Translations under genes and position numbers: made by a program
From: Eukaryota sp. GEM-RC1
Taxonomy: Eukaryota
Length of the DNA stretch: 64,000 nt
Direction: 5' to 3'
NCBI GenBank assembly: GCA_040285855.1
Contig: JAUFOQ010000005.1
Location: 2,108,001-2,172,000, forward strand
The notes under the pieces: model-generated
Told to the model about the DNA's origin: nothing
The model's database searches: none
Seen by the model: only the letters and a program-made list of their open reading frames with translations
In this document: in pieces, positions 1-64,000 of the stretch
Layout of the letters: the number at the start of each line of letters is the position of its first letter
How positions within the stretch are numbered: the first letter of the stretch is position 1

Positions 1-336
1 TGGAACTGATTCTAGAGGAGTAACCTCCTCTGGTTCAACTTCGATGTCTGAAAGATCAGAAGTATTGTGATCAAAATTTGTGTGTGTTTTTGAAGCTAAA
101 GCTTTATCAACAATGAGAACAGGTCTAACTAAGGAAGATGTGGATTTCTTACCAATTATTGAGGCAAATCGAGAGGACTCTTCGTCATCAGAAGAAGCTT
201 CAGAATCGGAGAGAATTGTAGCAGGATGAGATTTAGCCTTAAGAGATTGGGTGATAGATTTACGAAGAGATGTTGTAGCTGAATCTTCAACTACAGGAGT
301 GGCTCCCAGTCCTAAACGTTGAGGACGTCTGTTCAT
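1..336 (-). CDS. Hypothetical protein, 5' part (runs off the window start)
   Basis: ATG at 336(-), open to the window edge: MNRRPQRLGLGATPVVEDSATTSLRKSITQSLKAK...SDSEASSDDEES; not in the ORF track because no stop lies in the window. Confidence 0.6.
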   Translation of the reverse strand, partial: MNRRPQRLGLGATPVVEDSATTSLRKSITQSLKAKSHPATILSDSEASSDDEESSRFASIIGKKSTSSLVRPVLIVDKALASKTHTNFDHNTSDLSDIEVEPEEVTPLESVP

Positions 337-365
337 TTGGTAGGTAAATGAAACAAATTCTTTGA

Positions 366-1110
366 TATTTTTGTTCACATTCACTATTAGATAGTGAACA
401 CTCAATTCAGTGTAAGTACAGAATGAGTGTGATCAATTACGATTCATATTCGACAAGGAAATTAATGGTATCAGATAGTTTAGTTAACATGCTTTGATTT
501 ATTCAGAACAGTCTCATCTACTTACGATCGCTACAGCTTGCTACATTTCCCTTGTTTACGTGTGACAGTGACGGTGCTACCACAATTAAATGTTATACAA
601 TACACGTACTCCATCATATACAGATACTATCACAAACTATATTCGGTTCCCAAAATGATGAAAGTCCTGAACAACTATGAATTTAAAAGATCAAATAATA
701 CTAAGACTAAATCCAAACGATTTCACACTTATTCGGTAAGATTACGGTTTTCAACATTAACCTTCATGTACAATTTCTCCACAAGCATCTGGAATACTCT
801 GTCAAAATGACGTGTTGGTTTTTTCCTGATTTACCCCAATGACTTAAGTTCATTTATAGCTGGAATGGCCGAGGTTTCAGCTTTACAAAATAAACAGACA
901 CTGATGGTCTATATCGATAACTAAAACATCAGCAGTTAAGAAAAAATTGGGAGTAATATATGTTGAATTGAAGGACAAGTTATGAGTTTTCTTCAACTTG
1001 AAACTCAAATGTTTTTAATCTATAAATACAGTACCAATCATTTTAATCATAGCTTGAAAGTACATCATTTTTCCATAATAATTTGTTATAATAAGAATAA
1101 TTTCTATAAT
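366..1110. repeat. Dispersed ~750-bp repeat, copy 1 (copy 2 at 43462-44252)
   Basis: Collinear similarity from tatttttgttcacattcactattagatagtgaacactcaa onward; the internal part (~700-780) resembles the 3' tail of the CRE-like retroelement at 5625-5720. Confidence 0.85.
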
Positions 1111-1551
1111 TTTTTTTGAATTATTATTATTATTGACAACAATACAACAGTGTACATGCATCTAATAATCAATATCCTCAAAGTCCAAAAAAAATACGGT
1201 ACGCAAAACACTTAAAAGAAATGATATTAAACTTTTGGAAAGTGTGAATTAATGGGTATTCTCAGTTGATATTTCTTAACATTACTGGTTAAGTGTATAG
1301 AATAAACAATTACCGTACGATCAACACAAAAATATATACTGTAATTGTAATGATTTGAATAATTGTTCGACAAAGAGATTCTGAGTCTTATCCTGTGGAT
1401 ACTCCTGTGGAAGGTGTTCGAGATCAGCCTTATGAAAGGGCATAAGAAGAACTAAGGCCATCTTCCAGAACATTAGTAGAGTGAATGGTCAAACCAAAAT
1501 CTCTCTCCTCGATCTCTGTCATCATTATTAAACAATTTCAATCCAAACTAC

Positions 1552-2914
1552 ATGTCCTTCTTTTCTACAGACTACTCATCTGACTTCTTCGACTCTTCCT
1601 TTGACTTTGATACACCTGTGATAGCTCATAAAATTAAAGACGGCCTTTACATTGGCGGTGCCGAAGCCGCTTACAGATCTGAGTTCATCTTCTCCAATAA
1701 AATCACATTCATCATTAACTGTGCCGCTGGTCAAGTTGATGAGCGGTGGTCTTCCCAGGGAGTAAAAGTTTGACATCCTTTTTCGTATCTCATCTCAGTA
1801 TCTGTCTTTCCCGTGGCGTGATGATTCTTCTTGTGTTATAATAGATCCTGAAAGACGGAATCTCAGAAAAGTTTCGCAGTTTGTTAAGACTGCTAGAAGT
1901 ATGGAACAATGTGTTCTCATACACTCCCTGCATGGCCGTTCCCGTTGTGTTGCTCTTGTTGCTGCTTACTTAATGGACTCGTACCAATGGGATCTCAAAA
2001 CCACCAGAGACTTCCTCTCTTTCAAACTCTCTCTTAAATTCGTCAAACCTGGTCTCTGGAAGCAACTCGAACACTTCTCCAAGTTCCTCAAGACTTCTTC
2101 TCCCCGCCCTGTTTCTCCCGATAGTTTCGATGAGAGAGAAGTTCTATTAAACACACATCAAAACACTTCCCTAGGTGGTCTACTTCAACCAAAGGAAGGC
2201 CCCTATCTACCTCAGTTTAGACCGACTCGAAGGATCAAAAGAAGAGCTCCTGCAGTACGATTTGGTGACGTGTACCTCCAACCAATGTCAACTCCTTCTA
2301 AAACAGAAACCACACCGATACTTAAAGTTAAATCTCCGTCGGTTGCTCCCTATGGCCTTGACGAAGAAGAGTGGAAACTGAAGCAAGAACAACTCATTAA
2401 AGAGTTGAACAATTTAGAAGTTGAGAAGGAAGCTTCAGAAATTGATATAACAGATATACTGGAGAATTCACCAGATCCAACTCCAACACCAATAACTAGA
2501 AGTAAATCATCGAAGTCTCCTAATAAGGATAAGAATATAATGAAGCTAGTTCTTGAAAAACCAGGACACGATTCCTCTTCAGACGAGGATCTCTCTGATT
2601 CACTTTCTTCTAAGTTCTTCGCTTTACCACCTTCTCCTAGAACCAACAATAAGATTAATGCTGTTCCAGAGGATCAAAAGTCTCCTCTAAAGTCGCCTAC
2701 CTATTCCTCTTTGTCAAGGAGTCAGGAACTATCACGAAGGACTCAATTAGGAAGTTCGATTCAATCGCAATCTACATTTACATCGAAAGTTAATACTGCT
2801 ACTCCCACTTCAATGGACCAACCTACGTCTAAACCTCCAGCAAAGGTTAAAAAGATACGGAAGAAGTCAACTGTTTCTCCTTCATTGTTGGCTTCTACTG
2901 TAGCTTCCCTCTAG
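1552..2914 (+). CDS. Dual-specificity phosphatase-fold protein, probable pseudophosphatase; intron 1768-1798
   Basis: KIKDGLYIGG..AA, ITFIINCA; removing the 31-nt gtttga..ctcag intron joins GVK|YLSFPWRDD in frame with ORF 1901-2914; P-loop reads IHSLHGRSRC; a possible frameshift near 2908 would extend the CDS to 3020. Confidence 0.85.
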
Positions 2915-3364
2915 TAAAGTGTCAACTAGCGCTTCGCGAAGACAGAAGTTAGTAGGAGGTCAGACTGATCGGGATCGTGTTTATTCGGCTATCCCTTCTA
3001 GAATTACTAGTTTTAGGTAGAGGAGAGGAATTGTTATTGAAATTGTCTTTTCGTTTTATTAGTTTTTGATTTTCGTTTTTTCCGGCGCGATTGGTTTTGT
3101 TGTATATTATGGTCGTTAAATAACACGATTATAAAAAACTTCTGTCAGATCATTACCTTTTAATTTTTCTTGCACTTTTCCGATATTTTGACCCCAACGT
3201 ATCTGTATTAAAGTTTTATGCGTTTTAAAAGACGAAAAATAATTCAAATAATGATAACACTGTTCTGCTATTCACTGAAGAGCTTGGATGGTTTCAATAC
3301 CAAGTTAAGGATGATGGACATTAGGAAGTTTGAGATGAATGTTGAAGTCCTCATTTCTTGATCA

Positions 3365-4695
3365 ATGGTCACACCTCACCCTGAACCTTTGTTGAAAAGA
3401 GTCGTTCATCCCCTTCCAGTATCTCCTCTGTGATGTCTGACTGTGACGAACTGTCGGTATTGTCTTCATCCACACATCCTCCCTTTAAACGTGTCCATGT
3501 TCAGCAGACCTTGTTGATTCTTATCCATCTCCACTTGCTGAGATGTCTTATTAAGCTTACTCTCGAAAACAATTTTGATCGAATTGATCCTCAACTCACT
3601 GCTTTGAAAACAGCATTACCTGCATACTTTGGACAAGTTGGCTATGTAAGTAGTCACTTCCTTGATTCTTCATTACAAGCAGTCAAAATATATTTTCAAT
3701 TACACACCTTTCGTGCCGATGATGAAAACTTCCCCAAACTAATTTCACTTGCTTCTTTCTTTGGAGCAGATCTACAATCTGTTTTCTTGCACGCTGGTGG
3801 AAGTTTCGAAATTGAGAAATTTCTTAATTATTCTGGTATAATTACAGGATTGAGAATCAAACTAAGGGAACCCTCTGATTTAGAGTTTCTAAACAATTCT
3901 TCTTCTTTATTTCCATGTCTTAAGCAGCTAGAAGTAGAAGTAACGAGACGAAACGCCTCTGTTTCTATGTTATTGATTGAAGCGTTGAAAACCAATACTA
4001 CAGTTACAATTGTTAATCTGTTTTACAACTCTATTGGAGATGAAGGTGCCAGAGCTTTGGCAGAGGCGTTGAAAGTTAACACTTCAATTACAAGTGTTTA
4101 TCTGATGTTCAACTCTGTTGGAGATGAAGGTGCCAGAGCTTTGGCAGAGGCGTTGAAAGTTAATGCTTCAGTTACCAGTGTTAATCTGTGGCGTAACTCT
4201 ATCGGAGCTGAAGGTGCCAGAGCTTTGGCAGAGGCGTGGAAAGTTAATGCTTCTGTTACCAGTGTTGATCTGCGTGGAAACTCTATTGGAGCTGAAGGTG
4301 CTAGAGCTTTGGCAGATGCGTTGAAAGTTAACACTTCAATTACAAGTGTTTATCTGATGTTCAACTCTGTTGGAGATGAAGGTGCCAGAGCTTTGGCAGA
4401 GGCGTTGAAAGTTAATGCTTCTGTTACAAGTGTTAATCTGTGGCGTAACTCTATCGGAGCTGAAGGTGCCAGAGCTTTGACAGATGTATTGAAAGTTAAT
4501 TCTTCAGTCACAAGTATTAATCTGGGCAGCAACTCTATCGGTGATGAAGGTGCCAGAGCTTTGGCAGATGTATTGAAAGTTAATACCAAAGTAGATTTAC
4601 AGTATTCACATCAAGCCCTGTATGATAGTAGTTCAGATGATGCTATTGGTTATGATTATAGTGATGCAACTTATTCTGATTCAGATGATGATTAA
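3365..4695 (+). CDS. LRR family gene, copy 1 (28-aa RI/NLRC3-like repeats, family-specific N-terminal domain); frameshift near 3397
   Basis: Repeats of NSIGDEGARALAEALKVNASVTSVNL; ATG 3365 is homologous to the starts of the paralogues. Confidence 0.85.
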
Positions 4696-4878
4696 AGACA
4701 TAGTTTTCTAGTTCTGGACGATGTTAGACTTTAGAGAGAAACTTATGAGAACAAGAAACCCGTACTATATCTCGAACAGGGGCAATTGTAAGTCTGACTT
4801 TGATATTAAAATAAATTTACACGACGTGTTGTTAACCGGAGTTTTGGTATGCTTAGGTATACAAAAGACTAACTACTA

Positions 4879-5462
4879 CACTGGTTTGTCTAATTAGTCT
4901 CACTGAGACTAATTTGCAAGGAAAGTTTTCGTCATCAATTTTAGAATTAGGCTCACTGAGACTGTTTATCTGATGAGACTAATTCAAAAGGTGAGACTAA
5001 TTTGAAGACTACTTTACCAATGCTGATTACTATTCATTACGAAAAACTATTGATAACTGATAATATGATTCCCATAAAAACACTCCGAATATTTTCGATT
5101 ATGTTCTTCAAAAACAAGGTGCATTTGAGTGATGTTTAATTGCTCAAACAGAGTCCACGTCTAACTACAGCTTATCTAGTCTGTTATACCATCAAAATCC
5201 CAATTATCTTCGTCGGAAGTACTAACAGCAGGGTTTTGAGGTCGAGCGATGTGTGCTTAAACGAAACCAAACGCTGCAAAGATCGGTCATGAAAAGACAT
5301 GATGGTAGTCCATTAAAATAGGGCATATGAAAACCAAAAAATAATAAAATTACACACATAGTATATTTGGACTATAGTCTCACTGACAAAATTCAAAGGT
5401 CAATTTTAGAATTAGTCTCACTGAGACTAATTAGCTGATGAGACTAATGAGACAAACCAGTG
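4879..5462. mobile_element. MITE with CACTGGTTTGTC TIRs, TA-flanked
   Basis: cactggtttgtc...gacaaaccagtg with ta on both sides; repeated subterminal palindromes agtctcactgagact; near-identical copy at 13142-13725. Confidence 0.85.
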
Positions 5463-5479
5463 TAGTAGAACAACTGTTA

Positions 5480-6640
5480 TGATTTTGTAGAAATTACTTG
5501 TATTTCTGGTGGCTGTAGTCTGGTTATTATATATGTGCTTTGTATTAAAAAAGAGAAAACTTTATTCAACACCCAATTCGGTAACCTTCCTACAAAACTA
5601 TGAAATTGTAAACACAAACAAATAACACTGAGATTAAATCCACACGACTTCATCACCACCCGATAAAAGATTACGTTTATCAACATTAACCTTCACACCA
5701 AACTTGTACAATTTGTCAATTAATCGAGAGAAATAGAAAGGTATATTCCGATATATGGAAAACACTATACGGTTTTTCCATTCAGCTATTCTAAACTTAC
5801 GCTTCTTTTCTTTACACAGTTCTTCGAAATCCTTGAAAAATTGATCACCAGCAGAACTAATAGATCCAAAAAGAGACACAACAAAAGGTTGAAACACAAA
5901 TTTGGAATATGAGTTTCTATTTAATTCTTCTACTGGAGAGTCATACTTAGAGTGATTGAGCTTTTCAGCAGCTCTCAACGGGTTAAAAGAAGAATCTAAT
6001 ATCCTACTATCACAAGATGTGTTACAAACATCTACTGTATTAAAATCCATTAATGATTGACTCGATTTAAGCCACGGAGTAAGGAGATCCCCTCTTTTTG
6101 ATCAGTAAATTCATTTTCTGAAAGATGATTCAAAACTGGTTCAACTTTAGAGTGAAAACCATGTGCTTGAAACATGGAATAACAAGAATCATGAATTACT
6201 GCACGTAGATGAATAAAATAACGACAATTAATTATATGACGAAAAACACCATTAGCTCCATAAGAGCAAGTTGAATAGTTTAATAAATTTGCAGGTCAAA
6301 TAGTCAAACGAAAACGCATATTGATACATCCAAGCTTCATCAGATAGATGTAATCCATACACCTTAGGAATTTGAGAAATAAATCCAGAAGGTCCACTCT
6401 TACAAAAGTCACTTAAAAAAGCAGCGAACACGGGACTATTAGTTTCAGCCAAGCTAATACGATCATTAAAGTCCAAGAGTTCAAACTCCTTTGTCAATTT
6501 ATTTTGCAGCTTACATACAGCAGACGGAAGAGATTAAACATTTTTTAAAGGAGTCTTCTTCAAATGAGCAGGGAACAAAGATTCCCACATTTCAGGAGAC
6601 AAAGATGATACCAAATCTTTAGCAGATTGAATCCAACGGC
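5480..6640 (-). mobile_element. Degenerate 3' fragment of a CRE-like (RLE) non-LTR retrotransposon
   Basis: Zn-knuckle remnant, IHD motif, VEP, DFNTVDV, AEKLxHSKY, FQPFVVSLFG; homologous to 13740-14709 and 41600-42595. Confidence 0.75.
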
Positions 6641-6764
6641 AATTACTGGAATTCAACAGATTGATTCCATCCAAGGGAAACCCTTTCAAACATAAAATTC
6701 TTAACACCTCCTAATAGAGCAGATTTTCTAATGATTTTTGAAAAACTCCATTTCTTCAGCATCA

Positions 6765-8432
6765 ATGGTCACACCTGGTCATGAATCTTTGAAAGAAGTC
6801 GTTCATCCCCTTCCCATATCTCCTCTGCGATGTCAAACTGTGATAAACTGTCTGTATTGTCTTTAACCACACATACTCCCCTCTAAACGTGTCCATGTTC
6901 AGCAGACTTTATTGATTCTTATCCACCTTCATTTGCTGAGACGTCTTCTCAAGGATACTCTCGGAAATAATCATAATCGAACTAATCGTCAACTCACTGC
7001 TTTGAAAACAGCATTACCTGCATTCTTTGGACAAGTTGGTCATGTAAGTAATCACTTCCTTGATTCTTCATTCCAAGCAGTTAAAGTGTATTTTCAATTA
7101 CACACCTTTCATGCTGATCTTGAAGACATTTCCAAACTAATTTCACTTGCATCTTTCTTTGGAGCAGATCTACAATCTGTTTTCTTGTACACTTACGAAA
7201 GCTTAGAAGTTGAGCAGTGTCTTAATTATTCTGGAATAATTACAGGATTGAGAATCGAACTGAGGAAACCCTCTGATTTAGAGTTTCTAAACAATTCTTC
7301 CTCCTTATTTCCACGTCTTAAGCAGCTAGAAGTTGAAGTGATCCACCGCACCTCTGTTTCTATGTTACTGATTGAATCGTTGAAAACCAATACTACAGTT
7401 ACAAGTGTTAATCTGGTTTACAACTTTATTGGAGATGAAGGTGCCAGAGCTTTGGCAGAGGCATTGAAAGTTAATGCTTCAGTTACAAGTGTTAATCTAG
7501 ATGGAAACTCCATTGGAGCTGAAGGTGCTAGAGCTTTGGCAGAGGCATTGAAAGTTAATGCTTCAGTTACAAGTGTTAATCTAGATGGAAACTCCATTGG
7601 AGCTGAAGGTGCTAGAGCTTTGGCAGAGGCATTGAAAGTTAATGCTTCAGTTACAATTGTGAATCTCGTTGACAACTCTATTGGAGATGAAGGTGCTAGA
7701 GCCTTGGCAGAGGCGTTGAAAGTTAATGCTTCAGTTACAAGTGTTATTCTGAGGGACAACTCTATTGGAGATGAAGGTGCCAGAGCTTTGGCAGATGCAT
7801 TGAAAGTTAATGCTTCAGTTACAAGTGTTATTCTGAGGGACAACTCTATTGGAGATGAAGGTGCTAGAGCTTTGGCAGATGCATTGAAAGTTAATGCTTC
7901 AGTTAGTGTTATTCTGAGGGACAACTCTATTGGAGATGAAGGTGCTAGAGCTTTGGCAGATGCATTGAAAGTTAATGCTTCAGTTAGTGTTATTCTGAGG
8001 GACAACTCTATTGGAGATGAAGGTGCTAGAGCTTTGGCAGATGCATTGAAAGTTAATGCTTTAATTACCAGTATTGATCTAGGTTACAACTCTATTGGAG
8101 ATGAAGGTGTTAGAGCTTTGGCAGATGCGTTGAAAGTTAATGCTTTAATTACCAGTATTGATCTAGAGTCCAACGATATTGGAGATGAAGGTGTTAGAGC
8201 TTTGGCAGAGACGTTGAAAGTTAATACTTCAGTTACAAGTATTGATCTGGGTTTCAACTCTATTGGAGATGAAGGCGCCGAAGCTTTGGCAGATGCATTG
8301 AAAGTTAATGCTTCAGTTACAACTGTTTATCTGGGTTACAACTCTATTAGAGATGAAGGTGCTAGAGCTTTGGCAGAGGCGTTAGATGTTAATCCTAGAC
8401 TTGAAATAGAGGGAGTATATGAACAATCTTAA
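6765..8432 (+). CDS. LRR family gene, copy 2 (about 12 LRRs); 5' frameshifts
   Basis: ORF 6912-8432; homologous ATG at 6765. Confidence 0.85.
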
Positions 8433-10688
8433 TTAGTTGTATTTATTAAATTGTTATTCTTTTGTTAAGTCCATTGGTCGTTTTTATCTGTAATTTGACT
8501 GTGAATGATTGAGACTGATGTGTATTGGTATGTTCGATATGTTATTTTCTTAGAGTATTCTTAGTTTCTTTGAAGTATTTGGTCGCAATATTATTCTTTA
8601 ATGTCATCCCTACTCAGATTTGTTACTCCTTTCAAATTACCAACAGTATACTGGTAAATCAACTTAATTCTATTATTAGTTGAAGGAGTTACTAAATACA
8701 CTCAACAAAATTAGGGGTTCAAATTCATGCAATGCAGTAAATCATGTAAATCGAATGTTTTGTTAAGCTGTTGTTAAAGTCATTTTTGGTGAAGAGTTCT
8801 GTTTCCATTGTATTCTAACAACTATATATGTAAAGCATGTTGAATACGAATCATGCCCTTTGCTGTTTCAATTGATGGACGTTTAGGAAAAATTAAACGA
8901 AATTAGGGTAACAAAACAGAACGTGATATACTCCAAGATTTTAACCCCGCTATTTGTCCCAAGGGTGTTAACGTTGCTGGTTCTTTTCCCCCTTCAGAAC
9001 CAAGATTCCCTTCAATTACTACAGGAGAATCAATTACGAACACGTTTGCTAATGGTTATGTTATCTACGTGCAGCACCACTTTCAGTATCAATAACCCTA
9101 AAAATTTGGTCTTCGGAGTGTGTCTTTATTGGCATAATAAGGAATGGAAAGTGGGGCGTAGATCTTCTTTAATACTTGTAAAATATTTATTGAAACATTT
9201 GTTTTTTTTAGAAATGGTCGTAAGTACTAGGGGTTAGGGTTATGCCTAAAGTATATATAGGCAGTGTTGTCACTAGGGGTGTACAAGACTAAGACTCGAG
9301 TCGGACTCAGCAATTGTAAGTCTGACTTTGATTATAAAAATAAATTTACACGACGTATTGTTAACCGGAGTTTTGGTCTTTGCAGTATGCATTCATTTAG
9401 AGTATGTTACACAAGAGGCATATCATTGATTTGGTCATCATAAAATGATCTTTTGTTTAAAAACGTTAACTGTTCAGTCAATAAGAACGTCCACAATAAA
9501 CAATATATTGTACAATAACACAATACAATATTTGTCATTTTGTGCAACTATAACAAGAATCATATATCTGACAACGTCACTGTTCTTCACATTACAACCA
9601 AACTATTGGAAGATGTGCAACCCCCAGTTGTTCATTAGAAATCCTGTGATGAAGGAAAACCTTGTATATATTACAGAAAATTCTGATGGTATGTCGTCTG
9701 AGCAACAAATGAAATTAACAGAGCTCAGACTCTTTAGAACCAGACAGCACAGATGATCTATTATTCATACCCTCATCCAGTTAAGACATTGACAACTTTT
9801 TCAGTAGAGCAAAGAACACTCTCACATTAAACCGAATTTAATGTCACAATGTCAATTTTGGCATTTAGTACTACCAGAAATCAGCATACAGTGTCCTTTG
9901 TTAGGACTCGGGAAGCAGAAAGTGAAGCATACCGACAATACAACACAATACTTGATTGGACAATGTATTTATTGTTCGATCAAGCAATAAAAATACAATA
10001 AATATATAATTTTTGTAGTTGCTGGTCTGGACACAAAACTGAAAACAGGCCAACAGACAAATGAGCAAATTCATGAACAAGGTCGAGGAAAAATGGCTCC
10101 TTATTCGTGCGAAAAAACAATATTGTTGATTTACGTTTTTTCCGGCGCAATTGGTAGTGTTGTATAGTATGGCTGTTAAATAACACGATTACCAAAAACT
10201 TCTGTCAGATTAATGTTTAATTCTCTTTTAAATGGTTGTACCTTTTCGATTCCCATATCTTTACCCTAATATGTTTGCAATTATTTTTGATCTTCGTTCT
10301 TGGTAATAAAACTATGTAAGTACACCGTATTGTTTCACATCTCTGAATTGTTACAATTATGGTAGGTTTTCATCCCTCCTGCAGTCAAAGTTTAACTCGA
10401 TTGGATCATCAAAAGTTTTTACCAAATATCAATAGGTATGTTTAAGGCAGAGTTAATCAATAAACACATCTAAAAAAGGTCGGATTCTGATAAGTTGATT
10501 GTCATGTCAGAAAAAATTGGATTCTGATCAGACCGACGGTGGGTCTATCAGAAGGTCATCTGAACCAAATTTCCAGCTAGACAGACAACTTTTGAAAAGC
10601 CAACAAAGACAAATGTATCAGGTCTCAATCAACAACTGAATTATAAAAGGATCAAATTATGTATTAAAATAATTGAACTACAAAAAAA

Positions 10689-11614
10689 CTATCGATCTAA
10701 ACTAGCTCCTTCAACAACCCTTAATGCTTCAATCTCAGTATCAATCCGTGAAACTAACGCATCACAATAACGAGATAGCTGTGACATTGAAACAATCGCA
10801 TGAAGCTGTTGCGGCTCTGTAACATGCATACGGCCCTTCTTAAGAGGAATACCAGCTTTGACTTGCTCTCGTAGCTTGGCTGCTGTGGAAGCACTGGATA
10901 GATAACGACGACATTCATGTAGCATAGCATCAGCGGCGTTTTCCGTAGAGTCAATGTCAGAGATTAGGGCTTGTCTGTGATCCCTGGTGATAACAGAAGC
11001 TATGTTGGTTGGTGGTAGATCGTTTTGAATGAAGTAACTGGAGAGCCATAGGTTGATTAAGTTGACGTTCTGGATTTGAACAGGGACTTCAGTCCAAACA
11101 TCAGCAAAGGTTACCTTGGATTCTCGTAAGCTGTGGTGAATTCATGTAGAGAAACACACTGTGCGGCAGTAAAGTTTCCACTAGTGTAGTGTTCGAAGAA
11201 GGAATCGGAGATTCTGAAGGCCTTCAAAACAAAGTATCCGTTAGTGATACTAAGAGGATCAATGACGATGGTTATCCTATTCCGAATGTCTTTTTGCGAA
11301 AGATGTTGATTCTCCAATGCATCCATATCGAGATAAAAACCCAGATTAGAACAACGGAAGACACCAACGGGGAATACGTCTTGATTGGCATCACGTAGTG
11401 CTGGAAAGATTTTGTCATAGTAGTGGCGAGTTTCAAGATCATCCATGGCACTAAGTGGATAACAATCTGTGACTTCCAGAGAAGAATCGGTCTCCATTCC
11501 AAGTAGTTGTCCACTAAGAGTGTTTGGTAGATATTCTAGTCCGTACTTTACAAGTTTCAGTACAACTTTACCATCGATTTTGATGAGTGAAATGGGAGGG
11601 GAGAGAGGGTCCAT
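10689..11614 (-). CDS. EIF3H: Eukaryotic translation initiation factor 3 subunit H (MPN domain); intron 11131-11159
   Basis: IKIDGKVVLKLVK, GQLLG, LEVTDCYP, VIDP, LKAFRIS; a 29-nt gtgtgt..cacag intron joins the two ORFs in frame via FADVWTEVPVQIQN. Confidence 0.85.
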
Positions 11615-11709
11615 TTAAGGTGGTAGTAAAAGATTTGTTGATAAAAAGTTTCTACTACTACTGTACCTGACTAATAGTACTGGTAGAAATATCAGAAAGT
11701 CACTTTTCA

Positions 11710-12958
11710 ATGGTCAAACCTCTCTCTGAACCTTTGTTGAAAAGGAGTCGTTCATCCCCTTCCAGTATCTCCTCTGTGATGTCTAACTGTGACGAACTGT
11801 CTGTATTGTCTTCATCTACACGTACTCCCCTCTAAACGTATCCGTGTTCAGCAGACCTTGTTAATTCTTGTCCATCTCCACTTGCTGAGACGTCTTCTCC
11901 AGCGTACTCTCGAAAATATTGAGGATCGAACTAATCCTCAACTCGATGCTTTGAAAACAGTTTTACCTGTATTCTTTGGACAAGTTGGCTATGTAAGTAA
12001 TCACTTCCTTGATTCTTCATTACAAGCAGTTAAAGTGTATTTTCAATTACACACCTTTCGTGCCGATGATGAAGACTTCCCCAAACTATTTTCACTTGCT
12101 TCTTTCTTTGGAGCAGATCTACAATCTGTTTTCTTGGACGTTTACGAAATTTTAGAAATTGAGAATTTTCTTAATTATTCTGGTATAATTACAGGATTGA
12201 GAATCAAACTAAGGGAACCCTCTGATTTAGAGTTTCTAAACAATTCTTCTTCTTTATTTCCACGTCTTAAGCAGCTAGAAGTAGAAGTAACGAGACGAAA
12301 CGCCTCTGTTTCTATGTTATTGATTGAAGCGTTGAAAACCAATACTACAGTTACAATTGTTAATCTGTTTTACAACTCTATTGGAGATGAAGGTGCCAGA
12401 GCTTTGGCAGAGGCGTTGAAAGTTAACACTTCAATTACAAGTGTTTATCTGATGTTCAACTCTGTTGGAGATGAAGGTGCCAGAGCTTTGGCAGAGGCGT
12501 TGAAAGTTAATGCTTCAGTTACCAGTGTTAATCTGTGGCGTAACTCTATCGGAGCTGAAGGTGCCAGAGCTTTGGCAGAGGCGTGGAAAGTTAATGCTTC
12601 TGTTACCAGTGTTGATCTGCGTGGAATCTCTATTGGAGCTGAAGGTGCTAGAGCTTTGGCAGATGCGTTGAAAGTTAACACTTCAATTACAAGTGTTTAT
12701 CTGATGTTCAACTCTGTTGGAGATGAAGGTGCCAGAGCTTTGGCAGAGGCGTTGAAAGTTAATGCTTCTGTTACAAGTGTTAATCTGTGGCGTAACTCTA
12801 TCGGTGATGAAGGTGCCAGAGCTTTGGCAGATGTATTGAAAGTTAATACCAAAGTAGATTTACAGTATTCACATCAAGCCCTGTATGATAGTAGTTCAGA
12901 TGATGCTATTGGTTATGATTATAGTGATGCAACTTATTCTGATTCAGATGATGATTAA
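11710..12958 (+). CDS. LRR family gene, copy 3 (duplicate of copy 1 with one LRR fewer); 5' frameshift
   Basis: ORF 11789-12958; the 3' two-thirds are almost identical to 3820-4695. Confidence 0.85.
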
Positions 12959-13141
12959 AGACATAGTTTTCTAGTTCTGGACGATGTTAGACTTTAGAGA
13001 GAAACTTATGAGAACAAGAAACCCGTACTATATCTCGAACAGGGGCAATTGTAAGTCTGACTTTGATATTAAAATAAATTTACACGACGTGTTGTTAACC
13101 GGAGTTTTGGTATGCTTAGGTATAAAAAAGACTAACTACTA

Positions 13142-13725
13142 CACTGGTTTGTCTAATTAGTCTCACTGAGACTAATTTGCAAGGAAGTTTTCGTCATCAA
13201 TTTTAGAATTAGGCTCACTGAGACTATTTATCTGATGAGACTAATTCAAAAGGTGAGACTAATTTGAAGACTACTTTACCATTGCTGATTACTATTCATT
13301 ACGAAAAACTATTGATCACTGATAATATGATTCCCATAAAAACACTCCGAATATTTTCGATTATGTTCTTCAACAACAAGGTGCATTTGAGTGATGTTTA
13401 ATTGCTCAAACAGAGTCCACGTCTAACTACAGCTTATCTAGTCTGTTATACCATCAGAATCCCAATTATCTTCGTCGGAAGTACTAACAGCAGGGTTTTG
13501 AGGTCGAGCGATGTGTGCTTAAACGAAACCAAACGCTGCAAAGATCGGTCATGAAAAGACATGATGGTAGTCCATTAAAATAGGGCATATGAAAACCAAA
13601 AAAATAATAAAAATACACACATAGTATATTTGGACTATAGTCTCACTGACAAAATTCAAAGGTCAATTTTAGAATTAGTCTCACTGAGACTAATTAGCTG
13701 ATGAGACTAATGAGACAAACCAGTG
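13142..13725. mobile_element. MITE, duplicate of 4879-5462
   Basis: Same TIRs and same flanks; part of a segmental duplication. Confidence 0.85.
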
Positions 13726-13739
13726 TAGTAGAACAACTG

Positions 13740-14709
13740 TTATGATTTTGTAGAAATTACTTGTTTTTCTGGTGGCTGTAGTCTGGTCATTATATATGTG
13801 CTTTGTATTAAAAAAGAGAAAACTTTATTCGGCACCCAATTCGGTAACCTTCCTACAAAACTATGAAATTGTAAACACAAACAAATAACACTAAGATTAA
13901 ATCCACACGACTTCATCACCACCCGGTAAAAGATTACGTTTATCAACATTAACCTTCTCACCAAACTTGTACAATTTCTCAATTAATCGAGAGAAATAGA
14001 AAGGCATATTCTGATATATGGAAAACACAATACGGTTTTCCATTCAGCCATTCTAAACCTACGCTTCTTTTCTTTACACAGTTCTTCGAAATCCTTGAAA
14101 AATTGATCTCCAGCAGGACTAATAGAACCAAAAAGAGAAACAACAAAAGGTTGAAACACAAATTTTGAATATGAGTTTCTATTTAATTCTTCTACTTGAG
14201 AGTCATACTTGGAGTGTTTGAGCTTTTCAGCAGCTGTTAACGGGTTAAAAGAAGAATTTAATATCCTACTAACACAAGATTTGTTACAAACATCTACTGT
14301 ATTAAAATGCATTAATGATTGACTCGATTTAAGCCACGGAGTAAGGAGATCCCCTCTTTTTGATCAGTAAATTCATTATCTGAAAGATGATTCAAAACTG
14401 GTTCAACTTTAGAGTGAAAACCATGTGCTTTAAACATGGAATAACAAGAATCATGAATTACTGCACGTGGATGAATAAAATAACGACAATTAATTAAATG
14501 ACGAAAAACACCATTAGCTCCATAAGAGCAAGTTGAATAGTTCAATAAATTTGCAGGCCAAATAGCCAAACGAACACGTATATTGATACATCCAAGCTTC
14601 ATCAGATAGATGTCATTCATACACCTTTGGAATTTGAGTAATAAATCCAGAAGGTCCACTATTACAAAGGTCAATTAAAAAAGCAGCGAACTCGGGACTA
14701 TTAGTTTCA
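13740..14709 (-). mobile_element. Degenerate CRE-like RLE non-LTR fragment (duplicate of 5480-6447)
   Basis: STCSYG...HLINC...RAVIHD...KVEP motifs. Confidence 0.75.
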
Positions 14710-16050
14710 ATTGATATCAAACCCTGGACGTAATTTGACAGTGAATGATTGAGACTGATGTGTATTGGTATGTTCGATATGTTTTTTTCTTTGAGTATTC
14801 TTAGTTTCTTGAAGTATTTGGTCGTGTGCGGAGAAAACACACAACAAGGAAACAACAAATAAATAAACACTATTAAAACAAATTATCAAACGAACTACCT
14901 AATTCCGAAAAGTAGTTGCCTCTAAACAACTTGGACAAAATGGAATCAACATAGACCTAAAAATCGAAAAAGCAAATTTACTCTGCCAGTACGATCTGTT
15001 AACCCTCTTTAAATTCTGAACACAAATTTTCAAATAAATTGAAAAACTCCTTGGTAGAAGAACCGAAAATTTCCGGCTGAAAAGCGGAAAGACGATATTC
15101 TTGTGTCTTCGTAAATTCTATGCAGCAACTTGATGTACGTACTTAGACACTTTGGCGTTCTCAGCGTCTTCCAGTGGATCATTTGAAGTATTCAAAATAT
15201 TGGCAATAGCTGAAGCTTAAAAAACTTATTCTTTAATGTAATGCCTACTCAGATTTGTTTATCCTTTCAAATTCCTACAAAAGTATACTGTTAACTACAA
15301 TGGTTAGTTGAAAGAGATACTAAATAAACTTAACAATTTTTGGGATTCATGTCGTATGTAAATCTAGTAAATCGAATGATTTATTACGCCGTTGTTAAAG
15401 TCACTTTTGGTGAAGAGTTCAGTTTCCAATGTACTCGAATAATTGTACAATAAATGTTTCAATTTGTTACTTATGAAAGCTGAATACTAGACCGAACTGC
15501 TCAAGCCGAAAAAAATAGTCTAAAGTAACTGCTTCTTTTTGTTCAACAAAATATAGAAATATTGAAAAAAATGATCCAACGGCGTCATCGTTGTTGCAAT
15601 GATAGATCTTTTAAAAAACCGTTTCGGTACTCATTTACAATTGCATTTAGCAAAAGAGCTTGATTTTGGAAAGAATTATTTCAAAGTGATCACAGGTTAT
15701 TCAAGAAGTCGGTTTAAAATTCATAAAAATGAATACACAAGAAGTTCCATTTAGACACGTGTTGAAAGAGGATATTTGTTTCATTTATCCAAAAAGGTGG
15801 GTACACCTATGTTTTAGAAAACTCACAAGTATTGTGTGAGATGAAGAAACAAGAACAAGCGTGAAATTTGAAGATAATTCAAATTTGGCGTATCCTGAAT
15901 AAATCTTTTGGAAACAATAATTCCCATCTTTAATCTTCATTAAAGAAGAGAAACTTTGTAGTATTTGACATTGTCCAAAATAAAAATAAAGTTTAAAACA
16001 TGTCATTAACGTCCATCACGTGACAAAGAATTGACACGTGTCAATCCTAC

Positions 16051-16668
16051 TTAAAATGATATTATAAACACGTTTAAACACCCACACGCCATGAATATCA
16101 ATCCCAATTGCTTCTTAGTCTTCTTCTCCACTAACGAAAACATAATGAAATACAGAAAGTATCCATAAGAAGCACATGAGTACCACAGACTAAGCCACCA
16201 GAGAACAGGTGAAATACAGCCAATGAATCTAACAATACCAGAATAGACAAGGGAGTAGAGCAATAGTGCTGAGCAATCGAAGGTGGATAGTTGAACTGAG
16301 GAGAGAACAGAAAGAGAGATCTTGCAGGTAGTGAGAGTTAGTGCAAGGATCCAAAAGACTCTCCAAGAAAAGGAAGAGAAAGTAGGAGGGGATTTGAGAA
16401 GGAAGGAAGAGAAGGAGAGGGTGAAGAGACATAGGAGAAATGATACTGTGGATAGATACATGTCTGGAGCGTGTATGTCAGCACTAGGAGGGAATCTTTG
16501 TTCATCTGTAGAAGGACGGGGGCAAAGGTACGATGGAGAAAGGGGGACAAGAAGAAGTCTCAGTTTGTTGATACAGTAAGATGAACTAACACCAAAAAAG
16601 AATCGTAGAGGTGCGAAATAGTGTGATATAGATGACAAGGGAGAAGATTTCAGTACAGATGACTTCAA
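16051..16668 (-). CDS. YIF1/Yip1-family membrane trafficking protein (start uncertain)
   Basis: FFGVSSSYCINKLRLLLVP and DIHAPDMYLS match YIF1 motifs (YFxVxxxYVxxKL, APDLYIP); several TM segments. Confidence 0.7.
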   Translation of the reverse strand: MKSSVLKSSPLSSISHYFAPLRFFFGVSSSYCINKLRLLLVPLSPSYLCPRPSTDEQRFPPSADIHAPDMYLSTVSFLLCLFTLSFSSFLLKSPPTFSSFSWRVFWILALTLTTCKISLSVLSSVQLSTFDCSALLLYSLVYSGIVRFIGCISPVLWWLSLWYSCASYGYFLYFIMFSLVEKKTKKQLGLIFMACGCLNVFIISF

Positions 16669-17585
16669 CAGAGAGTTGATGGGGAGAGTAGACGGTGAAA
16701 GTCAGACAGATCATTTCCGTGACTCTCGATTTTGACTCTCGACTTGAGAATCTCAAGGGGATGATAGAAAAATCAATGGTTCTGGTTAAACCAGTGAAAT
16801 GGGTTGGTTCTAAACAACTGAACCCTTCATATTCATAGTTTGTACTGGTTTAGTTCCAGCTGCAAAAACCAGAACCAAACAAGAACCATCGTTACTTGAG
16901 CAAATTTGGACTGATGACGCCATAAACATTGATCATAAGATATTTGCAATTTATAGTTAATCTACTTTCATACCATTCTAGAGGTGTTGGTCTTGACTTT
17001 ACCTCATAGAAGATTCCTGGTCTAAAAGAATTGTGGTGTATAGGTGTATGTAGAAAGGAAAAAGTAGAAATTGATGCTAAATAACGAAAGTGTTCAACAC
17101 TTATTTCTTTAAGAGTCTCATATCTAATTCTACGGAGGATTTTGGTAAACTGCCAGTTTTGCAGATGGTTTCTACATTGACCAACTAATATCTGTTGCTA
17201 AAAGTCTAACGTAATGCAAAATTATATATCTGTCGATTATAACGCTGGTGTTCTTAATTTGTAATTGAAAATGGAAATTTTTGTAAGCGAAATGGCCAAA
17301 AATAATTATAAAAATAGAAGTAAGAAACACAACAAAGGAAAGCTGTGTTTGTATGTTCTTAAACTCAAACCGACACTGTGGAAATACTGTGTATTTCACT
17401 ATGTTTGGATCTTCTTATGCTCGATGTAATTGACGTCAAAAAGCGGTTGTTATGTGTAGTTTCGATTTTTGAACAATTGACCAGCACCTACTACAGAAGA
17501 TATAAACTATCAGAGAAATTTCGTCTTCTTCAAACAAGCCTCCTCTTAAAGCAGTCTTCTGATTCCTCTTCCGTAATTCTCAACC

Positions 17586-18401
17586 ATGACTGATGTTGTT
17601 TCTGATGATGTAAAGCGGGAAATTGCAAAGCACTTCATTGATGATTTTCTAGTGAATACTCGAAACAACGACGACCGTGTATCTAAGAAACGCATAAGAG
17701 CTCTCTATGAAGAACATGTCCCTGAAAAGTTTCGTTTCCCTGCACCCCGAGCTAAAGCCTTCTTCTCTCTCATACGATCTCAACTCAATCTCAAAGGAAA
17801 GGATGTTATCAAGGAGTACATGGTCCATTCAGCCAGACTCTTTCCCCACGATGAAGAAGTCAGTGTCTCTTCCTTCCGTAACTTCATGAAGACCTACGAG
17901 AACCCCTCACCCGAAGCTCACACTCCCAAACCCACCAAAAACTCTACTGACAAGGATTTCCACTTCAATACAGCTGGTTCAAGCTACCCAGAACTATGCA
18001 TCGCTGCAGCTTACGATCACTACTTAATCAGAGTCTTTATCTCGGCTGAACAAGTGTCAGTACTTCCTCACACAGACCCAGAAAATGCTCTGGTAGTAGA
18101 ATACAAGGGGAGAATCTTCATTCCCCCGGAGTACCAACTAATTACTTCTAGTGGTCAGACCAAGACTTCAATCTATCTACAACTCCCAATTGATGCTGAC
18201 ATTGTTTCCGAAGCGGTTAATGTTGTACACTCCGACCATTGGATAGATATAACAGTAAAGAGGACTACTCTGACTGACTCAGTAATGTTTATAGATATGA
18301 CTGATGAACAGCCATCAGTTACCAGTACCCCGATGCAAGAGGAAAATCCGAGGTATAGTGAAGATACTGCTTTTTATGGTAATTTTATGCATAATGGATG
18401 A
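17586..18401 (+). CDS. Hypothetical protein (271 aa)
   Basis: Long ATG-initiated ORF with coding-like composition; no family recognised. Confidence 0.65.
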   Translation: MTDVVSDDVKREIAKHFIDDFLVNTRNNDDRVSKKRIRALYEEHVPEKFRFPAPRAKAFFSLIRSQLNLKGKDVIKEYMVHSARLFPHDEEVSVSSFRNFMKTYENPSPEAHTPKPTKNSTDKDFHFNTAGSSYPELCIAAAYDHYLIRVFISAEQVSVLPHTDPENALVVEYKGRIFIPPEYQLITSSGQTKTSIYLQLPIDADIVSEAVNVVHSDHWIDITVKRTTLTDSVMFIDMTDEQPSVTSTPMQEENPRYSEDTAFYGNFMHNG

Positions 18402-18717
18402 TTTCTAATGTTTGAAACTCAAAAAAGAAAATGTTTCAGACCTGTATTAGTAACGCGATGTTCTCGTTTCTATCATATCTTCACATGTATCACGTCATCA
18501 TGTCACCTGATGACGTGTTATGGTGGTTTCTGTCTGTTTTTGCTGTCATGTAGTTATCCGACGTGTTTAGTCTGCAGTATTGATCACGTCATCAGATTTG
18601 ATGTTTGGTCAAGATTGTTATTACTGTTGTGTTATTATAACACATCAATGGTTTATAAATTATGTTCAGGTTTCGTTTGTTTTCAAATGATCTCCTTTTA
18701 AAAAGGACTTCTCCTCC

Positions 18718-20148
18718 ATGCAAGTTATAGACTACGATGAAGCCTGGGATCAAGAGGTTGGTGTCAACGAGACTGGTGTTGTTATTTCCATCAATCCTCT
18801 TTCAGATGAACAGATATCAGAACTGCCTCAAGGAGTTGGGATAATCTCGTTTATAGAAGAACAGAAGAATCCTGGACTAGTTGACCTACTAGTTGACCAA
18901 AGAGCAACTGTTTGTGCATTGGAAAAGGTTCCACGTACAACCGCTGCTCAATACATGGATACCTTGACTTCTACTGCTAAAGTTGCAGGATTTAAAGCAG
19001 TACAAGAAGGAATAAGGGCAACAGGACGGTTTCCTATGAGTACAGCTACAGCAGGATATCAAGTGAAACCAGCCACTGTGTTTGTGATTGGTGTAGGTGT
19101 TGCTGGCCTAGAGGTTTGTTTAGTCAAAAGAATATTAAACGCAGGCAATCTCAGTTGCAAAGACTCAGGGAGCCAATGTTAAGGCTTTTGATCCTCGTCC
19201 TGAAGTAAAAGATCAAGTCACTAGTCTTGGTGCTGAATGGGTTGACATGGGGATAACAGTTGAAGAAATTGGAGGTTATGCCAGTGACTTACAAGCTGAA
19301 TTCCTAAGACAAGAACAGATGGTCATTGCAAGAGAGTTACAGGACACAGACCTCGTTATAACATCCGCAGCCATTCCCAACAAACCTCCCCCCTGTCCTA
19401 ATTACAGAAGAAGCAGTTGAGAAAATGCCAAGCGGGAGTGTGATCGTTGACTTGGCTGCTGGAAACTGTGAGCTAACAATTCCCAATGAAACTATTAGAA
19501 CTGAAACAGGAGTCACAATCATTGGTGATACTCAACTACCTCGTTTAATGCCAACACAAGCAAGTCTTCTCTTTGGATCAAACATATACGCAATCCTCAA
19601 GGCATTTGGTGGTGGAGACATTAATAGTTTCAGTATGGACCCAAGACATCCTGTCATGGGCCCAATGGTTATAGTGAAGAAAGGGGTTCCATTGGGGCAT
19701 CCTCCTCCACCTCCCAAGCCAAGACCTACAGAGCAACCGAAAGCAGGGGAAGCAGTTCCAGGGACAGCTCCAAAACGAAAACTTTCACCAGAGTCAATAT
19801 TCGCCATCATTTTAGTAGTCTTACTAGCTTCTCTAGCAGGACTTGCACTGCTGACTCCACGGAATGAAGGAGGACTAGCCTTTCTGACCCAGTTCTTTCT
19901 ATTTACTTTTGCTGTTGCCCTTGGCATCTTTGCAACACTGTCAGTTGTCGTTGGGCTTCAGTCTCCGTTAATGTCACTTACAAATGCTATCAGTGGACTC
20001 CTATTACTTGGGGGGAATTATCCAGATTTCTAGAGGTACCAATCCTTGGTCATTTACTGGTTTATTAGGAGTAGCTGCAATTTTTATAGCGTCCATTAAT
20101 TTAATCGGAGGATTTGAAGTTACTCGCCGAATGTTGCGATTTTTTTAG
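18718..20148 (+). CDS. NAD(P) transhydrogenase alpha-subunit region, N-terminally short; intron 19114-19144; frameshifts in homopolymers near 19390 and 20012
   Basis: VPRTTAAQYMDTLTS, VFVIGVGVAGL, GGYA, DLVITSAAIP, GSVIVDLAA-GNCELT, SPLMSLTNAISG, INLIGGFEVTRRML. Confidence 0.85.
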
Positions 20149-22515
20149 TCAGATATTAAACTTGAAAATATATTGTGTTTCTATAAAGAATTCAAACATT
20201 TCATATATTCTCGACAAATAGCTAAAACTAGAATATTGAACATGCAAATAATTAGAATTAATAGGACTGAATCCTAATAATTAAGTACTGATACTAAAAA
20301 TACCAAAAACAACAAATAAGGGCTATGTATTAATACAAATACAAATACAAAATACACAGAATACATGGACTGTATTCTGTATTCCCATCTATGCTTATGA
20401 CATTCATCAACCAATTGTTGTTGTATAACCACCTCAAAGGTTGTCAAATGTACTTGGCCATAGAAGAAGAAGAGTAACTCAGTCAATGTATAACCCTCCA
20501 AGCCAGAAAAAAATGAATGCAGATAATAACAGAAATGAACTCGATAGATGTCCATCAGATGATGTGATTGATCTAGAAGTGAAAATTTTGGAGGACACTA
20601 ATTGGGAAAAAGCGATACCTAATGCTTGCAAGAGTTACCGCGTATCATCTATGCATTCAAGGCATTTCCTTAGCTTTGGAACAACTTTTTGGTTCTGCTG
20701 GCAACATGAATAGCCAAACCAGAACATCCTTGAAGGAACACTGTTGAAGCCCTTCTTTGTAACAAGTCTTGGAGTAACTTCCTTGATCATCAATCATTGA
20801 TAGAGTAGATTTAGTTACAGTGTTGATCTTACTTTAAATAAAGAACTGTATCAATTATTGAACCAATTTTTCAAGTAATTTACATAGTCATCCATCGATA
20901 ATTGTGGATGGATGGTGGACAAGAATTCGTATCTCCACGTGTATGACAGATGAAAGACTTGTCATCCACAGCCACATCTCCATCCATTAACAGCCCCAAG
21001 TATTATTGGTTTGTTTTTACAGATTCACATTGTTTTAGGAAGGTTACCTTTTACCGAATAAAGTGCAGTTCAAAATAATGGAGTTTTCTTACAGTCCATG
21101 CATACTCATAAAATAGTTTACAGTAAATTGAACAACATAAAGTGACAAAAATATATGTCAAATATATATATAAACACATAAACAAAATATATGTAAACAT
21201 GACGTAGTTCAAGTCATGAGAAAACCCAACCCATGAGACAGCAGTCGGCCGTCTAAACGCATCTATTCTTATACTTCCTCTGATGGCTCGTTTATAAGGA
21301 CAAACTGTAATCGCTACCCAATAAGGTAACCTTCCTACAAATTAATAAAACTGCAAAAACAAACAAATAATACAAAGATTAAATACAAACGAATTCATCA
21401 CGATTTTAGTTGAAACAAGGTGTCTTTTGCTTACTCCGAAACAGTCGGTTGAGTGAGAAAACAGCTTCATCCACATCTACTTATTCGTTTCAAGAAATTT
21501 TGACAGTTTCTGAAAATGAGTACGGTTACAATGTACGGTTATGTTGATCATGGTGACATGACTTTTTGAACCGCGTTTATTTGACTATGATCTGAAAGAG
21601 ATTGTCGTACTGAGTATGACTATATCGTCCATCAAGTGCGTGGATAACTGAAAAATATGTATTTATTTTTAGGTATATTTAAACAAAAGTTTATCGATGA
21701 AGGGCACAACAATACGTATCATAGTAAAAGCTATGAAACAGTTAACACAGAAAATTTTGATCAGCAGTACCACAGTACTTATTCAACTTTGTCATAATTG
21801 ATGTAAGAAACGTAGGCATCGAACAGGTAAAATTGAAGATAAAATAAACTTCATTGAAAACCAAACCTCCACATCATCCATATCATTGGAAAATTGTCAC
21901 CATCAGGATATCATCTATGCTTCCATCGTTGGATGTCTTTGATCTGAGTTCCATTGATGTGTAGAGAAACCAGTTTTGTGCGCGTTCTATTTTCAGTCTG
22001 TTTTTGTTCTCATCTCACTTTTTGTTAAAAAATAGTACTACAAAGTGAAAAAACTACAAAAACTCTGTTTCATCGTTTGTTGTGAATAAATGAGTTTGTA
22101 CTCAAACTGTTTCACATGATTCTACAGAGAATACTTGTTTTACAAATTTGATGACAAATTGTTTAAGCACGATGTATGCCTGGCTGAACAAAAACAAAAT
22201 GAGAGTGTATGAGATATTTAGACATTATGAAGGAAAGTGTTGTTGGAAAAATCTGCTAGGTATGGCTTTATGGCCATTGTCAGCCATTCTTCCATACGTC
22301 CATACGTCCATACGTCCATACACCCAAATTAATTCTTGGTTATGGTTTAAGTGCAGGGCACTTCTTTTTTTTCTTCGTCTTCTCTAGGTTCATGGTCACA
22401 ATGATCTTCTAACTTTAAAAGTTCGGTCAATGATTTGTATTTTTGTGACATCTTTCTTGTTAAAAACAACAAAAGTAGTATATGGGAGGTCAAAATTGAA
22501 ACTCTCATATCGGAA

Positions 22516-22565
22516 TTTGTCTCACTGAGACTGTTTTCTAGTGAGACTAATTGAAACAATCAGTG
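22516..22565. mobile_element. Right-end remnant of the agtctcactgagact MITE family
   Basis: gtctcactgagact...gtgagactaattgaaacaatcagtg|ta, ~55 bp upstream of an LRR gene. Confidence 0.55.
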
Positions 22566-22620
22566 TACTACTACATGTAGTAGTACTGGTAAATATCAGA
22601 AAGTCACTTTTCCCTCATCA

Positions 22621-23714
22621 ATGGTCAAACCTCTCTCTGAACCTTTGTTGAAAAGAAGTCGTTCATCCCCTTCCAGTATCTCCTCTGTGATGTCTAACTG
22701 TGACGAACTGTCTGTATTGCCTTCAGCCACAGATTCTCCCTCTAAACGTGTCTGTGTTCAGCAGACTTTGTTGGTTCTGATTCATCTCCACTTGCTGAGA
22801 CGTCTACTCGTGGATCCTCTCGTCTTTGTTCAGGATCAAACTAATCGACATCTATATGGTTTGAAAACAGCGTTACCTGTATTCTTTGGACAAGTTGGCT
22901 ATGTAAGTAATCACTTCCTTGATTCTTCATGCCAAGCAGTTAAAGTGTTTTTGAAGTTCACACCTTTCATGCTAATCTTCATGACATTCCCAAACTAATT
23001 TCACTTGCATCTTTCTTTGGAGCAGATCAACAATCTGTTTTCTTGTACGCTCACAGAACCTTTCAAATTGAGAAAAGTCTTTTTTATTCTGGTATCATTA
23101 CAGGATTGAGAATCGAACTAAGGCAACCCTCTGATTTAGAATTTCTAAACAATTCTTCTTCTTTATTTCCCCGTCTTAAGCAGCTAGAAGTATCAGTGTT
23201 TCAACGCACCTCTGTTTCTATGTTATTGATTGAAGCGTTGAAAACCAATATTACAGTTACAAGTGTTAATCTGGGTTTCAACTATATTGGTGATGAAGGT
23301 GCCAGATCTTTGGCAAATGCATTGAAAGTTAATGCTTCTGTTACAAGTGTTAATCTAGGTGGAAACTCTATTGGAGATGAAGGTGCCAGATCTTTGGCAA
23401 ATGCATTGAAAGTTAATGCTTCTGTTACAAGTGTTAATCTAGTTGAAAACTCTATTGGAGATGAAGGTGCGAGAGCTTTGGCGGAAGCGTTGAAAGTTAA
23501 TGCTTCAGTTACAAGTGTTAATCTAGGTGGAAACTCTATTGGAGATGAAGGTGCGAGAGCTTTGGCGGAAGCGTTGAAAGTTAATGCTTCAGTTACAAGA
23601 GTTAATCTGAGTTTCAATTATATTAGAGATGACTGTGCTAGAGCTTTGGCAGATCTATTGCAAGTTAAACCTGTACTTAAAATAGGGGGAGTAAATCAAC
23701 TCAATAGACCTTAA
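22621..23714 (+). CDS. LRR family gene, copy 4; frameshift near 22950
   Basis: ORFs 22621-22998 and 23043-23714 are collinear with the paralogues. Confidence 0.8.
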
Positions 23715-26213
23715 CTAGTTCTATTTAATTGTTATACTTTTTGTTAAACTGTATAACGTAATGTGTTGAAAATCGAGTGTGAATTTGTATTATTTCTGAT
23801 GGTTTATTGTTGACTGTTTGGCTTTCATCCTCATAAATGTTGTATATGTTTACAGTGGACCTGAAGATTGAGTTCATCCTCAAGTCTTCCTTTCTGGCTT
23901 TTAGTTCCACGGGAACTTCAGATGTTCTCAATCTTACTAACATTATTTAAAAATTTTACGTTTCAACATTTGGTCATCCAAATGAGAACCTCCATCAATA
24001 GTGATCATAAATCTAATTTACTAATTATCAACAGCGTCGGTTTGTTGACTTTAATTTTTCACTCGAAATACAATCCGTGATTTAGATAGAAAAGCTTCTC
24101 CATAGAATCTAGTTATCTCAAAGGCAATTTTCGGTAAACATATTTCCGTATATCGACTACAGTTTTTGATTCTTTCGAAATAATAATCTTAAGCAGTATA
24201 GTGATGATACATTGATATCATAGAACAATTAAATACAGTAGACCCTTTATAAATATAAAAGAACCAAAATTAAGACTGTGTATCTAAATATCTACATGTA
24301 GTTTGTACCATGACTGCAAACATATAGTGCCTGAACGATATCATCATTCAAGGATGGTCATTTTGCAGTCACAACCCAGTGTTGTCCAAAATTATACTGC
24401 AATATATTTTCTGTCATAAATTGTTGAAAATACATTATTGTGATATATCACTATTTATCAATGATAAATAATTGATAGGAAAAAAAGAAAGAGCTATATT
24501 TTAATTAAGTAAGCAGACACTCCAAAGAAAAATAGCTCTCACAGCGTCGAAATTCTAGTACTACTGTTCACGTTCAAAAAAAGCTCACCACCAAGGGCCG
24601 AAGGAGGGAGCTTGGATCTGCGATCAGTCAGTCGAAGTCTCAACTTTTTTTTTGAGAACAGACCTACTACGGGGTTCGAAGTAGCTGATATGAAAAAAGA
24701 TCAACACAATCAGATGATTGATCAATGAAAACTTTGAAATATGATTCTTTTTCGTCACAGGAATAGAAGCTTTCAGGAGGAAGCACGTTTTCAACAGAAG
24801 AGATACAAAAATGTTTGAAAAGCACACTGAAATGTCTTTGTTTTATGTAATCACGTCAGAAAACAGAGGACAGAAATTATCAGAAATAATTGCAATAAAT
24901 ACTGATACGGCTATTTGCCACAAATAAATTAGGTGATAAATTATGTATTCATAGTAGGCGTTTTCTACTTAAACTGATTGAACTCAGTTTGTTTCTATTC
25001 AGATCAACTCATCAAGTGATGAATCGATTGATGTCTCCGAAAGTCGTAGTTCTTAAAATTGAAATATATAGTTTAAATAAACGAACATAACTAATAACGC
25101 TCAAGATTACATTAATTGCAATAACATCAACTTTTCATCGTGAAAACTGTTTGTTTGAATCAACTTGAAATTAGTTCGAACAAGGTTCATCTACTAGTAT
25201 TTTCTAAGATCCAATATTCTCCAATAACTTCAAACATAGAGATTCAATGTGGGAAGTAGAAGCAGTCAAATCTTGTAAACCAAGATTGTATAAGATGCAT
25301 TTGAAGGAAACAATGTCCGCCAGCATTCAAATAAGGACTTTAAAGGATTCACGAAGGTACCAGTCCAATTCATTACAGCTGGTGATTGTAGTTAATGAAG
25401 AAGACATGAAAGTAGGTGACAGTTTTGAGGGAGCTTGCCTCTCAACACAATTTTCCTTCGCTTACAAGACCAAAACAATGTTTTTAACAGGATCGAAAGC
25501 GAGGGAAGTGCAGATTATTCGGAATTGGGTCTGACAAGTACGTGAGAGTCGACTTAGCCGAAAGCTTTCTTTAAAGCTTTCTTTAATTCACATAATGGGA
25601 GCCATCACAGATGGTTTGGCATCAGGATACATATATTTGAATTGTGAAGGTTTCGGTATGGAAACCATCAAAAACATGAACGGAAGAAATCACAAATGGT
25701 GGCAAAGATGAAGCGAAAAAGGAAATCGGTTTATTTGGAGTAAGGTAATGGTTAAGGAAAGACAAAGAGTTGGGCAAGAAATATTTGTCATTGGGAGGGT
25801 AGACTGTACATGTATGGAGAGAGGAGTTAGTCACTGTTGACAGACATGTAAAACTCAGACATTTCACTGTTTACAGTCACACCTAAAATCGTATTCCCAA
25901 GATGACAACGAAAGGAGCCGATGATTGGTGATGAACAAGGGTAGGCTCATGTCTTAAGTTTACCCTTTGTTTCTTTTGCTGCCTAAGAAACAATACACTC
26001 TGTTATCTGCTCTTTCTGAAAGTCAAAAATAAAAAACCAATGTCCCGGTTAAGCTAGATTGGATGTGTGTGATTGTTGCAAAGATAAGGTATCGATCCTG
26101 GCTTATATATGGTACTGTAACTGATGGAAACGGGAAAAAATTGTCGTGCAACAAAATGATGTCGGAGTTTTCCAGAATGAACTCTTCGATTTGAAGTCTA
26201 TTTTCTTCCTCAA

Positions 26214-27536
26214 ATGTCTCACTATCTCTGTGATATTTGTCATGAAATTCTCAAGAATCCGGTAACTACTTGGTGTGGCCACACCTTTTGTATGTCGGAC
26301 TTGCAGGAATGGCTTGTTTCTCATAACGGATGTCCGATCTGTCGAGCTGAAGTGGACAAGTCAAGGCTGTGTCCTAACTACAAGTTGAAAGAAGCTGTTG
26401 AAGCCTTTGTTGCTGGTCAGGGTGAGACTATTCGTTTTGAGTGTGAGGAAGCTGCTGCCACTTGTTATTGCGCAGAATGCGACGCTGATTTCTGTGACGA
26501 CTGTTTTAACCCTGCTCATCGCCCCAAGTTGCTACGATCTCATGCTGCTGTCCCCCTAAATAAGAAGCATGCCTACATTGTTCCCAAGTGTCCCAGCCAC
26601 AGTATGAAGTCGTTAGAGTTGTTCTGCACCTTCTGCTCCGTTGCCCTTTGTTCCACGTGTGCTTTCCTTGGTGACCATGACCAACACAAAAGGAAATTAC
26701 TTCCCTTCGATGAAGGTCGAACCTCCATTGAAAAGAATATCAACTCCATTAATCAAGAGTTGTCGTTAGCCATTGAAAAAATATCACAGTCAGCTGAAGC
26801 TGCTATCCAGCAAGCAACAAGTGGTTTTGTCCAACTCAAAGAAAGTCTGACTTACCTGCTGCAAGAAACTATGTTAGACTCTGCTACCATTATGAATGAC
26901 TTACAATCTGGGAAACCTGTCATTTTTACGCCACACATCAGCGAGAAATTCACTACCACCACTTCAACCCTTCTCAACAACCAATCTGATGTCATTACCT
27001 CTTGAAATGAAGAACTTTGCTCCTTCCACTCCGATGCTTCTCGTCGTTTGGCCTCTCTTTCCGTTGATTCGGAGTCTAGTGTTGCTTCTGCTAGGCTTCT
27101 AGAAGTCCCTCCTTTACCAATCAAGTGTATTGAAAGTGTATGCTCTGTACAACAAGTTGAAGAGAAGAAACTTGTTATTGATTGGAGCAAGCTTAGCTCT
27201 AAGTTGAAGAGTTGTTATGATCAAATGGTGAGAAATGAGGTTTCTACGATCGATCTATGGAACAACTCAATTGGTAATGAAGGCGCTATTGCAATTGCTG
27301 AAGCTTTGAAGGTGAATTCTTCAGTTTCTACGATTTATCTACATAGCAACTCAATTGGTAATGAAGGCGCTATTGCAATTGCTGAAGCTTTGAAGGTGAA
27401 TTCTTCAGTTTCTACGATTTATCTACATAGCAACTCAATTGGTACTGAAGGCGCTATTGCAATTGCTGAAGCTTTGAAGGTGAATTCTTCACTTTCTATG
27501 ATCAATCTACATGTAAACATCTTCTCATCTTTGTAG
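26214..27536 (+). CDS. TRIM-like RING + 2 B-box + coiled-coil + LRR protein; in-frame TGA at 27003-27005
   Basis: CDIC..CGHTFC..CPIC RING; CAECDADFCDDC..H and CPSH..FCTFC..C..C..H..H B-boxes; ORF 27048-27536 is in the same frame and carries 3 LRRs. Confidence 0.8.
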
Positions 27537-27987
27537 ACTTCTGCAGATATCTGCGGACTTTTGACCTTTAGCCTTAAATTTGGATAGGATCATTTGAATG
27601 GGTATTTTTTGTTTTGTTATTTGATTCAATGGTGGGAGTAACTTCCATCATTATATTGAGAATTTCAATTATTAAACAATTGTTCATGTGAACCTCTAAT
27701 TTTATTTACTTTTAATCAAGTTTTACTAACATATAATATAATGACTTTCACACCGTCGTGATCACGTGATCGATAACAGCACTTTTCCATGACCTTGCAA
27801 TAGATTGAAAGGATCACAGCACTTGCGAAGGAATTAAATCTTATAAATTTTGTTGTAAGATTCCACAGTTAAGCAAGACTGTCAAACTCAGCCACAAATG
27901 GATTAATGAAGAAACTGTCATTGTTTCTGAGAATTAGCTTTCTAATTACAGGGTGATGCTCATTAATATTCTTCAAATGTGTAAAAT

Positions 27988-29040
27988 CTACCCTAATTGT
28001 AGAACAGTAAAGCTTGAGCAAATCAAAAATTCGTTGTAAGGCATAAAATCTCCAGATAATACGGTTGGAAAGACGGACATTGCAAAGCAATCACGAAGCA
28101 AGAAAGAAACAGCAGAGCGTAGTCTGCCAGTCTGCCTTTGAAAAACCAAAACTCCTACATACAGAAAGACTGCAGCTGCATGATCTGAAAATTCCGTCTT
28201 TGCTACAAGATTTGGTAGACTAATTCGGCCAGATAGTTCTTTGAATGTCTGTTGAAAGTGAAGAAGAAAACCTGGAATACTGTAAGGATCATACAAATAC
28301 TTCCAAGTAGAAAGTTGGAGTTGTTCGCCTGAACAGTTCTTAAAAAGCTGTTCACTTCTGGGACTGAGTTCATTAGGAGCCAAATCAGCAGACGAACATT
28401 GCTTCCATTGTAGTCCCATTGGACGAACAATTGAAGCAACAACAAACAGAATTCTAAGGGGTCCGTTTGTTAAAGAGTTGAAAGTTTGACGCTTCAACAG
28501 TTTGTCCTTTAATGTTTTGAGAACCACGTCATTAACATACACTATTACATTCTGAATTGCAGACTTATGAATAAACGAAATTAGTTTTTTCTGTTCTTTA
28601 GCGTCATCAGTATTAATGACAAATGAAGTGTAATCTTTGGTAGCTCCTATTACTGCCAATGAAGATAGAATGGCCGTATAACATCCGCTGCAACGATCAG
28701 GTTTCATAATATTGAACACACCAAGGGACCAACCGTTTTGATCAAAAACAGTTGTTCTAGCAGAATGTAAGTGCGTAATTTCACAATGTTGAGGAATGGA
28801 AGAATTTTCACCAAACAGAGCATATTGTGGCTTTTCTCCTGAAATAAACCGTTCAAACCATGGTAATTGATCATTCAAAGATTGACTGTCGTCAGAATAA
28901 TAAGAAGTAAATATTGTTAGAATATGTTGGTTTTTGGACGCAGATCCGATGACTGCTGGTTTGTTTGTTAATGCAATGTCGAAAATTCCGTCACTCCATT
29001 TTTCGAATTTCCCACTTTTGGGGCAACTGTATGTCTTCAA
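27988..29040 (-). CDS. Hypothetical protein or fragment (350-aa ORF)
   Basis: Long ORF without an ATG start; no family recognised. Confidence 0.45.
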   Translation of the reverse strand: MKTYSCPKSGKFEKWSDGIFDIALTNKPAVIGSASKNQHILTIFTSYYSDDSQSLNDQLPWFERFISGEKPQYALFGENSSIPQHCEITHLHSARTTVFDQNGWSLGVFNIMKPDRCSGCYTAILSSLAVIGATKDYTSFVINTDDAKEQKKLISFIHKSAIQNVIVYVNDVVLKTLKDKLLKRQTFNSLTNGPLRILFVVASIVRPMGLQWKQCSSADLAPNELSPRSEQLFKNCSGEQLQLSTWKYLYDPYSIPGFLLHFQQTFKELSGRISLPNLVAKTEFSDHAAAVFLYVGVLVFQRQTGRLRSAVSFLLRDCFAMSVFPTVLSGDFMPYNEFLICSSFTVLQLG

Positions 29041-29917
29041 TCCAACTTCTCTGAGCAGCTGGTCAATTCAGGATTTTCCAGTTCAAAAATTCGAATTAGT
29101 TCTAGGGAAATCCTACCTTTATAGAAATCTTTATGAAGGTTGTAACAGAGAAAACATCTTTCAACATCGAAATTCCAAATTAAAGTAAAGTAAAGTAATT
29201 TACTTTACTTTCGCAATAAAGTTACTCTAAGGTCAATAAAATACCACCTCATCTCAATCATCTTTTCATGAGTTTTTGTAATAAATATTCATATTTAGTT
29301 TCCTCGCCTCCTATATGCATAACTTCACATTCTTCCGAAAATGGAGGTCAGTTTGTCACACTCTTGAAGTTTGTGCATGGTTTTACTCCAAGCTCTGTGG
29401 AACAACTCACTCGGTAAACCTATGGCTATCTAGGGACACAATGTTGCAAATCTTGAAACCAAAAGATCCGTTCAGCTTTGCTTTGCCATCAACAACGCTG
29501 AAAATTTGCCATTCCAAAGCCATTCCAAATCTAGAAAGAGGCATTCCATGTTAATAGTAAAAGACAAGCACTCACTTGCTTGGTGTTTAGTATGTTGTAG
29601 TTTTTGGTGAGTTTCTACAATAAAGATTGGGTAATGATCGCTTTATTGGACATCTGTGATCACCAGACTAACATTGAAGTTTTGTTACTTTACTTATTTT
29701 GGACGTTGCAAGTAAAGTAAAGTAAAATGAAAAAGTAAAGTAAAGTGACTAAAGTACTTTATCACTTTAGTGAAGCCTGGTGTAGAATATGTATTATAAA
29801 AGAATGATGTGAACAAAAGAACAGTTTGTTCGTTTGTCATTCAGGCGATGTGATTTCGGAGAAATAGTCCAGGTTTAGGTGACACAGCTCAAAATGATAT
29901 TCAATTTTCTTTGCTTG

Positions 29918-31818
29918 ATGGAATCTTCATTATCTACAGGTGATCCTACTGCCAGCGTGATCACTGCTGAACTCTCAAATGATTCAACTAACTGTTTCGA
30001 ATTTGAATCGGCAGATTCAACTGTTTTCTGCGTGGATTGTAAAGCCAGTTACTGTCCTGATTGTTCAAAGGTCGTACACAGACCAAAAGCTTTCCAGTCG
30101 CACAACATAGTGGATCCATCTCAAAAATCGATCTTCGTGCGTTGCCCTCATCACACAGAACATTCCTTAGAGCATTTCTGTACTCTTTGTAACATCTCTC
30201 TTTGTGTTTCATGTGGTCTTACTGATGGGCATCATCTCCACCCCAACTCCCTTGTTAACTTGTCCAAGATCCAAAATGTCTTCCTGAATCACAATACTTC
30301 ACTCCAAGAAACTCTAGATTCTTCTTGCAACACCCTCAAAAGGTATAAAGAAGAAGTTCAAAACAAAGTGATCAAGACCTTGACAGATATTCATTCTTCG
30401 TTTGTTAGTATTTCCAATCACCTCATCAACCAGTCTGAGAACAAACTTGTTTCACTTTCACAATGTCGTACTGTCAACACAGAACTTGATGTTGATGAAA
30501 GCTACAGAGTCAACTTAATCACCTCCATTGATGATCTTGTTGTCTCTCTCAATGAATGCAAGGAAACCTTTTCTCTCAACTTTAAAGGCATGCTTACGGA
30601 AATTGAAAAGTATCATTTTGGCGTCTTGTGTGATACGTTTAGTAAAGATCTGTTGGATCTGACTCAATTTATTTTGCCTTTTTCTCTTAAGACTTCTGTA
30701 CTGAACGTCTTTCTTGGACAACCAGCTGATTTAACTAACATCGACTTGGAAGTTCTATTACCTCTTGAACTTGATCTTACTTTGAAACAAATGATTGTGG
30801 ACAGATTTGCTAACACTGTGGATGTTGTTGAATCTTGTTTCCTGTCTTGGTTGATGTTTCATCACCCTACCTCTCTAACAGACATTGCTGTAGAACTATT
30901 CAAAACCAAGACTACTTTTTCATCTATTTCGAGTTTTGATTTTTCCAGTATTTTAAATTTTGCAATTGACCGCTTAGATTCAAAACTTTTCTTTTTGTTA
31001 CTTGACCAGTTTAGTTTTGACTTCAGACCCACTGCACTTACCGTTCCAATTTCCCTGTTGACTGATGGTACGTTGACAAATCCTATCAGCGAAGTAAAAG
31101 CTGATTGGTTGGAGAGGGTTATCATTAGAAGTAGATCTGAAGGAGATGCTAGAGAGTTGAAAAGTGGGTTAGTTCAAAGACTATTGGGAAGGAAAATGGT
31201 GATTCGTGTGTGGGTGTGTAGCAGATCTTCTAACTTTAAATCGTACGAAAAGTACTTCCAACAAGCACTTTTTTTCAACGTAATGGGGGTGATATTTCTG
31301 TTGCCATTGAACAAATACAGAATTTTGACTTGGATTGTTTCGATGTTATTACTTTTGATAGCTTTATTGATTCAGGTTATGATGCAGACAAGATTTTAGA
31401 ATCTGGGCAAGGACTCATGGTTGTAAGGAAGTATATTGGTAAGGTCCATGGATCATTTTCTCATTCCATTCTCAACAATCATGATTGTAAGATCACAACT
31501 AATCCTTACTCTCAACAGCTGTTCATTAGTGATCCTACCGATCCTATTGTGCTTAATGTCACTTCCTTACCCGTTGGTAGGAGTACTTGTGGTCTTCTTG
31601 ACACAGATGCAGTTGTTGTCACTAATTTCAATCATATGTTACCTACGATTGTCAGAAAAGAAGTTGCAAGTGGAAGACTTGTGGAGCTTGGTCCAGCTCG
31701 TATCAGATTGGAGGGGTGTCCTAGAGATAGCAGTGTTCCTTGGAATAAGGGCTTGACTACTGAAGATCATTATCTTATTCTAGCGAACGCTGTTCTTTGG
31801 TGCAGTAAAATGTTGTAA
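29918..31818 (+). CDS. Double B-box zinc-finger protein; frameshift in the T-run near 31270
   Basis: FCVDCKASYCPDCSKVVH and CPHHTEHSLEHFCTLCNISLCVSC..H..H; ORF 31330-31818 continues after the homopolymer. Confidence 0.75.
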
Positions 31819-32085
31819 TTGACTGCAAAACCAATCTGGAAAGCTGACTACTTAGCAATAAAGATTTTACTGAGAACAACCCAATTTTAAATAATCGTAA
31901 AAAAAACGAAGAAACCTTTATTATAACTTATCGTCCATCTGTTGGTCCAAAGCTTTACTGGTAGTGGGCTCCTTTTATGAGGATAAAGATGGGTAACACT
32001 TGATAGTGATGAGAATGTAACCAAAAAAATCTTTATATTTATTGGATTATTTAATGTGTGATGGAACAATAAATATACTGCTCAA

Positions 32086-32274
32086 TCATATTTTGTATTG
32101 GACAACACTACTGGCTTGCATTGTTGCATTTTTCCAAAATAGCGTTGACAATGTAGGGTAGGCGTTGTGATTTAAGATCCAATAGTGTAAAGGATTGGAC
32201 GAAACACCACAAGTAGCTTCTGTGACATACTTGTTAAACTCCGCACACACTGCTCTTCGCTGTAAATTTACCAT
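32086..32274 (-). mobile_element. hAT transposase C-terminal dimerisation-domain remnant
   Basis: EFNKY...NPLHYW....YPTLS.....QASSV. Confidence 0.65.
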
Positions 32275-32540
32275 TAAGAAAGGTAAATTTAGCTAAGTAA
32301 AAGGTAAATTTGATCTTTTAACACTTGCGTTGTTACGTGGCTTTTAGTTGACCATTACATAACACTATTGGAATACTTCATCCAACGTTCCCTATATGGG
32401 GTGAACAAGTGCATTTATGTAGTAATAAAAAGGGAATAAAATGTAAGTTCATTCAGTTCAGTTCAGTTCATGGAGGTGTGAACTGAACTAGTTCACAGAG
32501 ATGAGTTGAACTAATTAACATTCCTAATAAATAGTGAACA

Positions 32541-33884
32541 ATGTATCTCCTCCTCAGTCTTAGTCTACTCATCTTTCTTGCCACTGCTGATATACCAGCT
32601 GCGTGCTTTGTTGAACATTCTTTTGGTCCTTGGGAATTAGTTTTATCTAAACCCCAGTTATCTCCTGTTGAGAAATGCACTTCAGACATCCTTCCTTACG
32701 ATCGTCTTCGTCTCATCTTGGAAGAACCCAACGTAGCTCATCTTGGAACACAAAAGGGTACCTGGACTCTTGTGTATAACCAAGGTATCGGCATTGAAGT
32801 AGCTCAAATGTCATTCTTCTTCTTCTTCGATTACGAACAAAAGGACAACGAAGTCACGTCATTCTGTGATCGCTCAGGAAGAGTCCATGGAGGATGGTAC
32901 CACAACCTTAAAACTAACGAATACGGTTGTATTCATGCAATCAGAAAGTCCTATGTTCCTCCTCTCCCCTGGGAAGTTAGAAATATTCCCTTTATAGATA
33001 ATTCTCTCGACCAAACCCCCTTCAGCTACTCCGTTAACCCCTCAAGTAATGCTGATCACGTCACCCTCAACGGTCCCAAAAAGCTTCGATTCTACAAACA
33101 AGTTGACCCAATGAATATGTTCTACAACGACCAATCTCACCCTAACGGTCTTCCCGTTGAGTTCAATTGGTTGGACCATGAAGGAATTGTTCCTGAAGTC
33201 CGTAACCAACAACACTGTGGTTCTTGCTACGCCTTTGGCCACACTGCTGCCATGATGGCTAGAATCCGAATCAAATCTGATGGGAAGAAGTCACCAATTC
33301 TCTCCACTCAACACGTTGTTTCCTGTGGTGCATACACGCAAGGTTGTGAAGGTGGTTTTGGATATACAGTAAGTCGGTTTGCTTTTGAAACTGGTATAGT
33401 AGAAGAAGAACACTTTCCTTATGTAGCTAGAGATGATCCTTGTGATGATGTGTCAGAATTCAAACATTGGAAAGTCAAGTCCTATGGAATTGTAGGTAAC
33501 TATTATGGTAATACTTCAGAGGAAGCAATGATGAGAGAATTAGTTGAAAATGGACCTTTTGCTGTTTCCTTCACTGTGCCAACTACTTCTGAAGGTAAGA
33601 AACATCCTTCATTTGATCACTACAAGTCCGGTGTTTACATGTTTAATGAGACTCCCATTGGAAGACATGGAATAGCCTATGTTGAGACTAATCATGTCGT
33701 GGCTATTGTTGGATATGGAGTTGAGAATGGGTTGAAGTATTGGTTAGTTCAAAATTCTTGGGGAGAGACTTGGGGGGCTCAAGGATATTTTAAAATTGTT
33801 AGAGGAATTGATAATCTTGGTATTGAGTCATTGGCTGGAAGTAATGGATCCTATTGTTTAAACAGTTGTGGTAAATCAGTCTAG
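32541..33884 (+). CDS. CTSC: Cathepsin C (dipeptidyl peptidase I), papain family C1
   Basis: Signal peptide; exclusion domain DIPAAC..GTWTLVYNQG; catalytic QQHCGSCYAF, TNHVV, QNSWG. Confidence 0.92.
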   Translation: MYLLLSLSLLIFLATADIPAACFVEHSFGPWELVLSKPQLSPVEKCTSDILPYDRLRLILEEPNVAHLGTQKGTWTLVYNQGIGIEVAQMSFFFFFDYEQKDNEVTSFCDRSGRVHGGWYHNLKTNEYGCIHAIRKSYVPPLPWEVRNIPFIDNSLDQTPFSYSVNPSSNADHVTLNGPKKLRFYKQVDPMNMFYNDQSHPNGLPVEFNWLDHEGIVPEVRNQQHCGSCYAFGHTAAMMARIRIKSDGKKSPILSTQHVVSCGAYTQGCEGGFGYTVSRFAFETGIVEEEHFPYVARDDPCDDVSEFKHWKVKSYGIVGNYYGNTSEEAMMRELVENGPFAVSFTVPTTSEGKKHPSFDHYKSGVYMFNETPIGRHGIAYVETNHVVAIVGYGVENGLKYWLVQNSWGETWGAQGYFKIVRGIDNLGIESLAGSNGSYCLNSCGKSV

Positions 33885-34804
33885 ATTTAGTCATTTATTT
33901 ATTTGTTTATAAATTGTTGGAGAGAGTTTAATGTAAAGATTCCCAAGAGAATTTTGAAGGAGCTATAATCATTACCAAATCTGGTTTCGAATCCCAACAA
34001 ACAACTCTTTTTGAAATCTCGTTTCGTTGCCATTTTAAATAGACGTTATTGATCTGAATTATTTAAGATCATACGTCTTTTCAGAGTAGATTCTGATCAT
34101 AGATTGATGAAAAGAACTTTTAAAAATTTCAACCTCGACCATACCAGGGCGATACAGAAGGATAGGAATATCTTCATGTTGGGAATTTTTTTCAGCAAAA
34201 GTGTTGATTGCAATAATTTATTGATCCTCAAAAAAGATGGCAATTAATTGGCAATACAATTTTTCCAAGTCCTGTACAAGTATCCCTAAAGGAAAGTATA
34301 TGTTTGCAAGGAAATCAGATAGAGATCAACAACAGCAACCAAGGGGAAAAATGTGGTGTGAGAAAGATATTTTCTAACCTATCTCTTCTACAAATAGAAC
34401 AAGACTACGGAATCGGGGGGAAGAACTTCGTTGCCATCCAGAATGTTCAGAAATCGGAGGATGTAGGTCTTCCCTCTCCTTGGTGTTGACTCTGGTGGTT
34501 TTGATGTATCTTATTGATCATAATTTAAAATGTGTATAACATGTTCATTGTTTGAATCCAAGTTTGGAAACTTGTAACTATTGGACGTAGACTCTGGCAA
34601 ATTTCCCAGAAAAAGACGGTAAAAATCGGAACAAAAACAAGAAAATAAGGTTTACCGTTGCTTCATCTGTCTGACATCAGTACGTAACTCATCCACAGTC
34701 TTAGTTAAAGCAGTCAGATTTCTGGTTAGATCAGACACAGCCATCTCTAGAGCAACAAGTGAGTTGGTTTCAACGGCACAATTCTCAACGTGTAGGGACA
34801 TGAG

Positions 34805-35507
34805 CAGGGGTACTCAAAATTGAATTGACAATTAATTGGTTCTCAAATTATTGGAAACAATTAATATTGCAATTAGTGCAATTAATTGGCAATTAATTGA
34901 CCAATTAATCAGTTATTGTTTATGAAAAGAAAATCGTAAATTATAATACTAAATTCCAAATACAATCGTATTCCGCATACAAATTTGCTTCGCCAATCTT
35001 CGTTAAAACTTCCCTTCCCACAACAAAGGGATTTTGTACCCCTCATTTATTTTCCTTAAGAGAATGTCTGCTGACAGAAATCGATCGCTTTCCATCTGTC
35101 TCACCATTATCAACATTGACGGCATTGCTGGGCAGAGCCATTGTTCGACACTTTGAAAAGTTTTCAGTTATGTTGGTGGTGTCTTGTTATTGCTATATAC
35201 ATTTGTAAATTGAAATACATAAGTCAAAAAAGATTTCACTTCGTCTGAATGGTCTTATGTAGACACACTTTATGAGATTTCGTTAAAAAACTTTCTGGTC
35301 ACACACATTTATTAAAGCTAGATTGATTACTTTTCGCATTTCAATAATTGTTCTGCACCATATTCAGAACAAACTGATTAGACCAATAACTGGTTAATTG
35401 GTCAATTAATTGCCAATTAATTGGTGGGGTATGACGATCGACCAATTAATATTGCAATTAATTGATTGGCAATAACTGAATTGGCAATTCAATTTTGAGT
35501 ACCCCTG
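34805..35507. mobile_element. hAT-type MITE
   Basis: TIR caggggtactcaaaattgaattg at both ends; perfect 8-bp TSD gacatgag (34797-34804, 35508-35515); subterminal caattaattg palindromes. Confidence 0.92.
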
Positions 35508-38193
35508 GACATGAGACTAAAGAAATTCACTATGATTCATCTACAGACTTCTCATCTCCCGTCTTTTCCTTGTAATTGTATCAGCTCGCAAGAGAATGGT
35601 AGGCTAGATCCATCTATCACATCATTACTGATCGCTTGTTGTCAATCCCCGTCCAACTCCTCATAAATGCACTAATCTGCTGAATTATTGTGAATTATTA
35701 TCCTTCAAAGACATCACATCCGAACTATCCTACAACAAATATCTTGGCTACGACGCTATCTACATATTTCCCATCCCTGACAACCACAAGGATCCCTATT
35801 ATAGATCCAACGGTTGGAGCTACTATCAACATTAACCCTTTCTTTAGCTCACAACATGACCTCTGTTGTGAGCAGACCAACTCTATCCCGTCAGCACGTA
35901 CTCTTCTTACTCTTGACATCTGAGCGATGCTCTGTCATTTCTTCAGTACTTGTACGCTGTAGTTTGTCTCACAATGAATTGTGTGGTTCTTCGTCCCAGC
36001 CCTCTCCCTCAAGTAACTCAAAGTAACTCTATCTACTCCCTCAGTTCAAGCAATGGAACACGACTCCTTACTTCCTCCTTGCTCAGCTGAAGATGGTCTT
36101 CTTGCTATCATCATCGTTGTTACTCGTCCTCTCTTTCAAATCCTCTTCTCCCATCAACATATCTCTTTTTCAAGACAAGAGAGCTATCAAGACCTTGATG
36201 ACCTTGATCTTCAGGACGATACTCGCTAGCGGTCAAGATCTTGGACTTTTGTAACCGATACAGAAGTTTGTTCAGCAGAAGGTGAATGTTTTGTTCTACA
36301 AGACATTTACCTGTGCTTTCTCAGGCTCATCTTTAGTCCTTAAAAATGAACTTAATGCTCAATGATTCCACCTATAGCTAGTATACCAGCTGTATTTAGA
36401 AACATTGACCAACTCCTGCCCCATTTGACTTCTGAATCTCAATCATTAGTTGAAGATCCATTAGAGGTAATCAAACCGTTTCTTCTTCCAATTATGTGAT
36501 CCTTTGCTCGTTTTCTTGGTTTTAATCTTGTTCTTCTCCATCGAATCACTCAATTAAGGTCGATTATCTGCTTTTGATATGTTTGAAAAGAAGCTGCTGA
36601 CAAAGTACAAACCATACCTAACTACCAGTTTTCTGCCACGTGGCAGTTCGTCTACTGCTATCCACTGAAACCAAATTGTGAATTAAACATGAAAATTAAA
36701 TATAACGAAAACTACCTATAGCAAAGGTTCTCGTTTCAAAATGTCAAGTTCTTTTCAATTGCCTCTTGAACTGCTTAGGCATTAGACATGCAAATCAATC
36801 AAAATTCGCCTTGAGAAAGTATATGTAGGTTGTTTCTTCTCTTCAAAAATCTTTTGAGGGCTTCACTTGGCTTTTTGATACTCAACCAAAAATAGGTTAT
36901 TCTACCTACCAATACTATACATCTTTGGTTTTCACTCTAGCTACTCTTTGGACAGGCTCTGTGTGTCTTCTAGGACAAGTTCTCTTGAACTGCTGTTACG
37001 AGGTGTTTTTCAGACATCTTAGAGGATCCCTGTAGAACAAGTTCATGATGATGTTGCCACGACAGTATCTAAAGATACTTCAATAGATTTAGTTGTAACC
37101 TCAAATCACAATAGTGAAAGCAAATTTCATTATTTATTTGGTTAGTTGTAGTAGTTAGGACACTTGTTACGATAATTTTGTTAAGTGTTCAACAATTTTT
37201 TTTATTTGTACTGGGGATTTCAGTTATTATTTTAAAAGAGAGTTGATTGCGCTCTAAGCAATGCTTTACAAACGTCAAATAGTTGAGACCATTTGATTGA
37301 AGTTTTGTAATAATAGCAACTAAGTTGAAAAGTTTTTTCTCTCAACGACAGATTCAGTTTTTCTAATAGTTGTTAAGCTAGTGGTAGAGACTTTTTTTCG
37401 AGGACTTCTGGGTTAATTTCGGTGAAACTTGACGATCAAGAGGTTCTTTGACCTCAACATGTTGCCTACGGTCACGTGAATATAGATCAACTGTTGGTTA
37501 AAGTGTGCCTTCTCCTGTGGTATTTAATGTAATTGCCTTACCTGATTTAAACAGTATAATAACTGTAGATGATTCTTCACAATAGTGCAATTCAGATGGT
37601 TGAAAGAAAGACTCAAATCCAGATTGAACTTTACAGGGTTTGTGTGGGCATCAATTCCTCCACAAATACCACAAAATGTGATAAACAGAAACAAGTTCAT
37701 TTTCTTGATGAAAATACAATCCACCAAAGTAACATAAAGAAACTGTAAAAAAACTAGAACCTTGTTCTTGTGATAAATTACCGACGAATGACTCTTTTTT
37801 GGTTTCCGTTCTAGCCGTCGTGCTTTAGAGTTTTTGACGGATGTTTCAGCTGTTGTAGAATAACTTGATGAAATTTTATTAGTTATTTCCAGAGTTTTAC
37901 GACGAGACGACATACGAGTAGTACTTTCAGAGGTATCAGACAAACTAAAGGCACCTTCTCAGTACAATTGAGATATGGTACAATCATTCTTGATGATAAA
38001 AGAACTGATGAATGGTATCCACTTGATTGGAGATGCCAGGCCTGGTGGAGGAAGCTTGAAGAAATGGGCAGGAAAAGGTCGCAAATCTGATTGTTTGCCG
38101 TGAAAAAACTGGACAAGGAAGAGAGTCCCTCCTTAGGAAGAAGTGTTTCCACCCAGGATTCTATTTCATTGGTACTCTCATGCCCCTCAATGA

Positions 38194-38523
38194 CTAGTAG
38201 TCAGGACAAATTGAGGGTATTGTACTACAGTAACCACAAAAACTATATATCGGACCGCACAGTAAATAGAAATGGTATTCAACAATAAAGTTCTTTAAAC
38301 ACCCCAAAAAGGCACCTTCACGCAAATATTTGGCTTTTGAACAACCAATGCCTGTATAAGAAGTTGAAGACAAACAATGAGCTGGTAGAGTTTCTAAACC
38401 ACCAATCAAATTGCACATAAATTTTGCCCTCAACTTGTTAAAATTTCTTGAAAACTCGCAAGTAACCTTAGGCGGAAGACATCTCGAGTGATCAATCGTA
38501 CCAGCAAAACAAACCTGCAACAT
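38194..38523 (-). mobile_element. Possible internal fragment of a CRE-like non-LTR ORF
   Basis: YTGIG....LREGAFLG resembles the post-RT GGLG...AF motif; weak. Confidence 0.35.
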
Positions 38524-38647
38524 AATAAAAGAAACTTACTTGCAAACATCCAAGTCCAAAATTTGTTTCAAGTGACAGAAAATGGCGTCATTTTAAAGTA
38601 ATTGGGCCAAGATATACAACTGAAACTCTCTTACGGCCAATAATTCC

Positions 38648-39365
38648 CAGGGATAGGAAATATTGGATTGGCAATATATTGATATTGGAAAACAGCTCAC
38701 CAATCAATACAGTATTGGCTCCAATATATTGCCAATATTGCAATATGTAGATTGTATAGTTAATACACTTAAATTAATGAAAGATATCAAAACAAAACCG
38801 ATCAAAATTTTATACTACTTTACTACAAAAAGAAATGTAACAATTTTTTTGCGAACAAATAGTGTAAAGTTTTGAGACTCTGAACTCCATCTCCATCAAC
38901 GATTTCAGCTTCTTCAGACCAGTGGGATTGGCATGCATTTCTAAAAGTGTTCACATTTCAAGGACTTCGATTGAAGTGTAGCCATGACTAATGCTCAAAT
39001 CTTGCTGACGATAAACAAAATCGATTTTGTCCCATACAAAGCTTACTAGTAATGCGAGAAAAACAATCTTTCCACTTCAACAGAAGTTGCAGGAATGAAC
39101 TCTAAGTGTTTCGTTTCCGGATCTCTCCACACACCATTTCCAGGTTTCCTGGTTGTAAATTGTTGACTACAGGGTATAAAAGACCCCACAAACGACTTTG
39201 TTGTCAGGCATGTAAGGGAAGAAGAAGTAAATTTGTTGTTTTATTAGAGACATATTGTATTGGCAATATTGGCAATATATTGATATTGAACAACAGCGGA
39301 TCAATCAATATATATTGATATTGATTGGCAATATGGGATTGGAAATTCAATATTTCCCATCCCTG
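38648..39365 (-). mobile_element. Internally deleted hAT element
   Basis: TIR cagggat(a/g)ggaaatattg; TSD ataattcc/ataatgcc; internal IPATSVEVERLF remnant at ~39060-39100(-). Confidence 0.85.
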
Positions 39366-40492
39366 ATAATGCCACACTTCTTAATTTTGATTCATAAACC
39401 AATTGACTCTGACAGAGTAACAAATCGAACAAAACAGCGGGTAAGCAAATCAAAAGATCCAACCAAATATGTATCATCAGCGTAAGAATAAATTATGAAA
39501 AAATACACTACATTGAACTTATAGTTAGAGAATCTACCCTTATCGGAGCTTTCACATAAATAGTTCTTGTTATTGTGAACACGAAATATTTTACTGTCCT
39601 GAGACCATATCAATGTGTTCCACCATCACCCTCTCTTTGCGTCTGAAAGTCAAACGATGACGGGGCCTTTATGCTGATTCAGTATGACCTGTGATTCTGT
39701 GAGCTATTTTGTATACCAAAGGTATTAGTATAGATACAAAGTCTGTTTCATTCATTTATGAACATCTTTTTCTTTCCCTTAGTACCAGAATGTATCAATT
39801 TGATTCAACTGTGAATAAAGATCTTTACCAACGGAATATCATTGACTGGGGCAGAAAATTTTCGGAAACCTTCAGTTTGTGTACTGAATCAGCAAGAAGC
39901 TGTTCAAACCCTACAAAACTTGTATAGAGATCAGTCACACTTTGGTGAATTAGAATTGTTGTTGCAAATTCAATTTTTAAGTTTCTTAAGTATAAAGCAG
40001 GATTCACAAATCTCCCAGTTGCTGTACAACGGTTGTTACAGTCCGTTCTTTGTTTAAGCTGATAATGGAACACAAAGGGAAGTGATGACATTGTCGAATT
40101 GTTGCTTTATAACACCAATTAGTGTGTTAACGAATAGCTAAAAGTGGTCTAGATTTATCATATACATGTATTTTATTGATGATTTCCTGATTGAAGTACT
40201 AGAGAAACATAGAGAGCTTCGAACAATGACGAAGTCTACAGACATCTCTCTAAAAGAATTGTCGTAAATCTATGTTGCTACTATTTATAGTTGATGTCTA
40301 CATTAACATGTTGATATGTTAATAAATGGGAGTATACGTCACTGACAGCTAGCGTGGTGGCATTAAGAGATATACCGGATTAACTTCATTGCTTCATTGT
40401 ACATCTAGGTTTTATCAGATTTTCTGAGTTTACTACTACTTCAATTGATGATATTCTTTATTTGTAATTGTAAATAAAAGGCGTTTTTTCAG

Positions 40493-41224
40493 ATGGATTT
40501 GAAATACATTCCACTTGTTGGCATCATCACAACGTTAACTGGTGTTGTTATATGTCTTGCATTTGCCCCCTTCTACTATGACGATATGCCAGATCGTATA
40601 TTCTTCATATCTGAAGCTGGAGGAAGATATCCCTTTCTTCCACTCTTCAGCTTCTCTTTGGTACTGGGAGGACTCATCATTGCGGTTGCTTCCTACTTAT
40701 ACTCTCACATTTATGCTTTGCGATCACATGTCTTATCGAAAACAGTCATAAAACTCCTTACTTTGGTTAAACTTCTTGCTGTTGTTGGAGGTATTTCGTT
40801 ATCCCTTGTTGGCTTGATCTCCCTTTATGATAATGAGCCTGTCCATGCTGCTGCTACCCAGGTCTTTTTCATCTCCTCCATGACCAATGTGATCTTAATC
40901 ACGTATCTATCACGTCAACAGTTCAGGACAACGGATGCTAATGGTAGTAATGTTAATGAAACGGTTGTTAAGCGGTGGATCAAGTTCCGAATATCTATCT
41001 GTCTCATTTTGCCTTTCTTTGTTGTTCCATACTTGCTTCTGTCTCCGTCTATAGGATACAGTGGCTCGTTGTCTGTTCGAGTGGTGTTTCAATATTTGTC
41101 TGTTACTACGTTGGTTTCCTTTTTCACTTCCTTCCGACTAGAATTTGATTCAGTATGTATATCACTGAATAATGTTCTCAAAGGTTTTGAACATGTTCTT
41201 GGAAGTGAAACAAGTTCTGTATAA
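40493..41224 (+). CDS. Frag1/DRAM/Sfk1 (TMEM150-like) multi-pass membrane protein
   Basis: About 6 TM segments; FISEAG..P after TM1; conserved H (PVHAAA..FF) before TM4. Confidence 0.7.
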   Translation: MDLKYIPLVGIITTLTGVVICLAFAPFYYDDMPDRIFFISEAGGRYPFLPLFSFSLVLGGLIIAVASYLYSHIYALRSHVLSKTVIKLLTLVKLLAVVGGISLSLVGLISLYDNEPVHAAATQVFFISSMTNVILITYLSRQQFRTTDANGSNVNETVVKRWIKFRISICLILPFFVVPYLLLSPSIGYSGSLSVRVVFQYLSVTTLVSFFTSFRLEFDSVCISLNNVLKGFEHVLGSETSSV

Positions 41225-41599
41225 ATTTCTTCATTTGCATTCCTTTTCTTTTTTCTGATCTTTGAGTGGTAGATTAATGTTGACTCGCTAGTAAGAGTCG
41301 TTACTTAATTGTTACTCTGGTAACCCCACTACTGTGGAGACAGACAATACAAATGTTTAGTTAAAAAGAATACTTCTGAAAGACTTTGTTCACAACTTCA
41401 CAATGTTTAACACAGTGATGTACAAAAATAGTAGCCGTAAATACGGTACATTTTTTCAACTTTGCCGTAAATTATTTCCGTATTTTTACATTTGCCGTAT
41501 TTTACGACAAGTTTGAAACGAAGTGAGAATACGCCAAATACGGAACATTATTTGGGATAATTGCATTTATACCTTTTTCTTTTAAATCTCTTTATTAAA

Positions 41600-42595
41600 A
41601 ACATTAAAATAAACACAAATACTAGAATTCAATATCATTAAAGCAACAATCATTGCCATTAAAACTCACATCAGCTTTTTCTTCATAAAAAACACTGAGA
41701 GCTAATAGAGCTTTTGAAATCATGATAGGAATTGTTTTAAATATTGTAAAAACAATACGATTCAACCAAAATTTGAAATCAAATTTCTTCTTCATTCTTT
41801 TTTGACCACTTTCTCAAAATCAGAGAGAAAACAAAGAGCATCTCTACCAAGTCGACCATAAATTGAAATTGCAAAAGGACATAATTTGTACTCAACATGT
41901 CTAATATGTTTGAGAGCAGTCAGTGGTTCATCATATTTGTTTCTCTTGTATTGTTCTGAAGAATTCAATGGAGAAACTTCATTTTTAGCATCCTTGAATG
42001 CACTTTTTTTTGCAAACATCCACAGTAATCACATCAACAACGGTTAGTTCATCATTAACTGATGGAACTATAACATCAGCTCTTCGTTTACCAGAAGTCT
42101 TATCAGAATCACTATTTTTTGAATTATTGATTTCCAGTGATCTCAACAGTGGCTCAACGAAAGATTCGATTTTGTAGGACTTACACATTGCATGAATTTG
42201 ATCTCTAACAGCATCATGAATACAAGTTCTATAAGTAATGAAACGATTGCAACTCAAAAGGTGAGAAAAAGTAACTAATTTACCACATTTGCATTGAAGA
42301 TCATTGGGTAAATTAGAGGGCCACAAGAAACATCGAAGTCTGAATGTTGTAGTCCATTGATGATCATTCAACAACAAACCATAGATCTGAGGAATTTGGT
42401 TAATCAAAGCAACTGAAGAACTGTCCTTTAAATCGATTAAAAAATTTGCGAAAGCTGGATTTTTTTCTTTGGCCGCGCCAAGTCGAATTTTAAAATCCAG
42501 ACATTCAAAATGTTTTAAAAGGTGTTTTTGGAGTTTCTTAAGAGCAAATTTTAACGAGGTGACACATCGTTCTGGTATTTCACAAATATCCGCTG
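41600..42595 (-). mobile_element. CRE-like RLE non-LTR retrotransposon, 3' fragment
   Basis: CKC..HLLSC knuckle, IHDAVRD, VEP, RRADV...VVDV nuclease motif, KRNKY, PFAISIYG. Confidence 0.85.
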
Positions 42596-43461
42596 GAAAA
42601 CAAATGCATTTATACCAGTGAAATAAAAAACACCTTATCATCTCTACCATACCCCTTCCAAATCTACCATACATGCAAATAAACTGGGAAGACGACTTAC
42701 CTCTTCCAATAGACGCCAATGCTACTTATAGCTGTAAGGATGACCTTTACCTTGCTCTTATTCATGAATCTCTGTTTTCCAAAATGTCGCTACGGTACCT
42801 CAAACATCTCTGAGAGCTTCAACTCAGTTATTAAAGAAAACAGAGGGTATCCCTTAAATGAGCTGTTGGAGTGTATATGAGGAAAGATAAGAGAGTGACA
42901 AGAAAAATATGCAGGTCAAGCCCAGAGAGCAAAAACGCCATTAGTTTTGTCAGTCATGAACGTTATGGAGAACAGAATTGAAGAAGCTAGGATTTTGGAT
43001 TCACGGAAGAATGGGACCACGATTGAAGTCGGAAGAGGAAGAACTTATCTTGCGGAATTGGAGCAGAAACACTGTGATTGTGGTGTCTGGCAAACTTAGG
43101 CCATTCCTTGTTCCCATGCTGCCAAAGCATTGATGTCAGAGAATCTCAAACCTTTGGAATTTGTGGATAGTTGCTTCGAAACCAGAACACAGTGAAAGAT
43201 TTATGAATGTTGGGTCACCACCTAGGGACAAGAGTCAATGGGAAACTATCGCATTGACTTTAAATCCACCTCTTGTAAGAAGAGGAGTAGGTGCTTCAAA
43301 GAGGAAGCGTACTCGTAGTTTTCTAGAGCACTGAAGATACTTGTTATAAATAAAAACGATTTATTGACAAACAACTAAAGATGCAAGAATGGTAGAAATG
43401 CAATGGGTATGGTAGATTTGGAAAATGCACACGTGTTGAATGGTATTTTTGCAAAACGCCC
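42595..43461 (+). mobile_element. MULE/Mutator remnant
   Basis: SWIM motif CDCGVWQT*AIPCSHA at ~43070-43120; inverted ttccaaatctaccatac / gtatggtagatttggaa near the two ends; right end ...gcaaaacgccc. Confidence 0.65.
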
Positions 43462-44252
43462 TATTTTTGTTCACATTCACTATTAGATAGTGAACACTCA
43501 ATAGTGTAAGTACAGAATGAGTGTGATCAATTACGATTTATATTCGACAAGGAAATTAATGTTTAATTAATCAGAATGTTTAGTTAACATGCCTTGATTT
43601 ATTCAGAACAGTCTCATCTACTTACGATCGCTACAGCTTGCTACATTTCCCTTGTTTACGTGTGGTAGTGACGGTGCTATCACAATTAAATGTTATACAA
43701 TACACGTACTCCATCATATACAGATACCATTACCAACTATATCCGGTTCCCAAAATGATGACAGTCCTAAACAACTTTGAATTTTGAAGATCAGGCAAAT
43801 AACACTAAGACTAAATCCAAACGACTTTACACCTATCCGGTAAAAAATTACGGTTTTCAACATTAACCTTCACGTCAATCATGTACAATTTCTTAACAAA
43901 AGATGAATTTGTGTCTACTTTAGAGAAGCCTCTGGTATACTCTGTCTAAACGACGTGGTGTGGTTTTCCTAATTTACCCCAATGATTTATGTTCATTTAT
44001 AGCTGGAATGGCCAAGGTTTCAGCTTTACAAAGTATACAGAGACTGATGGTCTTTATCAGTAACTATATTCTCATCAGTTAAGAAAAAATTTGGAGAAAT
44101 ATATGTTGAATTGATGGACAACTTATGAGTTTTCTTCAATTTGAAACTCAAATGTTTTTAGTCTATAATTACAGTACCAACTATTTTAATCATAGCTTGA
44201 AATTACATAATTTTTTCATAACAATTTGGTAAACTAAGAATAATTTCTATAA
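43462..44252. repeat. Dispersed repeat, copy 2 (see 366-1110)
   Basis: Collinear with 366-1110. Confidence 0.85.
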
Positions 44253-44424
44253 TAATAATAAAAATAATCTTGTTTTCACCATATTTGTCGAAGTTACACA
44301 CGTATTATTGTCTCGTGTATTACTCTATAATGCAAGTTAGAACGTTTCAGAGCTTTCTGATTTCAAATAAGAAGAAAAACCTCATTATTATCAGTAGAAA
44401 ATGTACAAGTAGATGATTTTCGAT

Positions 44425-44638
44425 CAGTGAACGCTAACACGTAACACGGCCTGACACGTAACACGCGTGTTAACACGTGTTAGGAATTTTCGCTGATTCT
44501 TAACACGCAAATATCGGTTACTATTTTCGGTCTGGAATGATGTGAAGATGTCTTTTGTTGCTAAAAGAATGAAATACTCTCATTTAGCAGTCAGAAACAC
44601 TGTCAGAAACACGTGTTAACACGTGTTAGCGTTCACTG
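44425..44638. mobile_element. Small hAT-type MITE (214 bp)
   Basis: TIR cagtgaacgctaacacgt; TSD ttttcgat/gtttcgat; subterminal aacacg repeats. Confidence 0.85.
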
Positions 44639-44849
44639 GTTTCGATTATTAGCCATTACAAAATTCTGTTTTGATCTATAATTTCTATAACGATCAATGT
44701 TATGGAATTACGCTTGTAATAATAAAAATATTAATTTTCACAGTTTATAATTTCAAGCTATGATTTTAATTGAGTATGTTCATCAAAAACAAATTTGTAG
44801 TCCTTTAACTATTTTGACAAAATTTTAGACCAAAATTACTCAGCTCTTG

Positions 44850-45140
44850 AAACTGCTGAAAGGAATAAATTTAATCGTTATGGCGAATTAATTTCCAAGA
44901 TGAATTCTCGCCGACACAAACCTTTTGTTTTTCATCCTTTTGCTATTTCTCTTTTTGGAACGTTTGGTTGCTTCGGTCAACAATTTCTCACATATTTTGG
45001 CAAATTGTGTAAGCAGTATGGAAAGAATTGTAATGAAAGTTACTGGAGAGGAAGTCGTTTTCCCTTTCAAAGCATTGTTTAGGTATTTTGATTCGATTTT
45101 AAACCGTCTCTTTGCATTGAGACATGAATTTGAGATGATG
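44850..45140 (+). mobile_element. Short 3' remnant of a CRE-like RLE element (a similar remnant lies at ~51240-51500)
   Basis: FHPFAISLFGTFG, homologous to the FQPFVVSLFG segments. Confidence 0.6.
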
Positions 45141-45304
45141 TAGATGTATTTGTATCTCATTTGTTAATATTGATGATAGTTTGTATTTGTAAGAGTAAAT
45201 AAGAGGCGTCCTTTAACTTATTTGTTGTTTATTATATTTACTTCATTTCAACAGATATACATTAACTGAAATGAAAAACAATTTTATACTAATTTTAGAA
45301 CTAA

Positions 45305-46648
45305 TTAGGACCCATTGAGTTGTTCTACTCCCACTATTTTAAGTCTAGGATTAACTTTTATAGTCTCTGCCAAAGCTCTAACACCTTCATCTCCAAGAGA
45401 GTTGTCCCGCAGATTAATACTTGAAACCGTAGTGTTAACTTTTAACGCCTCTGCAAAAGCCCTGGCACCGTCATCTCCAATAGAGTTATCCTCCAGATCA
45501 ATACTTGTAACTGAAGCATTCACTTTCAACGCCTCTGCTAAAGCTCTGGCACCTTCATCACCAATAGAGTTATACTCCAGATCAATACTTGTAACTGAAG
45601 CATTCACTTTCAACGCCTCTGCTAAAGCTCTGGCACCTTCATCACCAATAGAGTTATACTCCAGATCAATACTTGTAACTGAAGCATTCAATTTCAACGC
45701 CTCTGCCAAAGCTCTGGCACCTTCAACCCCAATAGAGTTGGACTTCAGATTAACACTTGTAACAGAAACATTAACTTTCAACGCCTCTGCCAAAGCTCGG
45801 ACACCTTCAGCTCCAATAGAGTTGTAACTCAGATTTACACTTGTAACAGAAACATTAACTTTCAACGCCTCTGCCAAAGCTCGGACACCTTCAGCTCCAA
45901 TAGAGTTGTAACTCAGATTAACACTTGTAACAGAAACATTAACTTTCAACGCCTCTGCCAAAGCTCGGGCACCTTCAGCTCCAATAGAGTTGTAACCCAG
46001 ATTAACACTGGTAACGGAGGTATTGGTTTTCAACGCTTCAATCAATAACATAGAAACAGAGGTGCGTTGGAACACTGATACTTCTAGTTGCTTAAGACGT
46101 GGAATTAAAGAGGAAGAATTGTTTAGAAACTCTAAATCAGAGGGTTCCATTAGAACGATTCTCAATCCTGTAATTATACCAGAATAATTAAGAAACTTCT
46201 CCATTTCTAAAATTCCGTAAACGTCCAAGAAAACAGACTGTAGATCCACTCCAAAGAAAGAAGCAAGTGAAATCAGTTTGGGGAAGTCTTCATCATCGGC
46301 ACGAAAGGTGTGTAATTGAAAATAGACTTTAACTGCTTGGTATGAAGAATCAAGGAAGTGACTACTTACATAGCCAACTTGTCCAAAGAATGCAGGTAAT
46401 GCTGTTTTCAAAGCAGTGAGTTCAAGATTAGTTCGATTATGATTATTTCCGAGAGTATCCTTGAGAAGACGTCTCAGCAAATGAAGGTGGATAAGAATCA
46501 ATAAAGTCTGCTGAACATGAACACGTTTAGAGGAAGAAACTGTGGATGAAGACAATACAGATAGTTCGCCACAATTAGACATCACAGAGGAGATACTGGA
46601 AGGGGATGAACGACTCCTTTTCAAAGATTCAGGACAAGGTGTGACCAT
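45305..46648 (-). CDS. LRR family gene, copy 5 (intact, about 9 LRRs)
   Basis: Uninterrupted from MVTPCPESLKRSRS (ATG 46648) to the stop codon. Confidence 0.9.
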   Translation of the reverse strand: MVTPCPESLKRSRSSPSSISSVMSNCGELSVLSSSTVSSSKRVHVQQTLLILIHLHLLRRLLKDTLGNNHNRTNLELTALKTALPAFFGQVGYVSSHFLDSSYQAVKVYFQLHTFRADDEDFPKLISLASFFGVDLQSVFLDVYGILEMEKFLNYSGIITGLRIVLMEPSDLEFLNNSSSLIPRLKQLEVSVFQRTSVSMLLIEALKTNTSVTSVNLGYNSIGAEGARALAEALKVNVSVTSVNLSYNSIGAEGVRALAEALKVNVSVTSVNLSYNSIGAEGVRALAEALKVNVSVTSVNLKSNSIGVEGARALAEALKLNASVTSIDLEYNSIGDEGARALAEALKVNASVTSIDLEYNSIGDEGARALAEALKVNASVTSIDLEDNSIGDDGARAFAEALKVNTTVSSINLRDNSLGDEGVRALAETIKVNPRLKIVGVEQLNGS

Positions 46649-47396
46649 TGATGCTGAAGAAATGGGGTTTTTCTGCATTCTCTCAAACCAACTTCTATTA
46701 AAACCATAAACCATTCGAAATCTCCGGACGATAAGTGTGGTGAATCTATTTCTTCCATCATGAATCATTCTTGAAGACATCCTGATGCTTGTCCTCAAGA
46801 TGACGTGTTGTTCTGTTCAAAATAAATGCTAGAGTATATCATTGACCGACTCTTTTGTAATGGATTGTCCTTTTTGATGACGTGTCACGTCATTGAATAT
46901 CTAAATAATGTAACGATTCAACGTGACCTTCACATCCAAAACGATTTAACAGTTAGTGTTGAGTTCTTGGTTGAGAGTGACACAATATTATTCACAGTAA
47001 GTTTGTGGATTGAGAACCAAGATTCCCTCCAATTACTACAGGAGAATCAATTACGGTCACGTTTGCTGATGGTTATGTGTACTTCAAACCTTCTACGTGT
47101 ACCACTACTTTCAGTATCGAAAACCCTAAAAATTTGGTTTTCGGAGTGTATCTGTATTGGCATAATAAGGAATGGAAAGTGGAACGTATTTGATTTTTCG
47201 TTTGTCTTATATGATTTATAAAGGCATCTGATTGTAATTTAAATGAATAAAATTAGGAATTAGTTATCGTTTTAAAAATCCGTTAGAAATCGTCATCTGA
47301 ATCAGATCAAGTTGTATCACTATAATCATAACGAAAAAAATGGGGTTTATGATCAATCACTGAAATAGATGCATTTGCAGAAAATAAACAATATCA

Positions 47397-48495
47397 TCAT
47401 CTACTATCATATATGCCTTGATGTGAATACTTTACATCTACTTTGGTATTAACTTTCAATGCATCTACCAAAGCTTCGGCACCTTCATATCTAATAGAGT
47501 TATACTCCAGATCAACACTGGTAATTGCAGAATTAACTTTCAACGCCTCTGCCAAAGCTTCGGCACCTTCATCTCCAATAGAGTTTAAACTCAAATCAAC
47601 ACTTGTAACTGAAGCATTAACTTTCAACGCATCTGCCAAAGCTCTAGCACCTTCATTTCCGATAGAGTTGAATTTAAGATCAACACTGGTAACTGAAGCA
47701 TTCACTTTCAACGCCTCTGCAAAAGCTCTGGCACCTTCAATTCCGATAGAGTTGAGGTTAAGATCAACACTGGTAACTGAAGCATTCACTTTCAACGCCT
47801 CTGCCAAAGCTCTGGCACCTTCATATCCAATAGAGTTATCCCACAGATTAACACTTGTAATTGAAGTACTAACTTTCAACGCTTCAATCAATAACATAGA
47901 AACAGAGGTGCGTTCGAACACTTCTACTTCTAGCTGCTTAAGACGTGGAAACAAAGAAGAAGAATTGTTTAGAAACTCTAAATCAGAGGGTTCCATTAGT
48001 TTGATTCTCAATCCTGTAATTACACCAGAATAATTAAGACACTTCTCAATTTCTAAGCTTCCGTAAGTGTACAAGTAAACAGATTGTAGATATGCTCCAA
48101 AAGAAAGATGCAAGTGAAATTAGTTTGCGAAGGTGTTTGAGATCAGCATGAAAGGTGTGTACTGCAAAATACATTTTAACTGCTTGGAATGAGGAATCAA
48201 GGAAGTGATTACTTACATAGCCAACTTGTCCAAAGAATGCAGGTAATGCTGTTTTCAAAGCAGAAAGATGACGATTAGTTCGATCCTCAACAAAGTCGAG
48301 AGGATCCATGAGTAGACGTCTCAGCAAGTGGAGATGGATAAGAATCAACAAAGTTTGCTGAACATGGACACGTTTAGAGGGAGGAGGTGTGAATGAAGAA
48401 AATACAGACAGTTCGTCAGAGTTAGACATCGCAGAGGAGATATTGGAAGGGGATGAACGACTTCTTTTCAAAGATTCAGGACAAAGTGTGACCAT
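47397..48495 (-). CDS. LRR family gene, copy 6; frameshift near 48100
   Basis: ORFs 48046-48495 and 47397-48113 are collinear with the paralogues. Confidence 0.8.
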
Positions 48496-48810
48496 TGATC
48501 AAGAAATGAGGTTTGCACTTGGGATTAAAATCATGAACCCTCCGAATTTTCAAGTCACTAAAGCAACATTGTCAAAGAATCCTTTACAAGTGTTGTGTAA
48601 AGTACATTTAATATAGTATTCCTCTCTGAGCAATGAAAAATCACTAATGGTCATACATAAAGTTGAGTTCAGTGATGTTAAAGAAATAGAATACATCATT
48701 AGAAAATTCCGTAAATGTGTTGATTAACGCCTTTGTACAAGGAAAGAGATTTATAATGACTTAATTTCTATCTTACTACAACAAGTGCCGCAAATTACAA
48801 TACGCTAAAC

Positions 48811-49523
48811 CAGTGATGTACAAAAATGGCAGCCGTAAATACGGTAACTTTTCAAGTTTGCCGTAAATTATTTCCGTATTTTTACATTTGCCGTATTTTA
48901 CGGCAAGTTTGAAACGAAGTGAGAATACGCCAAATACGGAAAATTATTTTTATAATTGATCCTACAAAAACTAATAGCAAATAAAGATCAAAACCGTGAT
49001 CCATCACTAATCAGAATAGGGATGTTAATATTGTTCTGAATGACCTGCATGCAGAACCGTTTCAACACTGTCCAGCAGTTTCTATGTAGAGAAGAAAAAG
49101 TTGACGTCTTAAAGGTGTCCACTTCAAACGATGACGATGATCAACATAATACGGTTTTTCGAGTTGTCTTAGCAGGATTATCACATTTGAGTAATAAAAA
49201 CAATAAGGTTGTACCAGCTTCTAAGTATTTCAGCACTTGTCGTGTATCCGACCCAGTCAATTCTCTTCTTTAATGTACAAGGGGGATATAGAATGGCTCA
49301 GTTGTTACAGAACTGATCAAAATAATCAAGAATGCTTTGATGTTTCGATTTACGGGGTGTACAAATAGAGTATTTTATATTCTCACTACGGAAACATTTG
49401 CCGTAAATAATTTCCGTGTTTTTACATTTACCGTATTTTACGGATACCGAGTATAGTGCCGTACCGTATTTTACGGTAGTGTACGGCAAAAAGTGTACGG
49501 TACGCTATTTTTGTACATCACTG
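48811..49523. mobile_element. Inner hAT-type MITE unit (second left end plus the shared right end)
   Basis: Left end cagtgatgtacaaaaatggc, homologous over ~145 bp to 41413-41560; ccgta/tacgg subterminal repeats; its left flank (cgctaaac) does not match the right flank. Confidence 0.8.
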
Positions 49524-49602
49524 GTTTAACAAATAATCAACGATGAGCAAGCGAAGACGGAACCAATTGATTTAGACAAGGAAGTACTAAAACAAAATAA
49601 AA

Positions 49603-50588
49603 ATGGCAGACCCATTGTCCTTACTTCCTCCTCCAACAATGCCTCCACCTTCTGCTCCTCTTGATTCTTCTTTATCTGATGTGGAACAACTTGAAATTCC
49701 TTCTATAGACACAGTAAATAACATGGACATCGAAAACGATATTGAACAGATTGCCGAGCTCGCAACTAGCCTTGAAAACCATCGTCTCACTTGTGAGCAG
49801 AAAGGAAAGTATCTCGAAGCCGAACAAGCCAAACTCAAACTTCAACAACTCCGTCATTTGATTGCTGAAAAGAAGAAAGATGATATACTGCTTCGTCAAC
49901 AAGAAGAAGTTGATGATCTTAGAGATTATCATTCCTCTGAACTGGACAATATCATCAATGATTGGGATCAAAAGGAACGTGAGCTTAATGCGCGGTTACT
50001 CAAGGAGTTGGAAGACATAAAAGCTCTACAGCGGGAGGAAGAGGACACGTTGACCACAGAACAGGAGCAACTTATTGAAACCTCTCGAGTCAGACCTAGC
50101 GCTGCTCTCCTAGATCTTCGTAAGATAGAGTTAACCCTTGCTAAGGCCAGTAACTACTCTGAAGCTGCTAAAATCAAAAGGACGCCGATCTACGTGAGGC
50201 TTTTGAGCTAGAGAAGACTCGTAATACACTTCGCACCACATTTCAAAGTAAGCTACGAAAACTACAAACAAAACATAAGAACCAACTCTCAGCCATGAAC
50301 CGCCGTTTTTCCACTGCAAAGTCTGAATTCGAGTGTAAAAGGAACAAAGCCCTGGACATTGCTCAAAAGAAACTACGCAACGCACTTCACGAACAGAGCC
50401 TACAACATGGATTAGAGGTGGTTGCTGTGGATAAGGCCTTTGGACTTAAACAGTCTAATCATAGTGAGGAAGTACATTCTCCTAGGGGTGGAAGTCCCAG
50501 ACCTAAGCCAAAGGTACGTAAACCATTGTCAGCGTCACCATTTGTTTCTTCTGGATCTTTTGTGAAAAAAAGCAAGAAGCGATATTAA
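49603..50588 (+). CDS. Coiled-coil protein of unknown function; frameshift near 50178
   Basis: ORFs 49603-50211 and 50295-50588; heptad-rich, with YLEAEQAK / NYSEAAKIK motifs. Confidence 0.7.
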
Positions 50589-52324
50589 TATTAATGCATC
50601 ATATTGTACAATAAATTAGCCTTTTTTAAGGAAATGAGTGGAATTAGTTTGTGATAAAAGAATGTTGTATTGTGTTGTGATTTTGGAAGGAAACACGAAA
50701 TGTCAGAATTTTGTAATAGATCTGGCCTTTTTTTAGCATCAGTTTTTTAACGTTACAATATTGCTAGCATGAGCAAGGAAAAATCATGTTAAATCTTATG
50801 GGGGATGTTTCTATCAGCTCTGCTTCATGTCTGATTACTCAAATTTACGATAATTTTACTTATAATATCTCTTGGTCATTGAGCGTGTGTATTCACTCAA
50901 GAATACACACCATGTATACAGACGGTGAAACTAACAATTGAACAGAGCTGTACCTACAGTTCCTAATTTATTTACTTCGATCTTTTAAATATGTAATAAA
51001 ATAAAAGAAACTGTAACAATTTTCTCTAAATCTAGATCTGCGTCACTGTGCCTTCCAAACTAGGTCCATGTCTGTAGAAAACTCGTCTAATACTAGTATC
51101 TTGTTCATTCTGAATTAATCCAGAGCTTCTTCACCCGTATAGTACCAAGACTTCAACAGAACTGAAATGGTTCACGTGATTTACAAAAGAAGCGGACGTA
51201 TGTACTGAGGCAAACACACAACAAGAAATTGCAGGCTAATTGATTTGTAATCCAAAGATGTTGCTCACCTCAATCACAAAATTTATTCGAAATTAGTATT
51301 TGTTCCATTTGCTATTTCTATTTTTGGTGGTATTGACATGGCTTCTCAGTTTTTAACTGACTTTGGATCTATGTGTAAGTCTCAGAATAAGAGATTTAAC
51401 TTATCAATTTGGCATAACCCTTTGATTTTTTCTCTGTTCCGTTCAATTCCTAAGTTTATTTAATCAATTATCATAAAATTGTATAAGAACTGTAGTAGTA
51501 TTAACCAGGCATTTTCTATGTCTAGTGTTTGATAGCTGTTATTTTGATATGTATTTTTGCCCCTTCATCAATGAACAGTTTGTTATTAACACCCAGCGAT
51601 AGTACTGGATGTTGTTCACTGATACCAAATTTTAGTTGTTTAGTATAATTCACTTGGTATACATAAATATTGTAGATATTCATCAGAGTGATCTTTAGCA
51701 GGGTGAGTAGTAACGATGTGAGACATAATTAACCATAGTGACGAGAAAAGTGTTCTCTTTGTTGTATGATTCTAGTTCAGAAGTTGACCAGGAGCCTTTT
51801 CAGGACATTGTGGTGATTTGGCGATAATCGTTTTTGTAGGAGGCTGAAGATGCACTTTATTTCTGTTATTTCTGTTATTTCTGTTATTATTTGTGTTGGT
51901 TTCGTTCAAAGTTGCTTGTTTTAGAACATGTACAATTTGCGGCGGCAAAATTTAAATGTATATCGATTCAACTATTGAATCTTCCTGATTGCCAGGACAA
52001 CAGATACGACAACAACAGTATACGCCAAAATACAAAAATATTAATTTGAATATTTGTTTTTCAATTTTAAATTACAGTATTTTATGAATCGATATGTATT
52101 CTTTATGTATTTTTTTTCAAAACTATTTGTAATTTCCTTGAGTGATCCATGTGCTCCTTTCAGTTCTTGTAGATCCCCTGGGTGGATTCCTGTGTTTACC
52201 TCTCCCGCTGATTGTTCTTTTCGTGTCTCTTCAGTCTTTGACAGTTGCTTTGCAAAAAATGATTTGTAGCTTTAAGTTATGTGGACATTTGACGTTGAAG
52301 TCCCACATCCTGAAATACTATACC

Positions 52325-52640
52325 CATATTTTCTCGAGGCGTTCCTTTGTTTATACTCTTCTTTCCAACTTTTCATCAACCAAACACGATCACGTGTTTA
52401 AGGATATGCCAAGAGAACATATTTTCTCGAGGCGTTCCTTTGTTCTACCTTTGTTACATGGTTTGTTTACTCACTTTTCGTCACTCAAACACGATCACGT
52501 GTTTAAGGATGTGCCAAGAGAACATATTTTCTCGAGGCGTTCCTTTGTTTATACTCTTCTTTCCAACTTTTCGTCACTCAAACACGATCACGTGTTTAAG
52601 GATGTGCCAAGAGAACATATTTTCTCGAGGCGTTCCTTTT
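52325..52640. repeat. Tandem repeats (units of 93, 105 and 93 bp plus a partial fourth) with internal hairpins
   Basis: catattttctcgaggcgttcc starts at 52325, 52418, 52523 and 52616; each full unit carries aaacacg-atca-cgtgttt. Confidence 0.9.
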
Positions 52641-52789
52641 TCTCTCATGGATTCTCGAATTATTCTATGTTGTTTCTTCTTTTGTTGTTGTTAGGGAAAG
52701 TCTTGAGTTCGTCTCAGTCGTTGTTTTGTTTTTACGATCATAAAGTCAGCACTTGTATGGTTTTTCTACAATCAAGTCTCCAGTCATCA

Positions 52790-52843
52790 CAATTTCTCCG
52801 TGATTTGACTATGGACGGAGACATAGAGTCAAACCCTGGTCCT
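52790..52843 (+). other. 2A-like ribosomal skipping (StopGo) peptide
   Basis: QFLRDLTMDGDIESNPGP matches the D(V/I)ExNPGP consensus and has the typical L..L...GD upstream context. Confidence 0.85.
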
Positions 52844-55800
52844 TTTGTCACTGAGGAAGGAATCACTACATTGAAGCCCTCCGTATGGCTCGATGATTCA
52901 GTTGTTGACTTTTATGGTGAGTACATCACCGAGAGCAGCGAGTTATGCCAGTTTTTCCGTATCGGGAATCTTCATGCTGCAGTGAGTTATGGCGATTTTG
53001 ACACATTAGCTCTTGAATTTCGAAATGTTCAGAATTCAATGCGAGAGACTGGGGAAAGGTTGTTATTTATTCCAATAAACGATGGTGTCTTTCGTGGTAC
53101 AGCAACTCATTGGACTCTACTAGTTTGTGACATTGATAGTACGTCATTTTTTCACTTGAACCAATGTTCACTGACAGTTCAATTCAACTTTCATTTGACG
53201 TTTTAACTCAAAATGATCAAGTTGTAAGTACATTACAGGAATATTTGCGTCATTTTGGAAATTTTTCCAATTTAGGAAAGCTCCCAGTTATTAAACAGCA
53301 AACTCCCAACGACTGTGGACCATATATCTTAATGTATATGCAACGATTTGTTCATTTGGCATCAACATCAGACAATTTCCAGGAAATTATGTCTCAAGTC
53401 CAAGGTTATGTCGATTATGATGCTTTTAACATGAGAAAACAAGTTCTAAATCTATTAGGAACTACTCATCCTACGCCTTTTGCTATACTTGCTGTAAGTA
53501 TTGTCAATGAGTGCTTTTCAAACAGCACTCAAGCACATTCAACCCCTTCTCAACAACAAATGAATAGATCTGCTGGTACTTCTGAAATAGCCGAACATCC
53601 AACACTAATGTCATCTCCTGATGAAACTCGACAAGTGCCATTGACTACTCCCAATCAACTTATAGACTCAAATCGTACAAGAAAAACTCGTCAATCTAGA
53701 AAATATCCTCGAAAAAGAAATTTTCTCAAAAATATCACATTATACAACATCAACATCGTGGAATTCTAACACAATCTCGTCCTAGACCACTTTTACTAAG
53801 ATCTGATCAAATTGACTCACTAAAACCAAATGTACTGCTTCATGATTCTGTCATTGACTATGTTGGTCAGTACATTGCTGAAAAGAGTAATCTATGCGAG
53901 TTCTTTGAAGTGGCCAACATTCAAGATGCAATCAATCTTTCACAATATAACATAATGTTTGAACAATTTAGAGAGGTTCAATTATCAATGGAAAAATCAA
54001 GTAAAAGACACACTAAAAAGTGTAAGAAACGTTTCTTGTTTATTCCAATACATGACGGTCTCTTTGGTACAACAGCCACTCACTGGTCACTGTTAATCTG
54101 CGATATTGAAAACAAACAATACATTTCTATTGACTCAATGTGTACAGAAGATCAACGATCTCAGTTTTCTAACACTTTATCACGGATTGACACTGTCATT
54201 TCACAATTACAGCAATTCCTGTTTGATATGGCAAATTTCAGCTACATAGCTAGAGTACCAGTTCAACAAGTCCAAACTCTCGTTGACTGTGGTCTATTTA
54301 ATCTAATGTATATGAATAAAATTGTCGAGAGTGAATCAACATCAACAAATCTTTTCGAAATTCTGTCTAAAGTCTCTAATTGTGTTGTTTATAATGCATT
54401 AGAAACGAGAAAACAAATACTGTCTCAAATCGTTACTACTCACCCTGACGAAGATCACCCTGATGAATACCGACAATATGTATGTACTCATGCCCAAGGT
54501 ATTTTAAATGAGTTTTATTCTGATGAGATTGAATCACCTGTTAATCAACCTGTACAGTGTCAATCTGAAAGTTTAACTCCTGAAACAATGGTAGATGATA
54601 TTAGTTACAAGGAAACGGTGTCAAAGCTCACTTATCAAAACTTTCTCAAAAGTTTACCTGGAAATTTATCTAACCGGAAAAGAAACGTCTTTTGAAGTTA
54701 AAAATGATTGAACAAGCGCTGGAAGAAGCTGAAGAATTATTTCAAGAAAGTTATCATAACTTTAGTCGTCCAGAGTTGACAGATCTTCCAGAAATAAATT
54801 TACTAACTCCAAAGATAAATGTTGCTGCTTGTGAGAAACTTGATACAGCAGAAACAGCAGAAACAATTGAGTCATCTGAAACCACGGAAACAACAGAAGC
54901 AACAGAAACAATTGAGTCATCTGACACCACTGAACCAACAACAGCAACAGGTAATAGAAAAACAACAGTTGCCAAAAGGAAAACCACCAAACCAAAAGCA
55001 AGTGGAGTATCAAATGCGACAAAGAGTTTGAAACCTCCTAAAAAGCCAATGATTGAGTTTCTGAAACATTCCCAATTACCAAATAACTCTAATCATTGTT
55101 CAATATTGTCTTTTGATATTGAAACTAGAGAAATTGATCAAATCCCTGCAGAGACAGTTACACAGGAGTTGGACGATCAAAGAAAGAACGAGAATGAATC
55201 TCTCAAAATGAAAAGTGATGCAGAAAAAGAAGTTTGGATTCAAAACCAACAAGTTTTTATGATTTCTGGAGTGTTTGGTCATTTTATAAAAGATCAATTT
55301 TACCTTCAAGACAATTTTGTTGCAACTTTAGAGTTGACTCAAGAATCTGATGTTGAACTGCCACCTGATTGTAGAAACCTTCAATTTTTTGAAAACGAAA
55401 AACAGTTACTAGAGTTTTTTGTCAACTATTTGAATGATAAAAATCCCTCAGTTTTAACTGGATATAACATAACTGACTTCGATAATGTTGTTTTAGGCAA
55501 CAGGATTGTTACACTTGGAGTCGACTTTCCAGAACCAATGCTAGATGAAACAACTAAATCTCATTTATCATCTCTATGGCAAAATGTTTGTTCTGAATGG
55601 GCTGGTAGAATTGTCTGTGATTCATACGTTTATGCTAAGCAATTTATTGTTTCAAAATGTTCAAAGTCTTTAAGATCATTAAGTTGGTTTTTATTAAACG
55701 AATCTAAAGGACGTCTTCATGACGGATTGCACCACTTATTGCCTATTGATTGTGTTGATGAAAGACCTCAAGAAGTTGTAAACTATTGCTTCAAAGATAG

Positions 55801-57585
55801 TGTAATAGCATTGAAGTTGTTTTTATTGTTTCAATCAAATAAAATCGTTCACCCAACTTTTGTAACACATAAAACTACACTAAAGTCTATTGTCAAACAT
55901 TTTGGATTAACGCTATTACTCGATTATTATGCTCAATTGGTTCACAAACTTAGAATGCACACTTCCTATTGCTTGAAGCTGTTGTTATTACACATGGATA
56001 AGAATGGTGAAAAATTACCTTTAATTACAAGGAAAGAAGTAGAACATATTCAAACTCTGTTAAGATACATCTCTGCTGAGCATCATGAGATTGAATTATG
56101 TAATCAAGGACGACCTTCCACATATAATGAACACTTGAAAAACTTTGTTTTAGAAGAATACAAACAAGTAATGCTCAACAATGGAGGAATTCCACTCTTT
56201 CCAGCTGCTCATTCCTCTCGGCTTATGGCAATGGTTGGTGAAACTATTAAATCGAATTTGGACACCAATATTAAAATGCGATATGCTCAATACATTGACA
56301 AATTTATTAATGTTTATTTTCAAAAGACTGATCAAGAAGAAAAAATGTCAAAAAAAGAACAGTCTGTTTTTCGTTGGAGACTTAGACAAGTTAAAAATGT
56401 CTTTGTTGAAGGTAACAGAAATGACATTCCAAAGACCCCTGCAGAAATAAAACAATTTATTCAAAGATGTAATACAGAAATTCTTCAAGACGACAGTAAT
56501 TAGAAGTTTGAACATTGCAGGTAAAATTAAACTTCTATGGGCAGCTAACGACTATGTTGAAGGATTGTTTAGAGATAAATATTTTATTGATGTTCTCATC
56601 CCACCATCAATTGATATTCAAAATGCTAATGGTGTTTATAAAGAGAAAGTCGTTAAATCAAGTTCGTGAACATCCTCAATCCTTTATTAAATCTGCGATT
56701 CAAATAAATAACTATCTTGAAAGTGAAGGAGCAAGTGCTTACAATGTAATACCGATTGTTCGTCACGTCACACCAGGTTTCTTTGAAATAGACACACAAG
56801 GTCTTTTGGGGAATATTACGTTCCACTTTGTCAACACAACAAGTGAATGTCAAGAAGAAAATGTCTGAGTTGAATACAAAAGATGAAATTCTCCTGCTGA
56901 ACAAAATCAATTCTGGTCTTACTTTTTCAACTTTAATCGTCCATTTATAAAGAAAGGTTATAAGTTTAACAATACCATTAAACTGATGGTTTCTCTGCCT
57001 GTGTTGAACTGACCAGAGAGGACTGTGTGGGAATGTCCTTTAAACCAGTCAGTGCAAAGTTCTCCAGTAAAGAAGAATATGTTCAAGACTATGATGTTGA
57101 AGAGTTTTCATTGAAAACAAAAGTTTTTATTGATCCTGGAAAAACAGATTTACTTTATTTTTGTTCAGAGAGAAGTAAATAGGCCATTTGCTGAACAAAA
57201 AGCCCGTGAAATGAGAAACAGAGAATACGAGTGGTTAAGATTGACAGAGACAGAATGGTCCAGATGGTCAAGGGTCCATCAAAAGTTTAGAAGGGGAAAG
57301 AAAAAAGAATTCATTCTCCGAGATGGAAAGACAGTTGAAGAAGAAGAGTCAACATTGTCCATAGAAAATTCGAAATCGACTCTTTATGACACATTCTATG
57401 ACTATGTGAGTTCCAAGCTTACAGTTATTGAATCAACATTTGATTTCTGCTGTTTGATGATATGGCGCATTCAAAAATGCAAAGATACGTCCATATTCAA
57501 AAAACAGAAAGTAAGTTGTTGAAAAATATGACTGCAAAAGGATGGAATAAAAATGACTGTGTATTGATGTTTGGTCACAATGGTA

Positions 57586-58817
57586 AAACCACCTACGGCG
57601 ATATCACTGGCGTCTGCGCTAATCAGCACGCGTTGGTCCCTGTCTGGTAGACTGAGAGGCATGTGATTGATGATCTTATTTCTGATTGTCTCAAAATTAG
57701 ATTGATGAAGAGGTGTCCATTTTACTGAACGAGCGTTGTTCTTGACTAAGTTTATGATTGGAGCCAGAAGGTCTGATGCACCTGGAATAAAGTCTTTTAT
57801 GTAGTTAATCGAACCCACGAAGCTACGAACTTCTTTAATTGTGGTTGGTACGGGCAACTCTAGGAGAGCTGTGATACGCGATGGGTCAATACTGCGTGTA
57901 TTGTTAACGAACTTACTGCCCAAGATCTTTAGTGGGTGTTTCTTTGTCACAAAATGGCATTTGGGTAGGCCAAGGTTGACTCTACGTGTTAATGCTTTAG
58001 TCAGAACGAATCGGATTCGGCTCATAAATTCGTCGAATGTACGGCCTACTATGATGATGTCATCGATGTAGATGGATATGCTCTCATGGTTGAATATTTC
58101 ATACATCAAATTTTGAAATATCGCAGGGACGTTCTTGAGTCCAAAACAAGCTCTTTTAAATCGGATGGCTTTGCCAGGGATTACTAGAGTTGTCTTGTCT
58201 CTGTCCTTTTCTGCGAGGTTCAATTGCCAGAAGGCTTTCGGAAGATCCAAGGTCGCTATGAAATTAGCTTCACTCAGAAATTCCAAGATGTCGATGATCT
58301 TTGGAAGATTCGGTTCGACAACTAGGGTCAATGCGTTGATTCCATCGGAACCACTGAAGTCTCCCGTAAGGCGGGGCTTACGTTGATCGGGATAGACCAC
58401 CAGTACTACTGGTAAACTGAACTGTCCGTTGGGAGTTGTTAACTCAGCAAAGTCCTGCCGGACATGTTCATCGAAAATCTCTTCGGCAATCCGTTGTTTC
58501 ATTGGATTGAGCCGTCGAGGTTTCCGTCTCACAGTGGACTCTTCATTGTCGAAGTCGATCGCCATGGGAGGACAATCGATGCCGTCTTTGTGAGGAGCTG
58601 TTGAAAATATTGAGGAAAACTCCTGAAGCAGGCTCAATAAGCTCTTAGCTCTGTTTTCATCATCTAGTTTGATAGTGCTACCTGAATCGAATACATGTTT
58701 ATTAAAGTCTACAATGTTATCAATAGAATGGCTACTGGGAGGTTGTATGATACGTGAGTCGAACTCAGACTCATCGTTCACGGTGGCCAGGATGGCCTTG
58801 TCAATCCGGATGACTAG
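57586..58817 (-). CDS. pol: Reverse transcriptase + start of RNase H (truncated)
   Basis: LDLPKAFWQ, FGLKNVP, YIDDII, VRSFVG, ADAS; same frame as gag-pro across a TGA. Confidence 0.88.
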
Positions 58818-60386
58818 TCAGTCTTCGGTCAGTAGTCCTAACTGTTTCATCAGATCGATTCCCAATAATAGTTTGTTGGATCCTGGTATTATTGGTAACG
58901 TCTTATCCACATGTGTTAGGTACGCGATACTACTGGTATCGAAGGTCAAGATGCCCTGGGCGCTACCCAAGGACCGGGACTCAACATTGTTTGCGGATGT
59001 GAAGCGAACATTTTTGTTGACGGGCGTCATGTTACACTTCGTAGCCAGGTCTTGTGTAATGACGGACATGGTTGCTCCACTGTCCCAAAAACCTTGAACC
59101 GGAATTCCGTTAATCATCAGTTTGCAGCTGAGAAGAGGGAGTGGGTTCTGACTACTTATGCTGAATATGGAATTCAGGATTTGTGAGTTCGTATTACCAT
59201 TGGCAGAACTGATGTTGCTCAATGGGTTTAAGAATTGATTGGTTTCAATCAAACTGGGATTTGATTGACTAGATGTGATGTTATCAAATATATCTGCAAG
59301 GCTGTTGATATGTGCTGAATTTGCATTGAAATATTTAGATTTTTTATGGGACGAGTGTTTCTTGCTATGACTACGAGATGGTTTTGAGGTGGAACTCTTG
59401 GCATTACGTTGTTCTAAAGGAAGCTCACTACGTTTACATTCGGGATCCGGACATTGGAGGATGGAATGGCCCTTTTCGCCACAAAATCTACAGGCGTCGG
59501 GGTCTTTATCTTCAGATCGAGGCTTCTTCGAGGGTGGCTTGGAGCTGGATGCCGATCTACGAGATTTACCGGGTTCACTAGACTGAACCGGGATGAGAGG
59601 ACGGGAAGTCCAGGATTTGGGGAGGTCTTCCCAGGTAGCTGTATCTCTAAGATGAGCTATTTCGGCAATTCGTTGTTCGTTCTGCACGTTGGCTGGAGCA
59701 GATTTCCATCTCTCGCACCAAGTGTCATAACGTTCTTTCACTTCGAAGATTAATCCTTGGATATCCGGAGAATCTTGGTAGAGAGGCCAACATTCAATCC
59801 AGATGGATACGATGCTTAAGTTTGACAGAATAGCTTTAACAGTGGCTTTGTCTGGTAACGCAGTCATAGGCTTATTCTTCAGCTTTATGGCCTGGGTTCT
59901 TTGTAGAACGCGGTGCAACCGTGATATGAAATCACTCCATCGCTTTTCAGGGTCTGTGATGGACCACTTCATCTTGATCTTGTTCAGCTCATTCAAGGCA
60001 GTGGTCTCGTCTGGGAACTGAGTACGCTTGAGGAGAGCTAACCATAAGGTGAGAGGGTTCTTACCATCCCACTCCTTTTGCATAGACAGCTGGGTCTGTA
60101 AGTCGAACTTCACAAAGCGTTGGATGTAAGAAGGATCAGCCTGTGCTGCAGCCGTTCGACAGAAGTCGAAAAAATGTCTTGGCCATCCGAATGGAGCCCC
60201 TACCAATGTTTTGTGGTTAGGGTCCATCACGCTCCATTGAAGAAAGTCTTGAGCAAATTCAATGATGTCGTGTGGTTTCAAACTCGAAAGCATCTTGGGT
60301 TGAAGCTTAGAGTTCTTCATAGAGTCGAGGGGGACTTTCTGTTGGAAAGTGACAACACTATGGGACATTGGGGAACGTTGTTCCAC
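58818..60386 (-). CDS. gag: Gag (CCHC knuckle) + aspartic protease
   Basis: CRFCGEKGHSILQC; FWDSGAT..I; LLLGID. Confidence 0.85.
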   Translation of the reverse strand: MEQRSPMSHSVVTFQQKVPLDSMKNSKLQPKMLSSLKPHDIIEFAQDFLQWSVMDPNHKTLVGAPFGWPRHFFDFCRTAAAQADPSYIQRFVKFDLQTQLSMQKEWDGKNPLTLWLALLKRTQFPDETTALNELNKIKMKWSITDPEKRWSDFISRLHRVLQRTQAIKLKNKPMTALPDKATVKAILSNLSIVSIWIECWPLYQDSPDIQGLIFEVKERYDTWCERWKSAPANVQNEQRIAEIAHLRDTATWEDLPKSWTSRPLIPVQSSEPGKSRRSASSSKPPSKKPRSEDKDPDACRFCGEKGHSILQCPDPECKRSELPLEQRNAKSSTSKPSRSHSKKHSSHKKSKYFNANSAHINSLADIFDNITSSQSNPSLIETNQFLNPLSNISSANGNTNSQILNSIFSISSQNPLPLLSCKLMINGIPVQGFWDSGATMSVITQDLATKCNMTPVNKNVRFTSANNVESRSLGSAQGILTFDTSSIAYLTHVDKTLPIIPGSNKLLLGIDLMKQLGLLTED

Positions 60387-61783
60387 AACCGAATTGGAAG
60401 CTGTCGGAGCCAGGGGGGAAGGAGGTCAGTTGAAGGGGAGGTTGATGTCGTGCTAAGATCACTCAAGGAGAGACCAAGCTGGTGGACATCAGGTGGTAGA
60501 TTTGATTGATCGGAAGGTGATTGATAAAATTCGGAAATTTCTTTCACTTTAGACTTCGGATTTGCATTTGCTCTACGAGCGAGTTCTTCTTCATATTCCA
60601 CTCGAGCTCGGTATTTCAATGCTGTGGGTTGGATAACCACTTCATCAGTCGGGATTATGGTGCTCTGGATAGCTTCGGGGAGCGGAGAGGAGTTGTGATC
60701 TGATGGGCGAATTCTTTTGTCCAAATTCGACTTTTCAAAAGTTCGACCTGTCAATACTTCCTGGACCTTTTCCCAGCATTTTTCACGGGAATCATGGTTT
60801 CCGGTATACTAGGGTCCATCAGGATAGTATGGGGTTTTCCTCGGTCGTCAAGGATGGTGTAAGTTCCTTCAAGGGGGAGAACTTCGTCGTTAAATTGTCT
60901 CCTGATCAGTCTTATGGCTGCCTGAGCTGGTCTAGGATAGCGGTTTCTTAGGTAGTCCGTTCTATCTTTGGCTCCATGAAGAAAATCATGTACCATTTGG
61001 CGATCTGATGGGAACATACGATGTTCTACTCGTTTTAGTTCCTCTTCTGTTAACCCTTGTTGAAAAGTTCCAGGAGGGGCCTGGAATAACTCTGAGGAAC
61101 CCGTCTAAGTGGACCTGACAGGATAAAACCCTTGGTTTGAGGAGTAGGGACGGAACCTGCAACCTCGGAAGTTGCTGGAAGGGCGGAACCTTCAACAAAG
61201 AGGGACTTTGAAGGGCGGAACCTTCTAAAGGGATGTAGTCGTTCCTTGGAGGGCGGGACCATCCGAGAAGAAACGACTCATTGTGGGGTCCTGGGACCTT
61301 GGTGATTGCGGGGGCACTCTGTCACAAGGCGCAGCACCACATGGGACACAATAATCATTGTTGTCTGTAGACATGGGAGAAGGTAAAGTAAATTTATTTT
61401 AAGGGTACTGTACCAGTACTAACAGGCAGAACCTAAAACATCTCCGATCAAGTAGAGGTGTTGGTTGGAGAAACTTCTTTAAGAGAAATGGTTATAACAT
61501 AGTTTTGGTAGACGAGAGTTACACGTCTTCAAAGTGTCCTACTTGTTGGAAGCCAGTTAAAGTGTTCAAAGAAATCAGTAATCCAAAACCATGGAAAAGA
61601 GAGAAGAAACCTCTGGTAAAGTGTCACGCTTTGTTGAGATGCAAGTCCCAAGAATGTAGAGAAGAATGTCATGGTAGCGGCAAGATTTGGAATCGTAACC
61701 AGTTAGCATGTATCAACATCAAGACCATTGTGGAGCATCATTTGGAGCGGGGTCTAGGAGTTAGAGCCAGTTATTTGTCATAG

Positions 61784-61899
61784 TCATAGTCATAGCATTT
61801 ATTTACTACAGTGAATCTGTAGCATTATTGAATCTTAGAATTTGTCAGACATCTTCTCAGATTCATTTGAATTTCAAGAAAATGGCCAAAAGTACATTG
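61784..61899 (+). ncRNA. Candidate Fanzor omegaRNA scaffold / right element end
   Basis: Directly after the Fanzor stop; hairpins ctacag-tgaat-ctgtag (61806-61822) and tgaatcttagaa...ttctcagattca (61829-61865); called by position and analogy only. Confidence 0.45.
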
Positions 61900-62989
61900 T
61901 GTTGCCGTAAGGTCAACGTTGATACAAATGGAAAGAAGAAGTGTTTATTGTTGCTAGAGATCCTTAAGAATAGATGCCACGTCATCAGAGGTGAAGATAT
62001 CTACTAGGTATCGTTATCTTCACTAACACTACATTTTCCCATTTCTTTTGAAGCTGTGCAGAGAACTTATTTGAACTCATAAAGGGGGTTCAACAAACGC
62101 TTGGGACCTGGATACGAGTCATTTGCATGAGACAGGAAGTGAATTTCGTGTTTTACCTTAGAAGGACAATCCCGAGCTAAATGGCCATTCTGATGACACT
62201 TAAAACAAGTACCATTAGCCAGATTGCGAGATCTATCCGAGGAACGAGACTTTGTGCCAACTTGACGGGAGGGATCGCAGTTTTCGGCAGGAATCCTTGT
62301 AGACTTATTCCATGAGGCTACTCTGGAACAATCAAGCAACTCATCCGTTGCAGTATCTACTAAGGTAGAGAAGTCAGGGAAGACCTCATCGCGGATCCGA
62401 GCTATCAACGATTTTTGCAAGCCCATGGGAAGGATCCCCTTGGCAAATCGTGTCATAAAAGCTGAGTCAGGCAACTTCAGTCCGGAAGCCCGGCTTTTCG
62501 CCTGAAGGAAACGCCTCAGGTAGCCTGACATTCGTTCACGGACATCGCCTTCTCGGACATCAACTCTAATCTCAGATATCGCAGAGTGGAATTCCTCGTA
62601 CGTCGAGAACGAGGTGGTGGATCTCAGGTGATCCAAGAAAACCTCTTCAGAGGCATCAACCCCAGGCTTAGTAAGAATCAAAGACTCTAGTAAGAAGGGG
62701 TCGACGAGGAGCCTTGGCGGAACAAGGTCCTTTTTCGGGGTGACGGAAGAGTACACTTTCCACTGTTGTAGGAACAGGAGTACGTCTTCTACTTTCATGG
62801 AAGAAAGTGAGGGGAGAACTACGCGGGTAGAAAACATCTGCAGTGAGGGCCAATAATTATTGTTGCCGTAAGGTCAACGTTGATACAAATGGAAAGAAGA
62901 AGTGTTTATTGTTGCTAGAGATCCTTAAGAATAGATGCCACGTCATCAGAGGTGAAGATATCTACTAGGTATCGTTATCTTCACTAACA
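61900..62989 (-). mobile_element. Gag-only miniature LTR retroelement (1090 bp)
   Basis: Identical-looking 129-bp LTRs at 61900-62028 and 62861-62989 (TG..CA); 4-bp TSD attg; polypurine tract aaaagaaatgggaaaa on the minus strand before the 3' LTR. Confidence 0.93.
62067..62837 (-). CDS. gag: Gag with CCHC zinc knuckle
   Basis: CFKCHQNGHLARDC; intact ORF with no pol. Confidence 0.85.
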   Translation of the reverse strand: MFSTRVVLPSLSSMKVEDVLLFLQQWKVYSSVTPKKDLVPPRLLVDPFLLESLILTKPGVDASEEVFLDHLRSTTSFSTYEEFHSAISEIRVDVREGDVRERMSGYLRRFLQAKSRASGLKLPDSAFMTRFAKGILPMGLQKSLIARIRDEVFPDFSTLVDTATDELLDCSRVASWNKSTRIPAENCDPSRQVGTKSRSSDRSRNLANGTCFKCHQNGHLARDCPSKVKHEIHFLSHANDSYPGPKRLLNPLYEFK

Positions 62990-63022
62990 ATTGATTTCAA
63001 AAGAAACCTGTTTTTGACGATA

Positions 63023-64000
63023 ATGACTGCTTCTTATTGTCACAACTGTTCCTGCATCATCCTTGACAATACTACTATCGGATGCTGTGATCTTCAGTTC
63101 TGCTCTCAATCTTGTCACGATACATGGATGGAAGAAGTGATCGTATGTCCTCGTTGTGATGAATTGTTAGATTGGTCGTTACTTTCTGAAGCTGACGAAG
63201 AAACTCGCTCCGCCTTTGTAACTGAAATACCGGACCTACCAACTACATCTCCGCTTCCCATTGTCCAAACTTCATTGGACCACACTTCCTCGGACTATTG
63301 TGACGTTTTTGAGGATCTGGAAATGTTTCAACTTCGCCGTCGTAATGAGTTGATCGATAAATCCAACATATCTGGTTATGCCCCTCCCAAACTCCCCTAT
63401 AGTCTCATTAAAGAAGTAATGCTGTTTTGTCTATCATCCGTCTTTAATAAGTTGTTCTCAGAAACTCCAAATGTCCAACTCTCCCAATTCCCCACCTTAC
63501 TCCACGAAGTTTCTCACTTGGGTCGTGTTAGTAAGAGATTCTTAAATATATTTCAACAAGTAGTTGAGATCTTCTGCCGTGAAAGGACTTTCTTAGTTAC
63601 TTCAACTAGTTCAACAGATGTTCCCATCTTTACAAAACTTCTACATTTACGACAGCATCCACAATGTCCTCTACTAACTCTTCCTTTCAATCACCTGTTC
63701 TTATCAATGTTCTTTGATGCTTCTTTGGTATCCGTTTCAAGTTTTCCTTCTCATTTGCTTGATCGAATTACATTGCTAACACTTCCTTCTTATGCTCACT
63801 TTGGCTTTCTCCTCCCCTACGATCCTTACTTTTGCCGTAATCTACATCATCTGACAATCTCTGGTGCTCAGATGGTGACTGATGAAGCTGTAACTGAATA
63901 TGTTCAATTAGATCTTTCCAAATTGAAACTTGACCAGTGTCCTAGACTGACGTGCTTTACTCTCTGTTACATTTCAATTGACGATTATTCTATTTTTGAC
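63023..64000 (+). CDS. Cys-rich (RING-like) N-terminus with possible F-box/LRR-like C-terminal part; runs off the window
   Basis: MTASYCHNC...CCDLQFCSQSCH..W....CPRC; LPYSLIKEV...LGRVSKRF; open to the window end. Confidence 0.65.
   Translation, partial: MTASYCHNCSCIILDNTTIGCCDLQFCSQSCHDTWMEEVIVCPRCDELLDWSLLSEADEETRSAFVTEIPDLPTTSPLPIVQTSLDHTSSDYCDVFEDLEMFQLRRRNELIDKSNISGYAPPKLPYSLIKEVMLFCLSSVFNKLFSETPNVQLSQFPTLLHEVSHLGRVSKRFLNIFQQVVEIFCRERTFLVTSTSSTDVPIFTKLLHLRQHPQCPLLTLPFNHLFLSMFFDASLVSVSSFPSHLLDRITLLTLPSYAHFGFLLPYDPYFCRNLHHLTISGAQMVTDEAVTEYVQLDLSKLKLDQCPRLTCFTLCYISIDDYSIFD

Follow-up and report, generated by a model that had tools for sequence, protein, structure and literature searches.

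A damaged copy of a multi-copy protist gene family that joins a Fanzor1 nuclease to a polymerase-type proofreading exonuclease

Does the series of domains encoded in a 9.1-kb interval of the window (the whole stretch of 64,000 nucleotides analysed here) belong to one gene, and what could a protein uniting proteases, an exonuclease and a Fanzor do? The original prediction read a leader with a 2A motif, two Ulp1 proteases, a linker, an exonuclease and a Fanzor body, and all of these parts were found on the plus strand in that order (Table 1). Their assignment to a single chain stands, with a read-through product of about 1,760 aa, counted from the ATG at 52667, instead of the roughly 1,700 aa proposed. 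The window holds a broken copy of a multi-copy family that joins a Fanzor, a nuclease predicted to be RNA-guided, to a proofreading exonuclease.

Table 1. Features of the Fanzor locus, in positions of the window
Feature	Position	Strand	Details
5' repeats, three in tandem, 93-117 nt	52325..52643	+	probable 5' non-coding region, upstream of the gene
Hydrophobic leader ending in a 2A-like StopGo motif	52667..52843	+	motif core 52820-52843
C48/Ulp1 protease domain 1	52859..53472	+	His 53108, Cys 53314; frameshift near 53150
Inter-protease linker	53473..53807	+	frame change within 53700-53769
C48/Ulp1 protease domain 2, SENP8-like	53808..54449	+	His 54081, Asp 54132, Cys 54288
Linker	54450..55096	+	conserved segment 54633-54750, Thr/Glu repeats, Lys-rich stretch
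PolB-type DEDDy 3'-5' exonuclease	55097..55850	+	Exo I/II/III at 55115, 55466, 55784
Fanzor1 WED/REC and RuvC-I	55853..57588	+	RuvC-I Asp 57132; in frame with the exonuclease
Ty3/gypsy-type retroelement fragment, inserted	57589..61417	-	foreign to the Fanzor gene; takes up about 3.8 of the 9.1 kb
Fanzor1 C-terminus	61418..61783	+	RuvC-II Glu 61514, C4 zinc finger, RuvC-III Asn 61697, stop
3' flank, candidate omegaRNA scaffold region	61784..61899	+	two predicted hairpins, weak support

State of the window copy

The copy is damaged, as had been predicted, by 10 frameshifts and by a retroelement fragment inside the RuvC domain. Besides the shift in protease domain 1 and the frame change between the proteases, which was deduced from the overlap of open reading frames and not positioned by alignment, one frameshift lies at 54678 within the conserved linker segment, and those of the Fanzor1 part lie near 56501, 56661, 56806, 56888, 56980, 57177 and 57472. 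Their density is 10 per 106 base runs of at least 4, versus 3 in 63 such runs among six LRR paralogues (Fisher p 0.38 against this local background, the LRR set including its reference copy), and part of the window frameshifts may be assembly errors and not decay. The window copy is nevertheless dead, since the retroelement fragment splits its RuvC. The interval originally outlined does contain the Fanzor gene, but this fragment had gone unmentioned in it. The insert encodes gag, a zinc knuckle, an aspartic protease, a reverse transcriptase and a truncated RNase H (Pfam); neither an LTR nor a target duplication was seen around it, and the single Rfam match, under the gathering score, is located within it.

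An exonuclease-Fanzor core shared by a gene family

Sixty named gene models belong to the family, all from three isolates of Skoliomonas (free-living anaerobic protists), and 43 of them are spread over 11 contigs of one isolate, many being 92-100% alike. These relatives are predicted gene models, some of which bridge pieces across false introns (P0011, P0023). The original prediction would have been refuted by siblings with unlinked domains; P0002 (1846 aa) and P0005 (1905 aa) hold the 2A motif, two Ulp1 domains, the exonuclease and a complete Fanzor in one protein, and P0016 (1571 aa) is a single protein with one Ulp1, the exonuclease and the Fanzor. Protease, exonuclease and RuvC-III occur together in 4 of the 60 models, the stretch from exonuclease through RuvC-III in 13, and intact exonuclease-Fanzor versions of 940-1,100 aa exist. 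In all 26 models with a Fanzor start motif (P0198 being counted among them by its Pfam tag) the exonuclease lies immediately upstream. The exonuclease-Fanzor unit is thus the fixed core of the family.

That the domains are fragments nested by chance, or artefacts of gene prediction, is hardly credible. The window copy is indeed in pieces and some database models carry false introns, but the exonuclease and the start of the Fanzor share one unbroken frame of 609 aa in the raw window DNA, P0198 (95% identical to the window, at 609 positions out of 639) is continuous across the junction between the second protease and the exonuclease, and the same domain order recurs in diverged subfamilies, about 30-50% alike, from the three isolates. 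We reject chance nesting on these three grounds.

Outside the family, no exonuclease was found in the other top Fanzor matches, no relatives were found in viral contigs (0 among 2 pattern matches) and none in metagenomes (0 of 594), a second scan giving 1 weak match in 375, on a GC-rich contig, which we judge to be a chance match. A literature search found no description of a natural exonuclease-Fanzor fusion. The DEAH-helicase head present on two gene models, P0001 and P0007, was considered as a part of the locus and rejected, the two heads having no tblastn match in the window and being about 20% alike mutually.

The nuclease, protease and leader parts

The exonuclease was recognized by Pfam DNA_pol_B_exo1 (PF03104; E 6e-15 for the open reading frame 54674-56503), its Exo I (DxE), Exo II (NxxxFD) and Exo III (YxxxD) motifs are all intact, and no polymerase domain was found attached to it. 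The acidic residues of the three motifs are kept in 5 of 5 aligned subfamily representatives, even though pairwise identity over the domain is only 28-50% (six well-aligned rows); P0196 and P0179, misaligned over the exonuclease in alignment A2, were taken from another alignment.

The C-terminal part had been assigned to the TnpB/Fanzor type, an assignment borne out by sequence and by fold. By sequence it matches SpuFz1 (E 4e-31) and PpFz1 (E 4e-24), and GtFz1 only weakly (E 0.024), and Pfam Cas12f1-like_TNB matches 61403-61783 (E 7e-5, under the curated cut-off). The comparison of the enlarged WED/REC region rests on the relative P0009, the broken window copy itself not having been folded. 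In the predicted model of P0009 (mean pLDDT 83), the first 246 residues match PolB exonucleases (Z 16-17) and residues 248-940 match SpuFz1 (Z 28.5, 564 aligned, rmsd 3.8), therefore no linker stands between them; in two structure searches the top 7 rows were all Fanzor1 chains, ahead of Fanzor2 and TnpB. The RuvC-II Glu precedes by six residues a CxxC and a later Cys pair, a Glu six residues ahead of a C4 zinc finger being a feature of Fanzor1 (PMC13565253).

The RuvC-I Asp (in IDPG) is also present in 86 of 86 outside rows and in most rows of the clade; the P0187 subfamily has a divergent RuvC-I context, and the usual RuvC-I motif is missing from P0033. The third RuvC residue is not an Asp but an Asn, as it is throughout the exonuclease-Fanzor clade (100% SH support) versus Asp in 84 of 86 outside rows; the window RuvC-III does not match the strict "RD" motif of PMC3627910 (2013). 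According to PMC11423790, GtFz1, an active Fanzor1, uses Asn (D-E-N) and SpuFz1 D606N is more active, so Asn is compatible with cutting; given also the clade-wide Asn, the idea of a RuvC killed by the Asp to Asn change was rejected. The Asn may have arisen separately in GtFz1, since the sequence similarity is weak (the tree was built without GtFz1).

Both of the C48/Ulp1 domains proposed were matched by Pfam Peptidase_C48 (E 2e-4 for the open reading frame 53140-53769 and E 2e-10 for 53700-54695). Domain 2 is a tandem duplicate of domain 1; its His-Asp-Cys triad with the oxyanion Gln is complete and its top Atlas matches are C48/SENP8 (score 0.95). In domain 1 the His, Gln and Cys are in place and the Asp position, beside the frameshift, reads Glu. 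The best solved-structure match of the protease of P0031, a relative, is SENP8 (E 4e-8). A low-confidence model of window domain 2 (pLDDT 58) ranked yeast Ulp1 first, all E values being above 1e-3, and a sequence search of solved structures with this domain gave no match. A search for these proteases on elements of other types returned only the sibling P0198, a weak negative. The family members have 0, 1 or 2 proteases, and the tandem proteases are a variable add-on, not part of the core.

The self-processing role proposed for these proteases is unsupported, because no di-glycine site is conserved among the linkers: Gly-Gly occurs in 2 of the 9 examined, both from one subfamily, where it stands right before the exonuclease, and it is absent from the window's sibling. 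We consider it very unlikely that the proteases cleave their own polyprotein as viral CE-clan proteases do. The C48 fold is common to viral processing proteases, which appeared in weak rows of the structure search, but the nearest solved match is SENP8, one subfamily is predicted to use 2A for separation and another is without protease.

The 2A core expected of the family, D(V/I)ExNPGP, is present at the end of the leader as DIESNPGP. Across all six frames of the window it occurs nowhere else, the chance expectation being about 2e-4, and none was found in 82,065 residues of the other representative matches. Skipping by such peptides also depends on the residues ahead of the core. Relatives carry matching motifs at varying positions; in one subfamily the 2A is located so that the predicted skipping would part protease from nuclease, and the P0016 variant, ending NAGP, is probably inactive.

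Possible function and known counterparts

As predicted, no transposase was found, either in the 17 open reading frames scanned between 49.6 and 64 kb or, with Pfam, in the 32 of 60 relatives' models scanned. The search for terminal inverted repeats (51460-52700 against the 3' flank, in one copy only) gave at best a 10-mer, and the left end of the element was not found upstream of the 5' repeats. The two hairpins of the 3' flank (61783-61899) have a z of -1.57 in the window copy only, 14 of 200 shuffles folding equally well.

It is plausible, at slightly less than an even chance, that the family acts in homing, its nuclease cutting empty sites and itself trimming the end produced. Ribosomal skipping at the 2A would remove the short leader, and an omegaRNA from the 3' flank would direct the D-E-N RuvC to DNA that matches this flank. 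Cleavage by Fanzor1 enzymes falls 14-21 bases beyond the TAM (PMC10432273), so the TAM-side end would bear a short 3' tail unmatched in the element-bearing donor. If left, this tail would prevent the element from being copied; its removal by the exonuclease, which is joined to the N-terminus of the WED, would let repair synthesis copy the element in. The proteases may strip SUMO- or NEDD8-type tags off host repair or silencing factors, and a transposase in trans or another route would be needed to reach new sites. Homing of the phage T4 td intron reportedly requires the 3'-5' exonuclease of a B-family polymerase, which clears away the DNA separating the cut from the insertion site. Restorative homing (PMC13565253) and Ulp1 as transposon cargo (PMC2836005) have both been described. 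Several points count against a homing role: the 3' flank folds only weakly; restorative homing as published requires excision; the spread of the copies is unexplained, as neither a transposase nor a terminal repeat was found; and engineered fusions of TREX1, TREX2 and T5 all impaired a Fanzor2, MmeFz2 (PMC12923547). More doubtful is the bolder proposal of a transposase-free selfish element with its whole copying kit in one virus-style polyprotein: an RNA-guided cutter, an exonuclease that clears the unmatched tail for host repair to copy the element, and ubiquitin-like proteases that steer this repair. If true, eukaryotes would possess a natural gene drive of the cut-trim-and-copy kind.

The same anatomy, with its intact exonuclease motifs, would also suit an exonuclease that spoils the cut site against perfect re-joining and re-cutting, either limiting host damage or mutating competing elements. 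The engineered Cas9TX (Cas9-TREX2; PMC8904484) puts just such a stop to perfect repair and repeated cleavage. A selfish element, however, gains no copy from a wrecked target, the family seems to have expanded recently and the exonuclease fusions impaired MmeFz2, and we regard this explanation as unlikely.

It is likewise improbable that the gene travels as cargo on a DNA transposon that is larger or mobilised in trans, in which the exonuclease (end or flap trimming) and the proteases (repair signalling) would serve transposition and the fusion would mean co-expression only. Helper cargo of this kind is known, DEDDh nucleases being carried by P and piggyBac elements and Ulp1 by Ginger and Mutator (PMC2836005 for Ulp1), the Spu-1 Fanzor elements are also without a transposase between their ends, and P0001 and P0007 bear their helicase head. 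By contrast, no loss of the linker-less exonuclease was seen, the protease is exchanged or (as predicted) severed by 2A, and none of the 32 models scanned has a transposase.

The WED lobe, the fusion point, handles the guide, and other DEDD enzymes trim RNA. The exonuclease might then mature the 3' end of the omegaRNA, from a read-through transcript to guide length, the guide forming the 3' terminus of a transcript that extends into the flanking DNA (PMC13565253). We hold this to be quite unlikely, as every match is to a DNA-polymerase proofreading domain, which acts on DNA, and other Fanzor1 proteins manage without an exonuclease.

Engineers put exonucleases on Cas9 and Cas12 to alter repair outcomes and failed on a Fanzor2 (PMC12923547); in this family, evolution has preserved a fusion of exonuclease and Fanzor1 without a linker in subfamilies that diverged deeply, and its intact versions of 940-1,100 aa can be expressed and assayed. 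They make testable the removal, in homing, of the stretch between the TnpB/Fanzor cut and the insertion point, and the role of Fanzors in elements without transposase. Also new with the family are an entire clade bearing the rare D-E-N triad, the occurrence of Fanzors in metamonad protists and a predicted 2A recoding in a Fanzor gene.

Compared with known systems, the family shares the whole WED-REC-RuvC-TNB body of SpuFz1 (Spizellomyces punctatus; 8gkh, 9ceu-9cez) and PpFz1 (Parasitella parasitica; 9cf0-9cf3), with Z 25-28 between them; both are described in PMC10432273 and PMC11423790. These are also multi-copy, with the RuvC-II Glu before the zinc finger and no transposase seen in the locus. 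The family differs from them by about 1,000 extra N-terminal residues (exonuclease, 0-2 proteases, 2A) and by Asn in place of their third Asp, and lacks, as far as found, the 30-nt terminal inverted repeats of Spu-1. GtFz1 (Guillardia theta; 9cer; fold Z 22) has Asn at RuvC-III too, and the available text of PMC11423790 makes no mention of enzymes fused to it, unlike here. The exonuclease shares Exo I/II/III, PF03104 and Z 16-17 with the proofreading domains of family-B DNA polymerases (Pol delta 3iay, Pol epsilon, the Pol alpha fold, viral PolB); here it stands without a polymerase domain, and its Exo I is followed by a conserved helical insert. The protease resembles SENP8/NEDP1, the best solved match in P0031, and, as in the Ulp1-bearing transposons Ginger1 and Mutator (PMC2836005), a C48 protease is carried by a mobile element; here it is fused, in variable copy number, to an RNA-guided-type nuclease and not to a DDE transposase. 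The D(V/I)ExNPGP core is common to the 2A/StopGo peptides of RNA viruses, non-LTR retrotransposons and sea-urchin NLR leaders (PMC8623073, PMC4981915), the nine-residue core listed for active iflavirus 2As being identical to that of the family and the sea-urchin NLR 2As likewise following an N-terminal hydrophobic leader; here the motif lies in a Fanzor gene, its skipping being predicted from sequence. Finally, engineered fusions such as Cas9TX (PMC8904484) and exoCasMINI also attach an exonuclease to a guided nuclease, and such fusions to a Fanzor2 lowered its activity (PMC12923547), whereas the fusion of this family is natural, linker-less and PolB-derived.

Gene architecture in the window and in its relatives

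On the + strand of the window, the gene encodes successively a leader carrying the 2A core, two C48 domains, a linker, a PolB exonuclease and a Fanzor body, the order announced in the original prediction, and a single open frame of 609 aa (54674-56503) contains the exonuclease and the N-terminal half of Fanzor. The domains are also linked in sibling copies (P-numbers denote related proteins). P0198, from GEM-RC1, shares 609 of 639 residues with the window, and a single frame links its second protease, via the exonuclease, to Fanzor. P0002 and P0005 are each predicted as one protein that combines 2A, two Ulp1 domains, the exonuclease and a complete Fanzor. These copies support the predicted ancestral polyprotein, its length of roughly 1700 aa being corrected to approximately 1,760 codons once the insert is removed. 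Among longer proteins, 2,830 candidates yielded 3 hits, each of them in Eukaryota sp. TZLM3-RCL, and further searches and cluster look-ups led to 60 named gene models: 43 in TZLM3-RCL (11 contigs), 14 in TZLM1-RC and 3 in GEM-RC1. These relatives are known as predicted gene models only, from protein sequence. We take TZLM1-RC to be Skoliomonas also. According to 10.1101/2023.05.03.539051, TZLM3-RCL and GEM-RC are Skoliomonas isolates, i.e., free-living anaerobic metamonads.

The assignment of the C-terminal part to Fanzor holds. Compared with solved structures, P0008 matched SpuFz1 (E 4e-31), PpFz1 (4e-24), Pol delta (1e-3) and, weakly, GtFz1 (0.024), and the predicted structure of P0009 (pLDDT 83, pTM 0.72) is a PolB exonuclease (residues 1-246, Z 16-17) followed, with no linker, by a full Fanzor1 (248-940, Z 22-28.5). 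In a tree of 140 rows of the RuvC region, built with FastTree after near-duplicate clade members and all rows below 75% coverage had been set aside, the window belongs to a clade of 15 rows (12 named proteins, the window and 2 unlabelled rows) whose SH support is 100%. The RuvC-III residue is Asn in this clade, versus Asp in 84 of the 86 rows outside; GtFz1 has the same Asn and cuts DNA with it (PMC11423790). The proteases retain His, Gln and Cys and are C48 by Pfam and Atlas, SENP8 being the nearest sequence match for that of one relative. Self-processing of the polyprotein by these proteases, a role initially envisaged, seems very improbable: Gly-Gly is present in 2 linkers out of 9, and these belong to the same subfamily.

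The exonuclease lies directly upstream in 26/26 named models with the Fanzor start motif (P0198 counted from its Pfam tag). Its profile matched 31 of 197 proteins, all from the named isolates of this lineage, and the profile search found it in no other Fanzor match among the best 150 of 1,294 representatives. The head varies: 2A with two proteases (window, P0002, P0005), 2A with one protease in two unrelated versions (P0012, P0023, P0027, P0031, P0032 versus P0015, P0016), 2A without protease (P0179, P0195, P0196), or protease, 2A, then exonuclease (P0190). A 2A-like motif, variants included, is present in 14 of 197 proteins, all of the exonuclease-Fanzor family; its conservation across such divergence, together with its shift to an interdomain position, suggests a functional motif (on 2A, PMC12338488, PMC13405545, PMC4981915, PMC8623073). 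P0001 and P0007, from different subfamilies, have DEAH-helicase heads joined at the linker, one intact, one degenerate and about 20% alike, which may be prediction joins. The family has conserved active sites and includes dispersed, near-identical copies. The exonuclease-Fanzor1 architecture is real and lineage-wide; the window copy is disabled.

Features of the window
Feature	Position	Strand	Remarks
2A core, in leader	52820	+	first of the encoded parts
Ty3/gypsy-type fragment	about 57589-61417	-	RVT_1 E 5e-16, aspartic protease, zinc knuckle, partial RNase H
gag-only LTR element	61900-62989	- (gag)	117 nt behind Fanzor stop
Inverted 66-nt piece	51660-51725		88% identical to second protease domain end (54421-54486), 0.9 kb upstream of gene; a scrap of a sibling copy
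Fragments resembling non-LTR retrotransposon C-terminal endonuclease region	51251-51463, 5634-6101, 13983-14363, 41985-42725		presumably CRE-type; first two match one another, E 5e-21
MITE-like non-coding element	48806-49528		723 nt; 25-nt terminal inverted repeats, 96% complementary; internal repeats; part found again at 41413-41563
Coiled-coil host gene	49591-50588		two overlapping frames, split near 50175
Leucine-rich-repeat family, expanded	3335-4695, 6740-8432, 11656-12958, 22555-23714, 45305-48514		84-nt repeats
ORFs away from the Fanzor gene	18691-20033		presumably NAD(P) transhydrogenase alpha subunit

Frameshifts and retroelements

The copy is damaged, as predicted. It has 10 frameshifts, and a retroelement fragment, which the prediction did not mention, lies inside the gene. 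Frameshift-aware alignments place nine near 53150, 54678, 56501, 56661, 56806, 56888, 56980, 57177 and 57472 and contain no substitution-derived stop codons; ORF overlap implies the tenth within 53700-53769. Most breaks are at short base runs, and two resemble losses of some 10 bases, pointing to genuine decay. Pure decay is weakened by P0011 (479/619 residues identical), whose end is the out-of-frame tail that the window also has at 57472, by P0133 (143/151 identical), slipping at an A-run intact in the window, by the host leucine-rich-repeat paralogues, with 3 such slips among 5 copies compared (single frameshifts at T-runs in three copies), and by the short terminal branch of the window (0.079) in the RuvC-region tree. 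The frameshifts may be decay or sequence errors, both being compatible with the evidence. The coiled-coil gene split is possibly another base-run slip. Assemblies of the named relatives combined Nanopore reads and short-read correction (10.1101/2023.05.03.539051).

Whatever the cause of the frameshifts, the Ty3/gypsy-type insert, if real, disables this copy. Compared with relatives, the flanking Fanzor residues join without loss. Since the fragment extends from primer-site-like sequence to inside RNase H, with neither LTR nor clear target duplication seen at its position, its structure would fit a cDNA fragment captured at a break rather than normal integration. Between protease and RT there is an in-frame TGA with CTAG after it, a context which we take to be a read-through signal. 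The gag-only element has 129-nt LTRs identical at 129/129, TG...CA ends, a 4-bp ATTG target duplication and a gag with zinc knuckle but no pol; its insertion is very recent. It lies within or adjoining the candidate guide-RNA region.

Novelty and possible role

The architecture is apparently undescribed, in agreement with the initial suspicion. No natural protease- or exonuclease-Fanzor fusion appears in the main texts of PMC3627910, 10.1101/2023.08.09.552727, PMC10432273 and PMC10530073, nor any description among the open full-text entries listed for Fanzor/TnpB fusions and Skoliomonas.

We tentatively propose, at somewhat under an even chance, that Fanzor cuts, the fused exonuclease trims the 3' tail for copying and the proteases act on host tags. 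Because Fanzor1 cuts 14-21 bases past the TAM (PMC10432273), the TAM-side end would bear a short 3' tail with no counterpart in the donor at this position; an exonuclease of the proofreading type, placed at the N-terminus of WED, would be suited to remove it. Gene conversion is the route by which TnpB-family nucleases are believed to restore their elements or spread them (PMC13565253). This proposal is weakened because neither guide RNA, element ends nor mover was found around the gene (window ORFs, repeats, 3' flank), the lack of a transposase having been anticipated, and because exonuclease fusions impaired the Fanzor2 MmeFz2 (PMC12923547). The exonuclease could instead spoil the target site, an unlikely reading with a precedent cited from PMC8904484. 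It is similarly doubtful that exonuclease and proteases are the helper cargo of a transposon, and less likely still that the exonuclease trims the guide RNA. For cutting followed by trimming, which we prefer, phage T4 td intron homing is reportedly a precedent, a B-family polymerase 3'-5' exonuclease removing the DNA between cut and insertion site. For the proteases, the substrates would be ubiquitin-like tags of the host, a role already proposed for the Ulp1 cargo of Ginger and Mutator elements (PMC2836005).

Follow-up and report, generated by a model that had tools for sequence, protein, structure and literature searches.

Organization of the locus

The window, a 64-kb stretch of the assembly labelled Eukaryota sp. 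GEM-RC1, comes from a single-celled eukaryotic host with at least one short intron and carries a canonical 2A (StopGo) sequence ahead of what we read, from the sequence, as a protease-exonuclease-Fanzor1 element (Table 1). The frame that begins at ATG 52667 with MLFLLLLLLGKVLSSSQS reaches FLRDLTMDGDIESNPG/P with the proline as codon 59 (52841 to 52843), as the initial annotation of this DNA had described. The core octapeptide DIESNPGP (52820 to 52843) is in frame with a Ulp1 domain downstream, whose N-terminal WLDD motif begins at 52886, 15 codons past the 2A proline, which bears out the further claim that a protease adjoins the proline. The predicted skip point lies between Gly 52838 to 52840 and Pro 52841 to 52843. 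Upstream of the core, the hexapeptide DLTMDG followed by DIES fits the DLTxDG type, in which core positions p12 and p15 are D and S. The pattern D(V/I)ExNPGP occurs once in six frames of the 64 kb, where it is also the sole NPGP, against an expectation by composition of 3e-5. The window motif is a real 2A sequence.

Table 1. Features of the element and its 5' region in the window
Feature	Position	Strand	Details
Open frame upstream	52142..52666	+	In frame with the 2A; in-frame ATGs 52259, 52406
Second open frame (+1) across the repeats	52314..52694	+	ATGs 52458, 52509, 52602, 52647
Three tandem repeats	52325..52639	+	Spacing 105 and 93 nt
Leader as first annotated	52667..52780	+	Hydrophobic run 52667-52693, then Ser/Gln/Cys-rich
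2A/StopGo block	52781..52843	+	QSSQFLRDLTMDGDIESNPG/P, conserved
Ulp1/C48 protease 1	52844..53450	+	His 53108, Cys 53314; right end approximate
Ulp1/C48 protease 2	53790..54440	+	His 54081, Cys 54288; ends approximate
Protease/exonuclease junction	54668..54710	+	Frame change at A4 54678
PolB-type 3'-5' exonuclease domain	55109..55798	+	Pfam E 5.8e-15
Fanzor1, N-terminal part	55850..57598	+	Through RuvC-I Asp 57132; ends approximate
Ty3/gypsy-type insert	57599..61407	-	Truncated (gag-protease, RT); splits Fanzor; boundaries approximate
Fanzor1, C-terminal part	61418..61783	+	RuvC-II Glu 61514, zinc finger, Asn 61697 at the RuvC-III position, stop 61781-61783
Small LTR-like element	61900..62997		137-nt direct repeats TG...CA; zf-CCHC ORF on minus strand

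The motifs of the exonuclease are intact and read FDIET, GYNITDFD, and YCFKD, which we take to be ExoI, ExoII, and ExoIII, respectively. The N-terminal part of the Fanzor1 protein contains several frameshifts and two small deletions. Neither LTRs nor an integrase match were found in the Ty3/gypsy-type insert, and ACCTA is present at both of its junctions. The small LTR-like element has ATTG on both flanks and the zinc-knuckle ORF as its only ORF. It sits 116 nt past the Fanzor stop, where an omega-RNA would be expected, and interrupts a candidate omega-RNA region of which 61760 to 61899 folds with z = -0.88.

The assignment to Fanzor1 draws on a match of the window ORF to SpuFz1 (E 0.0026), on alignment of the C-terminal part with 10 Fanzors, and on the relative P0030, which matches SpuFz1 and PpFz1 with E values of 1.8e-22 and 9.8e-22. 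Within the Fanzor1 motif D-x(125,275)-[TS][TS]-xx-zinc finger-x(5,50)-RD, the D, E, TSS, and zinc finger are present in the window, while RN replaces RD in the window and in 7/7 relatives of the group; the 7 outside Fanzors aligned have Asp at this position. The RuvC-I Asp, RuvC-II Glu, and zinc finger are shared with SpuFz1, PpFz1, and GtFz1 (passages of PMC10432273, PMC11423790, and PMC3627910). We had considered the RuvC-III Asn as the mark of a dead nuclease and dropped this idea, because GtFz1 carries the same D-E-N RuvC triad and cuts DNA (passages of PMC11423790).

Fusion of the exonuclease to Fanzor1 (window 54674 to 61783; P0023, P0087, and P0095) occurs under three species labels and is not described in the passages of the Fanzor literature that were covered. 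The gene model P0086 joins a DEAH-type helicase to the exonuclease-Fanzor; either a capture or an artefact of the model may explain this. The element family is multi-copy. No inverted repeat of at least 8 nt was found between the element ends tested, nor a transposase match in the flanking ORFs, so that the label "DNA transposon" rests on copy number and the known biology of Fanzor1 (passages of PMC3627910); the family are likely jumping genes. Downstream of the 2A, an APE endonuclease or reverse transcriptase is absent from the plus strand and from the relatives, and the sole reverse transcriptase is that of the minus-strand Ty3/gypsy insert.

Conservation of the 2A in related elements

The initial annotation had named loss of the motif or of its frame in other copies as the sign against it; the 2A is instead kept, and in frame, in sibling copies and under two other species labels. 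It lies directly before protease 1 in 17/17 models of the same species label that extend over the start of this protease (16 with the canonical motif and one with NLGP), and these models span three protease subfamilies. These are gene models only, not DNA, and one of the 17 is probably the window locus's own. The same-label models were found partly with 2A-bearing queries. In a search free of this bias, with an exonuclease-Fanzor ORF lacking the 2A as query, the 63 matches, together with the clusters of some of them, returned 2A-bearing proteins under the two other labels.

P0095 comprises the 2A, Ulp1, exonuclease, and complete Fanzor, with one model running from the 2A into RuvC, and P0031 comprises the 2A, Ulp1, exonuclease, and N-terminal part of Fanzor. 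P0092 joins the 2A to the exonuclease and Fanzor as far as RuvC-I in one model without a protease. P0091 and P0029 are 2A-exonuclease models without a protease, and P0080 and P0038 are also 2A-bearing, P0080 without a protease. Across these other-label relatives, the exonuclease-Fanzor part is 23-45% identical to that of the window. The protease of P0095 fell into C48 clusters of the ESM Atlas. The homologs are labelled Eukaryota sp. GEM-RC1, TZLM3-RCL, and TZLM1-RC. The latter two labels occur in published work on a genus of free-living metamonads (PMC11603281), from which we infer the lineage. Scans of viral contigs and metagenome contigs gave no confirmed relative.

When nine representatives (not fully independent, as three share one protease) are anchored at the Gly-Pro, the 17-position 2A block is identical in 421/612 comparisons (69%), or in 277/468 (59%) without the four anchor positions. 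Its flanks in the same nine are identical in 80/684, 73/656, and 89/684 (11-13%), with 33% identity over the five positions directly upstream of the block. In length, the conserved unit corresponds to a 2A. The motif, with its frame and position, is selectively conserved between unrelated leaders on one side and different downstream modules (Ulp1 or exonuclease) on the other.

A tree built from 12 element exonucleases with 5 PolB outgroups places all the elements in a single clade (100/100) whose base is without resolution; 5/6 of the basal branches contain rows with the 2A or NPGP. Six models of the group (P0023, P0026, P0085, P0086, P0087, and P0088) show no NPGP, some after long N-terminal stretches, so the 2A may not be universal in the group. 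Variation within the motif includes a core E replaced by H in P0031 and P0092, and a residue at the head of the motif that is Phe in all same-label copies covering it and Trp in P0095, P0031, P0092, and P0080.

Leaders and proteases occur in mixed combinations around a near-constant 2A in P0004, P0104, P0119, and the window, where one leader is found with two proteases and one protease with three leaders. These combinations suggest recombination at or near the 2A.

Predicted activity of the 2A

The closest known counterparts are the viral class A DLTxDG 2As (motif 4 in passages of PMC12846837; EoPV-2A2 of Ectropis obliqua virus in passages of PMC12338488), which share the core DIESNPGP, the upstream RDLTxDG, and an aromatic residue in the same register, with Trp there and Phe here at position 17. 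The viral peptides lie between capsid and replication proteins, whereas the predicted 2A of the window is near the N-terminus of the ORF of a DNA element. Of its last 15 residues, 14 match EoPV-2A2, for which an activity of 0.99 is listed and which is also without the Trp (PMC12338488, supplement 2, in part). Among the entries of supplement 3 examined, peptides similar to the window 2A are mostly iflaviral and picornaviral. A representative of motif 4, as the DLTxDG hexapeptide is termed, gave almost 100% StopGo in lysate (passages of PMC12846837).

The window sequence has Phe where the full motif 4, WV(R/K)DLTx(acidic)G, has Trp, and in class B peptides a W-to-F change lowered activity about 2.3-fold (passages of PMC12338488). 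A motif match is not equivalent to activity, since 81% of cells in a canonical viral 2A library fell in the inactive gate (passages of 10.64898/2026.09.24.754024) and 3/17 class A peptides were without activity (passages of PMC12338488). According to passages of both sources, weak activity in human cells is found for many canonical 2As. On balance we judge it likely that the 2A actively skips in its host. A Giardiavirus 2A, considered as proof of skipping on metamonad ribosomes, was dropped, since no such statement appears in the passages of PMC8230311.

Role of the 2A and nature of the leader

The reading that we favor, with confidence somewhat above even, is that StopGo would free a proline-start polyprotein from a disposable leader. 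The ribosome would skip the Gly-Pro bond at the 2A ending at 52843, the variable, repeat-derived leader would be released by the skip, and a Ulp1-Ulp1-exonuclease-Fanzor1 polyprotein beginning with proline would then be made free of it, in what would be one continuous frame in the intact element and across the family. A benefit may be that the 5' DNA, with its repeats and several possible starts, could change while the nuclear protein stays unaltered and correctly targeted, the N-terminus of which would be independent of the upstream start or repeat number used. Some drop in downstream yield may accompany skipping.

The region upstream of the 2A is compatible with several starts. Because the frame remains open for 175 codons further 5' and contains in-frame ATGs (Table 1), 52667 is only one candidate start. 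Each of the tandem repeats there contains a 20-nt motif with a CACGTG palindrome that occurs nowhere else in the window, and the repeats are likely cis-elements of the 5' end of the element. Two frames are open across them, each expected at about 2% by shuffling (207/10000), and open frames over the repeats were for this reason dropped as a sign of translation; a shuffle figure of 21/5000 for the openness of the repeats was set aside, as its left bound had been chosen post hoc. The second of these frames terminates 25 nt past ATG 52667, and its last ATG lies 20 nt before 52667, out of frame; it is a possible overlapping uORF. The T-rich run was also considered as an intron end: a rough pattern from one host intron gave 0 matches in 52001-53200, which is weak evidence, and 22 matches in 1-52000.

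An alternative that we regard as unlikely is dual targeting by a signal peptide combined with the 2A, in which the skipped product would go to the cytosol and nucleus and the unskipped product would enter the ER and be removed. The initial annotation had called the leader signal-peptide-like and secretory. At the level of residues this description stands: hydropathy over the best 9 residues is 3.48, and the cathepsin C of the window has a signal-like start that the leader resembles. Read in its other two frames, however, this DNA reaches 3.19 and 3.24, and 97/5000 dinucleotide shuffles reach the observed 3.48, in leader DNA that is 47% T. A secretory role is weakly supported, as the start codon is uncertain, an out-of-frame ATG precedes it, and a signal-like start is not kept across related elements.

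The leaders of the family bear on this alternative from both sides. Three of eight leader types, unrelated to one another, show a clear hydrophobic run after a Met, 32-62 residues ahead of the skip site, whereas one is borderline and four are without such a start. Eight distinct leaders nonetheless exceed 477 stop-free off-frame segments in hydropathy (median 2.29 vs 1.68, p = 0.01; P0104 was left out because it has the same leader as P0004). Such an excess over chance is not predicted by a purely disposable leader and so counts against the reading that we favor. In P0095 and P0031 the hydrophobic run adjoins the 2A directly and may be an upstream helix of the 2A rather than a signal. The window leader is shared with four almost identical copies, which differ from it at 1-3 of 37 residues, and against 8 other family representatives it gave no alignment above shuffles (208-988/1000 shuffles as good); the ESM Atlas returned only a 0.75 match for it. 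Many of the family leaders contain in-frame tandem repeats of 18-51 residues.

A precedent for dual targeting is provided by the 2A-like signals of sea-urchin NLRs (passages of PMC4981915), in which a 2A core comes after a hydrophobic stretch at the N-terminus. The window leader would share this if it starts at 52667, and P0095 nearly reproduces the layout. In the NLRs the signal and 2A form one 26-residue unit for which targeting has been demonstrated, whereas in the window the hydrophobic run of the putative signal precedes the 2A block by about 30 residues and is not conserved across families.

Slightly less likely still, in our estimation, is a composite scheme in which a lineage of Fanzor1 DNA elements would resemble an RNA-virus polyprotein in its construction. 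An ancestral, active 2A would be the fixed point at which leaders are exchanged, as are accessory modules (an exonuclease and zero, one, or two SUMO proteases). Signal-like leaders that arose independently would route unskipped nuclease to the ER, and the rate of skipping would set the dose of an RNA-guided nuclease.

Dose control alone we consider improbable. Here the 2A would mainly act, by stalling or drop-off, to reduce how much of a genotoxic nuclease is made, perhaps in concert with the overlapping +1 uORF. Such a role has been proposed for non-LTR 2As (passages of PMC3708506), 59-70% of tested retrotransposon 2A-like peptides cut protein abundance (passages of PMC13405545), and in the window the +1 frame with its four ATGs overlaps the start. 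The window 2A, however, is of the DLTxDG type, which is near-fully efficient in viruses, and not of the Leu-rich type named in the title of that preprint (PMC13405545, in part).

Frame breaks and the continuity of the element

The initial annotation placed the 2A at the front of a Fanzor ORF, which holds for the inferred intact element and not for the DNA as assembled, where a stop at 53206 closes the 2A frame within the first protease and Fanzor lies several frame changes further on. The first three breaks are at homopolymers: T6 at 53147 in protease 1, A5 at 53712 before protease 2, and the A4 of the protease/exonuclease junction. Models of the same label read through the first break in 6/9 cases and through the second in 8/9, with the window's own among those broken. 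The junction break, in contrast, is common to all 8 same-label models that reach it, one of them the window's own, and none reads through.

This last observation argues for a real boundary, and it supports a two-frame element, in which the 2A would head only a leader-Ulp1-Ulp1 protein and the exonuclease-Fanzor would be made by re-initiation at ATG 54704, 8 nt past the stop, or by a programmed -1 shift. The model P0112, an intact leader-2A-Ulp1-Ulp1 protein of 764 aa, is also in line with such an arrangement. Against it, P0023, P0085, and P0086, which are from another species label, have homologous residues on both sides of the junction in a single frame (the left side of this homology is weak when taken alone, with 24-36/2000 shuffles as good), P0092 joins the 2A to Fanzor without a protease, and a canonical slippery heptamer was not seen by eye at the junction. 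Furthermore, a break in the middle of Fanzor, at an A5 at 57473, is present in 6/6 same-label models yet is read through in 7/7 relatives, which points to a systematic error of the assembly. We regard the two-frame element as improbable, slightly more so than dose control.

Two host genes of the window, one for an NAD(P) transhydrogenase and one for an unnamed coiled-coil-like protein, change frame at homopolymers as well (19388 and about 50178). In the transhydrogenase the change falls at a C6 run and separates consecutive parts of the Pfam match, positions 41-108 and 119-209. Because of these two genes, the gene models of this assembly are likely often split. We read most of the frame breaks as probable assembly errors; the frame changes at 57473 and 54678 are likely systematic errors, and programmed frameshifting is also possible. 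Continuity from the 2A to Fanzor would then follow from the relatives that read through and from the homopolymer type of the breaks. Judging by locus tags, 2A-protease models lie no more than five genes away from Fanzor models at two other places (P0119/P0009 and P0002/P0015).

It is very improbable that the 2A-protease cassette is a functionless relic captured from a non-LTR retrotransposon or RNA virus: a 2A and deubiquitinase domains do front some non-LTR ORF2 proteins (passages of PMC13405545), and the window copy is broken and nested with other elements, but the block stands out from its flanks across branches as divergent as those described above, and the 2A is kept where the protease is absent (P0092 and P0080).

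Comparison with other mobile elements

In the passages of the literature consulted, 2A/StopGo sequences are reported from RNA viruses, from retroelements, and from a small number of cellular genes. The 2As of APE-type non-LTR elements (L1Tc, Ingi, CR1, L2, and Crack; passages of PMC3708506) share with the window a position about 40-80 residues from the N-terminus, ahead of enzymatic domains, and some non-LTR ORF2 proteins have Josephin or OTU domains (passages of PMC13405545), which is a likeness in that a ubiquitin-like protease is sometimes present. Those elements encode RT and APE, whereas the window has Ulp1, a PolB-type exonuclease, and Fanzor1 instead and so is not a member of them. Ubiquitin-like proteases are likewise found on the DNA elements Ginger1, Mutator, and Helitron, where the Ulp1 or OTU domain is fused to or beside the transposase; the passages of PMC2836005 mention no 2A or Fanzor there.

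Unlike SpuFz1, PpFz1, and GtFz1, the Fanzor1 of this family lies behind an exonuclease, up to two Ulp1 proteases, and a 2A leader, and no such fusion appears in the passages covered of the Fanzor and 2A literature, which included PMC10432273, PMC10530073, PMC8623073, and PMC8230311. Searches of the literature (mostly non-subscription) for a 2A with Fanzor, TnpB, or DNA transposons gave no report among the matches listed, and a term search of the supplements of two 2A surveys, in the parts available, found neither Fanzor nor TnpB. For the architecture of Ulp1, an intact PolB-type exonuclease, and a D-E-N RuvC, no description was found in a Fanzor. The window motif is a recoding signal of a known kind, in a setting that is conserved and newly seen, and a conserved 2A at the front of the polyprotein of an RNA-guided nuclease extends translational recoding to the Fanzor class. 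As LINEs and the Fanzor element share the N-terminal position of the 2A with unrelated leaders, the role of an N-terminal 2A becomes testable in a third setting, for which natural variants are available (F versus W at the head, E versus H in the core, and elements with or without the protease).

Other features of the window

Upstream of the element, a 71-nt inverted fragment of the tail of protease 2 (51660-51730, 86%) is a remnant of another copy. Leucine-rich repeats of 84 nt are present in at least six genes between 3328 and 48511, a region that also has two B-box genes and local duplications of up to 2.4 kb at 94% identity.

Follow-up and report, generated by a model that had tools for sequence, protein, structure and literature searches.

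The fusion of a PolB-type DEDDy exonuclease to the RNA-guided nuclease Fanzor1 described here is real and conserved, and it apparently represents an undescribed Fanzor1 variant with a built-in exonuclease. It was recognized in the window, a 64,000-nucleotide stretch of Eukaryota sp. GEM-RC1 DNA (contig JAUFOQ010000005.1), in a gene copy that is dead; all exonuclease and RuvC motifs and a complete Fanzor1 occur together in one chain in 9 of 128 proteins. The original prediction described an uninterrupted in-frame fusion of the exonuclease to the N-terminal lobe of a Fanzor. The in-frame join stands and the lobe is joined here, but intact relatives carry the entire Fanzor1, and the open reading frame (ORF) is a fragment of a longer gene: a 1-nt loss at ~54678 created its beginning, and its stop results from a 1-nt insertion at ~56501. 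That the copy is a decayed part of a longer 2A-Ulp1-exonuclease-Fanzor gene, belonging to a multi-copy family, had been missed.

The 603-aa ORF extends from a TTG at 54692 (599 aa from the ATG at 54704) to a stop at 56501-56503, as predicted. Its three exonuclease motifs are likewise where they had been placed, with ExoI FDIET at 55112-55126 (D 55115), ExoII GYNITDFD at 55460-55483 and ExoIII YCFKD at 55784-55798. A Pfam match to DNA_pol_B_exo1 (E 5.6e-15) bears out the DEDDy assignment, and no DNA_pol_B match was found in the ORF, in agreement with the predicted lack of a polymerase palm after the exonuclease. The domain shows the features of PolB-type DEDDy enzymes (ExoI DxE, ExoII NxxxFD, ExoIII YxxxD and a DnaQ-like fold), together with a ~30-residue helical insert 3' of ExoI and a helical segment that replaces the PolB beta-hairpin. 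In a 44-row family alignment, in which many rows are fragmentary and the P0014 row is mis-cut, ExoI DxE is present in 29 rows, the ExoII Asp in 32 and ExoIII YxxxD in 28. The motifs are intact in nearly all rows spanning them, and residue losses occur in single copies (P0018, E to K; P0043, ExoII and ExoIII altered). Judged from its sequence, the domain is active-site-complete and predicted to act as a 3'-5' exonuclease.

The strand that follows ExoIII in the ORF is the first strand of standalone Fanzor1 proteins (Y-x-T/S-V/I-K-T-S-L). The ExoIII Asp and the Lys/Arg of the first strand lie 25 residues apart in 12 of 12 rows, across exonucleases only 16-49% identical, and an ExoIII motif followed by the WED motif occurs in 28 of the 128 proteins. 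Consistent with the proposed Fanzor identity, ORF residues 378-568 align to SpuFz1 (8gkh) with E 0.0025, and with E 3e-17 when the family profile is used. The Fanzor pieces of the window align to the intact relative P0004 at 40-53% identity, and the C-terminal piece matches Pfam Cas12f1-like_TNB (E 7e-5). Fanzor1 hallmarks are a DPG in RuvC-I, a TDG in WED and an alternative Glu immediately preceding the zinc finger (PMC10711439); these are found in the window at 57132, 56982 and 61514, in separate frames, and nine relatives have all of them in a single chain.

The Fanzor1 motif defined in 2013 consists of a C4 zinc finger followed by RD (PMC3627910). The zinc finger is present in the family, but RN takes the place of RD (as WNRN), both in the window and in all 18 family proteins in which the motif is visible; the RuvC triad is D (DPG), E, N. 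The RD-to-RN change had suggested a nuclease-dead (TldR-like) Fanzor. This candidate was dropped, and RN is no sign of a dead enzyme, because active GtFz1 has Asn as its third RuvC residue and the D606N variant of SpuFz1 is more active (PMC11423790).

Features of the exonuclease-Fanzor1 gene copy and its surroundings in the window
Feature	Position	Strand	Details
Three tandem 93-105-nt repeats, 5' of 2A-like motif	52325..52643	+	Possible 5' region of element
Putative 2A-like (StopGo) motif DGDIESNPGP	52814..52843	+	Matches GD(V/I)ExNPGP
First Ulp1/C48 protease domain (HWTL ... QQTPNDCG)	52850..53472	+	Peptidase_C48 E 2e-4 (Pfam, second half)
Second Ulp1/C48 protease domain (HWSL ... DCG)	53780..54450	+	Pfam E 1.3e-10
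Lys/Thr-rich linker, 9-nt repeats	54451..55093	+	1-nt loss in A run near 54678 cuts off upstream ORF
PolB-type DEDDy 3'-5' exonuclease (predicted)	55094..55846	+	D 55115, E 55121, D 55481, Y 55784, D 55796
Fanzor1 first WED strand and REC lobe	55850..56500	+	In frame with exonuclease
Fanzor1 middle (rest of REC, WED, RuvC-I)	56501..57590	+	TDG at 56982, DPG with D at 57132; seven frame shifts
Ty3/gypsy-type LTR retrotransposon inside Fanzor	57591..61424	-	Ends within RNase H; 57591 junction approximate
Fanzor1 C-terminus	61425..61783	+	RuvC-II E 61514, C4 zinc finger, RuvC-III WNRN with N 61697, stop 61781-61783
Candidate omegaRNA scaffold region, three hairpins	61784..61899	+	z -1.46; 15/200 shuffles fold equally well

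The architecture of the intact protein was modelled for P0004 with AF2 from a 40-row alignment that includes standalone Fanzors (pLDDT 82.1, pTM 0.63), replacing an earlier 25-row model in which the C-terminal half of the Fanzor had a pLDDT of 59. The best seven Foldseek matches of the model are Fanzor1 structures (E 1e-26 to 3e-16), and it superposes on SpuFz1 with a TM of 0.78. With VIA-align, residues 1-246 correspond to the exonuclease domains of Pol epsilon, alpha and delta (Z 18-19, rmsd ~2.6-3.2, ~186 aligned) and residues 248-940 to SpuFz1 18-631 (Z 26.8, rmsd 4.1, 562 aligned), leaving just 1-2 residues between the two folds. The sequence of P0004 itself matches SpuFz1 with E 5e-24, a result independent of the caveat attached to the model's alignment. 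As modelled, the intact relative is thus a PolB-type exonuclease joined directly to a whole Fanzor1. The region downstream of the exonuclease, for which a PolB polymerase or another non-Fanzor fold had been the competing expectation, folds as Fanzor1 in P0004. A truncated DNA polymerase is ruled out by the lack of a DNA_pol_B Pfam match and by the Fanzor1 alignment from P0004 residue 248.

Many copies of the family are found in three Skoliomonas-group (metamonad) proteomes, those of GEM-RC1, TZLM3-RCL and TZLM1-RC, the last of which we take to be S. litria. A word-based search returned seven proteins, six of them named from Eukaryota sp. GEM-RC1 or TZLM3-RCL, which are Skoliomonas, free-living metamonads with Nanopore-read assemblies (PMC11316075). 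Scanning 1.84 billion representative sequences with HMMER yielded 66 matches, 10 with their best stretch across the junction; eight of these come from GEM-RC1, TZLM3-RCL or TZLM1-RC, and the other two are ordinary polymerases with a weak over-extension. The true polymerases P0084 and P0094 align weakly for 40-50 residues beyond the exonuclease (E 2e-4 and 5e-4). The remaining matches cover one part each, polymerases the exonuclease and standalone Fanzors the downstream lobe, or are family fragments. Among the top candidates, which were those scored in two profile searches, all matches were TZLM3-RCL proteins apart from one weak Ulp1 match; scans of viral and metagenome contigs, sensitive to close relatives only, gave no related loci. 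Intact full-length chains occur in one of the three genomes, in two families, and RuvC-II and RuvC-III were not seen in the sequences of more distant families.

The two halves appear to share a common history. The trees leave out near-copies, as well as polymerases in which the exonuclease span was not clear. In the exonuclease tree (31 rows), the seven fused rows form one clade against 24 polymerase domains with support of 100/99, the bootstrap being not fully settled, and no donor polymerase is singled out. In the Fanzor-lobe tree (18 rows), the eight family rows form one clade against 10 standalone Fanzors (SH-aLRT 100). Largely the same deep split appears in both trees, separating the window, P0004 and P0035 from P0038-P0103, P0041-P0107 and P0039-P0045, and pairwise identity in one half correlates with that in the other (rho 0.77; 10 pairs, not independent of each other). 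These patterns would be explained most simply by a single fusion, after which the halves were inherited together for a long time.

The full gene order is 2A-like motif, one or two Ulp1 domains, linker, exonuclease and Fanzor1, and the window retains this order across frames. In P0115 (1846 aa) and P0014 (1571 aa), a single chain runs from the 2A-like motif through the Ulp1 domains, two in the former and one in the latter, to a basic linker, the exonuclease and the complete Fanzor1. The first Ulp1 domain of the window is interrupted by a 1-nt loss in a T6 run near 53147; the linker is unbroken in P0001, P0008 and P0031. A similar motif is present in 11 related proteins, five of them with His replacing Glu, and conformity to the 2A consensus GD(V/I)ExNPGP is by itself no proof of activity (PMC3708506). 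A GD(V/I)ExNPGP motif near the start of a long ORF is likewise known from APE-type non-LTR retrotransposons such as Ingi, L1Tc, CR1 and L2 (PMC3708506); in the present family, by contrast, the motif is followed by Ulp1, exonuclease and Fanzor, with no APE or reverse transcriptase. Other families (P0041, P0107, P0091) have the 2A-like motif and then the exonuclease, with Ulp1 absent. The N-terminal cargo is therefore variable, unlike the fixed exonuclease-Fanzor junction; a DEAH helicase is added in two gene models.

The family shares with the Fanzor1 proteins SpuFz1, PpFz1 and GtFz1 the whole fold (Z 21-27), the TDG, the DPG, the alternative Glu before the C4 zinc finger and RuvC-III, and with GtFz1 the Asn as third catalytic residue (PMC11423790). 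It differs from them in its N-terminal 245-residue exonuclease, in the Ulp1 domains and 2A-like motif further upstream, and in size, intact gene models measuring 940-2524 aa compared with ~600-850 in Fanzor1. The exonuclease half resembles the proofreading domains of family-B polymerases (Pol delta, Pol epsilon, archaeal PolB, RB69/T4 gp43) in fold and in motifs ExoI-III. Unlike these polymerases, the family has no palm, fingers or thumb, carries the helical insert and the replaced beta-hairpin, and forms its own clade.

Transposon superfamilies that carry Fanzors, namely Helitron, Mariner, MuDR, hAT, Sola, Crypton and IS607, have their own transposase and terminal signals. For the family, neither inverted repeats nor a transposase were found; a partner might act in trans. 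No inverted or direct repeats between the element flanks exceeded shuffled sequence (inverted-repeat score 21; mean of shuffles 21.8), and no transposase was matched by Pfam in 32 window ORFs or in the relatives examined. Rfam gave no match at 61784..61899 and a single chance-level match in the window, within the retrotransposon. Mobility is suggested by the number of copies and by their scattered locus tags; no element ends, inverted repeats, target duplication, empty sites or guide RNA were established.

PMC10432273 states that the biological role of Fanzors is unknown and suggests homing-like copying for TnpB as well as Fanzor; a second nuclease fixed onto Fanzor1 offers a direct way to learn the fate of the cut ends. 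Quite possibly, the intact protein is a cut-and-trim homing nuclease in which the exonuclease trims a non-homologous 3' tail so that repair copies the element. The Fanzor would cut an element-free site specified by its guide RNA, the guide corresponding to the right-hand flank of the element. On the non-target strand, the cut falls 16-17 nt from the TAM for SpuFz1 and 14-17 nt from it for GtFz1 (PMC10432273); the TAM-side fragment of the empty site would be left with a 14-17-nt 3' single-stranded tail at a position where the donor allele has the element's left end. This tail would need removal before synthesis or ligation, and the tethered exonuclease may clear it, allowing the host's repair machinery to fill the break with a copy of the element. 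The 2A-like motif could separate an upstream product from the protease-exonuclease-Fanzor chain. SUMO-regulated repair or silencing might be the target of Ulp1.

Tail trimming for homing is ranked first because the tail must go and because PolB proofreading domains act at such steps, as with 43Exo in T4 homing (PMC2988022) and Pol delta in tail removal during yeast repair (PMC9477423). Homing of the T4 td intron (I-TevI, 43Exo, DexA) is the system that the proposed role would resemble, since there too the cut lies away from the insertion site and a PolB proofreading exonuclease affects homing (PMC2988022); the T4 enzymes are separate and protein-guided, whereas those of the family would form one RNA-guided chain. 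Standalone Fanzor1 proteins lack the exonuclease domain, so the trimming can be left to host enzymes, with the exonuclease assisting at most. A bolder extension, which we consider doubtful, is that the family represents a new class of large mobile element, a DEAH helicase-2A-Ulp1-exonuclease-Fanzor1 polyprotein that lacks its own transposase and relies on RNA-guided cutting, trimming and copying to spread. If true, this class would be the natural counterpart of an engineered Cas-exonuclease fusion.

The retention of two tightly joined active sites is also compatible with destructive cutting, in which the exonuclease would chew back Fanzor-cut ends to prevent their rejoining, and the protein would use its guide RNA to destroy rival elements, viruses or alleles free of the element. 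Engineered exonuclease fusions of the Cas-TREX2 type have been described, and the closest unfused look-alike clusters in the ESM Atlas are mostly giant-virus Fanzors, a lead only, given their low scores of 0.76. We regard this role as unlikely: neither a guide array nor a guide repertoire was seen, and the many scattered copies and variable N-terminal cargo resemble a selfish element and not a fixed host gene.

Other elements carry a DEDDy exonuclease of their own. In Dada transposases and in the rotifer elements Juno, Vesta and Athena, such a domain has been proposed to process 3' ends (PMC3706591, PMC5408684); the rotifer domains are RNase D-like and occupy ORFs of their own, the Dada domain lies inside a DDE transposase, and none of them is joined to an RNA-guided nuclease in the text of these reports available to us. 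By analogy with these Dada and rotifer LTR/Athena domains, the exonuclease of the family might serve the element's transposition or replication intermediates independently of the Fanzor cut, the fusion being mainly polyprotein economy. The polyprotein traits (2A-like motif and proteases, with the DEAH helicase of two gene models) would fit, but such a role seems rather improbable, as the cargo varies by family while the junction length never does, 1-2 residues separate the folds, and no transposase or reverse transcriptase is fused to the family among 10 profile-search matches.

Trimming of the omegaRNA 3' end to guide length was also weighed, since Fanzor guides are 3' extensions ending 14-20 nt past the scaffold (PMC11423790) and some DEDDy enzymes are RNases. 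This is decidedly improbable: the close matches of the exonuclease are all DNA-polymerase proofreading domains, guides of unfused Fanzor1 mature in yeast in the absence of such a domain (PMC10432273), and attachment at the first WED strand would, from known Fanzor geometry, place the exonuclease on the TAM side, away from the guide 3' end. Of the two roles originally suggested, processing of Fanzor-cut DNA ends is favoured here as well, and guide trimming is made less likely by both the PolB type of the domain and its attachment site.

Literature searches, covering titles and the opening lines of abstracts outside subscription journals and Repbase, showed no natural Fanzor-exonuclease fusion. 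The string 'exonucl' is absent from the main text of PMC3627910, PMC10530073, PMC10711439 and PMC11423790 and from the searchable supplements of PMC10530073 and PMC10432273, with pictures such as Figure S1B of PMC10530073 (domain architectures) outside that scope. With this family, Fanzor1 reaches into a metamonad lineage, records of which were not found in the searchable text of the 2023 surveys. Genome editors have built RNA-guided endonuclease-exonuclease designs by hand; the family offers a natural version of ~940 aa in which the two are rigidly joined.

The copy in the window is damaged by seven frame breaks between 56501 and 57473 and by the insertion of the retrotransposon, in which Pfam recognizes a zinc knuckle (weak), an aspartyl protease, RVT_1 and RT_RNaseH_2. 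Introns are unnecessary as a cause of the breaks after 56500, because alignments of unbroken relatives run through these sites with indels of a single base or ~10 bases. The shifts at 53147, 53712, 54678 and 57473 fall in runs of 4-6 identical bases, the background chance of a nearby run being 26% for at least 4 bases and 9% for at least 5. Three shifts reappear as identical ends in relatives (P0010; P0020; P0003, P0005 and P0027), and a neighbouring host gene has the same kind of homopolymer shift at ~50176. These three observations make it likely that some frame shifts are assembly errors. Sequencing error does not account for every break: the damage is genuine in the case of two ~10-nt deletions and of the retrotransposon. 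The dead state of the copy and the error-like shifts, one of them in host sequence, might favour a chance in-frame join or an assembly artefact with no function. The chance of this is very slim, given that three genomes, and families with identities as low as 22-30%, have an identical junction and retain the catalytic residues; it is effectively refuted because independent copies share the junction. The window itself is eukaryotic, with cathepsin C, RING/B-box, LRR and YIF1 genes as neighbours.

Two related exonuclease-Fanzor gene models from different families, P0101 (residues 1-820) and P0122 (1-1300), open with a DEAH/Prp43-like helicase, and these two helicases are 20% identical to each other. 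In a third related protein, P0123, a helicase piece (residues 78-189) lies directly ahead of the 2A-like motif and Ulp1. A larger element may include the helicase; alternatively, the models that carry it may be joins made during gene prediction. No helicase match was found within the 64-kb window.

A host coiled-coil gene (49603-50588) is broken in two near position 50176, where a run of A appears to have lost 1 nt. This break suggests that homopolymer errors were left uncorrected in the assembly.

Further genes and repeats of the window are listed below. A Pfam scan of one ORF from the window repeats (the >1-kb and 144-nt pairs) gave no match.

Other genes and repeats in the window
Feature	Window position	Strand	Details
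Small LTR element	61900-62989		two near-identical LTRs of ~130 nt; ATTG target duplication
Leucine-rich-repeat genes, expanded family	3385-13000, 22500-23750, 27000-27530, 45300-48500	both	84-nt (28-aa) repeats
Repeat >1 kb, two copies	4923-6100 and 13185-14335		95-98% identical
Inverted repeat pair, 144 nt	51441-51584 and 21682-21824		75%
Pyridine nucleotide transhydrogenase gene pieces	18691-20030		AlaDh_PNT, PNTB_4TM

Shorter repeats lie at or near the Fanzor gene. Positions 51660-51725, some 600 nt ahead of the gene, hold an inverted 66-nt copy (88%) of 54421-54486, a stretch from where the second Ulp1 region ends. Three tandem TCATAG units (61778-61795) overlap the Fanzor stop codon. The small LTR element, whose sole ORF is gag-like with a zinc knuckle, sits in or adjoins the presumed omegaRNA/right end.
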